Shown: positions 1 through 64,000 of the stretch, piece after piece
How the letters are laid out: each line of letters opens with the position of its first letter
Position numbering within the stretch: position 1 is the first letter of the stretch
Source: Candidatus Puniceispirillum sp.
GTDB taxonomy: Bacteria > Pseudomonadota > Alphaproteobacteria > Caedimonadales > UBA1908
Direction: 5' to 3'
DNA length: 64,000 nucleotides
Assembly (NCBI GenBank): GCA_013822015.1
Contig: PNJU01000002.1
Coordinates: forward strand, 192,500-256,499
Notes under the pieces: generated by a model
Databases searched by the model: none
Seen by the model: the letters and a program-made list of their open reading frames with translations, nothing else
Told to the model about the DNA's origin: nothing
Made by a program: the position numbers and the translations under genes

Positions 1-468
1 ATGGAAATCATCAAATCAGGAGGGATCTTAGTGTTGAGCTTCAAGTACTGCTCGAAGAGCACCACAGCCGTGCGCATGAGCGCCTCATTCTCCGTCGCGT
101 CGCCCTTAATTTCGTCAAGGACCTCTATGGTTCCTTGGAAAAATTCCCGCTCCTCGGAAAAGCGCAAGATGCGCGCACGCGCATGTCCCTCCACCAGGAT
201 TTTCACGGTGCCGTCGGGCAGCTTCAAGAGCTGCATGATGCGGGCAAGCGTCCCAATTGTATAAAGATCGCGTGCTTTGGGATCCTCAATACTTGCGTCC
301 TTTTGGGTCACAAGCAAGATGTCACGCTCTTCCTGCATGACGCTCTCAAGGGCACGCACAGAGCGCTCACGGCCCACAAACAGGGGCACAACCATATAAG
401 GAAAGACAACGATATCTCGCAGTGGCAAGATGGGGTACAGATCCCCGCGCGGCAGCTCTAAGGTCATT
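1..468 (-). CDS. lon: Lon protease, N-terminal 156 codons (gene runs off the window start)
   Basis: Reverse-strand translation from the ATG at 468 gives MTLELPRGDLYPILPLRDIVVFPYMVVPLFVGRERSVRALESVM...LPDGTVKILVEGHARARI, a typical Lon N-terminal domain. The frame stays open to position 1. It is absent from the ORF track because it has no in-window stop. It fits the tig-clpP-clpX-lon neighbourhood. Confidence 0.85.
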
Positions 469-705
469 TTATCTCAACTAAATCATCTCATAAGATTACA
501 CATTGCATACAAAAAACGCCCCGCGCAAGCCCCGCGACCCAACTTATCGCAAAAAAAAGACGCCTGTTGCGAAGGCACCTCTGTCTCACAGGGATGGGCA
601 AGATCTTAATTTATATAAGGTTGTGATTTAGACGGCACAAAACACTTGTGAACTCTGCTCCACAACGTCACACTCATTTCAAAGTGTTTTGACCGGCCAA
701 TCTCC

Positions 706-1407
706 ATGATCTTTCCCTTCACCATCATTGATTTGACCCACACACTTTCCTCAAACATTCCCACCTGGGATGGGGGATGCGGCTTTGGGCAAGAATGCTT
801 GCATGATGAGGCCACTACCCATGGAAAGGACGAGACCTTTCGTATCATGGGGCTACACATGGAGGCAGGTATCGGAACCCATATGGACGCGCCTACCCAT
901 CTTTACAAAGACGGCACACCCATCCACGCGCTTCCCCTACAGGATCTGTGCATGCCGTGTGTGGTCATTGATGTCGCCCATAAAGCCCATGCAAACTATA
1001 CAATCACCGCCGACGATATCCTCGCCTTTGAAGAAACCTACGAAAAAATTGAAAAGGGCATGTGCGTTGTGTTTCGCACAGGCTGGGCGCGCCACTGGGA
1101 AGATAGACAAGCATATCACAATAATCACGTCTTTCCTTGTGTGGGTGAGGACGTCGCAAGGCTGTTACTTGCACGCGGTGTGCGAGCTTTAGGTATTGAT
1201 ACCCTCTCACCCGACCGACCCGAAAATGACTTTATTGTGCACAAATTGTTTTTAGGACAAGGGAAGGTGCTGCTTGAAAATGTGGCAAACCTTTCAAGCA
1301 TGCCTGCCACTGGGGCCTTTGTACTTGCGCTTCCCCTGAAAATTCACGACGGGACAGAGGCGCCCTTGCGGCTTGTGGGACTTGTGATGCGAGACGCTGT
1401 TGCATAA
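706..1407 (+). CDS. Cyclase-family protein (kynurenine formamidase-like)
   Basis: 233-aa ORF with the metal-binding motif GIGTHMDAPTHLY (HxDxPxH) typical of the putative cyclase/arylformamidase family. It ends at a strong hairpin terminator. Confidence 0.7.
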   Translation: MIFPFTIIDLTHTLSSNIPTWDGGCGFGQECLHDEATTHGKDETFRIMGLHMEAGIGTHMDAPTHLYKDGTPIHALPLQDLCMPCVVIDVAHKAHANYTITADDILAFEETYEKIEKGMCVVFRTGWARHWEDRQAYHNNHVFPCVGEDVARLLLARGVRALGIDTLSPDRPENDFIVHKLFLGQGKVLLENVANLSSMPATGAFVLALPLKIHDGTEAPLRLVGLVMRDAVA

Positions 1408-1437
1408 AAAAAGGGCGCATGATGCGCCCTTTTTTAT
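1405..1437. terminator. Bidirectional rho-independent terminator between the cyclase-family gene and clpX
   Basis: aaaaaAAGGGCGCAtgaTGCGCCCTTttttt: a 9-bp GC-rich stem with a 3-nt loop, an A-run on one side and a T-run on the other. It sits between two convergent stop codons (1407 and 1457). Confidence 0.65.
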
Positions 1438-1456
1438 GTTTTGCATCGCTTAATGA

Positions 1457-2737
1457 TCAGGCTTTTGCCTTTGGTTTTGAGGCGGCAGAGGCCTTATGTC
1501 CGTCTTGATAAATCAAGAGGGGAACGGCTGTGCCATCAACAACTTCTGCGCCTACCACAACTTCCTTGATCCCTTCTTCACTGGGGATGTCGTACATGGT
1601 GTCAAGGAGCGCGTTTTCCATGATGGAGCGCAGACCTCTGGCGCCGGTCTTGCGCTCGATGGCTTTTTCGGCTACACGCACCAAAGCCTCATCGGTAAAG
1701 TTGAGGTGAACACCCTCCATATCAAAGAGCTTCTGGTACTGCTTCAAAAGGGCATTCTTTGGCTCTTTCAAAATCTCAACCAGCGCCGGCACGTCCAGAT
1801 CCTCTAGGGTTGCCACAACGGGCAGGCGTCCCACGAATTCAGGAATGAGGCCATACTTCAAAAGATCCTCAGGCTCAATACTGGCAAGCAAATCGCCCAC
1901 CCGGCGGTCATCTGGGGATTGCACATCCGCACCAAAGCCAATGGAGGTGCCTTTTCCGCGGGAGGCGACAATCCGATCAACACCGGCGAACGCACCACCA
2001 CAGATGAAGAGGATATTGGTCGTATCCACCTGCAGGAACTCTTGCTGAGGATGCTTACGTCCACCCTGTGGTGGGACGGACGCAACGGTACCCTCCATAA
2101 TCTTGAGAAGCGCCTGCTGCACACCCTCGCCGGACACGTCCCTTGTAATGGATGGGTTATCAGATTTACGTGAAATCTTGTCCACCTCATCGATATACAC
2201 GATACCGCGCTGAGCACGCTCAACATTATAGTCAGCAGATTGCAGAAGCTTCAGGATAATGTTTTCAACGTCCTCACCAACATAACCGGCCTCCGTCAAA
2301 GACGTAGCATCAGCAATGGTGAAAGGCACATCAAGAATACGTGCCAACGTTTGTGCAAGAAGGGTCTTACCGCAACCCGTTGGGCCAATCAGCAAAATGT
2401 TTGACTTGGAAAGCTCGACCTCGCCGTTCTTTTGAAGATTGTCAATACGCTTGTAATGGTTATAAACCGCAACGGCCAAAACGCGCTTTGCACGCTCTTG
2501 TCCAATGACATAGTCATCCAGGACCTGGGCAATACGCGCCGGAGAAGGAATGGTGCCGTCGGAAAAAGTCTCCGTCCCTGCGCTCTCTTCCTTAATGATT
2601 TCAAGACACAGGTCAACACACTCATCACAGATAAAAACGCTTGGACCTGCGATAAGCTTTTTGACCTCGTGCTGGCTCTTTCCGCAAAAAGAACAGTGGA
2701 GACCTTCTTTACCTTTATCCATGTCTGATTTGCTCAT
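1457..2737 (-). CDS. clpX: ATP-dependent Clp protease ATP-binding subunit ClpX
   Basis: 426 aa with an N-terminal zinc finger ([27 protein letters not shown]), a Walker A motif (GPTGCGKT) and full-length ClpX-like sequence. Confidence 0.97.
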
Positions 2738-2887
2738 CTCTTTTCACTTTCTACCCGTGTCTTGCGACCCTCACGAGTTTGGGATAATTTCCCGCTCCCA
2801 TGGTTTCAGAATGCCCTAAAGTTCATAAAAAAACGTTAACAAAGCAAGATAATTTTAAAACGCTTTTTAACAATTGGGCACATTTAC

Positions 2888-3514
2888 CTAGGCCGCTTGC
2901 TTATGCTTTCGTGGCGCCACAACTTCGTCAATCAGACCAAAGGTCAGGGCCTGCTCCGCCGACATAAAATTATCGCGCTCCATGGCAGGAATAATCACGT
3001 CCATGGGCTGCTTTGTTGTTTCTGCGTAAATCCGGTGGAGACGTTCTTTCATCTCTTGGATTTCTTTTGCTTGGATCTGAATATCCGTTGCTTGACCTCT
3101 TGCACCACCGTGGGGTTGGTGAATCATCACGCGTGAATTGGGAAGGGCGCGGCGCATGCCAGGCTCACCAGCGGTCAAAAGAAGAGATCCAGCTGAGCAA
3201 GCTTGTCCAATACACATGGTCGCCACAGGACAACGCACATAACGCATGGTGTCGTACATGGCAAAGCCAGCCGTTACGGCGCCACCGGGTGAATTGATAT
3301 AGAAAGAAATTTCTTTGCTGGGGTTTTCGGATTCCAAGAACAGAAATTGTGCACAAATGAGCGCCGCAATATCATCATTCACCTCACCGGTCAAAAAAAC
3401 GATACGCTCTTTGAGGAGGCGAGAGTAAATATCAAAAGACCTCTCTCCACGGTTAGTTTGCTCCAACACCATGGGAACAAGTGTGTTTTGAAACGTGTCG
3501 AAAAGATCTCTCAT
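2888..3514 (-). CDS. clpP: ATP-dependent Clp protease proteolytic subunit ClpP
   Basis: 208 aa; [18 protein letters not shown]...YINSPGG...[11 protein letters not shown] (catalytic Ser context) ...MIHQP. Confidence 0.97.
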
Positions 3515-3638
3515 GCTAAAGATACTCCTAGTTATATTTTTTTCTTACACTACATTCTAGACAAGCGTCCCGCAAAGAATCAACCTTTATTAAGACGCTT
3601 GGCTAGAAAAAGTATCTTTTTTAAGATGTAGCAAGACC

Positions 3639-5006
3639 TTATTCGTCGTCTCCTTCTGTTACCTCTTTGTAAGCGGCAACAAGATCGTCGAGGGGCACGT
3701 CCTTAAAGGTTGACTTGGACTTATCCAAAATAAGCGCAACCACCTTATCCTCGAAAATTGGGGCACGCAGGCTTGCCAGGGCGGCCTCATTCTTTTGGAA
3801 GTACTCAATGACTTCGCGGTAGCGAGATGGATATGCACGCGCGGTATCAATGATGGCGCGCTCCAGTTCCTTCTGTGTCACACCGACCTCATACGCGCGT
3901 CCGATTTCCGCCAATACCAGACCCAAGCGCACGCGGCGGTTGGCAATCTCTTGGTACTGAGCGCGGTCATTGTCGATTTCCTTTTGAGAAGGCTTCTTGG
4001 CCTTACCCTTTCCATCCTTCGCGTCATCATTATCGGCACCCAGGCGTGCTTCATACTGCTGCCAGATGCTCTTGAACTCTGCGTCCACTAAGCCTTGTGG
4101 CACATCGAACTTGCACTTCTCAGCCAAGTCATCAAGGACTGCGCGCTTGGCAACAAGGAAAGACATACGCTCGCGCTCTCCGCCAATTTCGCGGCTCGCT
4201 GCCTCACGTAGGGCTGCCAAGTCCTTAAAGCCAACCTTTGTTGCAAAGGCGTCATCAAGCTCAGGCAAAACCTTTGTATGGATCGCCGTCAAAACAATCT
4301 TGAAGACAGAGTCTTTTCCGGCCAGCTCTTTGGCGTGGTAGTCAGCGGGGAAAGGCACAGTAATATCAAAAGCGTCGCCTGGCTTGTGGCCTTCAATTTG
4401 CTCTTCAAAACCAGGGATAAACGTGCCGCTACCAAGCTCTAGACGTGCGCCTTGTGCTTTTCCGCCATCAAAGGCAACACCGTCAATAAAGCCTTCAAAA
4501 TCAATGATGACAACGTCGCCCTTCTTGGCGGCGCGCTTTGTCTTAATTTCCTCAGTGATGGCATTGGCACCACGAAGACCTTCCAGGGCCTTATCAAGCT
4601 CGTCCGCAGGTACATCGCTCTTTAGGCGCTCATAGCTCAGGCTCTCAAGCTTTGGCGGCGTAATATCAGGGAGAATTTCGAAGTTGATCTCAAGGAGCAG
4701 GTCGCCCTTCTCCTCAAAAGATTCAATTTTTACGTCGGGTCGCAGGGCAATCTTGAGGGAGTGCTCCTTCACAATGGCATCAACGCCGTCTTGAACAGCC
4801 GCCTCGAGGATCTCAGCCTGCACGCTTGCGCCGTACTTTTGCTTCAGGATGGGGAGTGGCGCTTTGCCGGGACGAAACCCAGGGATCTTTGCAGTTTGAC
4901 CAATTTTCGCCAGCTTCTCGTTCAAACGCAAGTCCAAATGGGACTTAGGAACGGTGACTTTAAACGCTCTTTTCAAGCCTTCACTGCTCAGGGCTTTGAT
5001 TTCCAT
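3639..5006 (-). CDS. tig: Trigger factor
   Basis: 455 aa with an N-terminal ribosome-binding motif (GFRPGKAP) and an internal FKBP-like region (DFEGFIDGVAFDGG). It lies upstream of clpP-clpX. Confidence 0.95.
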   Translation of the reverse strand: MEIKALSSEGLKRAFKVTVPKSHLDLRLNEKLAKIGQTAKIPGFRPGKAPLPILKQKYGASVQAEILEAAVQDGVDAIVKEHSLKIALRPDVKIESFEEKGDLLLEINFEILPDITPPKLESLSYERLKSDVPADELDKALEGLRGANAITEEIKTKRAAKKGDVVIIDFEGFIDGVAFDGGKAQGARLELGSGTFIPGFEEQIEGHKPGDAFDITVPFPADYHAKELAGKDSVFKIVLTAIHTKVLPELDDAFATKVGFKDLAALREAASREIGGERERMSFLVAKRAVLDDLAEKCKFDVPQGLVDAEFKSIWQQYEARLGADNDDAKDGKGKAKKPSQKEIDNDRAQYQEIANRRVRLGLVLAEIGRAYEVGVTQKELERAIIDTARAYPSRYREVIEYFQKNEAALASLRAPIFEDKVVALILDKSKSTFKDVPLDDLVAAYKEVTEGDDE

Positions 5007-5046
5007 GTGCTCTCAATCCTTAATGTTGCTAATTTTCGTCAAGAAA

Positions 5047-5131
<85 letters not shown>

Positions 5132-5235
5132 ATGCGTGACTGTTTATCTAACCGACTTGTCCTTGATAACCTCGATTGGCAGAAAAAGCAACATGGGTTA
5201 GGATGGAAAATAAAATTTATTCTCGAGGGGATTTT

Positions 5236-5730
5236 ATGGATTTTAACCCAGCGCTTTGCCCGCCTTCCCCGTTCCATGCAACAGCTATCTATATGGATGG
5301 GTGTGGTATTCTTCTTCTAGGGCCCCCGGGCAGTGGAAAATCAGATTTGGCCTTGCGCTTGATCATGGAACGGGGGGCGCGCCTTGTTGCGGATGATCTG
5401 TGTGAAATTCTTCACAAACCAGATGGTCTGTGGGTACAGTGCCTCAAGGAAGGCGAGCGCCTTTTAGAAGTGCGCGGCCTGGGCATAGCCGCTATGGGTG
5501 AGGGACAATGGATCAAGTGTGCGCCCCTTGCCTTTGCGCTTCACCTTACCCGCGACAAAGACATTCCCCGCGAACCTGTCAGGCAAACCCTTCAAGGCAC
5601 CCACCTGCCCTTGTATGCATGCGACCCCTTTTGCGCCAGTGCGGCCGCTAAGATCAGCTTGCTTGTGCGCCACCATAAAGAAGAGGTGCGCCTGCTTTGG
5701 CCCGACACCCCCCTGCCCCATGCGGCCTGA
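5236..5730 (+). CDS. hprK: HPr kinase/phosphorylase C-terminal-domain protein (short alphaproteobacterial type)
   Basis: P-loop GILLLGPPGSGKSDLALRLI followed by GARLVADD. The ATG at 5236 is preceded by GAGGGG. The track start at 5176 lies only 45 nt from the tRNA and is probably too far upstream. Confidence 0.7.
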   Translation: MDFNPALCPPSPFHATAIYMDGCGILLLGPPGSGKSDLALRLIMERGARLVADDLCEILHKPDGLWVQCLKEGERLLEVRGLGIAAMGEGQWIKCAPLAFALHLTRDKDIPREPVRQTLQGTHLPLYACDPFCASAAAKISLLVRHHKEEVRLLWPDTPLPHAA

Positions 5731-5763
5731 CAGAGGCGCCCAACTACATGGAAAGATGTCATC

Positions 5764-6159
5764 ATGAACGCAAAATCACTTCTCGTGTCCTGTCTGGCAG
5801 TGCTTGCCTGCTGGCCCACCCATGCAGCAGGGGACGAGCTGACCCAAGGCCCCTTTGAATCGCCCTTCCCGCCCGCCCAAGCCTCTTTGGGTAGTTGTGA
5901 GCACGCCCTTGATGAGGAAGCGCTGGCACGCATCATGGGCGATTACCAAGCACAGCTGCGAACCCTCATGGGGACACTCTTTCCCCAAACGCAACCGCAC
6001 GCGCTCTCCTCTCAAGACGACACTGCACCCTCCTCCCCTGGCCCAAACGCAGCCCAGGGCAGTGATCTAACCCCCGCCTCAATATCTCAGGAGGCCTCAT
6101 TGACGGCCCCAACGGCATCCAGTGCAGGCTTCTTTCTGACCCAGGACGAGACGGCATAA
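5764..6159 (+). CDS. Small secreted hypothetical protein (131 aa)
   Basis: N-terminal signal-like sequence MNAKSLLVSCLAVLACWPTHAAGDE, with a P/S/T/Q-rich C-terminal half. No family recognised. Confidence 0.5.
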   Translation: MNAKSLLVSCLAVLACWPTHAAGDELTQGPFESPFPPAQASLGSCEHALDEEALARIMGDYQAQLRTLMGTLFPQTQPHALSSQDDTAPSSPGPNAAQGSDLTPASISQEASLTAPTASSAGFFLTQDETA

Positions 6160-6249
6160 GCACCCCCATGCGGCGCCCAGGGGCAACCCTTGGGCCGCCA
6201 TGCAGAGGAACGTTTTTTTCTGAAAAAGAAGTAATACTGACTTATTTTC

Positions 6250-6278
6250 TTGAATGTTTGCAAACATGTGTTTATTTT
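6250..6278 (+). promoter_or_regulatory. Candidate sigma70-type promoter with an embedded 14-nt perfect palindrome, upstream of the RNase III-like gene
   Basis: TTGAAT (6250-6255), a 17-nt spacer, then TATTTT (6273-6278). The spacer contains ATGTTTGCAAACAT (6254-6267), which is its own reverse complement. Confidence 0.25.
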
Positions 6279-6307
6279 GTACTGTTTTTTAACAGACAAG
6301 AAGGAAT

Positions 6308-8077
6308 ATGATGTCAATAAAACACCTCGGTCGACTGTTTCTCTCAGCAATGGTCGCAACCGCCCTGTACGCACAACCAAGCTGTGCGAGCAAACCCAAT
6401 AAAGAAAAAATCCCAGTCATCTGTGACCTTTTCTCCCAAGAAAATGATATCGATTATCCGGGGATTCAGGCGCACCTGCACTACACCTTCAAGGATCCCA
6501 TGCTCCTTAAAACCGCCCTTCGTCCCATGTTGCCCACGCCCCTACAGGGCGATAAAAACGCATATGACCTTCTAGAATTTCGTGGGGACGCGGTGCTTAA
6601 GCTGATCACGATGGACAGGCTCTTCGAGATCCTGCCCGGGCATATACGAGGACAGATGTCCACCTTGTGTGGAGACTTGGTGATGAATCACTGGTTGACA
6701 GAATACGCTCTGTGGAATTTGGATCTTGAGCGTTACTTACCTTGCCCCAGTGGATCTTACAAAGTCTGCGATGTCATGGAGGCACTCGTAGGCGCCGTTT
6801 ATGTGGATGGGGGCCCAAACGGACTTAGCCACGCCCGGCGCTTTGTCACCCTATTCTTGGACGATGAAACGCTCCATAACAAAATGCAAGAGATGTCTAA
6901 GACCTCTACACGCTTGGTCTTTACCCCCCAAATGACCCAGGATCAAAAGGATGCTCTGGCAAAGATCTGCAGGCCTGAGCGCCTAGGTAGTACCAACGCC
7001 AAGTCGCTGCTTAACGAGCTTCTTTTGGATCTCTTTGATGACAGGCCTGAATACACCACCCATTTTGAAAAGGGCGAGGATGGACATGTGCTTTTTCGCA
7101 CCCACGTCATTGGCGCCCAGATTGGCAAGACGAATCATGGCCACGGGCGCACCTGTCAAGAGTCTGAGGAAAATGCCGCCCGCCAGGCCATCAACACTCT
7201 GGCGCAAGCCCCCCTTTATTCCACCGGAAGCCCCAGTGGATCACCCAACAGCTTTCGTGTGCAACTGAAAGAAATGCTGGACTTTCTTGATCTTAAACTC
7301 ACAACGCGCAGCACAATGGAGGGAAAACCCCACGAACCCACCATTGGCTTTGAGTATCTTCTGGGTGAGAAACCCATCGGTGTTGGCCAGGGGTCCTCAA
7401 AAGCCCAGGCTGCAGAAATGGCGGCCGGGCAAGCCTGTGACGCCATCATCCAGTTAGAAGCGCAAAAACGCGCATCGCGCCACTCCTTAAGAGACTCTAT
7501 CTGGACAACACTCCAAGCCAACCGCGCAGCCCTGCAGGCCGCCACCCTCGCCAAACAAGCAGCTGCAGCCGCAGCAAGAAAAGCCGCCAAGACACCTGCT
7601 GTTTACTCGGCAAGTTCTGGAAGTGTTTTAGCGCCAGCGAGCGTGTCTTCTGCTACCGCCTCACCGGCTGCGTCCATCATCGGCACCGCTGTAGCAGCTT
7701 CAGTTGCTCCAGTAACCCCACCAGCGCCAACCCTGGTCACCTCTGTGCCAACAACGCCACCTGCTGCATCCGTGACCAACACCACGGTGGTTTCGACATC
7801 GGCGGCTTCAGTCCCCGCCCCCACAAAAACAGTGACATCCCAGGCAAATAAAGCCAAAGGAAATGGAAAACTGCCCAAACAAGGGCACATCCAAAAACCA
7901 AAGCCACCTGTGGCCACGGGCGCCCCGTCGGTTGCTGTGTCGCCACACAAGGGCAAAACCCCACAGTATGTTGGACCAAAGGCTGGTCCCAGAGCTCACA
8001 TAAAGATGCAACCTCAAACCAATGGAGCCCAAAAACCAGGATCTACCTCGTCCCATGCGCCAGTAAAAGCGGCCTAA
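6308..8077 (+). CDS. Signal-peptide-bearing RNase III-like protein with two dsRNA-binding domains and a low-complexity tail
   Basis: 589 aa. The leader is MMSIKHLGRLFLSAMVATALYAQPSCAS. The RNase III signature is LLEFRGDAVL...CDVMEALVGAVYVDGG, with the catalytic E/D positions retained. dsRBD 1 is AKSLLNELL...PEY...GHVLFRTHV...GHGRTCQESEENAARQAINTL. dsRBD 2 is GKPHEPTIGFEYLLGEKPIGVGQGSSKAQAAEMAAGQA. The C-terminal ~190 aa are A/P/S/T/V-rich and end lysine-rich. Confidence 0.8.
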   Translation: MMSIKHLGRLFLSAMVATALYAQPSCASKPNKEKIPVICDLFSQENDIDYPGIQAHLHYTFKDPMLLKTALRPMLPTPLQGDKNAYDLLEFRGDAVLKLITMDRLFEILPGHIRGQMSTLCGDLVMNHWLTEYALWNLDLERYLPCPSGSYKVCDVMEALVGAVYVDGGPNGLSHARRFVTLFLDDETLHNKMQEMSKTSTRLVFTPQMTQDQKDALAKICRPERLGSTNAKSLLNELLLDLFDDRPEYTTHFEKGEDGHVLFRTHVIGAQIGKTNHGHGRTCQESEENAARQAINTLAQAPLYSTGSPSGSPNSFRVQLKEMLDFLDLKLTTRSTMEGKPHEPTIGFEYLLGEKPIGVGQGSSKAQAAEMAAGQACDAIIQLEAQKRASRHSLRDSIWTTLQANRAALQAATLAKQAAAAAARKAAKTPAVYSASSGSVLAPASVSSATASPAASIIGTAVAASVAPVTPPAPTLVTSVPTTPPAASVTNTTVVSTSAASVPAPTKTVTSQANKAKGNGKLPKQGHIQKPKPPVATGAPSVAVSPHKGKTPQYVGPKAGPRAHIKMQPQTNGAQKPGSTSSHAPVKAA

Positions 8078-8096
8078 AACCCTTGGCCTAGACTTT

Positions 8097-8127
8097 TGGG
8101 TTAGCGCTGTGGAGGGGCGCTAACCCA
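8097..8127 (+). terminator. Hairpin downstream of the RNase III-like gene (no U-tract)
   Basis: TGGGTTAGCGC tgtggaggg GCGCTAACCCA: an 11-bp perfect stem 20 nt after the stop codon. Confidence 0.35.
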
Positions 8128-8336
8128 GCGGGCCTGAGAAAGTGCACCTCAATCCCCGCCCTCCCGCACTCAAATCCCGTCATGGCACGCACACAATAAT
8201 CGGCACCACTTAGCCCAAGAGAGCCAAAGGATGAAAAAATGGGCTGGTAATATAAGCCACTCACTCTTTCCCTATATCCATAATTAACAACTTTCTCTTG
8301 ACTCTTGTGATCTCTCCACTTTTTTTTCATTTTTTA

Positions 8337-8365
8337 TTGACAAAATCCAAAACAAAACACAAATA
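8337..8365 (+). promoter_or_regulatory. Candidate promoter of family A gene 1
   Basis: Perfect TTGACA (8337-8342), a 17-nt spacer, then CAAATA (8360-8365), with a T8 tract just upstream. The ATG at 8395 is preceded by GAGAGAGAAG. Confidence 0.3.
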
Positions 8366-8394
8366 CAACTTGTATTTAAAAGAGAGAGAAGTTT

Positions 8395-9303
8395 ATGACA
8401 TATATTAAAGCCCTTACACTTTGCACACTACTGGCACATATTCCCCTTTACGCATCAAGCGGAGTCCTTGACGTTGTTGAGCCCACATCCTCAAAACCAA
8501 CGCGGTCCATGCCTGCAGTATTATCAACGCTGCCCGAGACCATGCAGGCCTTGCACACCATCAAATCCATGTGCAAACCTGAGGAGCGTCTTCAGTTTAC
8601 GGCCTCCTCTAAATGGTACTCGCCCACTGCAGCAAATGTTCACACTGTTCTTTCCCACGATTTTTCCCCCTCACATCTGGGCGCGGCCCTGCGCTTTTGC
8701 GCCTCCATTACAACTGAGAACGCGCCCTTTCTAAAGGCAGTTCTTAAAGGCGCGACGTGGCAAATGTCCTTGGATCTTTTACCAGCATCTTTGGGGCTTT
8801 CCCATGAGGTTCTGCAGGGAGCAGCAGGCATTGAAGATCTGAGTGCACGCCTCACATTCCTCAAGCAATCACCACGCCCAGACACCTGGGTCCTTGGCAT
8901 GTTGGGTTCTGATCCCCTCATTGATAGCGCCGTCTTGGAGCACCACGTGAGAGAGCGCATCCTTATGAATCCCATCGGCATGAGCGCATTTTTTGTCAAA
9001 AGCCTCAAGCATGGCGATACGCTCACGCGCATGCGCCTGACAAGTTTTCTTCTCCACACGGATCCTTTGAGCGTGGGCGCGCATTTAAGTGATAAAAAAG
9101 CCCGTTTTGAAAAAATTGGGTTTCGCCAGAACTCACGCCTTGCAAGGACCCTCGACGCAAAGAAAGTGCTACCGCCCTTTGGGTTTCTGCTTGACCGCAG
9201 CCCAGACGGCAATGTCACACGCATCACCACGCGTTATCCAGACTTCTGGGCTCCTTTGCCGGCATGGACCCACTCACCGTCCCAGCACCGCCCTGTAGAA
9301 TAA
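8395..9303 (+). CDS. Secreted hypothetical protein, paralog family A member 1 (302 aa)
   Basis: Leader MTYIKALTLCTLLAHIPLYASSG. It shares a core with three other ORFs in the window: WY.PT...F.P.HLGAALR...ENAPFLK.VL...LLPA.LGLS...RL.FL...PRPDTW..GMLG.DPL.D...F.V..LK.G...TRMR.T.FL...PD...P.P.WT..PS. Confidence 0.75.
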   Translation: MTYIKALTLCTLLAHIPLYASSGVLDVVEPTSSKPTRSMPAVLSTLPETMQALHTIKSMCKPEERLQFTASSKWYSPTAANVHTVLSHDFSPSHLGAALRFCASITTENAPFLKAVLKGATWQMSLDLLPASLGLSHEVLQGAAGIEDLSARLTFLKQSPRPDTWVLGMLGSDPLIDSAVLEHHVRERILMNPIGMSAFFVKSLKHGDTLTRMRLTSFLLHTDPLSVGAHLSDKKARFEKIGFRQNSRLARTLDAKKVLPPFGFLLDRSPDGNVTRITTRYPDFWAPLPAWTHSPSQHRPVE

Positions 9304-9435
9304 TCATACGTCGCCTCGCTTTTCTTTGCCAAAGGCGGGGCGCACGACCATTTGCCCATACAAAGGGATGCCATTGACCTTCCTGCATAACCCTTTAGAA
9401 TGAAAAACATACGCGGCCTTACATGAGGTGACGGC

Positions 9436-10200
9436 ATGTTCTATGTTTGGGTTTTTCTGACCTTTGTTGCCCTTACGCGTGAAGACGCCTTCGCGTCATC
9501 CCATAATGACGTCTCCCAAACATTTGAGGAAACCTCTCACCCTTCCTTCAAAAGAGCCCTTGATTGGTACCCACCAAGCGAGGATGAGATGAAAACCGTC
9601 ACGTCCTGGGGATTTGAGCCCGCACATATGGGGGCAGCCCTACGCTACCGTGCTTTTATCAAGTCCGAAGATACACCCGTCCTTCAAAAGGTACTTGCTA
9701 GCGCCCCTTGGGAGGAGGCTTTTTCCATGATTGCACGCGCTGCCGGGGCGCACGCGACGGACCTTGCGCTTGCAGCTACCCTCCCCCTTCCAGAGCGCCA
9801 AGAATTCCTCAGGGGCAGCCCAAGAGAAGACACCTGGATTTACGCACATATTGGCCTTGATCCCGATATCGACATGCATGTGATGACCTACCATATGCGG
9901 CGCCTGCTGGGTGAAAACCGCCCCCAAACAGAGGAGACTCTCCTCAACATGGTCTGCGCGCGTGACGAGCTCACCAAAAAACGCGTCGCAACATTTTTGT
10001 GGAACGCGCTTTACGATGAGCACTTCGGATACTGTTCTCGTTACGCGGCCCTGGGAATTATTGACGCCTCCCCCCTCATGAGACAGGTTCAGCATATGCG
10101 AGGGCTTGTCTTGCACGGCCTTGTGCATGAAGGAGCTGACGGCACCTCCAAAGGTCGCCTGCGCGTCGTTGCACCCTGGCTTGCCCCCGCCCGCCTTTAA
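9436..10200 (+). CDS. Secreted hypothetical protein, divergent family A member 2 (254 aa)
   Basis: Hydrophobic N-terminus MFYVWVFLTFVALTREDAFASS, with no basic n-region. It keeps the N-terminal family A motifs (WYPPSEDEM..GFEPAHMGAALRYRAF...DTPVLQKVL...SPREDTWIY), but the C-terminal third diverges. RBS is GAGGTGA. Confidence 0.65.
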   Translation: MFYVWVFLTFVALTREDAFASSHNDVSQTFEETSHPSFKRALDWYPPSEDEMKTVTSWGFEPAHMGAALRYRAFIKSEDTPVLQKVLASAPWEEAFSMIARAAGAHATDLALAATLPLPERQEFLRGSPREDTWIYAHIGLDPDIDMHVMTYHMRRLLGENRPQTEETLLNMVCARDELTKKRVATFLWNALYDEHFGYCSRYAALGIIDASPLMRQVQHMRGLVLHGLVHEGADGTSKGRLRVVAPWLAPARL

Positions 10201-10244
10201 AGGTAATACCCGTAATTCCTTGGCAGTTTATAGAAATTTGTTTT

Positions 10245-10273
10245 TTGACAAATGAGGAAGAAGGGGTTAGTGA
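10245..10273 (+). promoter_or_regulatory. Candidate promoter of family A gene 3
   Basis: Perfect TTGACA (10245-10250), a 17-nt spacer, then TAGTGA (10268-10273). The ORF-track start at 10245 is the TTG of this hexamer. Confidence 0.3.
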
Positions 10274-10310
10274 TGAAGAGTCGGTGCGGTTTTTCCAGGA
10301 GTCACACACC

Positions 10311-11282
10311 ATGCGTACACTCGCCTCTCTCACCCTTGCGATCCTTTTTTCTTGTAGTTCCCTTTACGCGTCCAACGCACACAAGCGCAAAATAGATGAG
10401 CTCATAGGCTCAGACTCTGACTCAGACTCAGACTCAGACTCAGAGACATTTATGCCTATCAGTGCACACGTGGCCCTTGGCCAGGAGGAAGGAGGCGAGC
10501 CATATATCCCCGAAGACCTTGTGCCCCATCTCAAGACCTTTGTATCCCCGTGCGATCCCGAAAAAGAAATGGATCAGTTTATTGAACCCCTCGCGTGGTA
10601 CCGCCCGACACCCGAGGAGCTGACTTCCATCACGACCATGGGATTCGAGCCTCGTCACCTGGGCGCGGCCCTGCGCATGCGCGCGCACCTAACGCTTGAG
10701 AACACGCCCCTGCTTAAAGGAGTGCTCAAAGACAGTGATATCCCACAATCCCAGCGTTTGCTGCCCGCCGCCATGGGCCTTTCGAACGGGCAACTCAGAG
10801 CGGCGGCAAAGATTGAGAACATCGAAGAACGCCTCAATTTTCTCATCAATGCACAAAGGGAGGACGCGTGGATCTTTGGCATGCTAGGCGCCGACCCAAT
10901 CCTTGACAACCTCGCCATCAACGCCAACATGAGGGCACGTGTTCTTATAAACCCAGACAAGATGAGCTCGTTTTTCATCCGCAACCTCAAAGAAGGGACC
11001 AACATCACACGGATGCGTTTCACAGGCTTCCTTAGCGAGCTGACCGGCTTAATTACCGACAAGCTCAGCCGCGCAAACCGACTGGGATTTGAGGACAACT
11101 CCCACGTCATGGAAACCGTCAAAAAGAAAGGCCTTCCCCGCCCCTTTAGCGCAATCTTCTGGGAAATGCGCCTCAATGATGGCAAGGTCATGCCACGTAT
11201 CACAATCAAAAAGCCCGATTACCTCGACCCCATGCCCCTGTGGACCTATAAGCCGTCCACTTATCTCGACCCTATCCCATGA
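10311..11282 (+). CDS. Secreted hypothetical protein, family A member 3, with an (SD)n tract
   Basis: The ATG at 10311 is preceded by AGGAG. Leader MRTLASLTLAILFSCSSLYASNA, then an SDSDSDSDSDSE tract, then the full family A core (WYRPTPEELTSITTMGFEPRHLGAALRMRAHLTLENTPLLKGVL...GMLGADPILD...PDYLDPMPLWTYKPSTYL). Confidence 0.75.
   Translation: MRTLASLTLAILFSCSSLYASNAHKRKIDELIGSDSDSDSDSDSETFMPISAHVALGQEEGGEPYIPEDLVPHLKTFVSPCDPEKEMDQFIEPLAWYRPTPEELTSITTMGFEPRHLGAALRMRAHLTLENTPLLKGVLKDSDIPQSQRLLPAAMGLSNGQLRAAAKIENIEERLNFLINAQREDAWIFGMLGADPILDNLAINANMRARVLINPDKMSSFFIRNLKEGTNITRMRFTGFLSELTGLITDKLSRANRLGFEDNSHVMETVKKKGLPRPFSAIFWEMRLNDGKVMPRITIKKPDYLDPMPLWTYKPSTYLDPIP
10409..10446 (+). repeat. In-frame hexanucleotide microsatellite (TCAGAC/GACTCA)n encoding (Ser-Asp)n
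   Basis: ctcagactctgactcagactcagactcagactcagag: about 5-6 tandem 6-nt units inside family A gene 3. Confidence 0.85.
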
Positions 11283-11386
11283 GGTAGCGCGCCAGCGCTC
11301 TCTCACGCAGAAAAAATGGTGCTTAAAGACTCCCACAAGAAACGCGATCGTCATTAATTATTTATTGTATTGTTTTTTTATTATAC

Positions 11387-11415
11387 TTGACAATAAAACT
11401 ATGATCTGATATTTC
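11387..11415 (+). promoter_or_regulatory. Candidate promoter in an AT-rich intergenic region
   Basis: Perfect TTGACA (11387-11392), a 17-nt spacer, then TATTTC (11410-11415), within the visibly AT-rich stretch 11350-11420. Confidence 0.3.
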
Positions 11416-11482
11416 AAGCATCGGACAGTAAAAGTGCCGTTCTTATTCACTTGTCCCGGCACAAGAAAGGAGAAGTAACATC

Positions 11483-12664
11483 TTGCGTAAACTATTAGCC
11501 AGCGCTGGCATTTTTATTCAATTCACATCATTTGCATTCGCATCGGACCCCACCCTACAAGACCTGCACTTGGTCATTGGCTCGACCCGAGGCGGATATT
11601 TGTCCCAACCTCTGGCAAAAAGAGTTTACCAGGAGGCAAACGCAGACCTATCCCACGCGGGTACATTCTCGGGAAAAGCCATCACCGTTGACATCGCTCC
11701 CTGCGAAAACCCCAAACTTGCAAAACGTCACTGGCAAGCGGACGCGGAAACCTTTGAGTTTCCGGGCACCATCCAAAATGTTTATCTTGAAAGGCTGTTT
11801 ACCTTTGACCAAAAATCGGGTGATCACACAAAAGACCATATCTCGAACGTCCTTCAAAATCTCACAAAGCACATGATTCCTGCTCAGAACAAGGTTGAGA
11901 TTGAGTGGCACCCTTGCGTCGGCATGGCGTATCTGCCCCCCAAGGCGAGTAAAGAGGAAAGGGAGCACATCCTTAACACCCAAAGGCGACAAAATCCTTT
12001 TCAGGGCGTCATGGATATTAACGAAGTTCTCACCGCCACCAAACTTGCTGTTTTCGACAGTGTGAACTTAGACGGCGTACCCAACAAGTCCTACATTGAT
12101 GCGGCCAATGCTTTTAAAAAACCCCTCACCCAGCTCATCAACTTTTATGTGGGCTCGAAGCCTAGCCTCGTGCGCACGCAGCTGATTCAACGTCTGAGAT
12201 TTGAAGCCAATGTTTTGACGCTGTTAAGCCAAGATCCGAACAAAAGATCTGTCCCCCTTCTGGGCTCCATTACCGCTGATTTCGGCAAATTAGATGACAC
12301 AACATTTTCAGTAGTCGCATCAGATCCAGAAGACGACGGTAAAATTTTGGTACGTGACCGCCAGGGTTATTCTTATCTTTATGACACGCAAGAAGAGGTC
12401 GCAAAAGCCGTTTCCAGAGGGGGTACTGTGCGCGGCGTCCTCCATGGTTATATGTCCTTTATGACTGGCTCTTGCCTCAATTTCTTGTGGAGCGATATGG
12501 CTGTTGAGATTCAAAAAGGGCTTGTCCAAGAAAAGCTTGCCTCACTCGGTTTTCGTGCCATTGAGATCAAGCGTAAAAAGAGCCCACACAACCGCCGTCA
12601 AAATGTTCATATCATCAGCACGGTTTATGACCCAGGCAACGCTGTAGAAGAACAAAAAGCCTAA
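11483..12664 (+). CDS. Secreted hypothetical protein (393 aa, TTG start)
   Basis: TTG start preceded by AAGGAGAAG. Leader MRKLLASAGIFIQFTSFAFASDP. No recognisable domain. Confidence 0.6.
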   Translation: MRKLLASAGIFIQFTSFAFASDPTLQDLHLVIGSTRGGYLSQPLAKRVYQEANADLSHAGTFSGKAITVDIAPCENPKLAKRHWQADAETFEFPGTIQNVYLERLFTFDQKSGDHTKDHISNVLQNLTKHMIPAQNKVEIEWHPCVGMAYLPPKASKEEREHILNTQRRQNPFQGVMDINEVLTATKLAVFDSVNLDGVPNKSYIDAANAFKKPLTQLINFYVGSKPSLVRTQLIQRLRFEANVLTLLSQDPNKRSVPLLGSITADFGKLDDTTFSVVASDPEDDGKILVRDRQGYSYLYDTQEEVAKAVSRGGTVRGVLHGYMSFMTGSCLNFLWSDMAVEIQKGLVQEKLASLGFRAIEIKRKKSPHNRRQNVHIISTVYDPGNAVEEQKA

Positions 12665-12773
12665 AGCACCCCTCCCATGACCGACGTCTGAATCCTTTTT
12701 CAGATGTCGGTCACTGTTCTCATTATGCCGCAACTGACCTTTTCCAGAAGCCAACATTACTGTCAAAAAAAAC

Positions 12774-12801
12774 TTGAAAAGAAGAAATATCTTCCTATAT
12801 A
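12774..12801 (+). promoter_or_regulatory. Candidate promoter of the UIM-like/CAP gene
   Basis: TTGAAA (12774-12779), a 16-nt spacer, then TATATA (12796-12801), with an A8 tract immediately upstream. Confidence 0.35.
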
Positions 12802-12880
12802 CATAAGAGCATTGGGAGATTTTATGACACTCTCCTCAATATTTCTTCTGTCCACTCCCTCAAACAATAGGACGACCCAC

Positions 12881-13969
12881 ATGAAAAATCTGAAGAAAAT
12901 CCTCCTCGTTTCACTTCTAACAAGCGGCGCCTTTGTAGCTAGCGCGACTCATTATTCAGACGAGGAAATGAACGCCATGGCAGCTGCTGCCAGAATCAGC
13001 CTCCATGACCTACGCGCACTTGGTCAGCAGATGCCCTTGGATGATTTCTACGCCCCCGTTGCGTACATGTTCGCAGCTCAAGAGGGGCGCGGCGCATCGG
13101 ACCAAGCCACAAACGACTATCTCTTTGCCCGTCAGCTGGCACAAGGCAACACAAGCACTCCAAGAATGTCTGAACCCGACGCTGATTTTCTCCTTGCCCT
13201 GCGCCTTTGCGAAGAGGGGCCTCAGGCGCCAAGCACACGCTCTGCGGCCACACCGTCCCCTCAGCCTCACGCCCCGCAAGACACAGAAGCTGATTTAGAG
13301 CTTGCTCTGCGCCTCTACGAAGAAGAAAGTCAAGCTCGGTTTGTGCCCACAACCATATCCCCTACCCTCCTTGGGACCACGCATGCGCCGCACGTGAGCG
13401 TTCAGGACGAGGACTACCTCCTTGCCATGAGGCTCTTTGAGGAAGAAAGGCAAGCTGCGTCCACGGTGCGCGTCATATCTACGCAAGCACCGCAAACCGC
13501 TGCATCTTCTCACGTCGCTGCCCCGAGCCAGGAAGATGAGGAACGCTCCTTTTTTGATCTGACCAACGCACGTCGCCAGGAGCACGGCCTTGGGCTTCTG
13601 ACATGGAACCCGCTGCTTGCCCAGATCGCCCGGGAGCACTCCCAAAAAATGGCCGATACCTTCACCTTTGCCCATGACATTGAAGGCAAGAGCTTTGGTG
13701 ATCGCATTGAAGGGCGCTACAACGGCTCCATGGCCGGGGAAAACTTATATATGTCTACAGCTGCCTACAAAGTGAGCGAGCGCGGCATCACCCCTTCTTC
13801 TGTGAAGTATTCATCCATGGCAGAGGCCGTCGAGGGGCTCATGAACTCACCAGGACACAGGGAAAATATTTTGAAGCCAGAGTTTAATGAGCTTGGCGTA
13901 GGAATTATCGTCACCGCCCTTGGTGGGCAGAAGTACTGGACGCAAGTGTTTGGCAGGAAGCAGGACTAA
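12881..13969 (+). CDS. Secreted protein with tandem UIM-like acidic/LALRL repeats and a C-terminal CAP/SCP/PR-1 (YkwD-like) domain
   Basis: The ATG at 12881 is preceded by AGGA. Leader MKNLKKILLVSLLTSGAFVASA. Repeats are DEEMNAMAAAARISLHD, NDYLFARQLAQG, PDADFLLALRLCEEG, TEADLELALRLYEEE and QDEDYLLAMRLFEEE. C-terminal CAP motifs are FFDLTNARRQEHGL...AREHSQKMA...GENLY...LMNSPGHRENIL...FNELGVGI...YWTQVFG. Confidence 0.75.
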   Translation: MKNLKKILLVSLLTSGAFVASATHYSDEEMNAMAAAARISLHDLRALGQQMPLDDFYAPVAYMFAAQEGRGASDQATNDYLFARQLAQGNTSTPRMSEPDADFLLALRLCEEGPQAPSTRSAATPSPQPHAPQDTEADLELALRLYEEESQARFVPTTISPTLLGTTHAPHVSVQDEDYLLAMRLFEEERQAASTVRVISTQAPQTAASSHVAAPSQEDEERSFFDLTNARRQEHGLGLLTWNPLLAQIAREHSQKMADTFTFAHDIEGKSFGDRIEGRYNGSMAGENLYMSTAAYKVSERGITPSSVKYSSMAEAVEGLMNSPGHRENILKPEFNELGVGIIVTALGGQKYWTQVFGRKQD

Positions 13970-14002
13970 ACCCATCTTATTCCTTACTTGAGAGCACCAC
14001 GC

Positions 14003-14032
14003 CAGATGCCGTTTCACCAGAAACGGCATCTG
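14003..14032 (+). terminator. Hairpin downstream of the UIM-like/CAP gene (no U-tract)
   Basis: CAGATGCCGTTTC acca GAAACGGCATCTG: a 13-bp perfect stem with a 4-nt loop, 34 nt after the stop. Confidence 0.4.
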
Positions 14033-14286
14033 TGCTGCCCCCCCCTCTTTGATGTGGCCCCTGCATCTTGCGTGAGATGACGTTGTGGCATATCTGCGCA
14101 GTGAAGCGCCATCAGGGAAAATTGGCAGAAGCGACACTACCAGCTTAGACTGCGACCACACGGAGGCAGACGCTTAAACCAACCAAGGCTCACATAGAAG
14201 CCTTTGGAACACAAGATAGGCCGGAGCCAGCACCGACTTCCCCTTTGACCTGATTCATTAACCTTAAAATCTCCCACATATTCGCT

Positions 14287-14315
14287 TTGACAAGAAGCAT
14301 AAAAGTTTCCATGCT
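14287..14315 (+). promoter_or_regulatory. Candidate promoter of family A gene 4
   Basis: Perfect TTGACA (14287-14292), a 17-nt spacer, then CATGCT (a weak -10). The ORF-track start at 14287 is the TTG of this hexamer. Confidence 0.25.
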
Positions 14316-14346
14316 TTCCAGTGTGTCAACACAGGAGAAGAGCACT

Positions 14347-15300
14347 ATGAAATCTATTTTTTATGCGACATCCTTAGTCCTTAGCTTTCTCACGATCGCC
14401 CCACATATCCAGGCATCAAATAGTCCTTTGGATGCCCTTGATGTAGAGGAAGGGACGAAAACCGTGCGCCCCGTCGGACTTGACGTTGCTCTTAATGTCG
14501 GATACGGCAACGAAATAAACATACCAAGCACACTCGTCCAAAGTCTGAATGACTTTGTCACGTCATGCGCCGGTAAAAGTGAGATGAATCAGTTCCACAG
14601 CCCCTTCATGTGGTATCGTCCCACGCCAGAAGAACTCACGCGCATTTCCGACCTTGGGTTCGCGTCATGTCACCTTGGTGCGGCCCTACGCATGCGCGCG
14701 CATCTCTCTTGCGAGAACGCGCCTCTTATCCAAAGAGTGTTAAGAGACAGCAGCTACGCAAAAGCACAGTTTCTGCTCCCTGCCGCCATGGGGCTTTCCC
14801 ACACACAGCTTGAAGAGGCCGCCAACATCGAAGACGTTCAGGAGCGTCTCGATTTCTTGATACAAGCCCCACGCCCAGATACATGGGTTTATGGTATGCT
14901 GGGGGCGGATCCCCTTCTTGATCACCTGGCCATCGAGACGAGTATCAGGACGCGCATTGCAAATAACCCAGACCTGATAAGTTCGTTTTTCGTTCGCAAC
15001 TTGAAGGAAGGCACAGATCTCACGCGCCAGCGCATCACGGGGTTTCTTTTGCAAGTCACCGGGAATGTGTCCGAGGGAAAAACACGCGCAGAACACCTTG
15101 GCTACAGCAAAGTGTCAAACGTTGTACACGCCCTTCAAAAGAAAAAACTCAAACGCCCCTTTGGCCTCTTCCGCGAAGCGTTTCCTTTCACTGATGGCAG
15201 CGCAGGCACGGATCTTAAAAATCACACGCCCGATTATCTTGATATAATGCCCCAATGGACATACACTCCGTCGACCTATCTCAAGCCTCGGCGCTCATAA
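14347..15300 (+). CDS. Secreted hypothetical protein, family A member 4
   Basis: The ATG at 14347 is preceded by AGGAGAAG. Leader MKSIFYATSLVLSFLTIAPHIQASNS. Full family A core, closest to member 3 (WYRPTPEELTRISDLGFASCHLGAALRMRAHLSCENAPLIQRVL...GMLGADPLLD...PDYLDIMPQWTYTPSTYL). Confidence 0.75.
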   Translation: MKSIFYATSLVLSFLTIAPHIQASNSPLDALDVEEGTKTVRPVGLDVALNVGYGNEINIPSTLVQSLNDFVTSCAGKSEMNQFHSPFMWYRPTPEELTRISDLGFASCHLGAALRMRAHLSCENAPLIQRVLRDSSYAKAQFLLPAAMGLSHTQLEEAANIEDVQERLDFLIQAPRPDTWVYGMLGADPLLDHLAIETSIRTRIANNPDLISSFFVRNLKEGTDLTRQRITGFLLQVTGNVSEGKTRAEHLGYSKVSNVVHALQKKKLKRPFGLFREAFPFTDGSAGTDLKNHTPDYLDIMPQWTYTPSTYLKPRRS

Positions 15301-15303
15301 AAA

Positions 15304-15330
15304 AGCCTCGCTGCCACAAGCAGCGAGGCT
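15304..15330 (-). terminator. Hairpin terminator between convergent family A gene 4 and metQ
   Basis: AGCCTCGCTG ccacaag CAGCGAGGCT: a 10-bp stem. The A-run on the + strand at 15298-15304 gives a U-tract for the minus-strand (metQ) transcript. Confidence 0.45.
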
Positions 15331-15384
15331 CCTCAAGCGGCATATCCTAGGCTTTGATAACCAACGGATTAGGATGCCGGCCCG

Positions 15385-16218
15385 CTAAGATTGAGAGGGC
15401 GCGCAAGGCGCCTTCTCGTTTGCCTTGACGGTTTGCCACGCTGGGATGACCGCGCCGTGAAATGTTTTCTTCAAAAAGGTCGCCGTCTCTTGGGTGTGGT
15501 AAAGGGAAACGAGCTTCACGATCTCAGGGCGCTTTTCATCGCCTTTTCGCACCACAAGTAAATTGGCATAGGGAGAGTCTTGGTCTTCACGCGCCAGAGC
15601 ACTCTTGGGATCAATACCAGACACAAGGACCCAGTCCGTATTAATGGCCGCCAGATCCACATCATCGAGCGCCCTTGGCACGTGGGGTGCGTCCACTTCC
15701 ACAAGCTTCACATGCTTTGGATTTTGCGCAATATCAAGGACGCTGGGGCTCATGGGCGCGTCTTTTTTAAGGGTTAAGATGCCGGCCTTTTCAAGAAGAC
15801 GCAGCGCCCGCCCGCCATTACTGACGTCACTTGGGATGGCAATCTTGGCGCCGTACGGCACATCCTCAATCTTTTTAAGGGTCTTGCTGTACAGCCCCAG
15901 TGGCAAAATGATGGTCTTGCCGACAGACACAAGATCCATGCCGCGCGCTTGGTTTTGCTCCGTCAAATAGGGCTCGTGCTGGTAGGAATTCACGTCCAGC
16001 TCTTTTTCAAAAAGCGCCGTGTTGGGCAGCACAAAATCATCAAACTCAATCACATCAAGGGTGAGGCCTTGCTTAGCCGTGCGCTCTTTAAGATGGGCCA
16101 TGATCTGTGCATGGGGGCCGGCTGTGACGCCTACCTTAAGGGCGCCGGCTAAAGCGCCCTGCCCTAATCCAAAAGACACAAGGGCGACGGCGCCCACATA
16201 CTTGAGCTTCTTCAACAT
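15385..16218 (-). CDS. metQ: Methionine ABC transporter substrate-binding lipoprotein (NlpA/MetQ family)
   Basis: 277 aa. Leader plus LKVGVTAGPHAQIMAHLKE...LDVIEFDDFVLPNTAL...LDVNSYQHEPYL, typical of MetQ. It is the last gene of metN-metI-metQ. Confidence 0.9.
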   Translation of the reverse strand: MLKKLKYVGAVALVSFGLGQGALAGALKVGVTAGPHAQIMAHLKERTAKQGLTLDVIEFDDFVLPNTALFEKELDVNSYQHEPYLTEQNQARGMDLVSVGKTIILPLGLYSKTLKKIEDVPYGAKIAIPSDVSNGGRALRLLEKAGILTLKKDAPMSPSVLDIAQNPKHVKLVEVDAPHVPRALDDVDLAAINTDWVLVSGIDPKSALAREDQDSPYANLLVVRKGDEKRPEIVKLVSLYHTQETATFLKKTFHGAVIPAWQTVKANEKAPCAPSQS

Positions 16219-16219
16219 G

Positions 16220-16858
16220 TTATTTCTCCAATCGCTTTGTCAGAAAATGTCCCAGGCTTTGTACAAGCTGCACCAGGACAATGAGAATTGCCACAATTTC
16301 AACCATCACCAAAACGTCATAACGCTGGTATCCATAGCGAATGGCAAGGTCTCCAAGCCCTCCACCGCCCACAGCACCTGCCATGGCGGAAAAGCCAATG
16401 AGATTAATAATGACTAAGGTTGCCCCAGACACAAGGGCGGGAAGCGCCTCAGGAAGCAACACCTTGGTGATCATATGTAATCGCGACGCCCCCATGGACT
16501 GGGCAGCAATCAAAAGGCCGTCGGGCAACTGGCGCAGGGCGTCTTGGGTCAGGCGCGCCATAAGCAAAATGGCGGCAACACCAAGGGGGACGCTGGCGGC
16601 CCAGGTTCCAAGGGACGTGCCCACCAGAAGGCGCGTGAGGGGCAAAAGCAAAATAACGAGAATAATATAAGGGATGGAGCGCAGGGCATTAATGATGAGA
16701 TCAGCCGCCCCGTAAAGCAGACGGTTTTGAAAGAGCGCGCGCTTTGTGGCACCAAAAAGGGCTGTCCCCAAGGGTACGCCCACAAGGAATCCAGTAAGGG
16801 TTGCCACCCCCACCATGAGTAACGTCTGCCCCAGTCCTTTAAGAATCAAATCCATCAT
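16220..16858 (-). CDS. metI: Methionine ABC transporter permease
   Basis: MetI-like TM protein (MMDLILKGLGQTLLMVGVATL...). The ATG at 16858 overlaps the metN stop (ATGA). The track start at 16966 lies inside metN. Confidence 0.9.
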   Translation of the reverse strand: MMDLILKGLGQTLLMVGVATLTGFLVGVPLGTALFGATKRALFQNRLLYGAADLIINALRSIPYIILVILLLPLTRLLVGTSLGTWAASVPLGVAAILLMARLTQDALRQLPDGLLIAAQSMGASRLHMITKVLLPEALPALVSGATLVIINLIGFSAMAGAVGGGGLGDLAIRYGYQRYDVLVMVEIVAILIVLVQLVQSLGHFLTKRLEK

Positions 16859-17988
16859 GGTGCGTACCCCACAAGTGAGACCTGGACACCCTTGGGTGTA
16901 AGGTAATGATTCAGGCGCGTGAGTGTCTCCTCTTTGAGGGGCAGACTGATAATGAGCGTCCCACAAATGGTTCCGCCCAATGGGTCTAAGGTTCCCCCTA
17001 GAATGCTCACGTCCATCCCCTCGTCACGCACCAGCCCTGCAATCACAGGCTCCGCCGCCTGGGCGCCCGTAAAGAAGAGGCGTGCCACAAGTTCCTTGGC
17101 ACCCTGCGGTGTGTCTTGGAGGCGTTCCATCACAACACGGGGAACGCGCGCATTAAACAAATGTTGGACCAGGGATTTTGTCATCTCGCTTTTTGGCGCT
17201 ATGAAAACCTGGTCAACACGGCCCTGATCCACCACACGCCCTTGGTCCAACACCACAACATGGGTGCAAAGGTCACGCACGATGGCCATTTCATGGGTAA
17301 TCAGCACCATGGTCAGCCCTAGGGTGTGATTGAGATGAGCCAGCAACGCCAAAATGTCTTGGGTTGTTTCGGGGTCAAGGGCTGAGGTTGCCTCATCGCA
17401 CAAAAGCAGATGGGGGTCGCTGGCCAGAGCCCTTGCAATGGCCACACGCTGGGCTTGCCCGCCACTGAGCTCTCCAGGATAGGCGCCCTCTTTGTGGGAG
17501 AGCCCAACCAACTCAAGACAGCTCCTTGCCTTTTCCAGAGCCACGCGCGCACCCACACCAGCCATCTCCAAGGGAAGCATGACATTTTCGAGGCTAGTGC
17601 GCCGGCGCAGTAAGTGAAACTGTTGAAAAATCATGGCAATCCGGCGGCGCTGGTCTCTCAGCTCCACCGCTGACATTTCTTTGAGCGCACGCCCCTCAAA
17701 AGACACGGAGCCTTCGTCGGGGATCTCTAAGCCATTTAAACAGCGCAGAAGCGTGCTTTTGCCCGCACCGCTTTTCCCAACAATACCAAGTATTTCCCCA
17801 GCATTGACGTCAAAGGTGACGTGACGCAGCGCCCAAGCGTCCTGCGCATAACGTTTGGACACGCCGTTAAGACTTAGAATAGGAGAGTGAGGGGGGGGCT
17901 GTGTAATAAAAACAATGCTCCGCTTGTCTAAACTATTTTGTGTGCATCCGCTGAATAGGGCTCCACTCGCCTTCCGGCGGATGGGCAA
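16855..17988 (-). CDS. metN: Methionine ABC transporter ATP-binding protein (start uncertain)
   Basis: Walker A GKSGAGKST, signature LSGGQAQRVAIARAL, Walker B LLLCDEATSALD and a C-terminal NIL domain. Homology begins around ILSLNGVSKRY (about 17886). The ATG at 17988 would overlap the upstream cyclase gene by 56 nt. Confidence 0.88.
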   Translation of the reverse strand: MPIRRKASGALFSGCTQNSLDKRSIVFITQPPPHSPILSLNGVSKRYAQDAWALRHVTFDVNAGEILGIVGKSGAGKSTLLRCLNGLEIPDEGSVSFEGRALKEMSAVELRDQRRRIAMIFQQFHLLRRRTSLENVMLPLEMAGVGARVALEKARSCLELVGLSHKEGAYPGELSGGQAQRVAIARALASDPHLLLCDEATSALDPETTQDILALLAHLNHTLGLTMVLITHEMAIVRDLCTHVVVLDQGRVVDQGRVDQVFIAPKSEMTKSLVQHLFNARVPRVVMERLQDTPQGAKELVARLFFTGAQAAEPVIAGLVRDEGMDVSILGGTLDPLGGTICGTLIISLPLKEETLTRLNHYLTPKGVQVSLVGYAP

Positions 17989-20143
17989 TCAAGGCGCGGC
18001 ACCTTTCAATGTACAAAAGTGAAAGGGCGTCAGCCGGCTTGTGCAGCAGAACTTTTTCATAAAGTTTTATGGCACCTTCCCAATCCTTGTGCAAGTATTT
18101 TTCGAATGCGTGGGTGGTGATTTGGCACCACTCAACTTGCTCGGGTGTTGCCTTGAGGAGGGGATCCTCCCCAAGCTGCGCCACAAGCTCAAAGATATGC
18201 ACGCCCTTTTCTTTTCCCTTCACAGCCACGATGTCTATAGGACGTGTCAGGAAGGTTTTTTTGATTTCCTTGTACACGGACTCACTGACACAAATGGTGG
18301 TGGCATAAAGCTTATTAATCCCCTCCAGGCGTGAGGCCAAATTCACGTGGTCACCAATAACCGTGTAGTTCATGCGATCAGATGATCCCATGTTCCCCAC
18401 AATGACCTCTCCGTAATCAATACCAAAGCGCGTATTAAGTCGTGGGAGCTTTGACGCCTCCCACTTGCGGTTGAGTTCAGCCAGATGATGGACGCACAAA
18501 AGAGCCGCCTTACACGCATTTTGTGCGTTCTTCGGATCCTTTTCGGGCGCACCCCAAAAGGACATGATGGCGTCTCCAATGAATTTATCGATGGTCCCTT
18601 TGTGGGCTAAAATAATGTCACTGAGCTCGCTCATGTAATTGGACAAGTGGTTCATGAGCGCGCCCGACTCCATCTTCTCAGAAACAGACGTAAAGCTCTC
18701 GATATCCGAAAACATAATGGTCAGCTTACGCCGTTCGCCGCCCAGCATCACGTTTCCGCCTTGCTGAATAAGCGTGCGCACCAGGGATTTGGGCACAAAT
18801 TTTCCAAAGGCGGAGAGCCCTTCCCGCATGGCGTTGAGGGCATTTTCCATCTGGGTTATTTCGGCGAACTGGGAATTCAAAGGCGATGGCGCATCTAAAT
18901 CCAAGTCCTTCATGCGGCGCATATGGCCTGCTAACGTCTCGATGGGATAGGAAATTTTCTGTGCAAAGACAATCAAAAGAATGATAGACACAACCAAAAT
19001 AAGGAGCGAAATCATCAAAACGTCTTGGCTTGTCTCCCGGATGGGCCCCACAAAGTCATCATAGGGCGCTAGAAGCCCCAGGGTCCAATCGCGTGAAAAT
19101 GTGCCGGGAAAGTGGGAAAAATGCGCAACGTATTCAATATCGTCACGTTCATAGCGAAAGTGGGACAGACGATTCTTTTTGTAAAGCTCATAGGCGTTGG
19201 AAATTGCCGTATCACCCATTTGCGTGACCTTTGCAAGGCGCACCGATTCCTGTTTAGTCACGGGATCTGTATAGGTCACATAGGTCTCGTTCACATCGGG
19301 AAACGACACGAGTTCATCTCTGTCATTGATGATAAAGTTCAGCCCCGAGCGACTGGCCTTTTGTTTTGCCAGTAGATGTGACAGCTGCTCAATACCTATA
19401 TCGCACGCAAGCACGCCAAAAAAGCGCCCCTGGGCATCTTTGAGGGGCACAGATGCCGTGATCACAAACTGGGTTGAAAACCAACTTGCGTACACGTTGG
19501 ACCAGTTTGACTTACCAAGCTCCTTCGTGCGCACATACCAGTCGCGTTTGCGGTTATCGTATTCCAGGTCCTGTGCAACCGCGGGCCTGTACTCGCGCCC
19601 TATTTCTTGACCTTGCGCGTTCACGTAAGAGCGCCACTCTTGATAGCCGCCATTCCTGCGATCCACCACATCCACCACAAAGGCGCTCCCATGGGGAATG
19701 GGTCTGTCGGGCGTATAAAGCAGGACTCGCTTTTCAGGAACCTTTGAGATGGACAAAAGATTTCCATCTTCATCGGCGGCAAAGATAAGGCTGCTCTGGG
19801 GAAGGGCGTCAAAGCTCCCCTTCAAAAAAGCAAACAAAGGAGCGCTATCAAGGATGTGCCTGTCGGATACGCTTTCAACACGTGCCCCTAGCTCCATGAT
19901 ACTCATGGCGGGCGTAAAGTAAGCAAGGGTGTCATCCATAATGGATTTTTGCGTTTTGGTGATGAGGTCCTGGGAGGTTGAATCAATGGCGCTTTGGATG
20001 TTCCACCTGGTATAGGTCGTGGTCAGTGCAAGGGAAACAATTAAAAGTCCGACAAAGATGACCAAAATGCCAAAACGGATTTTGTGTTGTTTTTTGAATA
20101 GGCTATTAAGGCTTACTTTTTCACCTAGGCTCACATTACGCAT
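17933..20143 (-). CDS. Membrane sensor adenylate/guanylate cyclase (Cache-like periplasmic domain, HAMP, class III cyclase, TPR-like tail)
   Basis: 736 aa with two TM segments flanking a ~330-aa extracytoplasmic region. Cyclase motifs are LTIMFSDIESFTS...FIGDAIMSFWGAP...RFGIDYGEVIVGNMGSSDRMNYTVIGDHVNLASRLEG. Confidence 0.85.
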   Translation of the reverse strand: MRNVSLGEKVSLNSLFKKQHKIRFGILVIFVGLLIVSLALTTTYTRWNIQSAIDSTSQDLITKTQKSIMDDTLAYFTPAMSIMELGARVESVSDRHILDSAPLFAFLKGSFDALPQSSLIFAADEDGNLLSISKVPEKRVLLYTPDRPIPHGSAFVVDVVDRRNGGYQEWRSYVNAQGQEIGREYRPAVAQDLEYDNRKRDWYVRTKELGKSNWSNVYASWFSTQFVITASVPLKDAQGRFFGVLACDIGIEQLSHLLAKQKASRSGLNFIINDRDELVSFPDVNETYVTYTDPVTKQESVRLAKVTQMGDTAISNAYELYKKNRLSHFRYERDDIEYVAHFSHFPGTFSRDWTLGLLAPYDDFVGPIRETSQDVLMISLLILVVSIILLIVFAQKISYPIETLAGHMRRMKDLDLDAPSPLNSQFAEITQMENALNAMREGLSAFGKFVPKSLVRTLIQQGGNVMLGGERRKLTIMFSDIESFTSVSEKMESGALMNHLSNYMSELSDIILAHKGTIDKFIGDAIMSFWGAPEKDPKNAQNACKAALLCVHHLAELNRKWEASKLPRLNTRFGIDYGEVIVGNMGSSDRMNYTVIGDHVNLASRLEGINKLYATTICVSESVYKEIKKTFLTRPIDIVAVKGKEKGVHIFELVAQLGEDPLLKATPEQVEWCQITTHAFEKYLHKDWEGAIKLYEKVLLHKPADALSLLYIERCRALIAHPPEGEWSPIQRMHTK

Positions 20144-20289
20144 CCTTTTATTTCCCTGTGAGGTGATTCTAACACGCTTTTCTTGCGTGTAAAATCAATT
20201 ACACGCAGACAAAGACAGACGACCCGTTAAGACTTTATTAAGGCGCCAGGCACGAAGATGGAATGTGTGACTATGTATTACGTTAAAAT

Positions 20290-21201
20290 ATGGATTTGAG
20301 TTCTTTTGAAAAAATTGTCCTCATAGGTGCCAGCTCCGGATGGGGAGCCAAGCGCCGGGAAACGGAGTTTGGTCCAAGTTTCATGTATGAAAAAGATCTC
20401 ACGGGTCACTTGGCCGTGCGCAGCACACTACCTGTGTCATGGAAATGCGTCCCCACACCCATCTCCTTTGTTGGCCAACACGTACCCGTGGGAAAAGCCA
20501 CCCTTGCCATGATCACGTCACATGCTCAAAATGTCGCGAAAGTAGCACACCGTGCCACCCACGAGAATTGCTTTCCCTGTGTGATCGGAGGGGATCATAG
20601 CATTGCCATTGGCACATGGCAGGGCATCAGTGACGCACTGGACGCGCGTGGTGCCTTCGGTCTTATCTGGTTTGACGCCCACATGGACGCCCACACCCCC
20701 CAGACAAGTCCTTCCCAAGCATACCACGGCATGCCCGTTGCGACCCTTTTAGGATACGGCGAAGACGCACTGATCCATATCACCGACCCCACCACCCCTA
20801 CCCTGTCCCCGCAACACGTGGTCCTCATGGGGGTGCGCTCCTTTGAGGCAGGCGAGGAAGCGCTGCTCACACGCCTTGGTGTACGTATCTACTTTATGGA
20901 GGAGATTCGCACCCGGGGGTTTGAAGCCTGCCTTCAAGAGGCGATTGCGCGCGTTCAAGCGGGCACAAAGGGATTTGGACTGAGCATTGATCTTGACGGT
21001 TTTGATCCCACCTTTGCACCAGGGGTTGGCTCGCCTGAGGCAGGTGGCTTATACCCTGATGAGGTTGTGGGCGCACTTCACCATGTGAAGGGCGCAAAAG
21101 GATTTTGTGGACTTGAAATCATGGAGTTTAACCCAACCCGAGACCGTGATAATATGACAAGCAATCTGATTGAATCCTTGGTTTTTGCTTTATTGCCCTG
21201 A
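20290..21201 (+). CDS. rocF: Arginase (ureohydrolase family)
   Basis: Mn-binding motifs GGDHSIAIG, WFDAHMDAHTP...HGMPV and SIDLDGFDP. It is adjacent to ornithine aminotransferase. Confidence 0.85.
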   Translation: MDLSSFEKIVLIGASSGWGAKRRETEFGPSFMYEKDLTGHLAVRSTLPVSWKCVPTPISFVGQHVPVGKATLAMITSHAQNVAKVAHRATHENCFPCVIGGDHSIAIGTWQGISDALDARGAFGLIWFDAHMDAHTPQTSPSQAYHGMPVATLLGYGEDALIHITDPTTPTLSPQHVVLMGVRSFEAGEEALLTRLGVRIYFMEEIRTRGFEACLQEAIARVQAGTKGFGLSIDLDGFDPTFAPGVGSPEAGGLYPDEVVGALHHVKGAKGFCGLEIMEFNPTRDRDNMTSNLIESLVFALLP

Positions 21202-21213
21202 AAGAGTGAACTG

Positions 21214-22419
21214 ATGGTGATACAAAACGTCTTTGAGCGGGAAGCTTTTTACGGTGCCCCCATCTATCATCCCCTTCCTGTGGTCCTCACCCGGGGCGAA
21301 GGGGTGTGGCTATGGGATGACCAAGATAAGCGCTATCTTGATATGATGTCCTCCTATTCCGCCGTCAGCTGTGGGCATGCCCATCCTCGCTTGACCGCCG
21401 CTCTATGCAAGCAAGCCAACATTCTCTCCCTTGTCTCCCGGGCCTTTTACACAAAACCCCTTGGGCGCCTTCTTGAAAAACTCTGCCTGCTTTCTGGCCT
21501 TGAGATGGGCATTATCATGAACACGGGCGCAGAAGCTGTTGAGACAGCTATTAAGGCGGCGCGTCGATGGGGATACCGCGCCAAAGAAATCCCAAAGGAT
21601 AAGGCTGAAATCATCGTTGTGGCTGGTAATTTCCATGGACGCACAACAACCATCGTGAGTTTTTCCGATGAGCCCGCGTACCAAGCTGACTTTGGCCCCC
21701 TCACCCCTGGCTTTCGTCTTGTGCCTTACGGGAACGTGGAAGCCCTGGCCCAAGCGATCACGCCCTATACGTGCGCAGTCCTTATGGAGCCCATACAAGG
21801 AGAGGCCGGCATTAAAACACCCCCAGAGGGCTATCTTCAAAAGGTTCAAAGCCTTTGCAACGGTCACAAAGTGTTGCTTTTGTTGGACGAGATTCAGACG
21901 GGATTTGGACGCACGGGAAAGCGTTTTGCCTTTGAGCATGACGGTCTTAAACCTGACGGTCTTATCCTGGGAAAGGCCTTAGGGGGCGGTCTTTTCCCGG
22001 TATCCGCCTTCTTGTCCACAAAAAAGGTCTTGAGCCTTATGACCCCAGGTAGCCACGGCTCGACCTTTGGTGGCAACCCTCTTGGATGCTGCGTGGCCTT
22101 AGAGACCCTTGCATTGATGGAGGATGAGCGCTTAAGCGACCACGCGGCCATCATGGGTGAAAAATTCATGAAAGCGCTCAAGGAGATACATTCTCCCCTC
22201 ATCAAAGAAGTGCGCGGCAAAGGGCTTCTCATTGGTGTTGAGATTGACGCCAGCCGCGCCAAAGCACGCGCCGTGTGCGAGGGGCTTATGAAACGAGGCG
22301 TGCTCACCAAAGAGACCCACGAAACCGTCGTGCGCTTTGCGCCACCTCTTATTATCACTTGGCAAGAGATCGAATTCTGTTTAAATGCACTCAAACAAAC
22401 CCTCAATGCCCTTGAATAA
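21214..22419 (+). CDS. rocD: Ornithine--oxo-acid aminotransferase
   Basis: 401 aa; YGAPIYHPLPVVLTRGEGVWLWD...YSAVSCGHAHPRL...LLLDEIQTGFGRTGK...GSHGSTFGGNPL, typical of a class III PLP OAT. Confidence 0.9.
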   Translation: MVIQNVFEREAFYGAPIYHPLPVVLTRGEGVWLWDDQDKRYLDMMSSYSAVSCGHAHPRLTAALCKQANILSLVSRAFYTKPLGRLLEKLCLLSGLEMGIIMNTGAEAVETAIKAARRWGYRAKEIPKDKAEIIVVAGNFHGRTTTIVSFSDEPAYQADFGPLTPGFRLVPYGNVEALAQAITPYTCAVLMEPIQGEAGIKTPPEGYLQKVQSLCNGHKVLLLLDEIQTGFGRTGKRFAFEHDGLKPDGLILGKALGGGLFPVSAFLSTKKVLSLMTPGSHGSTFGGNPLGCCVALETLALMEDERLSDHAAIMGEKFMKALKEIHSPLIKEVRGKGLLIGVEIDASRAKARAVCEGLMKRGVLTKETHETVVRFAPPLIITWQEIEFCLNALKQTLNALE

Positions 22420-22441
22420 ACTTTTATAACGCGAGCACGCC

Positions 22442-22621
22442 ATGTCCCAATGCCCCCTTTGCCATAAGCCAACAGACGCACAATTTCGCCCCTTTTGTTC
22501 AAAACGCTGCAAAGACGTTGATCTCGGGCGCTGGTTTAATGAGAGTTATAACGTCCCCTGCCCGCCTGAAGAAAGCCTTCAAGGCGACGAGGATGAGGAA
22601 ATTTATACAGACCATCGCTAA
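22442..22621 (+). CDS. yacG: DNA gyrase inhibitor YacG (zinc-ribbon protein, 59 aa)
   Basis: Hand translation gives MSQCPLCHKPTDAQFRPFCSKRCKDVDLGRWFNESYNVPCPPEE..., with the C-x2-C...C-x3-C pattern followed by DLGRW that is characteristic of YacG. It falls just below the 60-aa ORF-track cutoff. Confidence 0.75.
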   Translation: MSQCPLCHKPTDAQFRPFCSKRCKDVDLGRWFNESYNVPCPPEESLQGDEDEEIYTDHR

Positions 22622-22623
22622 GG

Positions 22624-25311
22624 TCAACCAGACGCCTCATCCCACGTATGCCCCATACCAAAGTCCACAACCAAGGGCACTTTAAGGGTTGCAACGCCTT
22701 CCATGATCTCTTTCATGGTGACAGTGAAAAGCCCGGCAACCTCGGCGGGCACTTCAAAGATCAGCTCGTCATGAACTTGCAGCAGGAGCTTGGCCTGGGG
22801 AAAGTCTTTGACCATACGCCCGTGGGTTTTGATCATGGCTTTCTTCACAAGATCTGCCGCACTTCCTTGTAGGGGCGCGTTGATGGCCTGACGCTGGGCA
22901 AAGGCGCGCTTGGCGGCGTTGGGGTCCTTGATTCCCTCAATGAAGCAGCGCCTGCCCTCCAAAGTCTCCACATAACCCTTTTCGGTTGCAAAGGCTTTGA
23001 CCTCTTCCATATGGGCCACAATCCCTGGGTAGCGGGCGCAGTAATCCTTAATGTACTGCGCAGCCTCCCCTTGGGGAATTTGCAGTTGTTGTGACAGACC
23101 AAAGGCACTGATCCCATAGATAATACCAAAGTTAATGGCTTTGGCCCGGCGTCTTAGTTCTGATGTCACCTGATCGAGGGGCACGTGGAAGACATCGCTG
23201 GCTGTGCGTGCGTGAATGTCTTCGCCCTTCACGAAAGCGTCGACAAGTGTGGGCATATGAGCCATGTGGGCTAAAAGACGCAGCTCAATTTGAGAATAAT
23301 CCAGGGCCACAAACACCATGCCTTGCTTTGGCACAAAGGCCTGGCGAATCTTGCGCCCTTCTGCGGTTCGGATGGGAATATTTTGCAAATTAGGATTACT
23401 GGAGGCTAGGCGCCCAGTGGTTGTTGAGGTCATGGAAAAATGCGTATGCACACGTCCCGTACGCGGGCTAACCTGCGTCACAAGGGCCTGGGCATAGGTG
23501 CTGTTGAGCTTTGCCAGCTGGCGCCACTCTAGCACCTTTTGCGCTAGGACACTTCCCTCAGCGGCCAAGCGCTCAAGCTCGCTTGCCTTCGTGCTAAACG
23601 CGCCGGCCTTACCTTTTCGACCCGTTGCAAGACCTTGCTCTTCAAAAAGCACCTGGGCCAGCTGTTGGGAGGACGCCACATTGAAGGACTTACCCGCTAA
23701 AGCGTGGATCTCGCCTTCTAAAAGCGTCATACGCCTTGTGAGGTCCTGGGCAAGGTGTTGGAGAGATGTCACGTCCACAAGCACGCCCGTTTCCTCCATC
23801 TCCATCAAAATAGCTGAGGTTGGAAGATCCAGGGTTTTATAAAGGGTCAGGCACTTTTCATCGAAGAGCCTCTTTGAGAAATAGTCGAAAAGCTCCGCTA
23901 AAACCTGAGCCGTGTGGGGCGTATCCTCACCCGGACGCGCGCTTTCAAGAAGGATGTCTAGGCTATGGGCATGCTTTGACCCATCCAGGCAATAGGACAT
24001 GAGCATTATGTCATCATAGTGTGTGACTTTGGCGCAGCCCCACCCACGCAGGGCTTGAATCTGTGCTTTTGCGTCATGGCATATCTTATGGACACTGCGC
24101 TCGGCCAAAATGGGCGCAAGGGCCGCGATGGCCTGGGCACAGCTCACACCTGACTCAGGCACGCTTTGGTCAAAGAGCAAACTTTGGGCTGGCGGGTGGG
24201 TCAGCACAACGCTGGCCGTTGTATAAGGGTCCATGGCAAGGGAAAGGTGATCAAGGCGCGGCGTAAAATCATCTTGCTCGCGCACACGTGCATGAAGGGC
24301 AAGACGCCCGACATCAGCCGCCTTCTGCAGCCACACCTTTAGCGCCTCAAGGTCCGTGATTTGTGTATGTACCGTCTCGCGTAGAGGTGTGGGGGTAGGC
24401 CCACTTGGCCTGGCCGCCTCTTCACTCAAAACGCCCTCGCGGCGTAGGCGCGCATAAAGGGTCTTAAACTCATTCTCCAACAGAAATGTCGCCAGCGCCT
24501 TTTCATCGAGGGGCATCTTTTTGAAGAAAGACAAGGGCGTGTCCAGGGGCACGTGGGTCTCAAGGGTTGCAAGCTTACGCGACAGAAGCGCGTCCTCCCG
24601 GTGAGCCTCTAAACTCTCCCGCCTCTTGGTTTGGGTGATGGTGTGTAGGTTTTCAAGAAGCTGGTCTAAGGTGCCAAAGGTCCCAATGAGGCTGCTGGCG
24701 GTTTTTATCCCAATGCCTGGCACACCGGGAATATTGTCGGACGTGTCTCCAACGAGCGCTTGCACGTCCACAACTTGGCTGGGAGCTACCCCAAACTTTT
24801 CGTGAACAGCCGCCGCGTCAATGGTCTTGTTCTTTAAGGGGTCCCACATCTCCACGCGTCCCCCCACGAGCTGCATGAGGTCCTTGTCCGACGACACAAG
24901 AATCACGTCATACCCTTCTTCACTTGCTCGCCTTGCAAGGGTCGCCATCAGGTCATCGGCTTCATACCCTTCCATTTCCAGACACGGCACATTCATGGCT
25001 TCACACACTTTTCTGATCAGCGGAAATTGAGGGATGAGATCTTCGGGTGTGGCCGCCCGGTTGGCCTTATAGGCCGGGTAAAGGTCCTGGCGAAAACTCT
25101 TGCGGCTGTGGTCAAAGATCACCCCGACATGATCAACTTCCCGGTCACCCAGGAGCTTTACCAGCATATTGGCAAACCCCAGAACCGCACCCACACTTGT
25201 GCCATCAGGACGTGTCAGTGGTGGAAGCGCGTGGTACGCCCTGAAAATAAAACCAGATCCATCAATGAGATAGAGGTGCTTGTGTGCGCTTGCGTCTTGA
25301 TCGTGTGTCAT
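22624..25311 (-). CDS. polA: DNA polymerase I
   Basis: 895 aa with a 5'-3' exonuclease N-terminus (LYLIDGSGFIFRAYHAL), and polymerase motifs DYSQIELRLLAH and QVHDELIFE. Confidence 0.97.
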   Translation of the reverse strand: MTHDQDASAHKHLYLIDGSGFIFRAYHALPPLTRPDGTSVGAVLGFANMLVKLLGDREVDHVGVIFDHSRKSFRQDLYPAYKANRAATPEDLIPQFPLIRKVCEAMNVPCLEMEGYEADDLMATLARRASEEGYDVILVSSDKDLMQLVGGRVEMWDPLKNKTIDAAAVHEKFGVAPSQVVDVQALVGDTSDNIPGVPGIGIKTASSLIGTFGTLDQLLENLHTITQTKRRESLEAHREDALLSRKLATLETHVPLDTPLSFFKKMPLDEKALATFLLENEFKTLYARLRREGVLSEEAARPSGPTPTPLRETVHTQITDLEALKVWLQKAADVGRLALHARVREQDDFTPRLDHLSLAMDPYTTASVVLTHPPAQSLLFDQSVPESGVSCAQAIAALAPILAERSVHKICHDAKAQIQALRGWGCAKVTHYDDIMLMSYCLDGSKHAHSLDILLESARPGEDTPHTAQVLAELFDYFSKRLFDEKCLTLYKTLDLPTSAILMEMEETGVLVDVTSLQHLAQDLTRRMTLLEGEIHALAGKSFNVASSQQLAQVLFEEQGLATGRKGKAGAFSTKASELERLAAEGSVLAQKVLEWRQLAKLNSTYAQALVTQVSPRTGRVHTHFSMTSTTTGRLASSNPNLQNIPIRTAEGRKIRQAFVPKQGMVFVALDYSQIELRLLAHMAHMPTLVDAFVKGEDIHARTASDVFHVPLDQVTSELRRRAKAINFGIIYGISAFGLSQQLQIPQGEAAQYIKDYCARYPGIVAHMEEVKAFATEKGYVETLEGRRCFIEGIKDPNAAKRAFAQRQAINAPLQGSAADLVKKAMIKTHGRMVKDFPQAKLLLQVHDELIFEVPAEVAGLFTVTMKEIMEGVATLKVPLVVDFGMGHTWDEASG

Positions 25312-25499
25312 GGGTGTACCGTAAATATGCCTATGGTGCTCACTTTAACCCGCACTTGCGCACGTGTACAGAAAGGACTTGGAAAGCAGGCACTTTCTTA
25401 CAAGGTCCTGACCAAATGAAATCATTGTTTAATTTTTTGGTAAATAATTAATGAAAGCATGGCAGAATAAAAGCGGATAGAGAAAAAAGGAGAGAGCAA

Positions 25500-25964
25500 A
25501 TGAAACATATAAAATTCATAACACTTCTTATCACTGTTCCCTTTATCGTTACAACATTACCCGCCAGCACGCCATCTGCCACCACCACGCGCGCTCCTTC
25601 CACAAGCACCCACGCGCTTTCCTCAGAAGAGGTTGCAAAACTTCACGCGCTTCTGGGTGGGCCATCGGACATATCCCTCGAGGTCAAATTGAACTTTCTC
25701 AAAGATAAAATAGGAGGCAGCGAGCCAACCATTTTGGGACGCGTCGAGGGTTTAGCGAAAGAATTCGACGCACCATACGACGTGAGGCAAACTGTTCAAG
25801 CACTCAAAAAGGTCCTTGGGTTTCAGCCTCTTTTCTCAGACATTGCGCAAACCCTCGTTGAAGTCCGCTTGAGCGCCGCCACATCGCAAAGACTAACAAA
25901 ACCCCAAAAACTTGCTGCGACACAGGCGAAGACAGTGCGTGATTTAATGCGCGCCCTAGGATAG
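25500..25964 (+). CDS. Secreted hypothetical protein (154 aa)
   Basis: RBS AAGGAGAGAG. Leader MKHIKFITLLITVPFIVTTLPAS followed by an S/T/P-rich linker. No family recognised. Confidence 0.5.
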   Translation: MKHIKFITLLITVPFIVTTLPASTPSATTTRAPSTSTHALSSEEVAKLHALLGGPSDISLEVKLNFLKDKIGGSEPTILGRVEGLAKEFDAPYDVRQTVQALKKVLGFQPLFSDIAQTLVEVRLSAATSQRLTKPQKLAATQAKTVRDLMRALG

Positions 25965-26002
25965 CGTAAGCACAAGGAGGTTGCCCCTACCTGTTGCTCT
26001 CT

Positions 26003-26539
26003 TTAGTGCCGGTAAAGGATAAACTGAAAAAGCATAGGCTTGCCAACATCTACGTTGTTACGCACCGTGTACATAAATCCGTACCGTGAGGGTTTTTCAA
26101 AAGCTGTGCTGCGCACAACCTCCACATTTTCAAGTGCAAAGGGGTCCGCCGCCTCATAGGGCGCTATCAGGCTCGCAAAGGTCCGGCGCAAAACATCACT
26201 TTGGTTGCGATCAATGATGTACCAAGCGCACCCCACCTTATCAACGTAGTCCTGTTGCGCAGCAAAAAATGAGGCACCCGTGTGTTGATGACCTCTTTGC
26301 AAGAATGAGTAGGTATCATCGATCACTGGTGGGTGAGCGGCAGCTTTTTGGGCGTTCTTGAGACGATCAGCGCGCATAGAGATGCAAGTCTCCTCAAACC
26401 CATTGAAAAGCTTATCATATATTTCTTGACTGAAAACGCCTTGGGGCTTAGAAGGTAACCTCACCTCTTGAACGTCTACACTGGCAAGCAAACTCCCAGA
26501 CCCCAAAAACACAAAGACCAAACGCTTCAATAGATTCAT
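26003..26539 (-). CDS. Secreted hypothetical protein, tandem paralog family B member 1
   Basis: Leader MNLLKRLVFVFLGSGSLLAS. C-terminal core WYIIDRNQSDVLRRTF...VEVVRSTAFEKPSRYGFMYTVRNNVDVGKPMLFQFILY, shared with the next three ORFs. Confidence 0.7.
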   Translation of the reverse strand: MNLLKRLVFVFLGSGSLLASVDVQEVRLPSKPQGVFSQEIYDKLFNGFEETCISMRADRLKNAQKAAAHPPVIDDTYSFLQRGHQHTGASFFAAQQDYVDKVGCAWYIIDRNQSDVLRRTFASLIAPYEAADPFALENVEVVRSTAFEKPSRYGFMYTVRNNVDVGKPMLFQFILYRH

Positions 26540-26630
26540 TTCACTACACACTTTCATGCCAATTTGGCATGAACTAAGCATGGGCAGCGCGCTCAGTCAA
26601 GACGGTCTGTGAACCGCGGCGCTGTAAGGA

Positions 26631-27293
26631 TCACATGGTGAAGGGGTAAAGCATAACCTGAAAAAGCGCGCTTTTGCCAGTATCGTGATTGTTTCTGATG
26701 AGATAGCGCACACCGTAATAGGGGTAATCATGAACAGCTGTGCTGCGCACAACATCCACGCCTTCAATGACAAAAGCTGGCACGCCCTCACGCGGACTGA
26801 GCAAATTTTGATAAATGCGCTGCAACACGTTACTTTGGCTGCGTTCAATGACGTACCACAGCTCTCCCTTATCATCTTTGTAGGTTATGTCCTTTGCGTA
26901 GAAAGAGCCATTGCAAGGGGTTGCTTCATCGGGACGGGCTAGAAAGGAGGGAAGTAGACCAGAAACACCCGCGCCACTTAAGTGATCAAGACCAACGCCA
27001 TTGTCTGCCTGACCAGAGCGTGCAAAAAACGAAAGATCTTCTTGAAAGATGGGCGCACGATTGGCAAAAACACACACTTCTTCCGGGGCACGGAACACAT
27101 CGGTATGAATGTACTCACCTCCACAAAAAAGTGTGTCGTAAATTTTCTTCACAAAACCAGGAACGGTGAGGGCGCGCCGCATGACATCGGTTTCTTCCCC
27201 GTGTGTTGCTTCCTCAGGGGTGGTTGCCTGCACGCAGGTTGACACCAAAAGCCCACATATTGCATAGCTCAAATGTCTCATGGGGACACTCAC
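26631..27293 (-). CDS. Secreted hypothetical protein, family B member 2
   Basis: Leader MSVPMRHLSYAICGLLVSTCVQA. Core PSFLARPDE...WYVIERSQSNVLQRIY...VDVVRSTAVHDYPYYGVRYLIRNNHDTGKSALFQVMLYPF. Confidence 0.72.
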   Translation of the reverse strand: MSVPMRHLSYAICGLLVSTCVQATTPEEATHGEETDVMRRALTVPGFVKKIYDTLFCGGEYIHTDVFRAPEEVCVFANRAPIFQEDLSFFARSGQADNGVGLDHLSGAGVSGLLPSFLARPDEATPCNGSFYAKDITYKDDKGELWYVIERSQSNVLQRIYQNLLSPREGVPAFVIEGVDVVRSTAVHDYPYYGVRYLIRNNHDTGKSALFQVMLYPFTM

Positions 27294-27459
27294 ATTATGT
27301 CAGTACGACATGTCATTGGACCATGATAGAGATGAAGGCGTCAAGGGGGCGCCAAAAGAGTGTCGGGTTGCGTGCCAAGGCTAGGCCATGGAAACGCGGC
27401 CCGCCTTGGTGAGTAAACACCTCATGGGGAGCCGCGTGACCAACGGCATTAGGACTTCA

Positions 27460-28014
27460 TCAAGATCCGGCACGTTCAAAAGGGTAAAGCGTAAATTGGA
27501 AAAGCACGGGTTTTCCAACATCTTTATTATTTCTGATGGTGTAGAGCACGCCGTAGTGGGCGGGACTCTTGAAAGCCGTGCTACGTACAACCCTTACGCC
27601 TTCAAAAACAAAATCAGAAACGCCTTGGGGAGCACTCTGGAGGGTGCTAAAGACAGGTTGCAAAGTATCACTCTGGCTACGCTCGATGACATACCAAGAA
27701 TTTCCTTTTTGATCTTTGTAGGTATGCTCCTTCGTGTAAAAGGAACCAACAGCTTCATTTTCTTGGTCTGGGCGCGCAAGAAAAGAAGGGATGCTGTCAA
27801 ATGCTGGCGCGTCGATGTCACTGGGATTAAGAAACATGCCGTGACGCACGTCACCACCAAAAAAAAGCTTTTCATAAACTTTTGCTTTAAAGCCACTGGT
27901 GGTGGCAGCCGTCGATGAGCCTTCCATTTCTTCACCAGGCATGCTGGACATCGCACTTGTTGATGCCAAGATCCCACATATTACATAATTCCAAAGCCTC
28001 ATAATAACCCTCAT
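27460..28014 (-). CDS. Secreted hypothetical protein, family B member 3
   Basis: Leader MRVIMRLWNYVICGILASTSAMS. Core PSFLARPDQ...WYVIERSQSDTLQPVF...VRVVRSTAFKSPAHYGVLYTIRNNKDVGKPVLFQFTLYPF. Confidence 0.72.
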   Translation of the reverse strand: MRVIMRLWNYVICGILASTSAMSSMPGEEMEGSSTAATTSGFKAKVYEKLFFGGDVRHGMFLNPSDIDAPAFDSIPSFLARPDQENEAVGSFYTKEHTYKDQKGNSWYVIERSQSDTLQPVFSTLQSAPQGVSDFVFEGVRVVRSTAFKSPAHYGVLYTIRNNKDVGKPVLFQFTLYPFERAGS

Positions 28015-28059
28015 TTTTTGACAAAAGACACGTCTGTTTACTGTGAATCTTTATTGATG

Positions 28060-28587
28060 TCAAGGGGTTGTCCGCATAAGTGGTTCGTAGAGAGAATAAG
28101 TTCCCGTTGCCTTTAGGTCATGCCCGAATGTAACGCGCACTTCATACCCATAGGTCACCCTATCGCTGAGTGTCCTATGACAAATTGCACCAAGAAAAGT
28201 TGTGCGCACAGGGGTCTGCTCATCAATCACAAAAGACATTTTATGGTTTGCAATCACGTACCAGTTTCTCTCATCCTGAGGATGGCTCCACCAAGGATTT
28301 TCAACATCAACAGCGCATCCTCCCACAACCTCTTTTTTGATCAAAAAGGGCGGCAATCGGTCTTCTTCAAACTGCGGGGGCGGCACACGAGACTCAAAGA
28401 CTTGTGCCGCCTGAGGATTCAAAGGAATATCTCCATCGATCAAAAGCCCCGCATGCATATGCCGGTCGTAAGCAACGACCTTTCTTTGTGAATTTATCTC
28501 CAACGGGTGCGTGTCGGTGCTTGCCAGCGTTGAGCCTGACCCAGAAATAGCCACCACAATCCAACCTAATAGATTCATTTTTTTCAT
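28060..28587 (-). CDS. Secreted hypothetical protein, divergent family B member 4
   Basis: Leader MKKMNLLGWIVVAISGSGSTLAS, resembling that of member 1. It retains PPFL...NWYVI...YGYEVRVTF...YSLYEP spacing. It starts 38 nt after the clpB stop. Confidence 0.6.
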   Translation of the reverse strand: MKKMNLLGWIVVAISGSGSTLASTDTHPLEINSQRKVVAYDRHMHAGLLIDGDIPLNPQAAQVFESRVPPPQFEEDRLPPFLIKKEVVGGCAVDVENPWWSHPQDERNWYVIANHKMSFVIDEQTPVRTTFLGAICHRTLSDRVTYGYEVRVTFGHDLKATGTYSLYEPLMRTTP

Positions 28588-28624
28588 TTTTATTTTCTCG
28601 TTCTTATTTTTAATGATGAACCTA

Positions 28625-31180
28625 TCACGCAAAAGTTAACGTATCTTTCTCAAGCCCCACGCGGATTGTTGTACCTGCTTTGCCCTCAAGAATCAGCGTG
28701 GCAATGGGATTTTGCACGTAGCGCTGAATCACACGCTTAAGGGGACGGGCGCCATATGCCGGATCGTACCCTTGGCGGCCCAGCCACGCCTTTGCCTCGT
28801 CGGACACCTCAAGGGTGATTTGCTTGGCCTCCAGAAGCGCCCGCAGATGGGACAGCTGAATATCCACAATGCGTCCCATATCTTGGGCGCCCAAGCGGTT
28901 AAAGAGAAGTATCTCATCAATACGGTTGATGAACTCGGGACGGAAAGACGCGCGCACCAGTTCCATGACCTCGTCCTTATGCGCGCTTGCTTTCTCGCCC
29001 TCGGGAAGGGCCGCCAAAATCTGCCCCCCAATGTTGGAGGTCATGATGATGAGGGTATTGGTGAAGTTCACCGTATGCCCCTGCCCGTCCGTCAAGCGTC
29101 CATCGTCCAGCACCTGGAGAAGAACGTTAAAGACATCCGGGTGGGCTTTTTCGATTTCATCAAAGAGCACCACCTGATAGGGCCTGCGCCGCACGGCCTC
29201 CGTTAGCGCGCCGCCTTCTTCATAGCCCACATATCCGGGAGGGGCACCGATCAGGCGTGAAACGGTGTGCTTTTCCATATACTCAGACATATCCAGGCGC
29301 ACCATGGCGTGGGGGTCGTTAAATAAGAAGGTCGCCAGCGCTTTGGTCAGCTCGGTCTTACCCACACCCGTGGGGCCCAAAAATAGGAAGGATCCCATGG
29401 GACGGTTGGGATCTTGAAGTCCCGCGCGCGCGCGCCTGACGGCCTGGGAGATGGCCTCCACCGCCTCGTTTTGCCCCACAACCTGGGCTTCTAGGTGAGA
29501 TTCCATGGAAAGGAGCTTTTCGCGCTCGCCTTCCAGCATCTTATCCACGGGCACCCCAGTCCAGCGCGATACTATGGCCGCGACGTCTTGGTCCGTGACC
29601 TCTTCTTGAACCATACGGGCACTCGCCCCCTCTTGGCGGGCTTTTAGCTTGCCTTCAAGGTCCGGGATAATGCCGTAGAGCAGCTCCCCTGCCCTGGCCA
29701 AATTCCCCTCACGCTGGGCGATCTCAAGCTCACTTCTGGCTTGATCCAGCTGCTCTTTGAGCTTTTGCTCACCTTGGAGGGTCTCTTTTTCCGCCATCCA
29801 GGCCGTTGTCAGCTCCAGAGACTGGGCTTCCAACTCTTTCAGCTCCTCCTCGAGGCTCACCAAGCGTTTTTTGGCGTCCTGGTCCGTTTCTTTCTTAAGG
29901 GCCTCGCGCTCAATCTTGAGCTGAATAATGCGCCGGTCCAGCTCATCAATATCCTCGGGCTTTGAGTCCACCTCCATGCGCAGACGGCTGGCAGCTTCGT
30001 CCACCAGATCAATGGCTTTATCGGGCAAGAAGCGGTCCGTGATATAACGATCGGATAGGGTCGCCGCCGCCACAATGGCGCCGTCTGTGATGCGAATGCC
30101 GTGGTGAAGCTCATACTTTTCCTTAAGACCACGCAGGATCGAAATGGTATCCACGACCGTTGGCTCACTCACAAACACAGGCTGAAAGCGCCTGGCCAGA
30201 GCCGCGTCTTTCTCAATATACTTACGATACTCGTCCAGGGTTGTGGCGCCCACACAGTGGAGCTCGCCCCTAGCCAACGCGGGCTTAAGCATGTTGGAGG
30301 CGTCCATGGCACCGTCGGCTTTTCCCGCCCCCACAAGGGTATGCAATTCATCAATAAAAAGAATGACGTTTCCTGCGGCGTTCCCGATTTCTTGCAGGAC
30401 GGCTTTGAGTCTTTCCTCAAACTCACCGCGGTACTTTGCCCCCGCAATCAGGGCACCCAGGTCGAGCGCCATGAGCTGCGTCCCGCGCAAAGACTCAGGC
30501 ACATCCTCCTTGACGATACGCGCAGCAAGCCCCTCTAAGATGGCAGTTTTTCCCACACCGGGCTCACCGATGAGCACGGGATTGTTTTTGGTGCGCCTTG
30601 ACAGGACCTGGATGGTGCGGCGAATTTCCTCGTCACGCCCAATGACCGGATCAAGCTTGCCAGCTCTGGCCAGGGCCGTGAGATCACGGGCGTATTTTTC
30701 AAGGGCAGCAAAGGTCTCCTCGGCTGTGGCGCTGTCGGCTTTGCGCCCTTTGCGCATTTGGTCAATGGCTTGATCCAGCTTTTGGCTGGTCACGCCAACC
30801 GCCGACAAGAGCGGTCCACAACTTGTGTGGGTAAGGGCCTGCAAAAGGCGCTCGAGCGTCACGAAGCGGTCCCCACCTTGGGTGGCGAGGTTTTCGGCGC
30901 GCTCAAGCATTTTGTTTGTTTCTTGATCCAGGTAAACTTGCCCGGCGCCAGCACCTTCAACCTTGGGCTGCTTTTCAAGGGATTTTTGCACGGCATTCAA
31001 AAGCGAAAACATGTCCGCTTCAAGGATGCGCAAAAGCCCCTGCACAGGTCCCTCGCTCTCTTCTAAAAGCGCCAGCAGCACATGCTCACACGTCAAACGC
31101 TGGTGTGCCCGGCGCGCAGCCAAGGTTTGGGCGTTTTGCAACACCTCTTTTGTTTTTTCTGAATAGCGAGATAAATCCAT
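28625..31180 (-). CDS. clpB: Chaperone/disaggregase ClpB
   Basis: 851 aa with two AAA+ modules ([10 protein letters not shown]; [10 protein letters not shown]) and a middle coiled-coil domain. The sequence is ClpB-like over its full length. Confidence 0.97.
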
Positions 31181-31219
31181 GGTAACCTTCCTTAAAAAGC
31201 GTTAGTTAAGGCGTGACTT

Positions 31220-31250
31220 ATATATACCAAAATTGACGCACGGCGCCAAG
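31220..31250 (-). promoter_or_regulatory. Possible RpoH (sigma32)-type promoter upstream of clpB
   Basis: The minus strand reads CTTG-N18-GGTATAT about 40 nt upstream of the clpB ATG. This partly matches the alphaproteobacterial heat-shock consensus CTTG-N17/18-CYTATNT. Confidence 0.3.
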
Positions 31251-31272
31251 CACCATAGGGAGAGACAACACC

Positions 31273-32286
31273 ATGGACACCCAAGCGAAATCCTTGGAGC
31301 GGGGACTTTGGGTCACCTTCTTTATGATTTTTATCATGATCATACTAGGTGGCGTCACGCGCCTGACGGGTTCAGGTCTGTCCATTGTAGAGTGGAAGCC
31401 CATCACGGGCATCCTGCCCCCCTTAAGCGCCCAGGATTGGGACGCCCTTTTTGCCCAGTATCAAACGTCCCCCGAGTTTCAAAAAATTAACAGCGATATG
31501 ACGCTTGAGGGCTTTAAGGGAATCTTCTGGCTTGAATATGTACACCGCTTGTGGGGCCGCCTTATTGGCCTCGTGTTTTTGTGGCCCCTTATTGTGTGCG
31601 CGCGCGACCATGAGCTTAGGCGCGAGTTCCTCGATAAGCTGCTTATTATTTTAGGGTTAGGCGGCGCCCAAGGCTTTGTTGGCTGGCTTATGGTCAAAAG
31701 TGGACTAACAAACGAGCCCCATGTGGACCACCTGCGCCTTGCCTTTCACTTTATGCTGGGCGTGGCCACGTTTGCTTTTGTGCTGTGGACGGCCCTTAGC
31801 GTCAAACTGCATAAAGGCGACATTGAAAAAGATTTAGTAAACCGCGATTTTCTATTGATCATTGGCGTGCTTGTGACGCTCACACTTTTTTACGGTGCCC
31901 TTGTGGCGGGCCTCAAAGCCGGCCTGATATATAACACCTTCCCCCTTATGGGAGAAACCTGGATTCCCTTAGAGTTCTTCAACCCTAACTTTAATCTTGG
32001 TTATTTCTTAAATGATCCCGGTGTTGTGCAGTTCACCCACCGGTGTTTGGCTATGCTGACCTGTGTATCAGCTCTCATTCTTTTGGGTCAGTCAAGCCAG
32101 TTCAGTACGATCTTGCGCCCCCTCGTCTTTGGCCTTTTCATGGCGATCCTTTTTCAGGCAGGCCTTGGGATCATGACGGTTCTCACCCATGTGTCCATCC
32201 CACTGGCCTCGCTCCACCAAACGGTGGCCATGATCGTTATAGCGATTTTGACATCGCTTCTTGCGCTGACTGAGCAAGAGCGCTAA
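31273..32286 (+). CDS. ctaA: Heme A synthase (COX15/CtaA)
   Basis: 337 aa and polytopic. GGVTRLTGSGLSIVEWKPITGILPPLS..W...F..YQTSPEF...YVHRLWGRL is typical of type 2 CtaA. Confidence 0.85.
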   Translation: MDTQAKSLERGLWVTFFMIFIMIILGGVTRLTGSGLSIVEWKPITGILPPLSAQDWDALFAQYQTSPEFQKINSDMTLEGFKGIFWLEYVHRLWGRLIGLVFLWPLIVCARDHELRREFLDKLLIILGLGGAQGFVGWLMVKSGLTNEPHVDHLRLAFHFMLGVATFAFVLWTALSVKLHKGDIEKDLVNRDFLLIIGVLVTLTLFYGALVAGLKAGLIYNTFPLMGETWIPLEFFNPNFNLGYFLNDPGVVQFTHRCLAMLTCVSALILLGQSSQFSTILRPLVFGLFMAILFQAGLGIMTVLTHVSIPLASLHQTVAMIVIAILTSLLALTEQER

Positions 32287-33460
32287 TACCTGGCAGCTCC
32301 TTTCCTTCTAGAAACTCAAGGAAGGCGCCTCCCGCCAGGGAGATATAACTGAAGAGATTGGCCGCGCCCGCCTGGGACAGGGCCGCAACGGTCTCACCAC
32401 CACCACCAATGGAAAAGAGGCTCCCCATCTGGGTGAGCCTAGCTGCTTCGCGGGCCAGGGCGACGGTTCCTTTATGGAAGGGCGGGGTTTCAAAAACGCC
32501 AAGGGGCCCGTTCCAAACAAGGGTTGCGGACTTATCCAGGAAAGAGGAAAACGTCGCCACGGACAAAGGACCTATGTCGAACATTTTTTCCTCAGGCGCA
32601 ATGTCCTCTAAGGCACATGTGCGCACATTTGTCCCTGCCGTATCCAGCGCCACAACGGCGTCTTGGGGCAAGACAATCTGGCATCCGCGTGCGCGGGCTT
32701 TTTCCATCACATCACGGGCGGTTCCCAGCATGGACATCTCAACAAGGGAGCCCCCCATCCCGAAACCTTGAGCGCGCAAGAACGTGTTGGCAATGCCTCC
32801 CCCCAACATCAAAATGTCCACTTTTTGAATGAGGTTTTCAAGAAGGGCAAGCTTGGTGGAGATTTTTGAGCCTGCTACCACGGCGCAAAGAGGGCGGGTA
32901 GGGGCGGCCAACGCCTTTGTAAGCGCATCGACCTCGCGCACCAGGCACGTCCCGCCAAAGGCTGGCAAAAGGTGAGCAATGGCCTCCACGGATGCGTGCG
33001 CCCGGTGGGATACGGAAAAAGCATCGTTCACGTAAAAGTCCCCAAGGGCCGCAAGCTCCCTGGCAAAGTCCATGTCATTGGCCTCTTCCCGAGGATCAAA
33101 GCGCGCATTCTCAAGAAGCAAAACCTCGCCCGAAAGCATGGCCCGCACTTGAGCGGCTGCGTCCTGGCCCGTTGTCTCACGGCAAAAGGCAACCTTTGTT
33201 CCTAAAAGCGTGCCCATGGGCTCCACAAGAAAAGACAATGATAGTGCGGGGTCACGTCCACTGGGGCGCCCAAAATGTGACATAAGAATCACCTTCGCCC
33301 CGCGCTGCATCAGATCTTTGAGGGTGGGGATTGTCGCCCGCAAGCGCGCGTCATCGAGAATCACATGATCTTTGACGGGAACGTTCAGATCCAGGCGCAC
33401 AAGAACGCGCTTTCCTTTGACCTCTGTATCCTTGATGTTTTTCAGTGCCACGTTATGCAT
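32237..33460 (-). CDS. pgk: Phosphoglycerate kinase
   Basis: Starts MHNVALKNIKDTEVKGKRVLVRLDLNVPV at the ATG at 33460. The track start at 33643 adds 61 non-homologous residues. Contains GGGIANTF and WNGPLGVFE. Confidence 0.93.
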   Translation of the reverse strand: MHNVALKNIKDTEVKGKRVLVRLDLNVPVKDHVILDDARLRATIPTLKDLMQRGAKVILMSHFGRPSGRDPALSLSFLVEPMGTLLGTKVAFCRETTGQDAAAQVRAMLSGEVLLLENARFDPREEANDMDFARELAALGDFYVNDAFSVSHRAHASVEAIAHLLPAFGGTCLVREVDALTKALAAPTRPLCAVVAGSKISTKLALLENLIQKVDILMLGGGIANTFLRAQGFGMGGSLVEMSMLGTARDVMEKARARGCQIVLPQDAVVALDTAGTNVRTCALEDIAPEEKMFDIGPLSVATFSSFLDKSATLVWNGPLGVFETPPFHKGTVALAREAARLTQMGSLFSIGGGGETVAALSQAGAANLFSYISLAGGAFLEFLEGKELPGISALAQSAQEAMSKSL

Positions 33461-33531
33461 CTTTTCTGGACCCCTTGCCTCAAAGGCGTTAGTGTGAGTT
33501 CTGGTCGTCATCTTAGCATGTATCTTGTCCC

Positions 33532-36500
33532 GTGCCCACACTTGCCCTGTCATATGACGTTTGTTTTCAGGATCTTTACACGGCAAAAGGGATTGCACGC
33601 ATCGACGCGCATTTCCTCGATTGGCTTGAAAAGCAGGCACCAAACGCCCACGAAACGCTCATCACGCTGAGAAAAAAACCCATTTCGGACAAGAGCCCCG
33701 CTTACAGCGATTTTCTTGTGACCTTAGCGCCCTACGCGGCGCGCTTTGCGCAGCATCTTTTTCAAGTTCCCCCGCTTCAAAATCCCCTTGAAGGATTGCA
33801 AAAGCTTGCGGACTTTCGAAGGCTCTTCGTGGGCAAGCGCGTCCTGCCCGGACTCAAGGACGGCACCATCTCGCCCCTTTTTGACGAAGCGCTTGACGCC
33901 ATGGACGAGGTGGATTTTGCAACCAGGGCCTTGGGCGGAGATGATCCTGACTTCGTGGCACGCACCCTCGCTCACACGGCGTGGGCTGTGACACAAGACA
34001 AACCGCGCAAGCTTTTTACTGGCCCCCAGCCGACTGACTATGACCATCTTCTTGACGCGCACGAGACCCCTCGGGGCATTGTCGCATGCAAAACCCACCC
34101 GCGCATGGGGTTTGATCTGACCCACACACCCCTTGCCCCCCAAGACGCCTTTCTTGAGGCCAGAGCCTGTCTATATTGCCACAAAAGAGATAAGGACTCC
34201 TGCGCCAAGGGTCTGAGAAGCCCTGACGGCATTCCCCAAACAAATCCGCTGGGCGAGGCATTGACGGGCTGCCCCCTGGGGCAAAAAATTTCCCAGATGG
34301 CGTATCTCAAGGCCCAAGGCGAGCCTCTGGCGGCCCTCATTGTTGCCTGCCTTGACAATCCGCTTCTGGCGGCAACGGGGGACCGGATTTGCACGGATTG
34401 CTCCCGCGCGTGCATCTTTCAAAAGCAAACGCCCATCGATATCCCCGCCCTTGAAAGTGCCATCTTTGAGGAGGTCCTTCACAGCCCCTGGGGCTTTGAG
34501 ATCTACAGCCTTTTCACCCGCTGGTCTCCCCTGTCCTTGACCCGCCCTGTGCCAGGCGACTCTACCGGTCACACGCTCCTTGTGGCGGGGATGGGGCCCA
34601 GCGGCATCACCATGAGTCACCATCTGATGAACGCAGGCCACACCGTCGTGGCGCTGGAGGGACTGGCGGTGGCCCCTGTGTCCCACGATCTTCTGACAAC
34701 CCCCATTTATGACGTGAATGAGTCCCTCTACACACCCCTTTCCCAGAGGCAGGTCAGTGGTTTTGGAGGGGTGGCAGAATACGGCATCACCGTGCGCTGG
34801 GACAAAAACCGTCTGATGATCCTGCGCCTTTTGTTGGAGCGTCGTAAAGAATTCACTCTCCTTGGCAGCACCCGCCTTGGTAGTCAAATCACGCCCCAGC
34901 AAGCCCTGGGCATGGGCTTCTCCCACGTCGCCCTATGCTTAGGGGCCGGCGCCCCCCATGTGCCAGACAACGTCGACACGCTCCCGCGCGGCGTGCGCAC
35001 GGCGTCGGACTTTCTCATGACCCTCCACACGGGCGGCGCCTACCTTGAGAATTCCTTCAGTACACTGACCCTGCGCCTACCTCTTTATGTCCTGGGCGGG
35101 GGGCTGACGGCTGTGGACACGGCGACGGAGGCCCTTGCTTACTATCCTCTTCAAGTGAAGCGCTTTGCCCGGCGCTACCGCCAGCTTGTGGAGGCCACAA
35201 GCAAGGAAGAAACAAATGCCCTTTGGACCACTCAAGAGCATGAAGAGGTCGCAACTTTTCTCGCGCACGCGCGCGCCCTTGAAGAGGAAGACGCCCTTGC
35301 CCAAAAAGAATCGCGCGCACCAAATTATCTGCCCCTCCTCACTGCTTGGGGTGGCGCACACATTCTTTATCGCAGCGCCCTCACCAAGGCCCCCGCTTAC
35401 CGCAAAGGCGCCCATGAGCTTCAAATGGCACTGGAAGAAGGCATCGTCGTGCAGAACGAGACCCAGCTTCACAGCCTGATCACTGACGCCCAGAACCGCT
35501 TGACCGGCCTACGTGTGACGCGCAGTGGTGCCTTGGAGGATCTGCCGGCTGGCACCCTTCTCATTGCGTCGGGCACCCTGGAGAACGCGCAGCTCCCCCG
35601 CACCCAGGATCCCCGCATCTCTTTTCACGGAGATATGGACGACGCTTACCGGGGCAGCGTCGTGGGCGCCATGGCCAGCGCCACCCACGGTGCCCGCGCC
35701 ATCTGTGAAACCCTTTCCCACCAGACCCCGGCACCCACAGGCGCGCAGGATCTCGCAAAAGCTCTTAGGAAAGATACCCAGGCTTACGTGGAAAGCCTCA
35801 TACAGCTCACCCCCACCACCTGGGAAATTATCCTTTTTACGCCGGCAGCCGCGCGCGCCTTCCAGCCTGGCCAATTTTTCCGCCTCCAGTGTGCCACAGG
35901 GCCCTTTAAGACCGAGCCGCTTGCCCTCACTGGCGCCCATGTGGACGTAGACAAAGGACTCCTGTCCCTCATTATTCTTGATAGCGGCGCCAGCAGTTAT
36001 CTCACAGGTTTTCTTAAGAAAGGTGATCCTGTCAGTCTCATGGGGCCCACGGGCGCGCCTACGCCCCTTCCCCATGGCAAAAAAGTGCTCCTCATTGGGG
36101 GTGGCCTTGGGAACGCGGTCCTGTTCTCCATTGGCAGGGCGCTAACGTCGCGAGGGTGCCACGTGCTTTATGTGGCTGGTTATCGCAGCGCTGAACATAT
36201 TTTCAAAAAAGAAGATGTAGAGGCGAGCTCTACCCAGGTGATCTGGGCCTGCGAAGAAGGCGCTGCCCCTGCCCCAGGACGTCCGGGTGACGTGGCAGTA
36301 ACTGGTACAGTCATTGACGCGCTGGGGGCTTACACACGGGCACCTCATGCAAGCTGCTTGAACGGCGCACCTGATTTTGTCCTGACCATTGGATCCGCAG
36401 GCATGATGGAGGCGGTTGCACACGCCATGGGGGATCCTTTCTTCAATAAAGCACGCACATTGGCGAGCCTCAACAGCCCCATGCAGTGTATGATGAAGGG

Positions 36501-36693
36501 CATTTGTGGCGCGTGTTTGCAACCAGGGCGTGACGCGCGCACAAAAAAGAGGTATATGTTTTTTTCTTGTACCTGCCAAGATCAGCCGTTACAAGAAATT
36601 GACTTCGTGTCTCTCAAGGCACGACTTACGCAAAACATATTAGAAGAGAAATTAAACAGCGCGTGGGTACGCAAGGTTCCGCCCCCCGCCTAA
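33532..36693 (+). CDS. Large fused FAD/NAD(P)-dependent oxidoreductase (GltD/NfnB-like module plus PyrK/NfnA-like ferredoxin-reductase module)
   Basis: 1053 aa. Cys clusters are CLYCHKRDKDSC...GCPLGQ...CTDCSRAC. The dinucleotide fold is LLVAGMGPSGITMSHHLMNAGHTVVALE. The C-terminal FNR-like part has FQPGQFFRL...LLIGGGLGNAVLFSIG and a [2Fe-2S]-type motif CMMKGICGACL...FFSCTC. Confidence 0.7.
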   Translation: MPTLALSYDVCFQDLYTAKGIARIDAHFLDWLEKQAPNAHETLITLRKKPISDKSPAYSDFLVTLAPYAARFAQHLFQVPPLQNPLEGLQKLADFRRLFVGKRVLPGLKDGTISPLFDEALDAMDEVDFATRALGGDDPDFVARTLAHTAWAVTQDKPRKLFTGPQPTDYDHLLDAHETPRGIVACKTHPRMGFDLTHTPLAPQDAFLEARACLYCHKRDKDSCAKGLRSPDGIPQTNPLGEALTGCPLGQKISQMAYLKAQGEPLAALIVACLDNPLLAATGDRICTDCSRACIFQKQTPIDIPALESAIFEEVLHSPWGFEIYSLFTRWSPLSLTRPVPGDSTGHTLLVAGMGPSGITMSHHLMNAGHTVVALEGLAVAPVSHDLLTTPIYDVNESLYTPLSQRQVSGFGGVAEYGITVRWDKNRLMILRLLLERRKEFTLLGSTRLGSQITPQQALGMGFSHVALCLGAGAPHVPDNVDTLPRGVRTASDFLMTLHTGGAYLENSFSTLTLRLPLYVLGGGLTAVDTATEALAYYPLQVKRFARRYRQLVEATSKEETNALWTTQEHEEVATFLAHARALEEEDALAQKESRAPNYLPLLTAWGGAHILYRSALTKAPAYRKGAHELQMALEEGIVVQNETQLHSLITDAQNRLTGLRVTRSGALEDLPAGTLLIASGTLENAQLPRTQDPRISFHGDMDDAYRGSVVGAMASATHGARAICETLSHQTPAPTGAQDLAKALRKDTQAYVESLIQLTPTTWEIILFTPAAARAFQPGQFFRLQCATGPFKTEPLALTGAHVDVDKGLLSLIILDSGASSYLTGFLKKGDPVSLMGPTGAPTPLPHGKKVLLIGGGLGNAVLFSIGRALTSRGCHVLYVAGYRSAEHIFKKEDVEASSTQVIWACEEGAAPAPGRPGDVAVTGTVIDALGAYTRAPHASCLNGAPDFVLTIGSAGMMEAVAHAMGDPFFNKARTLASLNSPMQCMMKGICGACLQPGRDARTKKRYMFFSCTCQDQPLQEIDFVSLKARLTQNILEEKLNSAWVRKVPPPA

Positions 36694-36703
36694 GGAGTAT
36701 AAC

Positions 36704-38035
36704 ATGTTCTCAGAGCTTATGGATTTCTTGAAAGAATCCTTGTCATTGTTTGTAACAGTGCCCGCCATCATCGTGGCAGGCCTTTACTTCACAGTGACGC
36801 TCAAGGGTATTCAGTTCACCCATGTCAAAAAAGCCCTCACCCTTATCACCCCTGAGAAAAAAGAAGGCGGTATTTCTTCCTTTGGCGCTGTTGCGGCTGT
36901 GCTTGGCGGAAATCTGGGAACAGGAAACGTGGCCGGTGTTGCGGTTGCGCTCACCATGGGTGGACCGGGCGCCCTCTTTTGGATGTGGGTAATGGCGTTT
37001 TTAACGGCCTCCATCAAGTACGCGGAGTGCTATTTGGGTGTCACATACCGAACCCAAAACGCACAAAAAGAATATGTGGGTGGTCCCATGTATTATCTGC
37101 GCCACGCTAATTTCCCGCTCCTTGCCAAGGGCTTTGCCCTTTTTACGGTTTTTGCGGCACTCACTGGTGGAACCCTTGTACAGGTCAACTCCCTTTCCCT
37201 TCCCCTTGAGCAAGCCGGCTACAACCCGCTTTATATGGGTGTCTTCATGGCTGTCCTGGTGGCCATTACGGTTCTTGGGGGCATGAAGCGCTTTGTACTT
37301 GTGGTCTCCGCCGTCGTGCCCCTCATGGCTGTGGGATATATCGGTGCGTGCCTTTATGTGATTGGGGCGCACTTTCACCAGCTCCCCGACGCTTTTTCTC
37401 TCATTTTCCGCTCGGCCATGGGTATTGAGCCCGCCATTGGCGGATTTGCTGGGTGTGCGGCTTTTCAAGCCATGCGCACAGGCTTTGACCGCGCCCTCTT
37501 TGCAACGGAATCAGGTCTTGGTCTTGCCTCCATCATGCACGCCCCCGTCACCAGCCCATCGGAGAGATACCCCAACAACGTGGCCCAAGGTATCATCAGT
37601 ATCTTCTCGCCATTTATCGTTGTCATTGTGACTTCTCTCACGGGCCTTGTGCTCCTTGTGACAAACGTCTGGCAAGATCCATCCCTTATTAGCACCAATC
37701 AGTGCACCCAAGCGTTCTGCGTGGGCTTTAATTGGGAAGGGGCTGGGTACATCGTGCTCATCTCCCTCTTCTTCTTTGCCTTCACAACAACCCTAGCATG
37801 GGCCTTTTGTGCGGACCGGGCGGTGGAATTTCTTTTTGGTTCAAAGGGCGTGCGCCCCTTCCAGTGGCTCCTTATCATGGTCGTGCCTTTGGGCGCGGTG
37901 CTCAGCGTTAGCTTCGTGTGGTGGCTCATGGATATTTGCCTGAACATCATGCTGTTCCTCAATCTCATTGGGCTTTTTGTCATGCGCAAGGAAATCCTTG
38001 AGAACGCGAAAAAGTATCTTTGGAAGAAGGCATAG
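36704..38035 (+). CDS. Alanine/glycine:cation symporter (AGCS family)
   Basis: 443 aa with RBS AAGGAG; GGISSFGAVAAVLGGNLGTGNVAGVAVALTMGGPGALFWMW is the AGCS signature region. Confidence 0.85.
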   Translation: MFSELMDFLKESLSLFVTVPAIIVAGLYFTVTLKGIQFTHVKKALTLITPEKKEGGISSFGAVAAVLGGNLGTGNVAGVAVALTMGGPGALFWMWVMAFLTASIKYAECYLGVTYRTQNAQKEYVGGPMYYLRHANFPLLAKGFALFTVFAALTGGTLVQVNSLSLPLEQAGYNPLYMGVFMAVLVAITVLGGMKRFVLVVSAVVPLMAVGYIGACLYVIGAHFHQLPDAFSLIFRSAMGIEPAIGGFAGCAAFQAMRTGFDRALFATESGLGLASIMHAPVTSPSERYPNNVAQGIISIFSPFIVVIVTSLTGLVLLVTNVWQDPSLISTNQCTQAFCVGFNWEGAGYIVLISLFFFAFTTTLAWAFCADRAVEFLFGSKGVRPFQWLLIMVVPLGAVLSVSFVWWLMDICLNIMLFLNLIGLFVMRKEILENAKKYLWKKA

Positions 38036-38065
38036 GAAGGACGCGCTCAGTCGCGGCTTAAAATA

Positions 38066-38096
38066 AAAGGCCCATGTGTTGCATGGGCCTTTTTTG
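38066..38096 (+). terminator. Rho-independent terminator after the AGCS gene
   Basis: AAAGGCCCATG tgttg CATGGGCCTTT followed by TTTT. Confidence 0.65.
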
Positions 38097-38170
38097 AAAT
38101 GCAAAAAAAGCAAAAAGAATCAAAACGGTTTTTTGATTCCAGAGCTTTTAATATGTAAGGAGAATAAGAG

Positions 38171-38257
38171 TGGTGCGGTCGAGAAGACTCGAACTTCCAC
38201 GGACTAAAGTCCACAGCGACCTCAACGCTGCGCGTCTACCAATTCCGCCACGACCGC
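38171..38257 (-). tRNA. tRNA-Leu (anticodon GAG)
   Basis: The reverse complement is GCGGTCGTGGCGGAATTGGTAGACGCGCAGCGTTGAGGTCGCTGTGGACTTTAGTCCGTGGAAGTTCGAGTCTTCTCGACCGCACCA. The anticodon loop is TTGAGGT, with a long variable arm and an encoded CCA. Confidence 0.9.
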
Positions 38258-38296
38258 ACTCGGTATGTCCTCTTATTTGGCGAAAAAGAGACCGTA

Positions 38297-38980
38297 ATGC
38301 AAGCAAAAAATGAGAAAACCGTGAAAAATATTTTTTCCTCCCCTATGAAGCGACAAGACGGCACCCTCCCCCTTTGGCGCATTGACGAGGCTCCTGTGCC
38401 GTATGCAGACGCCATTGCAACAATGGAAGAGTACGCCCACACACTGATCCAGGAAGGCGCTCCAGAGCGCGTCTGGATGCTCTCCCACCCCCACGTCTAT
38501 ACCCTGGGCACAAGCGCCCACGCTTCCCATATCCTGCGCGCCGACGTGCCGGCCGTGGCCACAGGACGCGGCGGTCAGGTGACCTATCACGGACCGGGCC
38601 AGCTTATTCTTTACCCTATCCTTGACCTGCGGGCGCGCACAAAGGACCTGCGCGCCTATGTGTGGGCCTTAGAGGAATGGCTCATCCTGACCCTAGACGC
38701 CTTTGGCATCGACGCCCAGCGCCGCGAGGGCCGCGTGGGGCTCTGGGTCACGCACATGGGGCAAGAGAAAAAAATTGCCGCCATTGGGGTGCGTGTACGT
38801 GGCTGGGTGGCCTTCCACGGCGCCGCCCTCAATATCGACCCAGATCTTTCCTATTTCCAAGGTATTGTGCCCTGTGGCCTCTCCCAGTTCGGCGTGACAT
38901 CCATGACTGAAATTCTCGGAAGTATTAACGAAAATCAGATAAGCGATACACTGCGAAATAAATTTGACACTATTTTTTAA
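38297..38980 (+). CDS. lipB: Octanoyltransferase LipB (start may be the ATG at 38345)
   Basis: HPHVYTLGTSA...GRGGQVTYHGPGQLILYPILDL...KIAAIGVRVRGWVAFHGAALNI...PCGL, the canonical LipB motifs. Confidence 0.9.
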   Translation: MQAKNEKTVKNIFSSPMKRQDGTLPLWRIDEAPVPYADAIATMEEYAHTLIQEGAPERVWMLSHPHVYTLGTSAHASHILRADVPAVATGRGGQVTYHGPGQLILYPILDLRARTKDLRAYVWALEEWLILTLDAFGIDAQRREGRVGLWVTHMGQEKKIAAIGVRVRGWVAFHGAALNIDPDLSYFQGIVPCGLSQFGVTSMTEILGSINENQISDTLRNKFDTIF

Positions 38981-39043
38981 CTTTTTATAAGTTTTTTCGA
39001 ATTAATCTATCATCCTTATCACTTCAAAATAGAGAGGCACACC

Positions 39044-39397
39044 ATGCGCAAAGTGTATTTGCTTGCCCTCAGTCTATGCTTTCCTCTTGGAGCCTCTGGT
39101 CATGAAGAGGAGCCCGTTGCATCCCTTCATGTTCCCCATCGTCTGGTTGTTAAATGGCTTGAGCCCTACGAGGGGCCCGAGCGTGTTATAGAGCTTATTC
39201 TTAACAGGCGGGAGAGACATTTCACGGTGGCTGTGACGCATGCACCGGTCGACGCTGCCAAATCCTATGATGACATACCTGCAACAGGGGCGCTGTGTCT
39301 GTTTACCATTAACCAGCCGTCTCCCATTCAGCATCTTGGCGTTTTGTCCTACAAAGACCCCCGCACCGGGCATACCCTCTTTCTCACGCCGCTCTAA
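39044..39397 (+). CDS. Small secreted hypothetical protein (117 aa)
   Basis: RBS AGAGAGG. Leader MRKVYLLALSLCFPLGASGHE. No family recognised. Confidence 0.5.
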   Translation: MRKVYLLALSLCFPLGASGHEEEPVASLHVPHRLVVKWLEPYEGPERVIELILNRRERHFTVAVTHAPVDAAKSYDDIPATGALCLFTINQPSPIQHLGVLSYKDPRTGHTLFLTPL

Positions 39398-39646
39398 GCA
39401 AAACCAGGTTATCAGACATGCAGCTTCTACACGCACCACATGGAAATGGCGCCTTGCGCGTGCGAAGCGTCTTTTAGGAAGTATTCACGCCTGGGGCAAG
39501 CCACCTGCTCTTTTCTATTTATTAAATGCAACCATACCTGGAGTTATGCCAAAAGATGAGCCCTTCTTGCGCTTTCGACTTGAAAAATTAACTCACTTAG
39601 AGGATAATCCCACTTCACTTTCTAGCAAAGAAATAGGACTTCACCC

Positions 39647-41476
39647 ATGAAAGATATTCGCAACGTGGCCATTATCGCCCACGTGGACCACGGTAAAACC
39701 ACGATGGTCGACGTTATGTTCCAACAAAGTGGTGCGTGGCGCGCCAACCAGGCCGTTGTGAAGCGCGCCATGGACTCCAACGAGTTGGAGCGCGAGCGCG
39801 GTATTACCATTTTGGCCAAGTGTACCTCCATTGAGTGGGAAGGCCACCGCATCAACATCGTTGACACCCCAGGACACGCGGACTTTGGTGGTGAGGTTGA
39901 GCGTATCCTGAGCATGGTGGACGGCGTAATCCTTTTGGTGGACGCCGCCGAAGGCCCCATGCCCCAGACGAAGTTCGTCCTCATGAAAGCCTTGGCCCTT
40001 GGCCTTTGCCCCATCCTTGTGATCAACAAGGCTGATCGTCCTGACGCACGCCCCCATGAGGTGGTGAACGAGGTCTTTGATCTCTTCTTGTCCCTGGACG
40101 CCAACGAGAAGCAGCTTGAGTTCCCCATCCTTTACGCATCGGCCAAAGAAGGCTGGTGTGTGCGTGATTTGGCCGACACAAAGCGCGAGACCATCAACCC
40201 ACTTTTCGAGACAGTCCTCAAGCATGTTCCGACCCCCAACGTGGACAAAACTGCGCCCTTTAAGATGCTTGTGACCATGCTGGACGTGGATCCATACTTG
40301 GGACGTATTTTGACGGGTCGCATTGAAAGCGGTGTGGCAAAGACCATGATGGCTGTGCGCGCCCTCGCCCACGATGGAACCCTCATTGAGGACGCCAAAC
40401 TCACCAAGGTCTTTGCTTACCGCGGACTCAAGCGTGAGCCCATTGAGAGCGCCCAGGCCGGTGACATCATCGCCGTTGCTGGCTTTGAAAAGGCAACGGT
40501 TTCCCACACCATTGGCACACCTGACATTGACTCCCCCCTCAAAGCTCAGCCCATTGATCCACCTACCCTCTCCATGACCTTCTCCATTAACGACTCGCCC
40601 TTAGCAGGCAAAGAAGGCAAAAGCGTGACATCACGCCTTCTGCAAGAGCGCCTCATGCGTGAAGCGGAGAGCAACATTGCCATTCAAGTGCGCATCAGCG
40701 AAGAAAAGGACGCCTTTGAGGTTTCCGGGCGTGGCGAACTTCAACTCGGCGTGCTCATTGAAACCATGCGCCGTGAGGGCTTTGAAATGTCCGTCAGCCG
40801 CCCCAGGGTGGTGTTTAAGCGAGATGAAGTAACAAATGAGCGCCTCGAGCCCTTTGAGGACCTACAAATCGACGTGGATGAAGAGTTCTCCGGCGTTGTC
40901 ATGGAGAAGATGGGCCTGCGCAAGGGTGAGCTGACGGATATGCGCCCCTCAGGAGGCGGCAAAATTCGCCTTACTTTCCTCGTACCTTCACGCTCCCTCA
41001 TTGGCTACATCGGTGAGCTCCTCACGGATACCCGTGGGACCGCCATCATGAGCCGCCTTTTCCACGGATATGGTCCGTATAAGGGGGCCCTGGAGGGACG
41101 TCGCAACGGTGTTCTTATCTCCAATGCAACGGGTAAGGCCGTCGGGTACGCCCTCTTCAACCTTGAGGACCGCGGCGTGTTCTTTATTGAGCCCGGAGAG
41201 GATGTCTATGAGGGCATGATCATTGGTGAAAATAACAGAAACAATGACTTGGAAGTGAATCCACTAAAGGCGAAGCAGCTCAGCAACGTGCGCGCGTCCG
41301 GTAAGGACGACGCCATTCGCTTGTCGCCTCCTCGCCGTCTGCGTTTGGAGGAAGCCTTGTCCTACATCCAGGACGACGAGCTTGTGGAGGTCACACCTTC
41401 GTCGCTTCGTCTGCGCAAGCGTCTTCTGCTTCCCCATGAGCGCAAGCGCGCCTCACGCCAAGGCGACGACTCTTAA
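39647..41476 (+). CDS. typA: Translational GTPase TypA/BipA
   Basis: 609 aa; IRNVAIIAHVDHGKTT...DTPGHADFGGEVER...NKADR, with BipA-like sequence over its full length. Confidence 0.97.
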   Translation: MKDIRNVAIIAHVDHGKTTMVDVMFQQSGAWRANQAVVKRAMDSNELERERGITILAKCTSIEWEGHRINIVDTPGHADFGGEVERILSMVDGVILLVDAAEGPMPQTKFVLMKALALGLCPILVINKADRPDARPHEVVNEVFDLFLSLDANEKQLEFPILYASAKEGWCVRDLADTKRETINPLFETVLKHVPTPNVDKTAPFKMLVTMLDVDPYLGRILTGRIESGVAKTMMAVRALAHDGTLIEDAKLTKVFAYRGLKREPIESAQAGDIIAVAGFEKATVSHTIGTPDIDSPLKAQPIDPPTLSMTFSINDSPLAGKEGKSVTSRLLQERLMREAESNIAIQVRISEEKDAFEVSGRGELQLGVLIETMRREGFEMSVSRPRVVFKRDEVTNERLEPFEDLQIDVDEEFSGVVMEKMGLRKGELTDMRPSGGGKIRLTFLVPSRSLIGYIGELLTDTRGTAIMSRLFHGYGPYKGALEGRRNGVLISNATGKAVGYALFNLEDRGVFFIEPGEDVYEGMIIGENNRNNDLEVNPLKAKQLSNVRASGKDDAIRLSPPRRLRLEEALSYIQDDELVEVTPSSLRLRKRLLLPHERKRASRQGDDS

Positions 41477-41485
41477 AACCTAAAA

Positions 41486-41524
41486 GCACGGGGCTGCCAA
41501 CCGGGGCAGTCCCGTGCTATTTTC
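41486..41524. terminator. Bidirectional terminator between typA and a convergent small ORF
   Basis: GCACGGGGCTGCC aaccgg GGCAGTCCCGTGC: a 13-bp stem with one G:U pair, AAAA upstream and TATTTT downstream. Confidence 0.6.
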
Positions 41525-41825
41525 CGTCTTTACCAGTTTCACACACCTTCCCATTTTCGCCATCACTGCAAAGGGGCCCATCACCGTTCAAGAATGGATG
41601 GCGCTGACCCACGTGCCAAGGGGTTGGCGCAACGGGTGCCTTCTCCTCACGCTGGGGAGGTAGCGCCTTGGCTCTCTCTGATTCTTCCTGAGCAGGCGCG
41701 GCCCTAAAATACGCATCCTCCGCCGCCCCTTCACTCCAAGGTTTTGGGTCCGTATCGCCGCCTCCAGCTGCAAAGGAAACAGAGAAATGAAGAAAAAACA
41801 CAGAAAGAAATAAATATTTACCCAT
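41517..41825 (-). CDS. Small secreted hypothetical protein (102 aa)
   Basis: The ATG at 41825 gives MGKYLFLSVFFLHFSVSFAAGGG. The mature part is acidic and Pro-rich with two Cys near the C-terminus. Confidence 0.5.
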   Translation of the reverse strand: MGKYLFLSVFFLHFSVSFAAGGGDTDPKPWSEGAAEDAYFRAAPAQEESERAKALPPQREEKAPVAPTPWHVGQRHPFLNGDGPLCSDGENGKVCETGKDGK

Positions 41826-41883
41826 ATAATTACCCCATTTTTCTTTTATTTTATCATACAAACATTAATTTTTTATTTAAGGC

Positions 41884-41918
41884 AAAAAATCCCCTTGGAA
41901 GATAATTCCTCCAAGGGG
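41884..41918 (-). terminator. Rho-independent terminator of family C gene 1
   Basis: CCCCTTGGA ...10 nt... TCCAAGGGG. On the minus strand it is followed by ATTTTTT, and it lies 27 nt after the stop at 41945. Confidence 0.55.
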
Positions 41919-41944
41919 TGACATAGGTCAGGTAAAAAGGGGTT

Positions 41945-44116
41945 TTAGTTTGGAATTCTATCAAATTTCTTTTGAGCTAGGACAATTTGCCCTCTGTTCC
42001 CTGTTTTTTTTGTTGCGTCAAGTATCAACGCCGCCACCTGTTTCTCCTTAGAAGACGCGCCTGAATCAAGAATGATTTGAATCATCGTTTGTCGCTGCGC
42101 AATCTGCGCCCGTACTTGCGCACGGCGTCCAGCGTCCTGTTCTTGCAAGACAGTCTCTTGAAGGACTCTGACCTCAGCCTGCAGCCACCCAAGAGGCGTT
42201 GTCAGAGAGCTCCTCTCCACGCAAAGCGCCTCGGCCATCTGGTCAAGTTGTTCGTTAAGGCTGCGCACCCTGGCAGCGCCGTAAGATCCTGCACTAGCAA
42301 GCTCAATAAGCACCTGCGCGCCTGAAGACTCACCGACAGTCGGCGTGCGTGGCGCAGTCACTGCCACTGGTGCTGAAGAGATACTGACTCCTGATTGCTC
42401 CTCCAAAGAAAGTGGACTCACCAACTCTTGCATCACCTCAGCGCTAGCTGCTCCCAAACCTTGATTTTGCGTCGGAACAACCTCTTGAACAAGCGTCAGT
42501 GACGTGCGCACAGGCGCACTTGAAGCCAGAGACACTGCTGGCGCTTCGTCGACGAGCGCAGTTACAAATTCAAGTGTCGGGCAGTTGGAGGCGCCCATGC
42601 GACTTTCGTGCTCTGCGTCGCTTGGGTTGTAAGGGGTCTCTCTAACAGCGGGTGAGACCTCTTCAGCCGGCGTAGGCACAACAACCTGAGGGACACGCGC
42701 GCCTTCGATCTCTTGCAAACGCGCCTCAATAAGCGAGATTTCGTCGCGTGCATCTGGTGTTAAACCTGCCAGTCGCGCGCGCAGCAAATGCTCCTCACCT
42801 TGGGCAGAAAGGACGGCGCGCATGCGCAAATCACCGCGCTCTTCCTCAAGACGAGCGATCTCAGCGTGAAATGCATCTATGGCCCCTCGTGAAGCGGCAA
42901 TGTCCTGCTCCACCTGAGACAGCGTGCGCGGCGCTGGATCCGAGGAAGAAGAGGCGATCATGGTCAGTGGATAAAGGTCCGCACGTTGACGGACAAGGTC
43001 ACCGGCGCGCGCGGCGTCGCCTGTCCTCGTGGCGAGTACGAGCGCCGCATCAATGCGCCCAAGACTGGCTAAACGTGCCTCAAAAAGTCCTGCAAGCGCA
43101 GCGTCTCCGGCTGCGTTGGCTTCATCACGGGCCAGACGGATCCGCTCGTCCACAGTGGCACTTTCTTGCTGTTGACGCAATCTCAATGTCGTACGCTCAC
43201 CTTGAAGCCTTGCAAGATGTTCCTGCTCTTGGGCAAGGTTTCCACGCGCCCCTTCCAGAGATGCGAGAACGGTTTCCATGGTGCGCGCGGCCGGAGCTGT
43301 AGGGGTGGAGAACTCTGTTTCCAGTTCTGGCGAAAGTGCGGGCGTGAGAGCGCCTGGTGTGACACTTGAAACTGGCTGCTCTGCCATTATAGACGCCCAC
43401 GTCAAAACCGCGCGCAGACCACGCGCAAAGGGCTCGCTGGGCGTGTCAGAGCCAAACAGAGAAAGAGGCGAGATGCCAAGCATTGTCGCGGGGTCAAGGC
43501 TTCCATCCGCTCCCACCCCAATGCGCGCATTGTGCGCACCACTCAAAAAGACGGCGTACGCACGGTTTAAGCTACGTGTTTCCTGCGCTCCATTACGAAG
43601 CATATGAAGGACATCAATGGCTGAAACACGTGATTGCCCTCGTAAAACGCCACGCAAAGGACTATTGCGGGGCTCATCTGCTGACGGTGCATCTGACTGG
43701 CCCGCCATACGGGACGCCCAAGAGAAAAGACCATACACACCCCGTGCAAATGGCTCAGTTTCAGTGTTACCACCAAACAGAGTCATTGCTGCGGGGATGC
43801 CGTGCATAGTCGTAGGGTCAAGGGTTCCATCTTCCAAAAATACCACATTCCTATCGTGGGCAGCGCTCAAAAAGACACGGTAAGCGGGGTTCATGTGGCG
43901 TGTTTCCGGTGCTCCTGATTGAAGAAGGTTCAAGATTTCAACAGCCGATCTATCCTCAGGCACAGATACCTGTGCTGGGCTTGTCCAAGAGCCAAAGACG
44001 CCCCCTAAGGCTTCAGACGAGAGTGATGGCCATGGGGTATCAGTTGAGGAGCCATGGGCCGACACACTCACAAGGGCTGTCGCCAAAAGCATTGTTTTAA
44101 AAAGGTTATTGTGCAT
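41945..44116 (-). CDS. Large secreted repeat/coiled-coil protein, family C member 1 (723 aa)
   Basis: The ATG at 44116 (MHNNLFKTMLLATALVSVSAHG) is preceded by GGAGAGAG. It has two tandem ~90-aa modules (..RSAVEILNLLQSGAPETR..AY.VFLSAAH...DG.LDP......LFG......PFARG....L.WAS.MA), then a long Ala/Arg/Glu/Leu-rich predicted coiled coil and an S/A/V/P-rich segment. Confidence 0.75.
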   Translation of the reverse strand: MHNNLFKTMLLATALVSVSAHGSSTDTPWPSLSSEALGGVFGSWTSPAQVSVPEDRSAVEILNLLQSGAPETRHMNPAYRVFLSAAHDRNVVFLEDGTLDPTTMHGIPAAMTLFGGNTETEPFARGVYGLFSWASRMAGQSDAPSADEPRNSPLRGVLRGQSRVSAIDVLHMLRNGAQETRSLNRAYAVFLSGAHNARIGVGADGSLDPATMLGISPLSLFGSDTPSEPFARGLRAVLTWASIMAEQPVSSVTPGALTPALSPELETEFSTPTAPAARTMETVLASLEGARGNLAQEQEHLARLQGERTTLRLRQQQESATVDERIRLARDEANAAGDAALAGLFEARLASLGRIDAALVLATRTGDAARAGDLVRQRADLYPLTMIASSSSDPAPRTLSQVEQDIAASRGAIDAFHAEIARLEEERGDLRMRAVLSAQGEEHLLRARLAGLTPDARDEISLIEARLQEIEGARVPQVVVPTPAEEVSPAVRETPYNPSDAEHESRMGASNCPTLEFVTALVDEAPAVSLASSAPVRTSLTLVQEVVPTQNQGLGAASAEVMQELVSPLSLEEQSGVSISSAPVAVTAPRTPTVGESSGAQVLIELASAGSYGAARVRSLNEQLDQMAEALCVERSSLTTPLGWLQAEVRVLQETVLQEQDAGRRAQVRAQIAQRQTMIQIILDSGASSKEKQVAALILDATKKTGNRGQIVLAQKKFDRIPN

Positions 44117-44240
44117 TATTTCTCTCTCCAAGTGTTATAAACAGCAACTTAACGTCGACACCATTATAAGGCGCGCCATAAGCTGGCCTGACATATAGGA
44201 AGAAAAAAACACCCTGTCAACGAAACGGGAAAAATAAATT
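44073..44240. repeat. Dispersed direct repeat, copy 1 (leader plus 5'UTR/promoter of family C gene 1)
   Basis: agggctgtcgccaaa..cattgttttaaaaaggttattgtgcattattt.tctctccaagtgttataaaca...cttaacgtcgacacc...ggcgcgccataagctggcctgacatataggaagaaaaaaacaccctgtcaac recurs almost verbatim at 45583-45750. Confidence 0.85.
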
Positions 44241-44293
44241 TTTAGGTACTGCGCGTACGAAGGAAAACCTTTACGTGCTCTGCTTGCACGCAG

Positions 44294-44331
44294 CATAAGC
44301 GCCCTGAACAGACCTGAACAGGGCGCTTATG
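44294..44331 (-). terminator. Hairpin downstream of family C gene 2 (no U-tract)
   Basis: CATAAGCGCCCTG aacagacctgaa CAGGGCGCTTATG: a 13-bp perfect stem 12 nt after the stop at 44343. Confidence 0.4.
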
Positions 44332-44342
44332 TGTCAGTGGAA

Positions 44343-45626
44343 TTAGTTTGCTAGAGCGTGGGACATAAACGTGATGAGGTAGTTTTTGTATGCCTCGTCA
44401 ATCTTAACAGGGGTGTGTCTGTCCTCTATCATATCCTGCCAGTGGTGCCACGCATCAACCACCGCGTCCCGGGCTTCGGCCAGCACTGGTGGCGTAGGAC
44501 GCCTTCTAACAAATGCTGAAGCCTCACCGCTGGATTGCGCGCTGTCGGCGGCACTAGGCGTTGAGACCGCTGGTGCCCTGGTTGTCACCATAAGCGCTTC
44601 ACATTGAGAGCGAAGTGTCGCAAGGCTTGCCAGCGCATGATCTCGCTCAACCGTCCTCGCGGAGAGCGCATTTAGGGCGTCGTCTCGCTCAGCTGTGCGT
44701 GAGAAAAGCGCGCTTTGGGCATCGTCTCCCTCGGCTGTGCGTGATGAAAGAACAGGCGTAAGGGAATGTGATCCTTCCACCGCCAGGGGCAAATCAGAAG
44801 AAGAGCTCGGCGACACAGCAGACGAAGGGATCGCCAGATCCTCTGTTTCATGCTCAGGCGAGGACGATGTTGTGGCGGACAGAGGTGAGATAACGGGAGC
44901 AGGTTGTTCTGCTACAAATGAGGCACCCCATCTCAGGACGGCTAAGAGGCCATGGGCAAAGTGTTCATTGGGCGCGTCAAAACCAAAAAGGGAGATGGGT
45001 ACAAGACCTGATAGGCCCATGGGGTCAATATTACCATCGGCCGCAACTCCAATTCTTGCACCATGGGCGGCGCCAAGAAAGACAGCGTATGCACGGTTCA
45101 AGTTCCTTGTTTCATCTGATCCGTCACGCAGTAGGTTAAGGGTTTCGATGGCAGATCTTTGTGGGGAGGCACTCCTAAAACCTTGAAACCCAGATGTGTT
45201 GCCTTCGTTTTGTGAATCGGCTCCTTCTAAAGATGCCATACGAGCCGCCCACGAAAAGAGCCCGAGCATACCACGGGCAAAGACCTCACTCGGATTGGTT
45301 GAACCAAACAGGCTTTGAACGGCAGGAAGACCACGTGTCGTTACGGGATCAAGGGTGCCGTTTTCTAAAAAGGAGATCTGACGCCGGTGCGCGGCACTCA
45401 AAAAGGCCGCATAGCCCGTATTGAAGACGCGTGTTTGTGGGTCACCTGACTCCAACAGATTGAGCGTCTCGATGGCGGAACGCTCTTGACTGGCTGTGGT
45501 AACAGCTGGAGACGTGTGATAGCCTTGCATAGCTTCGGACGGGATATCCGGAAGGGGTGAAGCGTTAACGCCCACACTTACCAGGGCTGTCGCCAAAGAC
45601 ATTGTTTTAAAAAGGTTATTGTGCAT
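44343..45626 (-). CDS. Secreted repeat protein, family C member 2 (427 aa)
   Basis: The ATG at 45626 gives MHNNLFKTMSLATALVSVGVNA. It has the same two ~90-aa modules as member 1 (QERSAIETLNLLESGDPQTR...; PQRSAIETLNLLRDGSDETR...), followed by degenerate 14-aa repeats (..RTAERDDALNAL..). Confidence 0.75.
   Translation of the reverse strand: MHNNLFKTMSLATALVSVGVNASPLPDIPSEAMQGYHTSPAVTTASQERSAIETLNLLESGDPQTRVFNTGYAAFLSAAHRRQISFLENGTLDPVTTRGLPAVQSLFGSTNPSEVFARGMLGLFSWAARMASLEGADSQNEGNTSGFQGFRSASPQRSAIETLNLLRDGSDETRNLNRAYAVFLGAAHGARIGVAADGNIDPMGLSGLVPISLFGFDAPNEHFAHGLLAVLRWGASFVAEQPAPVISPLSATTSSSPEHETEDLAIPSSAVSPSSSSDLPLAVEGSHSLTPVLSSRTAEGDDAQSALFSRTAERDDALNALSARTVERDHALASLATLRSQCEALMVTTRAPAVSTPSAADSAQSSGEASAFVRRRPTPPVLAEARDAVVDAWHHWQDMIEDRHTPVKIDEAYKNYLITFMSHALAN
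44630..44755 (-). repeat. Degenerate ~42-bp (14-aa) tandem repeats in family C gene 2
   Basis: Three units encode RTAEGDDAQSALFS / RTAERDDALNALSA / RTVERDHALASLAT. The tctcgctca / tctcgctca / tctccctcg landmarks are spaced 42 nt apart (44641, 44683, 44725). Confidence 0.6.
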
Positions 45627-45750
45627 TATTTTTCTCTCCAAGTGTTATAAACAACAGCTTAACGTCGACACCTTTAAAGGGCGCGCCATAAGCTGGCCTG
45701 ACATATAGGAAGAAAAAAACACCCTGTCAACAAAAGTGGAAAAATATATT
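45583..45750. repeat. Dispersed direct repeat, copy 2 (leader plus 5'UTR/promoter of family C gene 2)
   Basis: Near-identical to 44073-44240; I saw only a handful of substitutions or indels by eye. Confidence 0.85.
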
Positions 45751-45894
45751 TAAAGTGGAAACAAGGCCCAAAGATTGGGCCATCGATGGGGAAAAGGCCG
45801 CCCACTGTCAGCCTATAACGAGAACAATTTCATTTCGTGCGCAGGAAACGATGCAAGCGACGCGTGTCGCAATCGAAATTACAAGGGAGCTATA

Positions 45895-45929
45895 AAACAA
45901 AACCCCCTTGCGTTTTGCGCGCAAGGGGG
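45895..45929 (-). terminator. Rho-independent terminator of family D gene 1
   Basis: CCCCCTTGCG ttttgcg CGCAAGGGGG. On the minus strand it is followed by TTTTGTTTT, and it lies 28 nt after the stop at 45957. Confidence 0.55.
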
Positions 45930-45956
45930 CTGCATCATAGCTAAGATTAAAAGCTA

Positions 45957-47156
45957 TTATGACGCAATGCTGTCAAAGGCAGCCTTTGCTGTGAGCACTG
46001 CACGCCTTGGCGCACCACTGCTAACAAGTGCTTGCCAATTGCGATACGCATCTTGCTTTTCTGGACTTGCGGCCAGCAACTCAGAGGGAAGCGCAATAGC
46101 AGGTGCAGAAGAGCTGCTGGATGACGCTGACGCTGTGGTTGTTGTGCGTGTCGTCGTTGTCACAACCGGGCGAGCCAACGTTGCCAAAAGGTTAGGCAGA
46201 TCTGCGGCTAACTCTGTGCTTGAAGCATAATCAGCGTGACCAGCTGCGTTCCTTAAAACGTTTACAGCATCAAGAATCAAACGAACTTCGTCAGATTGCT
46301 TAACGTGAGCTGCTTGTAGTCTACCAAGTTGCCTTGCAGCATCATCACGCTCAGCTGTCATGTCATCAAGAGCTCGTTGTGTTGGACGTGCATCACGCTC
46401 AGCTGTCATGTCATCAAGAGCTTGTTGTGTTGGACGTGCATCACGCTCAGCTGTCATGTCATCAAGAGCTTGTTGTGTTGGACGTGCATCACGCTCAGCT
46501 GTCATGTCATCAAGAGCTCGTTGTGTTGGACGTGCATCACGCTCAGCTGTCATGTCATCAAGAGCTTGTTGTGTTGGACGTGCGAGCAACAGTTGGTAAG
46601 CAGCTGATGTTGGATCAATGCGCGCATCACGCTCAGCTGTCATGTCATCAAGAGCTTCTTGTGTTGGACGTGCGGCAAGTTCCGCTGTCAAAGATGTAAT
46701 CCTATCCTCTGCACGGACATTCTCCACGAACAGACCCAGAACAACCTTGTTGATTTCGTCGGTCATGTCAACATCTGGCTCGGTAGCTTTCACATTTGGA
46801 ACCAAGTGCCCTGCCACGTTAAGAGAAAGAACCGTCTTGGCCACTGGAGGAGCAAGGGGATCTGCGTTATCAAACACATTAACTACGCCTGCGCCGCCGG
46901 TGCGATCAACTGTCACTTCCAGAGGAGCTTGAACCTTCCTCAACAAAGCTGCGTATGCGTCTTGTACACCATCTGTATATTCCTCAGCACCTGTAATGTC
47001 TGTGAGGATTTGCTGTGCAGCGCCTGGGTCTAGCGCATAAGCTGTTTTAGTTCCATTCCAAAGGTCTGCCAAATCTTGATCGTGTGCAGTTGCGAAAAGA
47101 TTGCCGCTGACAAGGGCTGTGGCCACGAGGACGGCCTTCATAAATTTATTTTGCAT
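45957..47156 (-). CDS. Secreted repeat protein, family D member 1 (399 aa) with 16-aa tandem repeats
   Basis: Leader MQNKFMKAVLVATALVSGNLFATA. Central repeats (RPTQxALDDMTAERDA) x5 plus 1. The C-terminal part includes poly-Thr and poly-Ser runs (TTTTRTTTTASASSSSSS). Confidence 0.75.
   Translation of the reverse strand: MQNKFMKAVLVATALVSGNLFATAHDQDLADLWNGTKTAYALDPGAAQQILTDITGAEEYTDGVQDAYAALLRKVQAPLEVTVDRTGGAGVVNVFDNADPLAPPVAKTVLSLNVAGHLVPNVKATEPDVDMTDEINKVVLGLFVENVRAEDRITSLTAELAARPTQEALDDMTAERDARIDPTSAAYQLLLARPTQQALDDMTAERDARPTQRALDDMTAERDARPTQQALDDMTAERDARPTQQALDDMTAERDARPTQRALDDMTAERDDAARQLGRLQAAHVKQSDEVRLILDAVNVLRNAAGHADYASSTELAADLPNLLATLARPVVTTTTRTTTTASASSSSSSAPAIALPSELLAASPEKQDAYRNWQALVSSGAPRRAVLTAKAAFDSIAS
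46344..46673 (-). repeat. 48-bp in-frame tandem repeat (5 contiguous units 46344-46583, plus a 6th at 46626-46673)
   Basis: The unit atcacgctcagctgtcatgtcatcaagagct[c/t]gttgtgttggacgtgc starts at 46344, 46392, 46440, 46488 and 46536. The units differ only at the one c/t position (Arg vs Gln). The sixth unit follows a 42-nt degenerate spacer. Confidence 0.92.
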
Positions 47157-47469
47157 TCAAAATTCTCCTTCATTGCAAAATCGCAGGTCTGTTGGAATAT
47201 CCCATTCATCACTGCTTAGCTTGTCATATAGGATCTCAAACGCCAATCTGTCAACATATATTTTTAAGAAGAGACCATAAACGTATTAAACACATAACGT
47301 TTCTTTGTGTTTTGTTTATTGTGTCTGCCTCATTGGACAAAAATATTTCATTTTCAAAAATGAACAGTATGACGATCCGTCCCAGCGGGATGTTTGATCC
47401 CCGGTGACTCAGCGGGCCCGTGCCGCGGTAAAAGCACATACACAATCGCTTACAAAGAGCATCTGACAG

Positions 47470-47540
47470 TGGAGCATCAAAAGAAAGAGTTAGACCTAGT
47501 ACAGGCAAGCGACCAGGTTGTGGGGGGATACATCTTCTGC
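47470..47540 (+). pseudogene. Relic of the 5' end of the downstream APC permease gene
   Basis: caaaagaaagagttagacctagtacaggcaagcg (encoding QKKELDLVQAS) matches caaaagaaagagttaggccttgtgcaggcaagtg (QKKELGLVQAS) at 48625-48658. The similarity decays on both sides, and no long ORF with permease TM segments follows. Confidence 0.45.
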
Positions 47541-47677
47541 GCTGGGCGCCGACTTGTGCAGCCCGCACTCGCGCACCAAGCAGCAAGCGTATGGCGTAGT
47601 GAGCGCTGGAATGGATACCTGGAGAGCGGCCAGTGCGTTTCTCCAGGCGATCCTACTTGTGATGGGCCTGCCCGAAG

Positions 47678-48331
47678 CTAGTTGCGCTCTGCTTCAAGTG
47701 CCAGAAAGCGTGCGTGATTGGTTTTAGCGACCTCTTCTCTTTCAGAAAGCTGCTGGCGTACCAGGATGAGTTCGGCCTGTAGGGCTGCCAATTCTAAAGG
47801 CGTAATATTGGCCCGCGCATCTCGCTGTGCAACAACTGTGTCACGTTCGTCTGTCAAGGCAACAATCTGAGCAACAAGGGTATTGATAGTTTCATTCCCA
47901 TGAACATTGTCCATAAACAAACCCAACACGGCCTTGTTCATTTCGTCGGTCATGTCATCATTTATCGTGGGATTTTACTAATTTGGAACCAAGTGCTGTT
48001 CCACCGCAAGAGACAGAAGGATCGTGAGCGGATACCAGTCAGTGTCTTGAGTTGCAACAGCCACGCCCGCGCCCAACGAGCGATCAACTGTCACAGGAAA
48101 GCCGTGAACGCGTGTCAACAAAGCGGCGTATGCGTCTTGTACACCATCTGTATATTCCTCAGCACTTGTAATGTCTGTGAGGATTTGCTTTGCAGCGCCT
48201 GGGGCTAGCTCATAAGCTGTTTTAGCTCCGCCCCAAAGCTCTGCGAAGTCTTGTTCGTGCGTGCTGGCGAAAAGGTTTCCGCTAACAAGGGCTGTCGCCA
48301 CGAGAACGGCCCTCATAAACTTACATTGCAT
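47678..48331 (-). pseudogene. Family D member 2, interrupted by in-frame TAG-TAA
   Basis: The N-terminal part (MQCKFMRAVLVATALVSGNLFAST...HLVPN) and the downstream part (..NPTINDDMTDEMNKAVLGLFMDNV...) are in the same frame. They are separated by TAG TAA at 47972-47977, where member 1 has GTG AAA (HLVPNVKATEPDVDMTDE). A ~100-nt block in the 5' region is near-identical to member 1. Confidence 0.65.
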
Positions 48332-48552
48332 CTTTTGTTTCTCCGACGTTGTAAAAATCTAGAGGCCGGGCGTGCCTGCCCAGACCGTGGGTCTTTAGCA
48401 CACAGGCACATGTTCACTGTCAAATTAAGAATTAACATGAAAATATACACGAGGTTTTACAGGATATATTATATAAGAACAACATGATCTCTATCATCAT
48501 TTTTTCCATCTGTCTGGCAAACGCTTACACTTGGGTAGAGCTTTTATCATAG

Positions 48553-49935
48553 GTGACAGGGGGCGCGGGTGCGGCTATAAAGGCTTCATGGGAAACGAAT
48601 GAGAAGATTGCCCCCGTGGAGCGACAAAAGAAAGAGTTAGGCCTTGTGCAGGCAAGTGCCCTGGTGGTGGGCAACATGGTGGGGGCCGGCGTCTTTTTAC
48701 TGCCCACAACCATTGCCGTCTTTGGGTCAGTTGGCCTTTTGGGGTGGGGTCTGACGACCCTGGGCGCCATTTTCCTAAGCCTTGTTTTTGCCCGCCTTTC
48801 AAAGAGATACCCTCAAACGGGCGGGCCCTATGTTTACGCCAGGGCCGCCTTTGGGGATTTTGTGGGATTCCAGGTGGGATGGAGTTATTGGATCTCTATC
48901 TGGGTCAGCAATAGCGCGGTCACCATTGCGCTAGTCAGCTTCCTGTCCGCCCTTTTTCCCGTTCTTGATAGCCACCCCCTTTATAGCCTGGGCACCGCCC
49001 TCTTTTTCGTGTGGGGGTTGACGTTTGTGAACTGTGTGAGCCTGCGCACCGTGGGCGATATCCAGGTCCTGACAACGCTTTTAAAGATCCTGCCCCTCAT
49101 TGCGCTGTGCATCGTTGGCTTTTTGGAGGTTGAGGCGGCGAACTTTACGCCCTTCCTGCGTGAGAACACAACCTTTCTTCAAGGGCTTTCCGGCGCGGCG
49201 GCCCTCACGCTTTTCTCCTTCATGGGCCTTGAGTCCGCAACGGTCCCGGCCGAGCGCATCAAGGACCCCGAGCGCACCATCCCCTTGGCCACCATCCTTG
49301 GCACGTGTTTGACCGCCATCCTTTACATTGGATCAGCCGCAGCCGTCATCGGCATTTTGGGTGTGGAGGCAACGGCAGCGGACCCGGCCGCCTTTGCCAC
49401 CGCCAGTGGAAAGGCCCTGGGGCCCTGGGCCCTGCCCCTGGTGGCCATCACCGCCGCCATTTCTTCCTTCGGGGGCCTCAATGGCTGGATTCTCCTCCAA
49501 GGGCAAATCGCCATGGCAACGGCCAATGACGGCCTTTTCCCTCAGTTCTTTGCAAAGATGTCTTCAAAGGGTCTTCCCGTTGTGGGGCTTCTGATCTCCG
49601 CCACCTTTGTGTCCGTGCTTTTATACCTGAACTATGAGACGGGCCTTGCTCAGCAACTGCGTTTTTTGGTGACCCTCACCACCTTTGCGGTGCTCCTACC
49701 TTACCTCTATGCCAGCGCGGCGGAGCTGTATTTTCATCTGAAAGAGCGCCACTGTACGCCTGAAAAGTATCCCGTGCGCCACCTTGTTGTCACGGTGCTG
49801 GCCCTCACCTACGCTTTTACAACCTTTGGGGGCGCGGGCGAGGAAATTGTGTACTTCGGGACATTCCTGATTTTTAGCGGCATTCCCGTTTACGTTTGGA
49901 TGAAAACCCGTCCGTCTACGTGCGATGAGAAATAA
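48553..49935 (+). CDS. APC-superfamily amino acid/polyamine antiporter (start uncertain; possibly the GTG at VERQKK)
   Basis: About 12 TM segments. LGLVQASALVVGNMVGAGVFLLPTTIAVFG resembles the basic amino acid/polyamine antiporter (AdiC/PotE/ArcD-type) N-terminal signature. Confidence 0.85.
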   Translation: MTGGAGAAIKASWETNEKIAPVERQKKELGLVQASALVVGNMVGAGVFLLPTTIAVFGSVGLLGWGLTTLGAIFLSLVFARLSKRYPQTGGPYVYARAAFGDFVGFQVGWSYWISIWVSNSAVTIALVSFLSALFPVLDSHPLYSLGTALFFVWGLTFVNCVSLRTVGDIQVLTTLLKILPLIALCIVGFLEVEAANFTPFLRENTTFLQGLSGAAALTLFSFMGLESATVPAERIKDPERTIPLATILGTCLTAILYIGSAAAVIGILGVEATAADPAAFATASGKALGPWALPLVAITAAISSFGGLNGWILLQGQIAMATANDGLFPQFFAKMSSKGLPVVGLLISATFVSVLLYLNYETGLAQQLRFLVTLTTFAVLLPYLYASAAELYFHLKERHCTPEKYPVRHLVVTVLALTYAFTTFGGAGEEIVYFGTFLIFSGIPVYVWMKTRPSTCDEK

Positions 49936-51095
49936 CGCGTTAAAATACCTTCGTAAAGACGCGCGAGGGTCTCAAGATCACCCACGGCCACACGCTCATT
50001 GATCTGGTGCATGGTGTGTTCAAAAAGTCCCAACTCCAAGACTGGGCACATGTGGCGAATGAAGCGCGCGTCTGAAGTTGCGCCACGTGTGGTCAGGTGC
50101 GGGGTTACATCCAAACACTCCTTAGTTGCTGCCACAACCATGTCGGTCAGAGGCCCCGGCTCCATGGCTTCGGCCACGCCGCTCAGTTGCAAATCAAGGG
50201 TATGTTGGCCACCAAGACGCGCACATGTTTGGCGCAGCCACTCTTCCAGGGACGTGTGGGACTGCTGATCACTGAAGCGAATATTAAAGCGCGCCGACGC
50301 GCTGCCAGGAATCAGGTTTACCGTGGGATTGCCCACATCAACGCTGGTGATCTCGAGACGCGTCGGTTCAAACAAGGCGCTGGCCTTCTCCTGCGGTCCT
50401 TGGGAGAGTGCAAGAAGCGTATCAAGAAGTCTTGGCACAGGATTGTCCGCTTTGCTGGGAAACGCCACGTGCCCCTGCGTCCCAAAGACTTGCAGGACGC
50501 CATTGAGGCTGCCGCGCCGGCCGATCTTGACGTGGTCCCCCAGATGCGTGCAAGAGGTCGGCTCACCCACAAGGCAAAAGTCCGGCTTCTCCCCGCGCGC
50601 CTCAAGCCAGGCAATGATCTTGGGCGTTCCGTTGATGCCGGTTGCCTCTTCGTCGCCCGTAATCATAAAACTAATCGCAACGTGATCGGGATTGGCACTT
50701 TGGACAAAGCGGGCAAAAGCGCTTACGAAGGACGCGATAGCGCCCTTCATGTCCACGGCGCCCCTGCCCCACACACATCCGTCCTCAAGGGCGCCAGAAA
50801 AGGGAGGATAGAGCCAGCGGCGCATGTCACCGGCTGGCACAACATCCGTGTGTCCCGCAAAACAAAAATGGGGACTGCCCCGCCCCCATTTTGCAAAGAG
50901 ATTATGTGTGATAGGTCCGCCGTCCCCTTCAAACACAAGAGGGAAAACCTCGCATCCAAGGCCTGAGAGCACTTCTTGTAAAAGCAAAAGCGCCCCCCCC
51001 TCATGGGGAGTGACGCTTTCACATGTGATCAGCTGCCTTGTCAGGTGAACAAGGCCCTCACTTGTTAAAAGAGAGGAGGCCTCAAATTTTTCCAT
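49890..51095 (-). CDS. dapE: Succinyl-diaminopimelate desuccinylase (M20 peptidase)
   Basis: The ATG at 51095 gives [10 protein letters not shown]...[15 protein letters not shown]...[11 protein letters not shown]...W.YPPF...GRGAVDMKG. The start overlaps the secA stop by 14 nt, and the track start at 51176 lies inside secA. Confidence 0.9.
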
Positions 51096-53817
51096 GGCAC
51101 TGCTTGTACCTTCTGCCGGACCCGCAAGGACACAGAGCATTTCGGCTGGCGGGTGGCGCAATGGGCCCGCCCACACTCACATGAAAGTGCTCCTTAGGTT
51201 CAGACGCTGGCTTTTGACTCAGCACATTTTCTGACTCTGGTGCACCCAGAGCCTGGGTCTCATCAGCACCTTGTAGTGTGAGTGCGCTCTCTTCAAAGGC
51301 GACATCTTCATAGTCATCCTCAAAGCTCGCGGGGGCCGCGTTTTCCTCAAACTGAAGATGGGACAAGGCCGTCACCACCATTTCACGCACGCGTCCCAGC
51401 ATCTCCTGAAACTGCAAAAACGCTTCGTGCTTGTATTCATTCAAAGGATCGCGCTGGGCGTAGGCGCGCAAGTTAATCCCTTGACGCAGGTGATCAAGCG
51501 CCAAAAGGTGCTCCTTCCATGCCTGGTCCAGAACCCGCAAAAGAATGCTCTTCTCAGCCGCACGCATGACATGGGCACCGTAGTTGCGTTCTTTACCTTC
51601 CATTTTCTTGGAAAGGGCGTCCATGAGGCGGTCTTGGATTTCGCCTTCGGCAATCCCCTCTTCCTCTGCCCATTTGGCCACAGGCAAATCGAGGTTCAGA
51701 ACCCGCAGCGCCTCCTCATGGAGGGTACTTGTATCCCACTGGTCCGCGTACGCTCCATCAGGGATACACCTGCCCACCAAGCTCTCCACCACATCCTCTT
51801 GCATGGCCAAGACTTCTTCGCTGGCATCCTCGGTATCCATCAGCTCTCGGCGCTGACCGTAAATCACTTTACGTTGATCGTTCATCACATCGTCGTACTT
51901 GAGAAGATGCTTACGGATGTCATAGTTCCTGGCTTCAACCTTCTGCTGGGCGCGCTCAAGGGCCTTGTTGATCCATTTGTGCACAATGGCCTCGCCTTCT
52001 TCAAGGCCAAGCTTTTGCAGCATACTATCAAGGCGCTCGGATCCGAAAATACGCATCAAATCATCTTCCAAAGACAGGAAGAAGCGCGAGCGTCCAGGAT
52101 CGCCTTGTCGACCAGAGCGACCTCGCAGCTGGTTATCAATACGCCTACTTTCGTGGCGCTCGGTACCCAACACGAAAAGGCCGCCTGACTCTTTCACGAG
52201 GCGTTCTGCTTCCTTCACCTGGGCCCGGATCTTGGCCTCAATTTCGGCGCGTTTTGCCTCGTCTTCAACGCCTTGGAGCGCTTCTTCTAGCAGAGCGTCC
52301 ACGTTACCACCCAGCTTAATGTCCGTACCACGACCCGCCATGTTGGTGGCAACGGTCACAGCACCTGGCGCGCCTGCCTGGGAAATAATCTTTGCCTCTT
52401 GTTCGTGATAGCGCGCGTTAAGCACCTGGTGGGGGATGCCCGCCTGTGTCAAAAGCTTTGATGCAAGCTCGGATTTCTCGATGCTGGTCGTGCCCACTAA
52501 AACGGGTTGTTGACGCTCGCGGCACTCTTGAATCAGCTTGATGATGGCTTCGTACTTCTCCCGGGCCGTCCGGTAAACCTCATCGTCCTGGTCAATACGC
52601 GCCAGCGGCACGTTGGTGGGCACGTTCACAACTTCAAGCTTGTAAATGTCCCCAAGCTCAGACGCCTCGGTCATGGCCGTACCGGTCATACCGGACAGCT
52701 TTGCGTAAAGACGGAAATAGTTCTGGAACGTGATGGAGGCAAGAGTCTGGTTCTCCATCTGAACCGTCACGCCTTCCTTGGCCTCAAGGGCTTGGTGCTG
52801 GCCTTCTGAGTAACGCCTTCCTTCCATCATACGTCCTGTAAACTCGTCGATGATAACGATCTTGTCGTCCTTCACGATGTAGTCTACGTCGCGTGTGAAA
52901 ACCACATGGGCGCGAAGGGCCTGGTTCACATGGTGCACAAGGGAAACGTTTTGTGGCTCGTACAAAGACTTGCCTTTAATGAGCCCCATGGTGGACAAAA
53001 GCTCTTCGATTTTTTCTGAACCTGCTTCGGTCAAAGTCACGGCGCGGGACTTTTCGTCCTTTTCGTAGTGCTCCGTGGTCAGATGGGGGATCACCGTGTT
53101 AATGATTTTATAGAGCTCAGATGAGTCCTCGGCCGGCCCTGAGATAATCAAAGGGGTTCTGGCCTCATCAATAAGAATGCTGTCCACCTCGTCCACGATG
53201 GCATAGTTAAAGTCACGCTGCACCATGTCTTGGCGGCGGAACTTCATGTTGTCGCGCAGGTAGTCAAAGCCCAGCTCGTTGTTGGTGCCATAGGTGATGT
53301 CACATGCGTACGCGTGACGTCTTTCCATGTCTGTCAGTTCATGGACAATACAGCCAACCTCAAGGCCTAGGAAGCGATGGACGCGTCCCATCCAGTCAGC
53401 GTCGCGCTTGGCCAAATAGTCGTTGACCGTCACCACGTGCACGCCTTTTCCTGTGAGGGCGTTCAGGTAGGACGGCAGGGTCGCCACAAGGGTTTTACCT
53501 TCACCGGTCATCATTTCCGCAACCATGCCCTTGTGCAGGATCATGCCGCCCATAAGCTGTACGTCAAAGTGGCGCATACCAAGCACGCGCTTGGAGGCTT
53601 CACGCACCACGGCAAAGGCTTCGGGCAAAATATCGTCTAGGGTTTGCCCATCAGACAAGCGATTCTTAAATTCGAAGGTCTTTTCACGCAACTCGGCGTC
53701 CGTTAACGCTTCAAAGGTGGGTTCATAGCTGTTAACGCGCTTCACAAGGGGCGCTAGCTTCTTGATTTCGCGCTCATTGGCACTCCCAAAAAGGCGTTTT
53801 AGAACATTTTCGAACAT
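51082..53817 (-). CDS. secA: Preprotein translocase ATPase SecA
   Basis: 911 aa; [14 protein letters not shown], the [19 protein letters not shown] motif and a C-terminal zinc finger [14 protein letters not shown]. Confidence 0.97.
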
Positions 53818-53869
53818 CAGGTAACCTCGGTTATAAAAAACTTAAATGCGCAAATTCGGTGGCAGTCTA

Positions 53870-54268
53870 TCACAGGTGCCTTCTTCTTTTATAGCCCCAC
53901 ATTCCCGCACAAACAAATAGAAAGATGAAGGGAGCGGTCCAAAGCACCAGGGTTTCCTTCTCCCAAGCAGGTTCAAAAAGGACTTCCTTGCCATAGGTGG
54001 CGGTGAGCGCGCTTAGGATAGAGGCGTCACTTGCCCCCCCCTCTACGGCCTGGCGGATAAAACGGCGCAAGTCTGTCGCAAGCCGCGCGTTGGAGTCGTC
54101 GATGCACTGACCTTGACAGGTTGGACATTTGACCTTAGCGCACAGGGCGCGCGCCCTGGCTTCTAGGTGTGGATCAGAAAGGGCCTCTCCCGCCTCCATG
54201 GCATGTGCGCCAGAAAAGACCAGGCACCCCACGGCAAACAAGAAAAAGATGAGGCACAGCCTATTCAT
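53870..54268 (-). CDS. ccmH: Cytochrome c-type biogenesis protein CcmH/CycL
   Basis: The ATG at 54268 gives MNRLCLIFFLFAVGCLVFSGAHA. Contains CPTCQGQCIDDSNARLATDLRRFI (CxxC plus the DS motif) and a C-terminal TM segment. The start overlaps the ccmG stop. Confidence 0.85.
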   Translation of the reverse strand: MNRLCLIFFLFAVGCLVFSGAHAMEAGEALSDPHLEARARALCAKVKCPTCQGQCIDDSNARLATDLRRFIRQAVEGGASDASILSALTATYGKEVLFEPAWEKETLVLWTAPFIFLFVCAGMWGYKRRRHL

Positions 54269-54809
54269 GGGTGCGTTTGGGAAGAAGAGGCAGAACGCTT
54301 TCACGCACGATCTCGTCCGTCAGCATGCCACTGTGCACAAACTGGACGATCCCTTGTGCGTCAACGACAAATAAAGACGGCGTCCCCAAAAGCGTCCACG
54401 CCTTAACGGATGCGCGCGTGTCGTCAAAAAGAACCTGGGAATAGGGACTGCCAACGGTGCCAAGCCACTTGGATGCAGCCTCACGGGTATCATGCACATT
54501 TATCCCAATGAAATCAAAATCATGGGTCTTCATGTAACCCGAAAGACCAAGCAGCATGCTGTGCTCATGTCGGGAGTAGCGACACCAGCTTGAGAAGAAA
54601 TTCAAAACGGTCACACGGTCCCTGGCTGGGAAGGTCACCTTCTGATGGGGCTTATCCAAAGCTGACAGCGTCAGAACTGGGGCCGGCTTCCCCTCTAGCT
54701 GTGTCGCACTTGGATTTGGATCCTTGTAAAAATCGAGGAAATAGCCAAGCACCAACAGCGCCACAACCACGACCGGTAAAAACAAAATATAACGCTTAAT
54801 GCCACTCAC
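54261..54809 (-). CDS. ccmG: Thiol:disulfide oxidoreductase CcmG/DsbE-like, with a CxxS active-site variant
   Basis: The GTG at 54809 overlaps the ccmF stop (GTGA). It has an N-terminal TM anchor (YILFLPVVVVALLVLGYFL) and a thioredoxin fold with VLNFFSSWCRYSRHEH where CcmG normally has WCxPC. It then continues GINVHD...LGTPSLFVVD. Confidence 0.85.
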   Translation of the reverse strand: MSGIKRYILFLPVVVVALLVLGYFLDFYKDPNPSATQLEGKPAPVLTLSALDKPHQKVTFPARDRVTVLNFFSSWCRYSRHEHSMLLGLSGYMKTHDFDFIGINVHDTREAASKWLGTVGSPYSQVLFDDTRASVKAWTLLGTPSLFVVDAQGIVQFVHSGMLTDEIVRESVLPLLPKRTHE

Positions 54810-56683
54810 GTCTTTTTCCTTCTCCTGCGCAAGGAAATAAGGCTGATGCCCCCTCCGAGCGCCATCATCATAGCACCAACCCAAATCCAAATCACCTGGG
54901 GATGATAAAAGAGTCTGATGCTCCAGCGATTATCTGGTAAAAGCCCCCCAAGGGCTGCGTAAAAAAGGGACATCCCCTGGGGCAAAAGCGCCGTCTCACT
55001 GGTTAAAATCTCGCGCCCGGGGTAGAAGCGCTTTTCGGGGGTGAGCGCGTGCCCTCCCACCTCGAGGTGCGCTTTTTCAGCCATGTAGGTTGGCGCGCGG
55101 TACCCTTCCACCTCTTGGAGCGTCACCACGCGCCCCATGAAGGTTGTTTTCTCGCCCTCACCAAGCGCCACAAGGTGCTCTTTTTCGCCGTGGGTTTGTA
55201 CGCACATGCCAAAAACCATCACCGCAACACCCATGTGGGCCGTGAGCATCCCTGCATGATTGAGGGCGCCCGCGCGCATGCGCCACACATAGGTGATGGT
55301 CCCAATCACGGTCCAAAACACAAGACAAAGCCCCACAAAGGTTGTCACCTCAAAGGGATGCCATACGTAGAGCAAAAGAGAGCCCATGAGAAGCGCCACA
55401 AGGCCTGGGCGTGTCACGCGCGTTTTGAAAGCCGAAAATGTTGTGCCCGCGTCCGCCCGCGCGAAAAAGGGCGCAGCCCCCATCATGAGAAGCATCACAA
55501 AGGCCACGGGCACAAAGGTCTTCACAAAGTAAGGGGTCCCAACGGTGATGGTACCACCTGTCAGGGCCTCTAAAACCAAAGGATAGAGCGTTGCCAACAC
55601 CACGATAAAGAGAAGCGTCATAAACAAAAGAGCTTGGAGCTTAAGCATGCTCGCCCGTGACCAAAAAGCTGGAGTCTTATCAGGCACACTGGAATCTTGG
55701 GTTTGCTTTATAACGCTGGTCATTCCCCAAAGGGCCACAAGGGCGGTCATCACCCCGAGGTAAGCGCCCCTTTTGGGGGCACTGGCAAAGGCATGCACCG
55801 TGGACAGGACGCCCGATCTGACAAGGGTCAGCCCCAAAAGACAAAAGGAAAAAGCGCCTACACTTAAAATTCGGGTTAAAAAAGGTGCTTGCGTATGGCG
55901 CAGATGCAAAAGCGCGGTTGCGCACAGCCAAGGCATGAGGGAGGCGTTTTCGACCGGATCCCAGAACCACCACCCGCCCCAGCCAAGCTCATAGTAAGCC
56001 CAAAAACTGCCAAGCATAATGCCAAGGGTTAAGGTGCTCCACGCCCACAGCGCCCAGCGGCGTGCGGCGCGCACAAGGGTATCCCCTCCCGCAACGGCAC
56101 AGGCAAAGACTAAGCTAAGCCCCAAGCATCCCGTATAAAGAAGGGGCGGATGAAAGGCCAAGGCTGGATCTTGGAGGAGTGGATTGAGCTCTAAACCTTG
56201 GGAGAGCGCCCCCCCCATGCGCTCAAAGGGTGAGGACATAAAAACACAGTATCCCATCCCCATGACAAAGAGGATGTTGTGAATCCAGGAAGCCGTCGCC
56301 CGGGCGGCCAAATGCGCACTGGAGCGAGAGCGCCCCATCCACACAAAAAGGCACCCGTAAAGAGACAAAAGCCACATCCACAGGAGCATCGAGCCCTCAT
56401 GGTTTCCCCACACACCTGCGATTTTATAAAGGAGGGGCGTATGGGTATGGGCATTTTCAAACACATTTTTTAAGGAAAAGTCTCCCGTCACATAGGCCCA
56501 CATGAGGCTTGCAAAGGCCAGGGTCACAAGGGCAAAGAGAAAAGTGGGCACGAAGAGAAAAAGGGGATATGGGGACGGCCCGCGTGCCAAGACAACGCGT
56601 CCAAGCCCCACCCAGACAAGACTGATCACAAAGGCCGCCACAAGGGCTGCCTCACCCCAGGCGGGAAAGGACCCCAGATCCAT
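54806..56683 (-). CDS. ccmF: Cytochrome c heme lyase subunit CcmF
   Basis: 625 aa and polytopic, with the WGGWWFWDPVENASLMPW tryptophan-rich motif. Confidence 0.95.
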   Translation of the reverse strand: MDLGSFPAWGEAALVAAFVISLVWVGLGRVVLARGPSPYPLFLFVPTFLFALVTLAFASLMWAYVTGDFSLKNVFENAHTHTPLLYKIAGVWGNHEGSMLLWMWLLSLYGCLFVWMGRSRSSAHLAARATASWIHNILFVMGMGYCVFMSSPFERMGGALSQGLELNPLLQDPALAFHPPLLYTGCLGLSLVFACAVAGGDTLVRAARRWALWAWSTLTLGIMLGSFWAYYELGWGGWWFWDPVENASLMPWLCATALLHLRHTQAPFLTRILSVGAFSFCLLGLTLVRSGVLSTVHAFASAPKRGAYLGVMTALVALWGMTSVIKQTQDSSVPDKTPAFWSRASMLKLQALLFMTLLFIVVLATLYPLVLEALTGGTITVGTPYFVKTFVPVAFVMLLMMGAAPFFARADAGTTFSAFKTRVTRPGLVALLMGSLLLYVWHPFEVTTFVGLCLVFWTVIGTITYVWRMRAGALNHAGMLTAHMGVAVMVFGMCVQTHGEKEHLVALGEGEKTTFMGRVVTLQEVEGYRAPTYMAEKAHLEVGGHALTPEKRFYPGREILTSETALLPQGMSLFYAALGGLLPDNRWSIRLFYHPQVIWIWVGAMMMALGGGISLISLRRRRKKT

Positions 56684-57162
56684 CAGCGCCCCCCCATGGA
56701 TTTGGCAAGGCGCTCTTTTTGAGACGCGTCAGGCCTTAAGGCCGACGGCGGACGGTAGGTTTCATCATGCTTGGCCAGGACGAGGCTCGCCCTAAAAAGG
56801 GGAAAAGGGTTTTCTTGAGGCGCGTCCACAAATGATCCCTGGGCCACAATCCCCTGCCCTTCCCTGAAAAGGTCCGGGAGCAACCCACGGTAATGCACCC
56901 TCACCCGCGCGTCTGTGTCCCCCACAATAAACTCAACAACGGGCGTCTCACCCTCGCGCAGGTGCACAACACTTTCCTTTTCCACAACGCCGCCAATGCG
57001 TAGCACCTGGTCCTTTTCAAAGGTTCTGTGACGACACTCGGAAGGCGTCAAGAAAAAGACCATGTTGTCGCGAAAGAGTGTGGCAAAAAGGGTCACGCCT
57101 GACACAAGGCACAGGGCGCCCGCAATCACGAGCCACATACGCTGACGGGCCTTACGTGTCAC
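56683..57162 (-). CDS. ccmE: Heme chaperone CcmE (GTG start)
   Basis: 159 aa with an N-terminal anchor, an OB-fold region (RIGGVVEKESV...VEFIVGD) and the heme-binding His context LAKHDETYRPP. Confidence 0.92.
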   Translation of the reverse strand: MTRKARQRMWLVIAGALCLVSGVTLFATLFRDNMVFFLTPSECRHRTFEKDQVLRIGGVVEKESVVHLREGETPVVEFIVGDTDARVRVHYRGLLPDLFREGQGIVAQGSFVDAPQENPFPLFRASLVLAKHDETYRPPSALRPDASQKERLAKSMGGR

Positions 57163-57323
57163 GCGTTTGCCTCCTGGGTCTCTCGGTCAAGAGCTTCTTT
57201 GAGGGCGCGCAGATGCCGCGCGCGGCGCTGATGTTGCACCAGCGCCCAAAGGGTCAACGCCCCCAGACACAAAGCGCTTACGCCGTAAGACGCCGCAATA
57301 AAGAAGGCATAGGGTCCCGTCAT
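57159..57323 (-). CDS. ccmD: Heme exporter protein CcmD (54 aa)
   Basis: Hand translation gives MTGPYAFFIAASYGVSALCLGALTLWALVQHQRRARHLRALKEALDRETQEANA, a single TM segment plus a basic tail. Its ATG overlaps the ccmC stop (ATGA) and its stop overlaps the ccmE GTG (GTGA). It falls below the ORF-track cutoff. Confidence 0.78.
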   Translation of the reverse strand: MTGPYAFFIAASYGVSALCLGALTLWALVQHQRRARHLRALKEALDRETQEANA

Positions 57324-58063
57324 TGTGCCTCTCCTCGCGCATAGCTCAACGACGTGCGCAGCCCCTCAAGGACGCGCACCTTGCGCCCCATCAAAAGGGA
57401 CTCCATGCGCACGAGGAGCAAAGCCCCAAACCCAAAGGCGTAGGCCGCGCCCATGACAAGAAGCGGCGTCAGCATATCGGGGTGAATACTGGGACCCGAT
57501 AGGCGCATGACACTGGCCTCCTGGTGAAGGGTCTGCCACCACGTGACCGAGAACTTAATAATGGGAATATTGATAAAACCGATGAGGACCAAAATAGCGC
57601 CCATGCGCTCGCCCTTTGTAGGATCTGTATAGGCCTCAACCAGTGCCATATATCCCAGATATAAGAAGAACAGGAGAAGAACAGAAGTCAAGCGTGCGTC
57701 CCATACCCACCACGCGCCCCACATGGGTTTGCCCCAAAGGGATCCCGTCACAAGGCTCACAAAGGTGAGGACCAAACCCAAAGGCGCCGCCGCCCTTGCC
57801 GCAAGAAGTCCCATGGGCGCGCGCCACACAAAACCTGCAAGGCTAGCGGCCGCCATAAAGGAATAGATCCCCAGCGCCATCCAAGAGGCCGGCACATGCA
57901 CATACATGATGCGCACCGCGTCCCCGTGTTGATAATCTTGGGGCGACACAAAAAGACCAAGCCACACGCCCAAAGCCAAAAGACACAGGGACACAAGCCC
58001 CAAAAGTGGCTTTAAGCGCCTGCTCCAGCGCCAAAAAAAGGGCAAAGAAATGGATCCAAACAC
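57320..58063 (-). CDS. ccmC: Heme exporter protein CcmC
   Basis: 247 aa, with the WGKPMWGAWWVWDARLTS tryptophan-rich motif and conserved His residues. Confidence 0.92.
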   Translation of the reverse strand: MFGSISLPFFWRWSRRLKPLLGLVSLCLLALGVWLGLFVSPQDYQHGDAVRIMYVHVPASWMALGIYSFMAAASLAGFVWRAPMGLLAARAAAPLGLVLTFVSLVTGSLWGKPMWGAWWVWDARLTSVLLLFFLYLGYMALVEAYTDPTKGERMGAILVLIGFINIPIIKFSVTWWQTLHQEASVMRLSGPSIHPDMLTPLLVMGAAYAFGFGALLLVRMESLLMGRKVRVLEGLRTSLSYARGEAQ

Positions 58064-58126
58064 AGCGTCGCCGTCCCCTCATATCACATGTGTGACGACT
58101 CTAGCCCAAAGTGGCCGGCGGTGCAA

Positions 58127-58549
58127 TTAGGAGGTGCTTCCCCCAAGGCCTTGTTGGAGATTTTTAATAAGCGTCTTGAGGGTGTTCTCGTCATAGGCCT
58201 TTGTGTGCGGTGTGCCCCACACGGGTCCAGGCCACGCAGGATCCTTGGGGTCCCTTGCGATGACATGTACGTGCAGCTGAGACACAATGTTTCCCAAAGC
58301 CCCCACATTGATTTTGTGAGCCTGACACAGCTCTTTTAAAAAACGCCCAGCACGTGAGACCTCCTCCATCAACGCGCCTTGATCTTGCGCGCTCAGCTCA
58401 AAGATTTCCCGCACACCCTCGCGCCTTGGAATGAGGATCAACCAGTGATAGAGCGCATTCTTGTGCACGCGCACGGCGCACAAAGGCATGTCACACACAA
58501 AAACGCTATCTTCTTCCAAGCGAGGATCAAGGGAGAATGCTTTCATCAT
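58127..58549 (-). CDS. HIT-family (histidine triad) protein
   Basis: 140 aa with the histidine triad LHVHVIAR (HxHxHxx). Confidence 0.85.
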   Translation of the reverse strand: MMKAFSLDPRLEEDSVFVCDMPLCAVRVHKNALYHWLILIPRREGVREIFELSAQDQGALMEEVSRAGRFLKELCQAHKINVGALGNIVSQLHVHVIARDPKDPAWPGPVWGTPHTKAYDENTLKTLIKNLQQGLGGSTS

Positions 58550-58700
58550 GGGGCCCTTTCAGTCCATAGAACCTTCTGTCTATTAAGACACATTTACAAC
58601 TGCTGTATAAGAAAAATATAGGCTCATCCCTTCAGATAATTTTAACCAATCTAGTCGCACAATTTTACCGTCAGGCAATACTCAAAAAAGGTGTACCCCC

Positions 58701-59252
58701 ATGACAGCACTCAGGACGATGTTGTTCTTTCTCACTTTTACGAGGGCATTGTCTTGCGACCAGGCCCTGGCCCTTAACACAGCGGAAAACGATCAAGGGA
58801 TAGTAAGACAAAAAAGCACCTCCCACATCACCATCGAGATGAATATGCCCCGTCAGAACGCTCAAGGAAGCGCCATCGGTGTGCCTCTTTTAATCGATGA
58901 CAACACGGGTTCACCGCGCTACGCCTTCTTAACCTGGTACCACCACGTTTGCACACCCCACGAGAACATATGGACCCTGAAAATAACCTGCCGTGACGTG
59001 GCGTCCATCCAAAAGGGAGGCGCGCAAGGTGATCCTTACGGCGGCCAGACCCCGCTGGTCATCTCCTTTGACGGCCAAGGGAATCCAAAATCTTTTGACG
59101 GCCTTCCCCATATGGCGCCTCCTGTGTTTATCACCTGGTATCAAACCACGGTGGGTCCCGCTTCACAGGTAATCAGCCTTGATTTGAGCCGTGTGACGAG
59201 CCAAGACGCACCCTATAAGCATCCGCGCATTGATTATAACCTTAGTGAATGA
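58701..59252 (+). CDS. Secreted hypothetical protein (183 aa)
   Basis: Leader MTALRTMLFFLTFTRALSCDQALA. The mature part looks beta-rich, and no family could be assigned with confidence. Confidence 0.5.
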   Translation: MTALRTMLFFLTFTRALSCDQALALNTAENDQGIVRQKSTSHITIEMNMPRQNAQGSAIGVPLLIDDNTGSPRYAFLTWYHHVCTPHENIWTLKITCRDVASIQKGGAQGDPYGGQTPLVISFDGQGNPKSFDGLPHMAPPVFITWYQTTVGPASQVISLDLSRVTSQDAPYKHPRIDYNLSE

Positions 59253-59274
59253 TTATTGACCTTGTGTCATTTTT

Positions 59275-60789
59275 GTGTCAAAACGCGCCATCGCTTTCTT
59301 ACGTACTGTGTGCACTTTGAAAAAAAATCTCCTTTGCCTTTGCGCGCTTTTCCTGACCTCGTCACATTTATTTGCAAGTACGCACATGGACAAGGAAAAG
59401 TCTGCGTCCCCCGTTTCCCCACCACAGGAGAGCGCAACCCATGCTTATGCAAAGATTCTCATTAACGTCGCAAAGTGGTCTGACGCTGACCTTGCTGCTG
59501 TACAAGAAAAGACACTCCAAAGCTTGCCCTCAAATGCGTCCGTTGTGGATCTACTCCTACACATTAATCAAAGCGCACGAGCGGCTGGCATCCCCTTGGA
59601 GCGCGCGGTTTCCCTTGAAAAGCTCTGCAGCCACCTCTTTAATACCCAGGCGCCAAAAACGCTCTCCATCTCTTCGCACATCAATGCAAATAAAACAGAA
59701 CTTGACCCCGGATACGGCTTTCACACAATTGATCCCCTCTCCCAAGCCTACTTAGAAGAGCTCCACGGGCGCGCTAAAACCAACACCCGCCTGATTCAAA
59801 CGGCAGATGTCGGTGCAGGATTTGGCTGGATGGCAAGTCTGGCTCTGATTTCAGGTTCTTCTTTTGCAGGCCCTCCAAAAAACAACACCCCCCTTCGCGG
59901 CGTACGTGTGACCGCCTTTGAAAACCACCCGCCTCTTTTAGGCAAAGATAGCCAAGGCCCTGTCATGCAGTTTGTCAAACAGGCCAAAGAGTTTTGCGAA
60001 ACATTTGCCAAGTCAGGCGCGCGCGCATCAGACTGCAGCAGTGTAGTGGGCGCCGACGCTGTCACTGCCTTGGGTGAGGCTAAGCGCACTAATTCCTTTG
60101 ACGCAATCCACTTGGGACGTATGATTCACTGCCTAAGTCCTGTGCGCGCAGACCTTCTGACAAAAAATCTCATGAACGCCGCCGCACCTGGTGGACGCGT
60201 TTTTGCAAGTGTGCACACAGCACTTTCGTTTCCTGATATCGAAGAAACGCTCAAAGTCATGGCGCCCAAGCGTGGTTGCAAAACCAAGCATCCTCACTTA
60301 CCTGCTTTTTCTACGCCCTTTGAGATTTATGAAGCGCAGCTTAAGGCGGGCGCCGACTTTCCCGGATGGATGGTCCTTGGGATGGCACAGCAGTACACGC
60401 CCAAGGGAGAGATCCTGCTGTCTTCTTTCGTGTCGGCGCAATCCCTGGATGAATCCAAAGAAAATTTGTCGCCGGTTTTGCGCCAGCCGGGGGCCTATAC
60501 CTCCAAGCAAAGCGCCCTCACTGTGCACAAAGGTGGCTTACAGACAGAGCTGAGCTATCGAAGCTATCAAATCTATGACAGCGTAAGCTTCTCAGACCTC
60601 TTTAAACGCGCTGGGTTCGATATAGAAGACGTCTTCTATACGGATATCTACAACCGGCGCATAGAGATCTCTTCCATTGGCAGAGACGGCCGCTTTACAA
60701 GTGCAAGGGACACGGACTTGGCCTCAACCGTGTGTGTCATCGCGCGCAAGGCTCAAGACCTAGACGAGCCGCACAGCAACACCCATTAG
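59275..60789 (+). CDS. Secreted class I SAM-dependent methyltransferase-like protein (504 aa)
   Basis: Hydrophobic leader LLCLCALFLTSSHLFAS. MTase motif I is IQTADVGAGFGWMA, with an acidic post-I residue in RVTAFENH. Motif II-like is FDAIHLGRMIHCLSP and motif III-like is AAPGGRVFASV. Confidence 0.6.
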   Translation: MSKRAIAFLRTVCTLKKNLLCLCALFLTSSHLFASTHMDKEKSASPVSPPQESATHAYAKILINVAKWSDADLAAVQEKTLQSLPSNASVVDLLLHINQSARAAGIPLERAVSLEKLCSHLFNTQAPKTLSISSHINANKTELDPGYGFHTIDPLSQAYLEELHGRAKTNTRLIQTADVGAGFGWMASLALISGSSFAGPPKNNTPLRGVRVTAFENHPPLLGKDSQGPVMQFVKQAKEFCETFAKSGARASDCSSVVGADAVTALGEAKRTNSFDAIHLGRMIHCLSPVRADLLTKNLMNAAAPGGRVFASVHTALSFPDIEETLKVMAPKRGCKTKHPHLPAFSTPFEIYEAQLKAGADFPGWMVLGMAQQYTPKGEILLSSFVSAQSLDESKENLSPVLRQPGAYTSKQSALTVHKGGLQTELSYRSYQIYDSVSFSDLFKRAGFDIEDVFYTDIYNRRIEISSIGRDGRFTSARDTDLASTVCVIARKAQDLDEPHSNTH

Positions 60790-60922
60790 CGCGCACCTCG
60801 CCCCCGTTCTTTTAGCCACCAACGGCCACCAAAATACCTGGGAAGAACTTTCTCCTGGTAATGGGCGCGTGAAGATGATAAAAGATACCTTTCCCAAAAA
60901 ATAATGTGGGGCTTATAGCGCC

Positions 60923-62191
60923 GTGCCAACCTCATCACCTTCCGTTTTTGCACTTCCCAGAACTGTATGGGCCATTGGGATTGTGACTCTCCTTCTGAAC
61001 ATTTCTAATGTCGTGATTTTTTCCCTGTCTCCCCACTACCTGACCGCGGTGTTGGGCGTGAGCGTGGCAAGCCTTGGCGTCTATGAAGGTCTAGTGGAGG
61101 CGGTTGCTTGGTCCACCCGGGTTTTTGCCGGCGTCATCAGCGACTATATGCGCAAGCGTAAACCCCTTCTTTTGATCGCCGCGTCCTTGACCGCCCTGTC
61201 TCGCCCCATTTTTGCCCTGGCCTCGTCTTTAACGGGGGTCTTTTTTGCAAGAACCCTTGACCGCCTGGGCAATGGGCTGCAGGCAACGCCGCGCGAGGCT
61301 CTGGTCGGTGACGTCGCGCCTCCCAATTCAAAGGGTGCTTGCTATGGCCTGCGCCAGACCCTCACCGTGACAGGATCGCTCCTGGGCGCCCTTCTTATCA
61401 TGGTTTGGACGCACCTGACGGGCGGCAGTGACAGCGCAACGGCCCAGGATTCGGGTGTTTACCAAATCATCTTCCTTTTCGCCTCCATCCCGCCCATCGT
61501 GGGGCTTCTGATTCTTTTCTTTTTTGTGAAGGAAGCCAAAGAGCGCACCCTGGCCAACCCCATGGCGGCCTTTGAAGATCGTTTTTCACGCAAGGATTTT
61601 CGCTTACTGGGAAGTGCTTACTGGCGCGTTGTTTTTGTGGCCTTTGTGTTTATGCTGTCCAACTACTCGGGCGCATTTATGATTTTACAGGCCAAAGCTA
61701 TTACGGCGCACCCCCATGTGGTGCCACTTACCATGGTCTTCCAAAACCTGGCATGTATGATCGCAGCCTATCCCATTGGGCGCCTGTCCGACAAAATTGA
61801 CCGCCGCAAACTTTTGGCCGCAGGATTTGCCCTGACAGTCCTGTCCAACGCCTTCTTAGGATGGGCAGAAGGCCTTGTCACAATCCTTGTGGGCGCCACA
61901 TTCTGGGGATTTCAGCTGGGCATTGCCCAAAGCCTACTTGTGTCTAAAGTCGCCGATGCCACCGTTGCACGCGTGCGCGGAACAGCTTTTGGGCTCTATT
62001 ATCTTGCCGTTGCACTTAGCCTGTTTGTGACCAACTACGTTGGTGGTAAAGTTTTCGAGCAAGAACACTTTGCCTCGTTTTTGACAGGGCCACAGGCGCT
62101 TTTTGCCTTAAGCAGTCTGTTCGCCCTTTTGGCCATGGCGTGCCTGCCCCTTATTCGCTCAGCGCGACGCGCAGGGCCCACGCGGCACTAA
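60923..62191 (+). CDS. MFS transporter
   Basis: 422 aa with about 12 TM segments and an MFS loop 2-3 type motif (GVISDYMRKRKPLL; LDRLGNG). Confidence 0.8.
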   Translation: MPTSSPSVFALPRTVWAIGIVTLLLNISNVVIFSLSPHYLTAVLGVSVASLGVYEGLVEAVAWSTRVFAGVISDYMRKRKPLLLIAASLTALSRPIFALASSLTGVFFARTLDRLGNGLQATPREALVGDVAPPNSKGACYGLRQTLTVTGSLLGALLIMVWTHLTGGSDSATAQDSGVYQIIFLFASIPPIVGLLILFFFVKEAKERTLANPMAAFEDRFSRKDFRLLGSAYWRVVFVAFVFMLSNYSGAFMILQAKAITAHPHVVPLTMVFQNLACMIAAYPIGRLSDKIDRRKLLAAGFALTVLSNAFLGWAEGLVTILVGATFWGFQLGIAQSLLVSKVADATVARVRGTAFGLYYLAVALSLFVTNYVGGKVFEQEHFASFLTGPQALFALSSLFALLAMACLPLIRSARRAGPTRH

Positions 62192-62212
62192 GATACTATA
62201 AGGAGAAAAACC

Positions 62213-63247
62213 ATGATCGAAACCGATATCCTGATTATTGGCGCAGGCCCCGTGGGTCTGTTTGCGGTCTTTGAATGCGGGATGCTGAAAATGCGCACCC
62301 ATGTGGTGGACGCCCTCGATATGGTGGGAGGCCAGTGCGCTGCCCTTTATCCTGAAAAACCCATCTATGACATTCCCGCCCACCCCAGCCTGACGGGCGA
62401 AGAGCTCATCAAGAATTTGCAGGACCAGATTGCTCCCTTTCACCCCACTTTTCATTTGGGGCAACAGGTTGAGCATCTCACGCACCTACCAAATGGCGGC
62501 TTTGAGGTCACAACGTCCAAGGGTACGCAGTTCCGTGTGAAGGCCATCATTATAGCGGCTGGCGCCGGCGCCTTTGGTCCCAAGCGTCCACCTCTGGCCA
62601 ATCTTGAGGACTACGAAGGTTCGGGCGTTTTTTACTACGTTACGCAAAAAGAGAGATTCCGAGGAAAGCGCCTTGTGATTGCGGGTGGCGGCGACTCCGC
62701 CGTTGACTGGGCCATTGCCCTGAGTGACATTGCCGCAAGCGTACAAGTCGTCCACCGGCGTGCCCAGTTCCGTGCCTCCCCCGAGACCACAGCGCGCCTA
62801 CACGAGCTTGCCAATGCCGGACGCATTGAGCTTGTTGTGCCATACCAGCTCGCAAGCCTTGAGGGTGATGCTGGCACCCTTACGGGTGTGGGCGTTGAAA
62901 CACTGGACGGTGACGGGCGCCTTTTGGCGGCAGACGCCCTTCTTGCGTTCTTTGGCCTCTCCTCTAACCTTGGGCCCCTGACACAGTGGGGGGTGGAGGG
63001 TCCAAAAGGCACCTTTGCCATTGACCCCGCCACGGGTGAAACCAATGTACCTGGCATCTTTGCATGCGGAGATGTGGCGTCCTACCCCCATAAGCTGAAG
63101 CTGATTCTGACGGGATTTGCCGAGGCTGCCCAGTCGGCCCACAAGGCATACGCCTACGTCTTCCCAGGTAAAGCCTTACACTTTGAGCATTCTACAACCA
63201 GTGGTGTGCCAAGCGCCGGGTCAGAAGTTATCCTCAACGTCGCATGA
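62213..63247 (+). CDS. Ferredoxin--NADP(+) reductase, thioredoxin-reductase-like type
   Basis: 344 aa with RBS AGGAGAAAA; TDILIIGAGPVGLFAVFECGMLKM...VGGQCAALYPEKPIYDIP...VIAGGGDSAVDWA...FACGDVA. Confidence 0.9.
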   Translation: MIETDILIIGAGPVGLFAVFECGMLKMRTHVVDALDMVGGQCAALYPEKPIYDIPAHPSLTGEELIKNLQDQIAPFHPTFHLGQQVEHLTHLPNGGFEVTTSKGTQFRVKAIIIAAGAGAFGPKRPPLANLEDYEGSGVFYYVTQKERFRGKRLVIAGGGDSAVDWAIALSDIAASVQVVHRRAQFRASPETTARLHELANAGRIELVVPYQLASLEGDAGTLTGVGVETLDGDGRLLAADALLAFFGLSSNLGPLTQWGVEGPKGTFAIDPATGETNVPGIFACGDVASYPHKLKLILTGFAEAAQSAHKAYAYVFPGKALHFEHSTTSGVPSAGSEVILNVA

Positions 63248-63646
63248 GACAGAACCGTCTGGCTCTGGCCTAAAGGTGATGCGCATGTTGCCACCCGTGA
63301 AGCGGTTCATTTTTCCTTGATTGTCACGCACGCGCAAAACCTCCATGAGGCGCGCGCTGCACCGTGAGATGACAAGGGCTGCCCCGTGCCCCCACGCCTC
63401 GTCGTTTACAACAAAGCCGATGATGCCACCGGGATCTACAATCTTTGGCTTAAAGCGGTAACGAAGATTTCCACCCGTGGGAATCACCACTTGCGGACCC
63501 GCACCCGCCGCCCCCACAAGGGCCACATGCACCTCACGCCCGACATGGTTCACCAGAGTCACCTCTCCCAGGGGGTCTTTCGCCTGAGAAACCTGCGTGG
63601 AAAGAAAGAAACCAGCCAACAATAGTAGAAAAACAGAAAATCTCAT
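63221..63646 (-). CDS. Small secreted hypothetical protein (141 aa)
   Basis: The ATG at 63646 gives MRFSVFLLLLAGFFLSTQVSQAKDP. Its 3' end overlaps the FNR gene by 27 nt, in convergent orientation. Confidence 0.5.
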   Translation of the reverse strand: MRFSVFLLLLAGFFLSTQVSQAKDPLGEVTLVNHVGREVHVALVGAAGAGPQVVIPTGGNLRYRFKPKIVDPGGIIGFVVNDEAWGHGAALVISRCSARLMEVLRVRDNQGKMNRFTGGNMRITFRPEPDGSVSCDVEDNF

Positions 63647-63742
63647 AGAAAACCCTGGCGCCTTTTTTATGTTTTCTTTGAGGATAACACAAAGATGAGG
63701 CGCGGTTCCAGAGGCACTCAGAAGAGGATGTGCCTTGATCAA

Positions 63743-64000
63743 TCAGTACACCTTCACACCACGGGCGCGCAGCTGTTGTTTTGCAGCAGTCGAAATACGT
63801 GGACATGAACCAAGATCTATATACTTTAAGAGCGCAAGTCCCAGCACACCCTTGTCTGTGATATCCGTCATCCCCATCACCGAAAGCCAGCGTACCGCTT
63901 GGAGGTGGGCAAGTCCCGCGTCCCCAAGATTTATGCACCCACAAAGACTTAGATTCCGTATATGGGCAACATGGACGAGGTCTTCGTCGGCCGTATTCCC
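63743..64000 (-). CDS. Eukaryote-like leucine-rich-repeat protein, C-terminal 85 codons (gene starts beyond the window end)
   Basis: Hand translation of the minus strand gives GNTADEDLVHVAHIRNLSLCGCINLGDAGLAHLQAVRWLSVMGMTDITDKGVLGLALLKYIDLGSCPRISTAAKQQLRARGVKVY*. It has ~25-aa RNI/FBXL-type repeats (L.L..C..ITD.GL..L). It is not in the ORF track because it has no start in-window. Confidence 0.7.
   Translation of the reverse strand, partial: GNTADEDLVHVAHIRNLSLCGCINLGDAGLAHLQAVRWLSVMGMTDITDKGVLGLALLKYIDLGSCPRISTAAKQQLRARGVKVY

What the first reader, a model, noticed from the sequence alone, without database searches (positions are those of the whole stretch)
12881..13969. Secreted protein combining UIM-like repeats with a CAP/SCP/PR-1 domain
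After the leader come five short helix-type motifs at aa ~26-44, 77-89, 98-113, 134-149 and 175-190. They fit acidic-acidic-hydrophobic-x-L-A-x-R-L-x-E-E-E. Examples are TEADLELALRLYEEE, QDEDYLLAMRLFEEE, PDADFLLALRLCEEG and EEMNAMAAAARISLHD. This closely resembles the eukaryotic ubiquitin-interacting motif (for example the Hrs EEEELQLALALSQSE pattern), but only the first copy keeps the conserved Ser. The C-terminal ~150 aa carry YkwD/CAP motifs (GENLY, NSPGHRENIL, YWTQVFG). A secreted bacterial protein with tandem ubiquitin-binding-like motifs would be a eukaryote-mimicking architecture. The ubiquitin link is inference from motif resemblance alone.
Basis: partly seen in the sequence, partly recalled or inferred. 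Interest (0 to 1): 0.65.

Follow-up and report, generated by a model that had tools for sequence, protein, structure and literature searches.

The report
Symbiont secreted protein with ubiquitin-reader-like helices
A bacterium from a group that lives inside single-celled eukaryotes encodes an exported protein with four short helices that closely match a known eukaryotic ubiquitin-binding motif (the MIU, or "inverted UIM"), joined to a CAP/PR-1 domain; this suggests, but does not prove, that it latches onto host ubiquitin.

Summary
The ORF at 12881-13969 (+) is real. It has a Sec-type signal peptide, a C-terminal CAP domain (Pfam E 1e-17), and four repeated helices, not five. The repeat core is D-hydrophobic-x-L-A-x-x-L followed by acidic residues.

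The repeats are not canonical UIMs: Pfam UIM gives no hit and there is no Ser at Ala+4. They match the inverted form, MIU. A profile built only from the bacterial repeats retrieves MINDY-1, RNF168, RNF169 and Rabex-5 MIUs as its best matches in the whole PDB. An HMM built only from those eukaryotic MIUs picks this ORF, at exactly the four repeats, as its only hit in the window. Column-shuffled controls fail.

That module plus the signal peptide is shared with a 20-member family. That family has MIU-like helices but a different, unknown C-terminal domain.

A nearly identical MAG is classified as Caedimonadales (Holosporales sensu lato), a lineage described as obligately host-associated. The gene lies in a fast-evolving island of secreted orphan genes.

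Ubiquitin binding and delivery to the host remain untested.

The parts
12881..13969 (+). Gene for the 362-aa exported MIU-like/CAP protein (stop codon included)
   Evidence: ORF and translation. Identical to NCBI MAG protein C0514_02325. The orthologue P0002/P0114 is 83-84% identical, and the more distant P0003 shares the same start.
12869..12872 (+). AGGA, a Shine-Dalgarno-like sequence 8 nt upstream of the ATG at 12881
   Evidence: Read from the sequence. Inference only. It supports the start at 12881 rather than NCBI's 12704.
12881..12946 (+). Signal peptide, aa 1-22 (MKNLKKILLVSLLTSGAFVASA), with a likely cleavage site after A-S-A
   Evidence: Read from the sequence. The peptide is unusually conserved with the P0093 family (M-K/E-N-F-x-K...SLLMSGSF); hhalign of A1 vs A3 gives probability 96% over the first 58 columns.
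12947..13081 (+). Conserved N-terminal module, aa 23-67 (helix, GxS-type turn, helix, helix).
   Evidence: 91% identical to P0002, against about 70% in the linkers. It aligns with 13 relatives. Predicted helices are 27-36, 41-50 and 53-67. Its profile finds no UIM or MIU in the PDB.
13109..13150 (+). MIU-like helix 1, aa 77-90 (TNDYLFARQLAQGN), central Ala83. This is the copy shared by all four CAP/P0093-type relatives.
   Evidence: P0093 has DDYLFALRLDEEE and P0003 has QDYVLALALEE at the same place.
13178..13219 (+). MIU-like helix 2, aa 100-113 (DADFLLALRLCEEG), central Ala106
13286..13327 (+). MIU-like helix 3, aa 136-149 (EADLELALRLYEEE), central Ala142
   Evidence: Compare MINDY-1 MIU2, DLELAQQLQQEEYQ.
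13406..13447 (+). MIU-like helix 4, aa 176-189 (DEDYLLAMRLFEEE), central Ala182
   Evidence: Compare MINDY-1 MIU1, DQDYLIALSL.
13553..13951 (+). CAP/SCP/PR-1 (YkwD-like) domain, aa 225-357
   Evidence: Pfam PF00188, E 1e-17, above the gathering score. NCBIfam YkwD subfamily domain, E 2e-20, below its cutoff. PDB 4ifa_A, E 1.3e-14.
14003..14032 (+). Perfect 13-bp inverted repeat with a 4-nt loop, 34 nt after the stop codon. Terminator-like hairpin without a T run.
   Evidence: The consensus terminator scan, which requires a T tail, did not list it.
8395..15300 (+). Context: a 7-kb island of six same-strand orphan genes. The five translated here, including the target, start with signal-peptide-like sequences. 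Four are paralogues (8395-9303, 9436-10200, 10245-11282, 14287-15300).
   Evidence: No Pfam or NCBIfam family. Paralogy shown. dN/dS is 0.17-0.30 here against 0.02-0.11 in flanking genes when compared with the CAED1 MAG.

Best explanation
The gene encodes an exported host-interaction protein of a protist-associated alphaproteobacterium.

After Sec export and signal-peptide cleavage, the mature protein has three parts: a small conserved helical N-module; four single amphipathic helices of the MIU type (inverted ubiquitin-interacting motif), separated by 9-26-residue Pro/Ser/Thr/Ala/Gln-rich linkers; and a C-terminal CAP domain.

Proposed mechanism (inferred, not shown): each helix presents one face (Asp at -4, Leu/Phe at -1, Ala at 0, Leu at +3, then acidic residues) to the Ile44 patch of host ubiquitin, as Rabex-5, RNF168/169 and MINDY-1 MIUs do. 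Four weak sites on flexible linkers would give avid binding to poly- or multi-ubiquitinated host material. This would either bring the CAP domain there or occupy ubiquitin chains near the symbiont.

Shown here: the gene, the domain layout, the reality of the repeats, the sequence-level match to MIUs, the modular N-terminal cassette, and the fast evolution.

Inferred: cleavage of the signal peptide, release from the periplasm to the host, ubiquitin binding, and what the CAP domain does.
For: 1. Bacterial profile against the PDB. A profile of only this family's 10 repeat units, searched against all 177,635 PDB sequences, gives two hits at E<=10. Both are ubiquitin-binding helices: the MINDY-1 tandem MIU and an Rpn10 UIM.
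2. Wider bacterial profile. With 24 units from both bacterial families, 11 of 17 hits are MIU or UIM chains. Every MIU protein that turned up in these PDB searches is among them: MINDY-1 E 5.7e-4, RNF168 MIU2 0.0032, RNF169 0.035, Rabex-5 about 0.9, RNF168 MIU1 about 2. A column-shuffled control finds none.
3. Profile-profile comparison. hhalign against six MIU sequences copied from those PDB alignments gives 96.3% probability in exact register. Using only the unbiased 10-unit profile gives 90.7%. The shuffled control gives 0.4%.
4. Reverse test. An HMM built only from those eukaryotic MIUs, searched against all 634 six-frame segments of the window, hits only this ORF (E 3.5e-4; next best 5.4). 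Its four domains fall exactly on the four repeats.
5. Conservation. Core positions are identical at 19 of 20 sites between the window protein and P0002, while linkers are about 70% identical. Asp at -4 occurs in 20 of 24 units and Ala at 0 in 24 of 24.
6. Helicity. The repeats are predicted helical. The homologous segment in P0093 is helical at pLDDT about 90.
7. Modularity. The signal peptide, N-module and MIU-like helices recur on a different C-terminal domain in 20 proteins.
8. Lineage. Trigger factor is 99% identical to that of MAG CAED1. CAED1 is classified by GTDB as Caedimonadales/UBA1908, 1.88 Mb (PMC9723799). Holosporales sensu lato are described as obligately associated with eukaryotic hosts (PMC11909080).
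9. Evolution. dN/dS is 0.20, against 0.02-0.11 for neighbouring housekeeping genes.
10. Precedents. Mycobacterium tuberculosis PtpA has a UIM-like region (PMC5048167), and the surface protein Rv1468c has a UBA domain (PMC6488588).
Against: - There are no binding data and no complex model; the tools would not accept ubiquitin as input.
- The only export signal is a Sec leader, which by itself takes a protein only to the periplasm. No secretion system or host was identified in the window.
- The motif is short. Individual E-values are modest, and short PDB peptides gain several bits: RNF168 MIU2 scores 20.5 bits as a 49-aa chain but 14.7 bits (E 0.23) in the full-length protein.
- Position Ala+4 is A/C/Y/F here. 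Canonical MIUs have Gln, and the Leu-Gln pair is called 'highly conserved' in PMC5824887.
- In the window protein the helices are predicted with pLDDT of only 32-44.
- Similar (F/L)-x-x-A-L-x-L-x-E-E helices occur in TPR/PPR repeats, which produced spurious hits.
- In the sister family the gene sits in conserved synteny next to lipid A genes. That could point to an envelope role.
- CAP/YkwD proteins are common extracytoplasmic proteins of free-living bacteria.
Confidence: 0.45

Rival explanations
1. The protein is an envelope or periplasmic CAP-family protein. Its repeated acidic amphipathic helices are spacers or docking sites for a bacterial partner (or self-association). The likeness to MIUs is convergence on a simple Leu/Ala/Arg/Glu helix pattern and has nothing to do with ubiquitin.
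For: - The only export signal is a Sec leader, and no dedicated secretion signal was found.
- Bacterial CAP/YkwD proteins are widespread extracytoplasmic proteins. There is a weak NCBIfam match to the divisome-associated lipoprotein DalA. Most homologues are from Bacillus and similar bacteria.
- The sister-family gene always lies next to lpxB-lpxI-lpxA.
- TPR and PPR helices give spurious matches to the same region.
- Gln at Ala+4 is missing.
Against: - Order-specific, two-way profile matches to MIUs survive shuffled controls.
- The helices are isolated, not packed in pairs as in TPR or PPR repeats.
- The family is restricted to a few lineages, and its nearest classified relative belongs to a host-associated order.
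- The gene evolves quickly and sits in an island of secreted orphans.
Confidence: 0.33
2. The helices are host-directed mimics, but of a different helical motif or target. Candidates are another ubiquitin-like protein (NEDD8, or ATG8 through its UIM-docking site), or MIT domains through an ESCRT-III MIM1-like pattern (D/E-x-x-L-x-x-R-L).
For: - Copies 2-4 read D-x-x-L-x-x-R-L, the first two-thirds of the MIM1 pattern as I recall it (general knowledge, not tested).
- RNF168 MIU2 is reported to bind NEDD8 chains (PMC7226360).
- The aromatic or Cys residue at Ala+4 departs from canonical MIUs.
Against: - The bacterial profiles retrieved no ESCRT-III/CHMP chain from the PDB at E<=10, whereas MIU and UIM chains dominated the list.
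- The Arg is absent in copy 1 and in many family members.
- The final Leu-Lys/Arg of MIM1 is replaced here by Glu-Glu.
Confidence: 0.12
3. The helices act within the same protein. They would fold back on the CAP domain (or on the unknown domain in the sister family) as a pro-region or autoinhibitory segment that is removed or displaced after export.
For: - The same cassette precedes two unrelated C-terminal domains. An export or chaperone pro-region could show that pattern.
- The signal peptide and N-module are more conserved than the rest of the N-terminal region.
Against: - The structure models show no packing of the helices on the C-terminal domains. They are isolated helices or one long free helix.
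- Copy number varies from 1 to 5, which is unusual for a fitted pro-region.
- It does not explain the specific MIU-like residue pattern.
Confidence: 0.05

Closest known systems
MIU / inverted UIM (Rabex-5, RNF168 MIU1 and MIU2, RNF169 MIU2, MINDY-1 tandem MIU)
   Same: Both are single helices with Asp at Ala-4, Leu at Ala-1, an invariant central Ala, Leu at Ala+3, acidic or Gln-rich flanks, and often tandem copies. These are the best PDB matches to the bacterial profiles, and the match holds in both directions. The Ala, or the Leu-Ala pair, is the residue mutated to abolish binding in RNF168 (A179G/A450G, PMC2699339) and MINDY-1 (L415A/A416G, PMC4942677).
   Different: The protein is bacterial and Sec-exported. 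Ala+4 is Ala/Cys/Tyr/Phe rather than the usual Gln (PMC5824887). The four copies are separated by long Pro/Ser/Thr-rich linkers. The partner domain is CAP rather than a RING, GEF or DUB domain. Binding is untested.
UIM (Pfam PF02809; S5a/Rpn10, ZFAND2B)
   Same: Both have an acidic run, a hydrophobic residue, a central Ala and an L-A-L-x-L-like core. Rpn10 and ZFAND2B UIMs appear as weaker PDB matches.
   Different: Pfam UIM gives no hit, although the same library detects S5a UIM peptides. None of the four copies has the hallmark Ser at Ala+4 (two copies in P0002 do). The invariant Asp at Ala-4 points to the opposite helix polarity.
Bacterial CAP/SCP/YkwD proteins (e.g. PDB 4ifa; Bacillus CAP proteins with the CAP_assoc_N domain)
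   Same: The C-terminal domain is a clear CAP domain containing the motifs GENLY, SPGHRENIL and YWTQVFG.
   Different: No other CAP protein found carries this N-terminal cassette; only three protein clusters do. Typical bacterial partners are CAP_assoc_N, LysM, CvpA or copper amine oxidase-like domains.
Bacterial ubiquitin binders: M. tuberculosis PtpA (UIM-like region) and surface protein Rv1468c (UBA domain)
   Same: These are exported or surface bacterial proteins that use a eukaryote-type ubiquitin-binding element (PMC5048167, PMC6488588).
   Different: They use different motifs or domains, in single copies, and come from an unrelated organism. Their binding has been measured; here it has not.

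Membership tests
MIU (motif interacting with ubiquitin / inverted UIM) | Core residue pattern in register: Asp at Ala-4, Leu at Ala-1, invariant Ala, Leu at Ala+3. Derived here from six MIU sequences copied out of PDB alignments. | tested here: met
   All four window copies carry D, L/F, A and L at these positions. The reference MIUs were aligned. hhalign gives 90.7-96.3% probability in register. The MIU-only HMM finds the four copies.
MIU (motif interacting with ubiquitin / inverted UIM) | Gln at Ala+4 (the Leu-Gln pair is called 'highly conserved' in canonical MIUs, PMC5824887; RNF168 MIU1 has Ser) | tested here: not met
   The window copies have A, C, Y and F at Ala+4. Only 3 of 24 units across the bacterial families have Gln. 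For this reason I call the repeats MIU-like and do not file them as canonical MIUs.
MIU (motif interacting with ubiquitin / inverted UIM) | Forms a single free alpha-helix | tested here: inconclusive
   AF2 predicts isolated helices at 75-87, 101-111, 136-151 and 177-194, but with pLDDT of only 32-44 from a 3-sequence alignment. The homologous segment of P0093 is helical at pLDDT about 90.
MIU (motif interacting with ubiquitin / inverted UIM) | Binds the Ile44 patch of ubiquitin, with loss of binding when the central Ala is mutated | not testable with these tools
   A complex prediction with ubiquitin was not possible because inputs are restricted to window and hit sequences. Wet-lab work is needed.
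UIM (Pfam PF02809) | Match to the Pfam UIM model | tested here: not met
   No hit at E<=10 for each unit or for the whole N-terminal region. As a positive control, S5a UIM1 and UIM2 peptides score 17.2 and 27 bits.
UIM (Pfam PF02809) | Conserved Ser four residues after the central Ala | tested here: not met
   0 of 4 copies in the window protein and 2 of 4 in the orthologue P0002.
CAP / SCP / PR-1 superfamily (Pfam PF00188) | Full-length match above Pfam's gathering score | tested here: met
   65.5 bits against a cutoff of 21.1, covering model positions 1-117 of 117 and aa 225-357.
NCBIfam TIGR02909 spore_YkwD subfamily | Score above the curated cutoff (171 bits) | tested here: not met
   72.9 bits. 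The protein is related to this subfamily but is not a member.
Secreted effector of an intracellular symbiont | Protein reaches the host compartment, and the organism is host-associated | not testable with these tools
   Only indirect evidence: a Sec-type leader (sequence), a 99%-identical housekeeping gene in a MAG classified as Caedimonadales, and the order's host-associated lifestyle as described in the literature.

The most novel reading that the evidence does not exclude
Protist-associated Caedimonadales-like bacteria carry a portable N-terminal 'ubiquitin-addressing' cassette. It consists of an unusually conserved Sec signal peptide, a small helical module, and one to five MIU-type helices. 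If so, these would be the first tandem MIU ubiquitin readers described in bacteria, evolved or assembled independently of the eukaryotic ones and used to target ubiquitinated host structures.
Probability: 0.3. Interest if true: 0.75.

Novelty: new variant of a known kind. Interest (0 to 1): 0.62.

Why it matters
Intracellular bacteria are known to interfere with host ubiquitin, mostly through ligases and deubiquitinases. Simple ubiquitin "reader" motifs in bacterial proteins are rare, and I found no paper describing MIU motifs in a bacterial protein in the searchable library.

If these helices bind ubiquitin, three things follow:
- It would be a clear case of a eukaryotic short helical motif being copied or re-invented by a little-studied group of protist symbionts.
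- It would give a first functional handle on the Holosporales-type host interaction, for which the review notes that mechanisms are poorly understood (PMC11909080).
- It would assign a context to a bacterial CAP domain and to a completely uncharacterised all-alpha domain.

The claim can be tested directly with a small recombinant fragment.

Tried and rejected
- **Pfam and NCBIfam on the repeats.** No UIM or other family was found on the units, the N-terminal region, or the relatives. I first read this as evidence against ubiquitin binding. The control then showed that Pfam does not detect genuine MIUs either, so the result is uninformative for MIU.
- **Single-sequence phmmer of the repeat region against the PDB.** It gave only designed PPR proteins, through summed weak repeat matches. 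Rejected as spurious.
- **Word-indexed homology search with the N-terminal region alone.** It found nothing, not even the query's own database entry. I treated this as a tool limitation. The exhaustive search replaced it.
- **P0094, a TPR protein hit (E 3.6e-4).** Rejected as a compositional or TPR-helix look-alike.
- **The 'first copy' as a UIM.** Rejected.
- **LIR/AIM motif** ([WFY]-x-x-[LIV]). It does not fit, because Ala occupies the +3 position.
- **Other carriers of the cassette in the window.** None found.
- **Literature searches for bacterial UIM or MIU arrays.** No direct precedent found.
Full report
**The gene.** The ORF at 12881-13969 (+) encodes 362 aa. NCBI's copy of the same protein (MAG protein C0514_02325, labelled "Candidatus Puniceispirillum sp.") starts 59 codons upstream. 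The first 22 residues look like a Sec signal peptide ending in A-S-A; this is read from the sequence. The C-terminal part, aa 225-357, is a full-length CAP domain (Pfam PF00188, 65.5 bits, E 1e-17). Its closest solved relative is 4ifa_A, an "extracellular protein containing a SCP domain". A perfect 13-bp hairpin follows the stop codon.

**The repeats are real, but there are four.**
- The pattern D-[hydrophobic]-x-[LF]-A-x-x-L occurs at central alanines 83, 106, 142 and 182.
- None of 100,000 shuffles of the N-terminal region had three or more matches. The rest of the window's six-frame translation (128,000 residues) has only three.
- Copies 2-4 share 8-9 of 15 residues and 27-32 of 45 nucleotides.
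- AlphaFold predicts each copy as an isolated helix between coil linkers, at low confidence because only three sequences were available.
It belongs to a conserved 45-residue module that aligns with a "helix, G-x-S, helix" element in 13 relatives.
- A profile of that element finds designed helical repeats and XRE-type HTH proteins in the PDB, and no ubiquitin-binding motif.

**UIM or MIU.**
- Pfam's UIM model gives no hit on any unit or on the whole N-terminal region at E<=10. The same library does detect S5a UIM peptides (17 and 27 bits), so the repeats are not canonical UIMs.
- The residue pattern agrees. The UIM hallmark Ser at Ala+4 is absent in all four copies, while Asp at Ala-4 is present in all four. 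That is the arrangement of the inverted motif, MIU.
- Pfam detects none of the genuine MIUs I gave it (Rabex-5, RNF168, RNF169, MINDY-1), so its silence says nothing about MIUs.

I therefore tested the resemblance directly, in both directions.
- *Forward, unbiased profile.* A profile of the 10 repeat units of this protein and its two relatives, searched against all 177,635 distinct PDB sequences, returned two hits at E<=10. They were the MINDY-1 tandem-MIU peptide (DQDYLIALSL and DLELAQQLQQEEYQ) and an Rpn10 UIM.
- *Forward, wider profile.* A 24-unit profile that adds units from the sister family returned 17 hits, of which 11 are MIU or UIM chains:
  - MINDY-1, E 5.7e-4;
  - RNF168 MIU2, E 0.0032;
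  - RNF169 MIU2, E 0.035;
  - full-length RNF168, ZFAND2B, Rabex-5 and RNF168 MIU1, with weaker E-values.
- *Shuffled control.* The same profile with its columns permuted found five unrelated hits.
- *Profile against profile.* hhalign against six MIU sequences copied from those PDB alignments gave 96.3% probability in exact register. The unbiased 10-unit profile gave 90.7%, and the shuffled control gave 0.4%.
- *Reverse.* An HMM built only from the eukaryotic MIUs, run over all 634 six-frame segments of the window, hit only this ORF (E 3.5e-4; next best 5.4). Its four domains fall exactly on the four repeats.

Caveats on these tests:
- Short peptide chains gain bits in HMMER. RNF168 MIU2 scores 20.5 bits as a 49-aa chain and 14.7 bits in the full-length protein.
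- The sister-family units were picked with an MIU-shaped regular expression.
- Canonical MIUs usually have Gln at Ala+4 (PMC5824887), where this protein has Ala, Cys, Tyr or Phe.

For these reasons I call the repeats MIU-like rather than MIUs.

**Relatives and modularity.**
- An exhaustive HMMER scan of 1.84 billion representative proteins with the N-terminal region found only two CAP-bearing relatives (P0002, P0003), one protein with a different C-terminal domain (P0093, E 2.3e-9), and a spurious TPR protein.
- P0093 belongs to a family of 20 proteins. They share the same, unusually conserved signal peptide and N-module; hhalign gives 96% probability over 58 columns.
- Their linkers hold one to five MIU-like helices, for example DEYLARQLAAEE, DAHLARQLQ and DAELARKLALEE.
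- Their conserved all-alpha C-terminal domain has an invariant His and a near-invariant Cys. It has no Pfam, NCBIfam or PDB sequence match. A confident model (pLDDT 80) has no Foldseek match in the PDB.
- In that model the MIU-like segment is a long helix at pLDDT about 90.
- The cassette is therefore portable between cargo domains.
- The sister-family gene always lies next to lpxB-lpxI-lpxA. This may only reflect vertical inheritance, but it keeps an envelope role open.

**Organism and evolution.**
- The only related genome in the species-level collection is MAG CAED1, and gene order is conserved.
- Trigger factor is 99% identical between the two genomes.
- CAED1 is classified by GTDB as Alphaproteobacteria, Caedimonadales, family UBA1908. 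It is 1.88 Mb with 52.8% GC and comes from a phosphorus-removal reactor (PMC9723799).
- Against this near-identical background the target protein is only 84% identical, with dN/dS 0.20.
- The whole island of six signal-peptide orphans at 8395-15300 shows dN/dS of 0.17-0.30, against 0.02-0.11 for flanking genes.
- Within the protein, the MIU core positions are conserved at 19 of 20 sites, while the linkers are about 70% identical.

**Interpretation.**
- The best-supported reading is an exported host-interaction protein whose four MIU-like helices, on flexible linkers, bind host ubiquitin multivalently and bring along, or are anchored by, the CAP domain.
- Single ubiquitin-binding motifs are weak (Kd 30-300 uM) and typically act in tandem (PMC7226360).
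- Precedents for bacterial ubiquitin readers exist in Mycobacterium tuberculosis: the PtpA UIM-like region and the Rv1468c UBA domain.
- I found no description of MIU motifs in bacterial proteins.
- Untested steps: signal-peptide cleavage, escape from the periplasm, ubiquitin binding, and the role of the CAP domain.
- The main rival is an envelope protein whose acidic amphipathic helices only resemble MIUs by convergence. I give it about one chance in three.
- Smaller rivals are a different host target (NEDD8, ATG8 or MIT domains) and an intramolecular pro-region.

**Verdict.** The finding is a new variant of a known kind: bacterial mimicry of a eukaryotic ubiquitin-binding motif, in a new tandem form and a new domain combination. 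Interest is 0.62.

Noticed in passing
P0093 and P0095-P0113 (loci L004-L007); not in the window: A 20-member family shares the target's signal peptide, N-module and MIU-like helices but carries a different all-alpha C-terminal domain. Conserved motifs are SDVHVLDNYVFG, REVWSRAWTLALNLY and EGHxTRGGCIQGRIDRGFVGY, with an invariant His and a near-invariant Cys. The AF2 model is confident (pLDDT 80) yet has no Foldseek match in the PDB and no Pfam, NCBIfam or PDB sequence match. The gene always lies next to lpxB-lpxI-lpxA.
   Followed up: partly
window 8395-9303, 9436-10200, 10245-11282, 14287-15300 (+): Four paralogous orphan genes with no Pfam or NCBIfam family; the three translated here begin with signal-peptide-like sequences. 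Two of them are 49% identical, and they share a block W-Y-R/P-P-T/S-x-E-E... G-F-E-P-x-H-L/M-G-A-A-L-R. They surround the target gene and diverge quickly: 55-86% identity to CAED1, where housekeeping genes are 99% identical.
   Followed up: partly
window 6308-8077 (+), within about 5220-8318: A 589-aa protein with a signal-peptide-like N-terminus, an RNase III domain and a dsRNA-binding motif, much longer than ordinary bacterial RNase III. It and ORF 5764-6159 lie in a roughly 3.1-kb stretch that is absent from the otherwise syntenic CAED1 locus.
   Followed up: partly
window 12704-12880: NCBI's annotation starts this gene at the upstream ATG (421 aa). All homologues start at 12881, which has an AGGA 8 nt upstream, so the deposited gene model is probably 59 codons too long.
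   Followed up: yes
whole window / L001: NCBI labels the source MAG 'Candidatus Puniceispirillum sp.'. However, a MAG whose trigger factor is 99% identical (CAED1) is classified by GTDB as Caedimonadales, family UBA1908. The NCBI label is probably wrong.
   Followed up: partly
window 14003-14032: A perfect 13-bp inverted repeat with a 4-nt loop lies 34 nt after the stop codon. It has no T tract, so it is a terminator-like hairpin that the consensus scan did not list.
   Followed up: no
window 33532-36693 (+) and 41945-44131 (-): Two large ORFs (1053 and 728 aa) have no Pfam family at E<=1e-5. They sit among ordinary housekeeping genes (PolA, ClpB, SecA, CcmF).
   Followed up: no
P0047, P0072 (hits): These CAP-domain proteins have an N-terminal AN1-type zinc finger and a membrane-spanning stretch. 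This is another unusual CAP fusion, apparently from high-GC, acidic-proteome organisms.
   Followed up: no
(tool behaviour): The word-indexed homology search with the 200-aa N-terminal region returned nothing, not even the identical database entry. The exhaustive HMMER scan found the relatives. Negative results from the indexed search on low-complexity or repeat-rich queries should not be trusted.
   Followed up: yes

Follow-up and report, generated by a model that had tools for sequence, protein, structure and literature searches.

A tandem array of paralogous genes with predicted export leaders behind clpB in an uncultured Caedimonadales lineage

What are the four short open reading frames that directly follow clpB in this bacterium, and why do they stand there? 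An initial annotation of the 64-kb stretch of DNA analysed here (the window) had read them as four tandem secreted paralogs sharing a domain of no recognised family. We compared the locus with its relatives across sequence collections, and conclude that all four are genuine genes belonging to a family not described before, limited to an uncultured Caedimonadales/UBA1908 clade.

Four related genes on the clpB strand

The coordinates first assigned to the four minus-strand ORFs directly 3′ of clpB proved exact. The locus comprises:

31181..31272, minus strand: region between ctaA and clpB, containing the Shine-Dalgarno sequence AAGGAAGG and a conserved promoter-like block (CTTG-N18-GGTATATAT)
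28625..31180, minus strand: clpB, 851 aa, the conserved upstream anchor of the array
28588..28624, minus strand: clpB-A spacer, 37 nt, A-rich
28060..28587, minus strand: gene A, 175 aa, divergent 'A-type' member, with leader MKKMNLLGWIVVAISGSGSTLAS
27460..28002, minus strand: gene B, 180 aa (NCBI C0514_02390), or 184 aa from an alternative ATG at 28014
27507..27906, minus strand: hypervariable block of B, covering the mature-domain coding part
27294..27459, minus strand: B-C spacer, 166 nt, with a stable GC-rich RNA structure
26631..27281, minus strand: gene C, 216 aa (220 aa from the other possible start, a GTG at 27293; NCBI version, C0514_02385, 205 aa)
26003..26539, minus strand: gene D, 178 aa (NCBI C0514_02380), or 192 aa from an upstream ATG at 26581
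25500..25964, plus strand: p154, a 154-aa ORFan unrelated to the array and convergent on it

The first ATG of gene A (28587) is separated by 37 nt from the clpB stop codon (28627-28625). The C orthologue P0003 starts at the equivalent MR.., and D probably does not begin at the upstream ATG (26581), since that codon lies inside a hairpin. No further paralogs were found elsewhere in the 64-kb window.

Homology among B, C and D was readily detected. BLASTP aligned B with C at 43% identity (E 5e-54) and B with D at 38% (E 9e-37), which gives the alignment among the paralogs the statistical support on which the initial annotation had made its reading depend. At the DNA level, the three genes form direct repeats, 60-81% identical and spaced by 634 and 838 nt, and all three carry the core motif originally described (WY[VI]I[ED]R[SN]QS ... 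VVRSTA ... YG..Y.[IV]RNN.D.GK..LFQ..LY). Gene A gave weak pairwise matches (26%, E 3e-5), and only its leader aligned with D. Profiles enriched with orthologues, which for the A-type are P0010, P0017, P0018 and P0019, aligned the A-type with the rest over the full length (hhalign 97.1%, E 6e-11, 158 columns). Tandem same-strand paralogy after clpB therefore holds for B, C and D by BLASTP and for A by full-length profile alignment. The one member described as much more diverged is A, the clpB-proximal gene.

A nested leader pattern had also been proposed, and is real but modest. A and D share MNLL..GSGS.LAS, with 67% nucleotide identity over the first 66 nt, and B and C share MR..Y.ICG.L.ST (68% nucleotide identity), the remaining pairs reaching 47-62%; PSFLARPD is common to B and C. 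The claim of at least two rounds of duplication was borne out by a neighbour-joining tree, which supported (B,C) at 90%, D with L13_2 at 96% and the A-type clade at 100%, and placed this clade as older than the split from a lineage with 89% ClpB identity. Gene C also carries an insertion of ~30 aa that resembles a degenerate duplicate of the PSFLARPD segment.

A rare family in a fixed slot

The family is rare. We found 7 matches among 5.77e9 proteins, and a profile search recovered about 10 clusters among 1.84e9 (1.84 billion) representative proteins. A scan of GTDB genomes matched 1/185,579 species, CAED1, which came from an EBPR reactor, and a JGI metagenome scan returned a single contig that was already in the set. 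A GTDB match in L012 was spurious, being out of frame in a high-GC suf/iscR region. Plasmid and phage sequences held no homologues of the array proteins.

Whether linkage to clpB is conserved had been left as a question; it is, in all lineages found. Every lineage recovered (window, CAED1, L005, L020, L013, L019, L015, L008/9, L010 and L016-18) has the order ctaA / clpB followed by 1-4 tandem members, and HMM scans of all loci located members only in the slot after clpB. ClpB is 77-99% identical among array-bearing lineages (98.6% in CAED1, 78-89% in more distant ones), and the clpB orthologues carry Clp_N/AAA/AAA_2/ClpB_D2-small domains. The array is flanked across lineages by clpB, polA, p154 or ChpT-like genes. 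F-box and LRR genes adjoin it in sister lineages.

The host is a Caedimonadales/UBA1908 (Holosporales-type) bacterium and not Puniceispirillum. GTDB places CAED1 in Caedimonadales f__UBA1908 (PMC9723799), and members of the order live in obligate association with eukaryotes (PMC11909080; PMC12644861). The host bacteria are probably protist endosymbionts, a reading that for UBA1908 draws on its order and gene content.

Could the ORFs be non-functional, as chance or decaying frames or as mobile-element cargo behind clpB? Their GC content (0.49) is slightly under that of clpB (0.57-0.58), and some copies in sister lineages carry frameshifts or survive only as remnants. Array genes, however, show dN/dS of 0.21-0.33 (gene A, 0.21-0.27) at dS ~0.28, and therefore selection on the protein; lineages with ~20% ClpB difference still preserve the frames, leaders and core motifs, and the AlphaFold model described below is confident and consistent. 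We consider the non-functional reading largely refuted, and its probability very small. A mobile-element origin was likewise rejected, with no integrase, adjacent tRNA or flanking repeats and no plasmid or phage matches.

Selection on the array genes is purifying but relaxed. With an equal dS of ~0.28, clpB, polA, rocD and ctaA have dN/dS of 0.03-0.06 (0.03 for clpB and polA), and the array family evolves 6-10 times faster than these neighbours. Relaxed constraint alone could explain such rates, and an arms race is not demonstrated, since dN/dS is <1 everywhere. Gene B has a dS of 0.78-0.96 against ~0.28 for neighbours. In a sliding window, its hypervariable block has 60-69% nucleotide identity to the sister genomes, compared with 87-96% in flanks that meet it at sharp edges, and W_B and CAED_B were sisters in only 44% of bootstraps. 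This pattern shows that the mature-domain block of B was replaced while the leader was retained. Turnover of the array consists of tandem duplication, decay and at least one mature-domain block replacement.

Predicted export and the search for a known fold

Leaders had been assigned to all four proteins, and their Sec-type build was confirmed by K/R residues, a hydrophobic core and a small-residue ..A|S/T site. By manual inspection, all full-length members of the family look like Sec/signal-peptidase-I pre-proteins, defined by K/R in the n-region, an h-region of ~10-15 hydrophobic residues and small residues at -3/-1 (AxA-like). Leaders have 1-2 N-terminal K/R and a 12-residue hydrophobic window with a mean Kyte-Doolittle value of 1.4-2.4, followed by putative cleavage sites (..LA|S, ..QA|T, ..FA|S, ..WA|T); the exception is L15_1, in which both K/R fall inside the scored hydrophobic window. 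SecA is encoded in the window (51082-53817). The proteins are soluble-looking, with GRAVY of -0.2 to -0.67. Low-complexity Pro/Thr/Ala linkers occur in P0012 and P0013, and restricted the candidates considered in one of two profile searches that gave few matches.

Bacterial lipoproteins were considered and rejected: none of A-D carries the lipobox [LVI][ASTVI][GAS]C at the end of the h-region. The A and D leaders have no Cys, and the Cys of the B and C leaders (Y-V/A-I-C-G) falls within the h-region at residue 9 and is preceded by I at -1. A lipobox-like LWA|C occurs only in P0014, a distant member.

Searches with the four proteins and 21 family members gave no match at E <0.07 in Pfam-A, NCBIfam, PADLOC or PHROGs. 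Weak matches to KH_GLD-3, INSIG, PAX and IalB came from one member each, far under the cut-off. That to IalB (PF06776) was judged to be noise (1/21 members, E 0.3, 11.6 bits against a cut-off of 22.1, over residues 12-42, the leader region). No PDB entry matched by sequence profile. An early AF2 model from 8 sequences was mediocre (pLDDT 65.8), and its Foldseek matches were noise; a model of the mature part of gene D from 17 sequences reached pLDDT 84.2 and pTM 0.80, and with it Foldseek found no neighbour in PDB or BFVD (best PDB match E 0.33). The domain thus remains as unfamiliar as first reported, with no match in any library queried and a model without structural neighbour. The annotation had guessed at a small binding or inhibitor fold. 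Nothing similar to a known inhibitor fold turned up; the guess would be compatible with the lack of invariant polar residues.

Might the array nevertheless encode periplasmic inhibitor or immunity proteins, directed against host lysosomal enzymes (lysozyme, proteases) or the peptidoglycan- or membrane-targeting toxins of competitors? The proteins of orphan T6SS immunity arrays, Ivy, PliC/MliC and ecotin are small, evolve fast, have Sec leaders and a periplasmic location, and often occur as tandem paralogs. The array resembles them as a lineage-restricted, fast-evolving set of small tandem paralogs with signal peptides, and the replaced block of B is reminiscent of the allele swapping of arms-race genes. 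The T6SS is moreover commonly retained in Holosporales (PMC11909080), and on this reading the genes would be orphan T6SS-type immunity arrays in which each paralog has a different target. Against it, no lineage has an effector or toxin gene adjacent to the array, the flanks being those given above; there is no PADLOC match and no sequence similarity to the systems compared; the model resembles none of Ivy, PliC/MliC, ecotin, cystatin and the T6SS immunity folds; and the array has been inherited vertically in a fixed slot, not in a mobile island. Membership among T6SS or toxin immunity proteins was rejected on the lack of an adjacent cognate effector and of a PADLOC match, and on a structural match to TplEi that reached no better than Foldseek E 0.68 and TM 0.17. 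We regard the inhibitor or immunity reading as unlikely.

Linkage to clpB and a possible role at the envelope or host interface

The sequence TTTGGTATA upstream of clpB is invariant across six lineages, and the promoter-like block there has a possible resemblance to an RpoH-type promoter. The clpB-A spacer has no terminator hairpin (MFE -14 kcal/mol, z -1.1), and A-rich spacers of 37-49 nt separate clpB from the array in the window, L005, L020, L013, L019 and L015. Further downstream, the fold of 27330-27475 in the B-C spacer reaches -54 kcal/mol (z -2.33), a value equalled in 2 of 200 shuffles. This structure may be a partial terminator or a processing site, gene C may be transcribed from a promoter of its own, and the structured B-C and C-D spacers may break the operon. 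Scans for consensus promoters and terminators performed at chance level only. Rfam gave no match to the B-C structure, and only two tRNAs were found.

On these signals, we somewhat favour co-transcription of the array with clpB, by read-through from the clpB promoter. Through the 37-nt A-rich spacer without terminator, such read-through would tie expression to a stress or host-entry response. The same features could point to envelope-stress proteins, periplasmic holdase- or chaperone-like or structural, induced with ClpB and without a direct host target. The tight linkage (37-49 nt, no terminator), conserved along with a ClpB that is 77-99% identical, and the conserved promoter-like block speak for this. 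Housekeeping proteostasis factors, however, normally evolve slowly and are broadly distributed, whereas this family is found in about 10 clusters, evolves 6-10 times faster than its neighbours, has copies that decay freely and shows no similarity to Spy, CpxP, Skp, SurA, HdeA or sHSP. We therefore judge envelope-stress proteins to be quite improbable.

Our preferred reading, to which we give about an even chance, is that the array is specific to this lineage and encodes exported binding proteins without enzymatic activity; its genes would probably share a transcript with clpB, and the products would act at the envelope or at the interface with the host. That the genes are real, exported, clpB-linked members of a new family is very probable; a binding role at the host or envelope interface is put forward more tentatively. 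The pre-proteins would be exported via the Sec pathway and cut by signal peptidase I, and mature alpha+beta domains of 15-20 kDa would act in the periplasm or envelope, or once released. The only family-wide invariant positions are L, P, F, W, Y, G, L and Y, from which we infer that the proteins are non-enzymatic; they would be binding modules that combine variable surfaces with a conserved aromatic/hydrophobic core, and the specificities of the paralogs may have diversified at the bacterium-host interface.

The closest working model, by analogy, may be the lineage-specific periplasmic proteins of Holospora, which are released during infection (PMC11909080). Those of the infectious form of Holospora obtusa (5.4-kDa, 63-kDa and 89-kDa) belong to the same order in the broad sense (Holosporales sensu lato), are likewise lineage-specific with no wider family, and are first periplasmic, then released or translocated hostward (PMC11909080). 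They differ in size, have no reported tandem array or clpB linkage, and are unrelated in sequence, the exhaustive profile search of 1.84e9 proteins having found members only in clpB-slot lineages. In organisation, the array recalls OMP-1/P28/Msp2 of Anaplasma/Ehrlichia and Pmp of Chlamydia, which are tandem same-strand paralogs with signal peptides that undergo birth and death, fast divergence and block recombination, as in the replaced mature-domain block of B. Those proteins are outer-membrane beta-barrels or autotransporters with Pfam models, whereas the clpB array encodes small, soluble-looking alpha+beta domains with no Pfam match. No pseudogene donor cassettes were seen for the array.

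A stronger version of our reading, which we think unlikely as a whole, is that the proteins have a new fold and form a ClpB-co-expressed, host-entry-induced exported set at the host interface, unique to UBA1908 protist symbionts and swapping mature-domain blocks. If true, the swapping of blocks while the signal peptide is kept, as in B, would be a counterpart to antigenic or specificity variation, built from small soluble proteins and operating from one fixed chromosomal slot. Holosporales-type protist symbionts are uncultured, and to our knowledge their host-interaction molecules are almost unknown. The array provides a new exported-type protein family whose structure is predicted with confidence and has no known neighbour; clpB plus the array is a defined, easily recognised marker, and the lineages are a natural series for duplication, decay and block replacement. 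Should the proteins act at the host interface, they would be candidates for determining host range or persistence; should they be envelope factors linked to stress, they would extend the ClpB regulon specifically in this lineage. Practical value is modest for now, the family being confined to a handful of environmental genomes.

Finally, p154 has no family match in Pfam, NCBIfam, PADLOC or PHROGs. It has a signal-peptide-like N-terminus, homologues that are 38-40% identical and dN/dS of 0.26-0.28. Its place beside the array is conserved in the lineages of the window, CAED, L013 and L019, and a functional link between the two is possible.

Four tandem paralogs in a conserved clpB slot

Four same-strand tandem genes, A to D, directly follow clpB, as the initial annotation had proposed, and the analysis bears out its reading of them.

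Genes of the clpB locus (window coordinates, strand, description)
28625-31180, minus: clpB, 851 aa, directly upstream of the array (26003-28587)
28587-28060, minus: A, 175 aa, adjoining clpB
28002-27460, minus: B, 180 aa; alternative ATG at 28014
27281-26631, minus: C, 216 aa; alternative GTG at 27293
26539-26003, minus: D, 178 aa; upstream ATG at 26581, inside a hairpin and not taken as the start by NCBI

From the clpB stop codon to the ATG of A there are 37 nt. B is unambiguously paralogous to both C (43% identity, E 5e-54) and D (38%, E 9e-37), and at the DNA level the three copies form direct repeats, 60-81% identical and spaced by 634 and 838 nt. Pairwise similarity of A to B was marginal (26%, E 3e-5), its alignment with D was confined to the leader, and in an early profile comparison only its N-terminal 114 residues aligned. 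Once profiles were enriched with A-type orthologues and distant members, A aligned with the rest over its full length (hhalign 97.1%, E 6e-11, 158 columns), and A, B, C and D therefore constitute one family. The core motif described earlier is present in B, C and D, and the single much more diverged member is A, the clpB-proximal gene. The nested leader pattern holds up, though modestly: nucleotide identity is 67% for A/D and 68% for B/C versus 47-62% for the remaining pairs. C also carries a ~30-aa insertion (about residues 82-115, DLSFFARSGQ...GVSGL) immediately ahead of LPSFLARPDE, shared with its orthologue P0003 and apparently a degenerate second copy of the PSFLARPD segment, arisen by internal duplication.

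Members of the family are exceedingly few. Of 5.77e9 proteins, a word-indexed profile search found seven, three of them from the window itself, and 10 clusters emerged when 1.84e9 cluster representatives were searched exhaustively with an HMMER profile. Scanning 185,579 GTDB species representatives yielded one genome and one spurious match, a scan of JGI metagenome contigs yielded one contig, and plasmid and phage searches gave no family match. The spurious GTDB match (L012, 9683-10174) was a pattern hit to WYVIDRSQS, read out of frame within a high-GC suf/iscR region of an alphaproteobacterium, and was rejected as due to chance rather than homology.

Every context recovered had the same gene order: ctaA on the opposite strand, clpB, then one to four same-strand tandem members.

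Family members following clpB, in the window and the loci compared with it
Window: 4
CAED1 (sister MAG), L002, L003, L005: 4
L020: at least 2 (contig ends)
L013: 3
L019: 3
L015: at least 1 (contig ends)
L008, L009: 3, two of them frameshifted
L010 and a 103-kb JGI contig: 3
L016-18: 2, plus a 46-aa remnant of a third

When all recovered loci were scanned in six frames with HMMs, no member turned up outside this slot, and the 64-kb window holds no further copy. Compared with the window, ClpB is 98.6% identical in CAED1, 89% in L013, 81% in L008 and L016 and ~78% in L015, so clpB linkage, which the initial annotation had left to be checked, has been kept across substantial divergence. In five lineages clpB and the first member are separated by an A-rich spacer of 37-49 nt; in L010 the spacer measures 119 nt. 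What most sets the array apart is this conserved slot, together with the apparent replacement of a mature-domain block in B.

Predicted export, fold and proposed role

Each full-length member starts with one or two K/R residues (in the L015 member L15_1, just inside the scored window), followed by a 12-residue hydrophobic window of mean Kyte-Doolittle 1.4-2.4 and a small-residue site (LA|S, QA|T, FA|S, WA|T). The mature proteins are hydrophilic and span pI values of 4.4 to 10. No lipobox occurs in A-D; the distant member P0014 has LWA|C. Given these leaders, which we inspected manually, the lack of a lipobox in A-D and the SecA encoded in the window (51082-53817), the straightforward reading is predicted export via Sec and signal peptidase I.

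The domain, which the initial annotation did not recognise, matches no known family or structure: the four proteins and 21 family members gave no credible match in Pfam-A, NCBIfam, PADLOC or PHROGs, nor did profile searches of PDB sequences for the family. A first AlphaFold2 model from 8 sequences was mediocre (pLDDT 65.8). Modelling mature D with 17 sequences reached pLDDT 84.2 and pTM 0.80. In this model two helices form the N-terminal part, and besides small hairpins there is an antiparallel meander of four strands, WYxI, VVRSTA, YGxxYxxRNN and LFQFxLY. Invariant positions family-wide are L, P, F, W, Y, G, L and Y. Because none is a polar or catalytic-type residue, and because the polar motifs RSQS, VVRSTA and RNNxDxGK are specific to the B/C/D subfamily, we infer a non-enzymatic scaffold with variable surfaces.

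The best-supported account is that the array encodes lineage-specific, Sec-exported, non-enzymatic alpha+beta binding proteins, a function we infer. They would be expressed from the clpB locus and exported via Sec, and their site of action would be the periplasm, the envelope or the host interface. That they are instead periplasmic inhibitors or immunity proteins seems unlikely, since no effector adjoins the array and the structure resembles none of the known folds of inhibitors or immunity proteins. The closest functional analogy to the binding-protein account is with the lineage-specific periplasmic proteins of Holospora, released during infection (PMC11909080); the closest evolutionary one is with tandem surface/secreted paralog arrays in other obligate intracellular bacteria. 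The protein family itself is new; the phenomenon is familiar: a bacterium associated with a host carries a tandem array of genes for exported orphan proteins, and the array evolves fast.

Selection and turnover in the array

We compared divergence between the window, CAED1 and L005. Apart from B, dS was similar across the locus (~0.27-0.31). The dN/dS was 0.21-0.31 for A, C and D, 0.27-0.33 for B and 0.03-0.06 for clpB, polA, rocD and ctaA. Array values of 0.21-0.33 indicate protein-coding genes under purifying selection, in which amino-acid change is accepted 6-10 times more readily than in their neighbours. These ratios, together with conservation across lineages and the confident AlphaFold2 model, essentially exclude non-functional ORFs. 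Fast evolution and narrow distribution speak against envelope-stress factors belonging to the ClpB regulon, a reading we consider slightly less probable than the inhibitor one.

For B, dS was exceptional (0.78-0.96). Sliding-window nucleotide identity, 87-96% along the locus, falls abruptly to 60-69% at 27906-27507, the mature-domain part of B, while the B signal-peptide codons, its final ~50 nt and the downstream spacer retain 87-91%. The sharp edges and high dS suggest that this block was replaced by recombination with a divergent allele, from a donor outside the sampled sequences, rather than accelerated in situ.

A neighbour-joining tree of mature domains recovered an A-type clade (window, CAED1, L013; 100% bootstrap), which is ancient, B and C as sisters (90%), D with the L013 member L13_2 (96%) and separate expansions in the L010/L016/L008 lineage. 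In the H2057 lineage (L008 6731-7883, L009 4484-5636) the first two members are each divided between reading frames, in the same way in both records, which may come from one sample, and the first member of L016 (6934-7362) is a 46-aa remnant. Such copies reflect either gene decay in the slot or assembly error. Tree and frameshifted or remnant copies together point to classic birth-and-death evolution in a fixed slot and confirm the proposed minimum of two duplication rounds.

Convergent on the array lies p154 (25500-25964, plus), a 154-aa ORFan with a signal-peptide-like N-terminus. L013 and L019 have homologues of it behind the array (38-40% identity), and it evolves fast (dN/dS 0.26-0.28). 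Its 5′ end and upstream intergenic region (25411-25608) share just 61-65% nucleotide identity with sister genomes and, on this comparison, are the second stretch of sharp divergence in the locus.

Expression and probable host association

Upstream of clpB, a block CTTG-N18-GGTATATAT is conserved in six lineages, with TTTGGTATA invariant; it resembles alphaproteobacterial RpoH promoters and would be a candidate for one. The clpB-A spacer contains no hairpin (MFE -14 kcal/mol, z -1.1), and consensus terminator and promoter scans stayed at chance level. Read-through from clpB is plausible into A and probably also into B. The B-C spacer (166 nt) has a stable GC-rich RNA fold at 27330-27475, minus strand (-54 kcal/mol, z -2.3, 2/200 shuffles as stable), 86-89% conserved in sister genomes and with no Rfam match, which could be a terminator, processing site or regulatory element. 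Between C and D there is a hairpin of 8 bp (z -2.1). With both spacers structured, C and D may be expressed or processed separately.

In NCBI, the MAG from which the window comes is named 'Candidatus Puniceispirillum sp.' (SAR116). ClpB, PolA and RocD of the window are 98-99% identical to those of CAED1 (GCA_020161545.1), placed by GTDB in Alphaproteobacteria, order Caedimonadales, family UBA1908 (PMC9723799), and the NCBI label is probably wrong. Single ciliate cells have yielded Caedimonadales MAGs (PMC12644861). UBA1908 is probably host-associated, and gene content agrees: in the more distant lineage, L016 (10529-13908), L017, L018 and the 103-kb JGI contig encode clustered small proteins of F-box or F-box-like type a few kb beyond the downstream end of the array, and in L015 the family member is followed by an LRR protein (1554-2471). 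Both are eukaryote-like domains typical of protist-symbiont effectors.

The window, too, fits host association in being rich in ORFs without Pfam match and in encoding a CAP-domain protein and an RNase III/dsRBD protein. Three large ORFs (728, 432 and 399 aa; 41945-47156, minus) match no Pfam family at E <= 0.001. A 589-aa protein (6308-8077, plus) has RNase III and dsRBD domains, most of its length matching no Pfam family; canonical bacterial RNase III is far shorter, ~225 aa. Five same-strand ORFs of 254-393 aa without Pfam match (8395-12664 and 14287-15300, plus) surround a 421-aa protein with a C-terminal CAP/SCP (cysteine-rich secretory protein) domain (12704-13969, plus). They may form a further secreted set that is specific to the lineage, perhaps the 'family A' of the initial annotation.

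Follow-up and report, generated by a model that had tools for sequence, protein, structure and literature searches.

A stretch of 64,000 nucleotides (referred to below as the window) carries two neighbouring genes, p1 and p2, whose products begin alike, share a duplicated module and then diverge; the question raised by this locus is what such proteins are and where they act. The uncultured alphaproteobacterial genome, an NCBI MAG, belongs with the family UBA1908 of the GTDB order Caedimonadales.

Gene Structure, Transcription Signals and Selection

The two coding sequences occupy exactly the span of 41945–45626 assigned to them in an earlier note on this DNA:

41945..44116, minus strand: p1 (member 1), CDS of 723 aa plus stop, the NCBI hypothetical protein C0514_02450 (P0002)
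44343..45626, minus strand: p2 (member 2), CDS of 427 aa plus stop, C0514_02455 (P0001)

Start codons were placed at 44116 (p1) and 45626 (p2) because a conserved GGAGAG ribosome-binding site lies 7 nt upstream of the ATG and because the NCBI gene models agree. They give MHNNLFKTM[SL]LATALVSV, matching the shared N-terminus (MHNNLFKTM.LATALVSV) previously read for both proteins. The following elements flank the genes:

44192..44220, minus strand: p1 promoter-like element, TTGACA-17 nt-TATATG
45702..45730, minus strand: p2 promoter-like element, a 29-mer identical to the p1 element
44063..44241, minus strand: 179-bp p1/p2 tract, p1 side, 92% identical between p1 and p2
45573..45751, minus strand: 179-bp p1/p2 tract, p2 side, 92% identical between p1 and p2
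41891..41918, minus strand: intrinsic-terminator-like hairpin with T-run, 27 nt past the p1 stop
44298..44327, minus strand: GC-rich hairpin without T-run, 16 nt past the p2 stop

Both promoter hexamers are invariant over four aligned upstream regions, and the 17-nt spacer differs between the window and the orthologues; the p1 element was missed by a consensus scan because the last base of its −10 hexamer is not T. The 179-bp tract runs from the promoter through the 5′ UTR into the coding sequence, of which it includes the first ~54 nt. Over the 125 bp upstream, p1 and p2 are 91.9% identical to each other, compared with 69–71% against the orthologous upstream region. This far closer likeness within the pair suggests that gene conversion has homogenised their promoters and 5′ regions, and with promoters kept alike in this manner, p1 and p2 are probably co-regulated.

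The overall dN/dS of p1, measured against its orthologues in L001 and L003, is 0.30–0.32, about 7 times that of BipA (0.04 at similar dS). By region, it ranges over 0.09–0.32 at a dS of ~0.3–0.45; constraint is tightest on module 1 (0.09–0.11), with module 2 at 0.23 and the A/R/E/L-rich region at 0.29–0.32. Judged from these ratios, purifying selection is acting on the genes of this family, modules included. Low dN/dS, conserved promoter hexamers, a conserved ribosome-binding site and terminators together show that p1 and p2 are genuine paralogous genes, each transcribed on its own. The opposite view, that they are ORFs arisen by chance in GC-rich DNA or else pseudogenes in decay, draws on their annotation as mere hypothetical proteins, on the long ORFs also present on the opposite strand and on a truly decayed paralogue of the neighbouring gene p3 close by, but it is effectively refuted by the constraint across all these regions, by intact reading frames in three assemblies and by the conservation of hexamers, ribosome-binding site and terminators alike.

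The Duplicated Module

Each protein carries two tandem modules of ~90 aa:

43682..43960, minus strand: p1 module 1, residues 53–145
43361..43639, minus strand: p1 module 2, residues 160–252
45213..45491, minus strand: p2 module 1, residues 46–138
44889..45167, minus strand: p2 module 2, residues 154–246

Two tandem copies per protein and four in the window had been proposed, and when all six-frame translations were searched with a module profile (hmmsearch --max), exactly these four were recovered (i-E 9.8e-49, 8.7e-47, 1.1e-43 and 2.2e-42), the next best match having an E of 1.2. Within one protein, module 1 aligns with module 2 at 48–51% identity over ~83 aa (BLASTP E 1.7e-24 in p2 and 1.3e-29 in p1), so that the internal repeat is highly significant, and the 25 columns invariant in eight copies (those of the window and of two orthologues) reproduce the residue pattern described earlier. 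Modules in the same position are more alike (58% identity for module 1–module 1, 64% for module 2–module 2) than are modules 1 and 2 (40–51%), which suggests that duplication of the module preceded that of the gene.

In the AlphaFold model of p2 module 1 alone (pLDDT 83.3; the five models score 79–83), helices cover residues 6–15, 18–35 and 69–92, and a three-helix arrangement of helix, helix, beta turn, conserved loop and long helix is confidently predicted. The two-module model is weak, with a pLDDT of 66 and three of five models below 45. The conserved residues of the module may have a structural role alone.

The module went unrecognised in the earlier note, and of the searches of Pfam, NCBIfam, PHROGs, PDB sequences and Foldseek none matched it to a characterised domain, let alone one with an ordinary periplasmic role. 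For whole p1 and p2, no Pfam or NCBIfam family appeared at E ≤ 1; for the isolated modules, Pfam at E ≤ 10 gave only a chance match to Transposase_21 in two of the eight copies; PHROGs gave no match, the PDB sequence profile search gave chance matches alone (E 0.1–1), and Foldseek found nothing. An EF-hand or calcium loop was also considered and rejected, the motif being incomplete. The 12-residue EF-hand loop, DxDxDGxIxxxE, is acidic at positions 1, 3, 5 and 12; the module reads [FV][LGA][EA][DN]G[TSN][LI]DPxxx, in which positions 1, 3 and 12 are not acidic, and no EF-hand match to Pfam was found in p1, p2 or the isolated modules.

It is very improbable that the module is a highly divergent three-helix domain like PG_binding_1 (PF01471), tethering the proteins to the cell wall. 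Both are small helical domains, the module by prediction, PG_binding_1 as a domain of extracytoplasmic proteins, and by eye 'A[IV]ExLNLLxSG', 'AYxVFL' and 'DGxLDPxT' resemble 'VxxLQxxLxxxG', 'AVxxFQ' and 'DGxxGxxT'. However, hhalign against three PG_binding_1 domains gave a probability of 0.2% and an E of 0.35 on an unrelated segment, Pfam was silent on the isolated modules even at the permissive threshold, and neither the PDB profile search nor Foldseek against the PDB returned a PG_binding_1 structure. The first DGxFG motif is absent, and the module is ~30 aa longer, its 'LFG...ExFAxG...W' loop and helix having no counterpart in PF01471.

Tails, Linkers and the Neighbouring Gene

The mature protein consists of a variable N-terminus of ~30 aa, the conserved two-module head and a fast-changing tail. 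As noted earlier, the two proteins differ after the modules. The tail of p1 comprises:

42557..43246, minus strand: A/R/E/L-rich region, residues 291–520 (composition and heptad scan)
42242..42556, minus strand: low-complexity S/A/V/P linker, residues 521–625
41948..42241, minus strand: conserved C-terminal region, residues 626–723, ending ...GQIVLAQKKFDRIPN

Residue counts bear out the earlier description of A/R/E/L sequence followed by S/A/V/P: residues 291–520, which are probably helical, contain A 17%, R 12%, L 11% and E 10%, and residues 521–625 contain S 15%, A 14%, V 13%, L 11%, E 9% and P 7%. The linker differs in length among orthologues, with 43 gap columns and only 55% identity in L001. 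The earlier description of ~250 aa of heptad-like sequence in p1, read as a possible coiled coil, is supported in part: in a crude home-made scan the heptad signal exceeded the 99th percentile of shuffled sequences only in two stretches of ~30 aa, 276–307 and 397–426, and no stretch of p2 exceeded that percentile in the same scan. A candidate second internal repeat in the helical region of p1 amounts to a 15-aa match (E 0.04) and is not established.

In p2, the tail consists of an S/T/P linker followed by short repeats of 14 aa and then by a C-terminus unlike that of p1:

44665..44749, minus strand: 'RTAERD' 14-aa (42-bp) repeats of p2 (TRF: period 42, 2.0 copies, 83% matches)

The TAERD-type repeats reported for p2 do exist, but they number only two to three imperfect copies, a third, degenerate one lying beside two clear ones.

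The neighbouring gene p3 (45957–47156) belongs to a different family (family D) and has a strong TAERD repeat of 48 bp × 5 at 98%, the repeat number differing between strains. It resembles p1 and p2 in its signal peptide (MQNKFMKAVLVATALVS vs MHNNLFKTMLLATALVS) and in its layout, where a folded N-terminal part is followed by repeats, then by an S/T-rich linker and a short, conserved C-terminus; its last ~36 aa are weakly similar to the p1 tail (39% identity), and the 'TAERD' motif is held in common with p2. Statistical support for these similarities of the tails is weak (hhalign E 0.047; shuffle p 0.002–0.04), and in the case of a chimeric p2 tail the uncorrected BLAST E of 2e-7 against p3 disappears under composition-based statistics. 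The N-terminal domain of p3 is unrelated to the module: homology was rejected at an hhalign probability of 0.15%, and composition-corrected BLAST aligns the signal peptides only. A decayed p3 paralogue is found near p1 and p2. Signal peptides also occur elsewhere in the window, in several further paralogous families that have no Pfam match and in an RNase III, and a CAP-domain protein there contains UIM-like motifs.

Signal Peptides and Export

Signal peptides were read by eye from the sequence of both proteins:

44051..44116, minus strand: p1 signal peptide, MHNNLFKTMLLATALVSVSA followed by HG, residues 1 to ~20–22
45561..45626, minus strand: p2 signal peptide, MHNNLFKTMSLATALVSVGVNA followed by S

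In p1, the n-region carries K7, the hydrophobic core is 11 residues long and the residues at −3/−1 are small. The h-region was read as TMLLATALVSV, and cleavage is predicted between VSA and H in p1 and between VNA and S in p2. The p1 signal peptide, read in the same way, contains no lipobox Cys, and the orthologues keep the Sec-type signal. By this visual prediction, p1 and p2 have the features of Sec-dependent export of the signal peptidase I type. A Sec signal on its own delivers a protein only as far as the periplasm. Of the earlier description 'large secreted proteins', export across the inner membrane is indicated by the n-, h- and c-regions, but release from the cell would be a further step. 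No outer-membrane secretion route, anchor or beta-barrel is visible in p1, p2 or the window; the two proteins have no Pfam autotransporter domain and do not qualify as autotransporters or type V substrates, and both C-termini (...FDRIPN and ...SHALAN) are hydrophilic and helical.

Distribution and Synteny

Word-indexed and exhaustive profile searches define a family of four proteins from three assemblies. Among 5.8 billion clusters these four only were found, and the exhaustive hmmsearch of 1.84 billion representatives returned the family and three repeat proteins (E ~1e-4; VTPSVGANGTLSPNT..., IPAAISLFKGKREFE...), which were judged spurious because many weak partial matches had been summed. 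Outside this family, the module was found in none of ~15 billion public proteins, and the genome and metagenome contig collections yielded no members beyond those in the MAG CAED1, a near relative. There, the syntenic order is permease, p3 orthologue, p1 orthologue, a 104-aa gene and BipA (98% protein identity with the BipA of the window); p2 is missing at this locus. Of the two, p1 is probably the conserved orthologue and p2 an extra, divergent copy.

The narrow distribution, and the presence or absence of p2 between relatives, would also fit genes recently brought in by a phage, a plasmid or some other mobile element. Such an origin is extremely improbable: there is no PHROG match, tblastn matched none of 50,697 phage records and none of 72,556 plasmid records, synteny between BipA and the amino-acid permease is conserved on the chromosome, the GC content of 0.51–0.57 lies inside the range of the window, and no integrase or transposase is nearby.

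CAED1 is placed by GTDB in o__Caedimonadales; f__UBA1908, with a genome of 1.88 Mb and a GC content of 52.8% (PMC9723799). Caedimonadales are counted among endosymbiotic lineages and intracellular parasites, and Holosporales sensu lato are obligately associated with eukaryotes, mostly protists (PMC11909080; bioRxiv 10.64898/2026.06.21.733656; PMC12644861). For the present organism, host association is inferred at the order level, the related CAED1 having come from a bioreactor and not from a host.

Proposed Function and Comparison with Known Systems

The searches gave no homology-based evidence on function. p1 and p2 may be fast-evolving exported proteins that act either in the envelope or where the bacterium meets a host, a reading that is preferred here but held tentatively. 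Counted in its favour are the narrow distribution, the other signal-peptide families of the window and the Holospora precedent. After Sec export, the tandem-module head would serve as the binding part and the tail as a spacer or oligomerising stalk. Such a role would resemble that of the periplasm-stored proteins which Holospora exposes or releases on infection.

It is possible, though rather unlikely, that they are instead ordinary lineage-specific proteins with a structural or scaffolding role in the periplasm or outer membrane, unconnected with any host. In favour of this, a Sec signal by itself predicts the periplasm, neither secretion-system genes nor anchors for the outer membrane were seen in p1, p2 or the window, and purifying selection acts on the modules. 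Wall binding is also hinted at by the visual likeness of 'DGxLDPxT' to the last part of peptidoglycan-binding domain 1. However, that likeness fails in hhalign and Pfam as described, housekeeping envelope proteins are normally conserved far outside a single genus whereas this family is confined to three assemblies, one copy comes and goes between close relatives, the tails are rich in indels, and dN/dS is far above that of BipA.

A broader form of the host-interface reading, considerably less probable, treats the module as a new fold or domain serving as host-binding head in a small clade of protist endosymbionts (Caedimonadales UBA1908) and the locus as a diversification cassette. A promoter and signal-peptide unit, held uniform by gene conversion, would drive the paralogues, and the tails would be reshuffled by repeat turnover and by recombination with the neighbouring family-D gene, and the outcome would be surface or secreted proteins that vary under pressure from the host. 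Should the host-interface reading hold, p1 and p2 would rank with the first candidate factors of host interaction in Caedimonadales/UBA1908, an uncultured clade whose biology is inferred from genomes only, and the module would be a new domain family for databases. The locus offers a compact example of how genes of this kind evolve, with a probable order of module duplication, gene duplication and then homogenisation of promoter and signal peptide, together with tail replacement and repeat turnover. Lineage-specific families of secreted paralogues are expected in obligate symbionts, and no long-standing question is touched.

Two known systems invite comparison. The tandem-repeat surface or effector proteins of Anaplasmataceae, such as the Ehrlichia TRPs, are likewise specific to their lineage, a group of obligate intracellular alphaproteobacteria, and evolve fast; they contain short tandem repeats, variable in number between strains, and low-complexity regions that are acidic or Ser-rich. 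Variable repeat number is also seen in p3 of this locus. However, TRPs leave the cell by type I secretion and lack Sec signal peptides, while p1 and p2 carry a Sec signal at the N-terminus, followed by a folded, duplicated helical head, and no homology between them is known.

The second comparison is with the 89-kDa invasion-tip protein and the 63-kDa PRP1 of Holospora obtusa, which come from the same broad group, Holosporales sensu lato. Searches for homology gave the four family members only, assuming that the Holospora proteins are in those collections. A D5_N DNA-binding domain is present in PRP1, and actin-binding motifs in the 89-kDa protein, whereas p1 and p2 have neither. It has been reported that the two Holospora proteins are periplasmic and are exposed or secreted in infection (PMC9866348). 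Like p1 and p2, they are novel in sequence, lineage-specific and equipped with a putative signal peptide, and they are stored in the periplasm before exposure or release to the host (PMC9866348; PMC11909080); these periplasmic proteins are the closest parallel to a possible mode of action of p1 and p2.

Gene Models and Predicted Export

The two adjacent minus-strand paralogues that bear the module, member 1 (p1) and member 2 (p2), lie in ORFs in which a GGAGAG Shine-Dalgarno site, kept in four related upstream regions, stands 7 nt 5' of an internal ATG; this site and the NCBI gene models place the true starts at 44116 (p1) and 45626 (p2). The features of the pair, with the 3' end of the neighbouring family-D gene (p3), are as follows.

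41945-44131, minus: p1 ORF; CDS start 44116, 723 aa (P0002, hypothetical protein C0514_02450)
44343-45641, minus: p2 ORF; CDS start 45626, 427 aa (P0001, hypothetical protein C0514_02455)
44192-44220, minus: promoter-like TTGACA-17-TATATG of p1, with ribosome-binding site
45702-45730, minus: promoter-like TTGACA-17-TATATG of p2, with ribosome-binding site
41918-41891, minus: terminator-like hairpin with T-run, 3' of p1
44327-44298, minus: GC hairpin, 3' of p2
45931-45901, minus: terminator, 3' of p3

Both proteins begin with MHNNLFKTM[LS]LATALVSV, and direct reading of the leaders gives an n-region lysine, an 11-residue hydrophobic core, no lipobox cysteine and cleavage between VSA and H or between VNA and S, by which they are predicted to be Sec signals of the signal-peptidase-I type. 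The earlier note had described large secreted proteins, and "secreted" overstates what the predicted signals show.

The Duplicated Module

Over their first ~270 residues p1 and p2 share 55% identity (E 2e-90), and the two tandem copies proposed for each protein were recovered as a ~93-aa module, with BLASTP E values between module 1 and module 2 of 1.7e-24 in p2 and 1.3e-29 in p1 (48-51% identity inside one protein). Eight copies, four of them from the window and four from two orthologues, align with 25 invariant columns, A..L..L..G...TR..N..Y..FL..AH...G..DP...G...LFG...E.FA.G...WA, which reproduce the pattern first read from the window. When a profile from this alignment was run on every six-frame translation of the window with all filters off, exactly four copies were returned, as had been counted (i-E 1e-42 to 1e-49; next match E 1.2).

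Pfam, NCBIfam and PHROG gave zero family matches for p1, p2 or the modules, and a PDB profile search gave chance matches only. Word-indexed queries with p2 and p1 against 5.8 billion clusters brought back the same four proteins only; when 1.84 billion representatives were searched exhaustively with the profile, the family was recovered together with three repeat proteins (E about 1e-4), which were spurious on inspection; and scans of genomes, metagenomes, phages and plasmids found no further members. The module, reported as unrecognised, is indeed without a homologue or known fold in these databases and large-scale searches, and the HMM check suggested for four copies, run here with eight, recovered only the family itself, bar the spurious repeat proteins. 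On these searches, the module is a new orphan domain family of very narrow distribution. AlphaFold2 on the eight-copy alignment gave a consistent model (pLDDT 83.3, pTM 0.70; five models all 79-83) with the following elements.

6-15: helix
18-35: helix bearing the conserved TR..N..Y..FL..AH stripe
DGxLDP motif: beta-bridged turn
48-68: irregular conserved loop, including LFG
69-92: long helix

The first half of the module is, on inspection by eye, similar to the peptidoglycan-binding domain PG_binding_1 (DGxLDPxT in the module, DGxxGxxT in PG_binding_1), and p1 and p2 could on that likeness be read as PG-binding proteins; this reading is unlikely, and homology was ruled out by hhalign against three genuine PDB-derived domains (probability 0.2%). 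The N-terminal domain of p3 was also tried as a relative of the module and is unrelated (hhalign probability 0.15%).

Tails of p1 and p2

The p1 tail is A/R/E/L-rich at residues 291-520 and S/A/V/P-rich at 521-625, the composition that had been described; the ~250 aa of heptad-like sequence is only partly supported, since a crude heptad scan finds coiled-coil-like periodicity only at 276-307 and 397-426, and "coiled-coil" was too strong a term. The 14-aa TAERD repeats attributed to p2 are present as a 42-bp repeat at 44665-44749 (minus; Tandem Repeats Finder, 2.0 copies, 83% matches), and at the protein level a third, degenerate copy can be made out besides (SRTAEGDDAQSALF / SRTAERDDALNALS / ARTVERDHALASLA); the strong array (48 bp x 5, 98%) is that of p3 (45957-47156, minus). 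Several likenesses to p3, none statistically secure, were found: 39% identity between the C-termini of p1 and p3 over ~36 residues (hhalign E 0.047; shuffle tests p 0.002-0.04), "DA[YW]xxWQ" in the p2 C-terminus and p3, and "ALxxxTAERD" in the repeats of p2 and p3. Recombination between the neighbouring genes, or a sorting tail that they have in common, could account for them.

p3 itself, a fast-evolving gene, encodes 399 aa with a signal peptide, and its five near-perfect 48-bp repeats (16-aa ARPTQQALDDMTAERD) lie at 46343-46583. In its orthologues (L001:1191-2249 and L002:2-619, loci from related assemblies) the repeat unit is unlike that of the window, and copy number apparently varies between two same-species assemblies, L002 being 5'-truncated. 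Upstream, 47160-48550 is a decayed tandem segmental duplication in which a frameshifted p3 copy (47978-48331 and 47678-47953; 76% DNA identity over 441 bp to 46717-47156) adjoins a 56-bp remnant of a permease 5' end (47469-47524, 84% identical to 48616-48671); the related MAG CAED1 (GCA_020161545.1) has a single copy there.

History of the Pair and Selection

Module 1 copies are mutually 58% identical and module 2 copies 64%, against 40-51% between modules 1 and 2; copies in like position are therefore closer, and the module would have been duplicated first and the gene afterwards. p2 is missing at the loci of CAED1 and the ENA contig, in both of which the p3 orthologue lies immediately before the p1 orthologue, and the DNA just 5' of the p2 promoter matches that upstream of the CAED1 p1 orthologue, a trace that tandem duplication of promoter and gene would be expected to leave.

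Near-identical predicted promoters drive p1 and p2. Both hexamers and GGAGAG are invariant over four upstream regions, and the 17-nt spacer is the same in p1 and p2 and different in the orthologues. A 179-bp tract (promoter, 5' UTR and first codons) is 92% identical between the paralogues, the other gene DNA about 66%. Identity over the 125 bp upstream is 91.9% between the paralogues and only 69-71% with the orthologous CAED1 region; as the simplest reading, we infer that gene conversion has acted at the 5' end alone.

dN/dS of window genes against L001 and L003 orthologues, with the conserved neighbour BipA as reference
BipA: 0.04-0.05
p1, whole gene: 0.30-0.32
p1, module 1: 0.09-0.11
p1, module 2: 0.23
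p1, helical region: about 0.3
p1, low-complexity linker with many indels: 0.37
p1, mature N-terminus (residues 23-55): 0.72-0.75
p3: 0.62

p1 and p2 are real genes under selection, and the opposing reading, that the pair is an artefact, is unlikely. The modules are the constrained core, with the remaining protein evolving fast; the L001 orthologue of p1 is 69 aa shorter because of linker deletions.

Other Genes of the Window

The window appears unusually rich in lineage-specific, putatively exported proteins. At 8395-9303, 9436-10200, 10245-11282 and 14287-15300 (plus) lies a four-gene "WYRPTPEEL...GFEPxHLGAALR" family, and at 26003-28632 (minus) four tandem genes encode ~190-220-aa proteins with "WYVIERSQSxVL"; both families have signal peptides and no Pfam match. 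In the product of 12704-13969 (plus) the C-terminal domain is CAP/SCP (Pfam E 1.5e-17), the N-terminus looks like a signal peptide or an anchor, and before CAP stand three to four motifs (DADFLLALRLCEE, EADLELALRLYEEE, DEDYLLAMRLFEEE) that by eye resemble the eukaryotic ubiquitin-interacting motif (UIM). At 6308-8077 (plus), RNase III and dsRNA-binding domains (Pfam E 1e-10, 3e-7) are combined with an N-terminus resembling a signal peptide and a tail of ~200 aa rich in A/S/T/P/V, which are unusual for RNase III; this protein could be an exported nuclease.

Just 3' of the p1 terminator, 41517-41861 (minus) encodes a ~104-114 aa protein without a family match; it is conserved in the related genomes (72% identity, dN/dS 0.18) apart from its N-terminal hydrophobic leader, which has been replaced. 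At 59275-60789 (plus) lies the gene of a Pfam-less protein of 504 aa whose N-terminus resembles a signal peptide, and the 736-aa membrane protein of 17933-20143 (minus) is similar, by eye, to a sensor-linked adenylate/guanylate cyclase.

Source Organism and Possible Function

The contig that carries P0001 and P0002 (268,666 bp) is from a MAG listed at NCBI as "Candidatus Puniceispirillum sp.", and the sole further family members are P0003 (CAED1 and an ENA contig) and P0004 (a Logan assembly). Window and CAED1 show synteny here (in CAED1: amino-acid permease, p3 orthologue, p1 orthologue LCH26_07050, 104-aa gene, BipA, lipoate ligase and Na/Ala symporter), and BipA is 98% identical at the protein level and 90% at the DNA level; the source organism is therefore a close relative of CAED1, and its genus name at NCBI is probably an error. 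That p1 and p2 are cargo of a mobile element is unlikely; the phage and plasmid scans and this shared gene order count against that reading. CAED1 came from an EBPR bioreactor and is placed by GTDB in Alphaproteobacteria; o__Caedimonadales; f__UBA1908 (1.88 Mb, GC 52.8%; PMC9723799). The literature regards Caedimonadales, a GTDB split of Holosporales, as endosymbiotic and describes Holosporales sensu lato as living in obligate association with eukaryotes, mostly protists (PMC11909080; bioRxiv 10.64898/2026.06.21.733656; PMC12644861).

As read from the sequences, p1 and p2 are lineage-restricted modular proteins with predicted export, a conserved duplicated head and rapidly changing tails; the observation of the earlier note was correct and its interpretation broadly right. 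In obligate symbionts, paralogue families of orphan secreted proteins are to be expected. The surrounding region is crowded with Pfam-less paralogous families bearing signal peptides (two sets of four genes, at 8.4-15.3 kb and at 26.0-28.6 kb, besides p3 and its decayed copy). Given membership of an endosymbiont order, p1 and p2 may, tentatively, act at the envelope or host interface. The main rival, a purely bacterial envelope role, is somewhat less likely. For action at the envelope or host interface, with no homology to p1 or p2 detected, the nearest working analogy is offered by the Holospora periplasmic proteins (89-kDa and 63-kDa PRP1), which the cell keeps in its periplasm and then exposes or releases on infection (PMC9866348).
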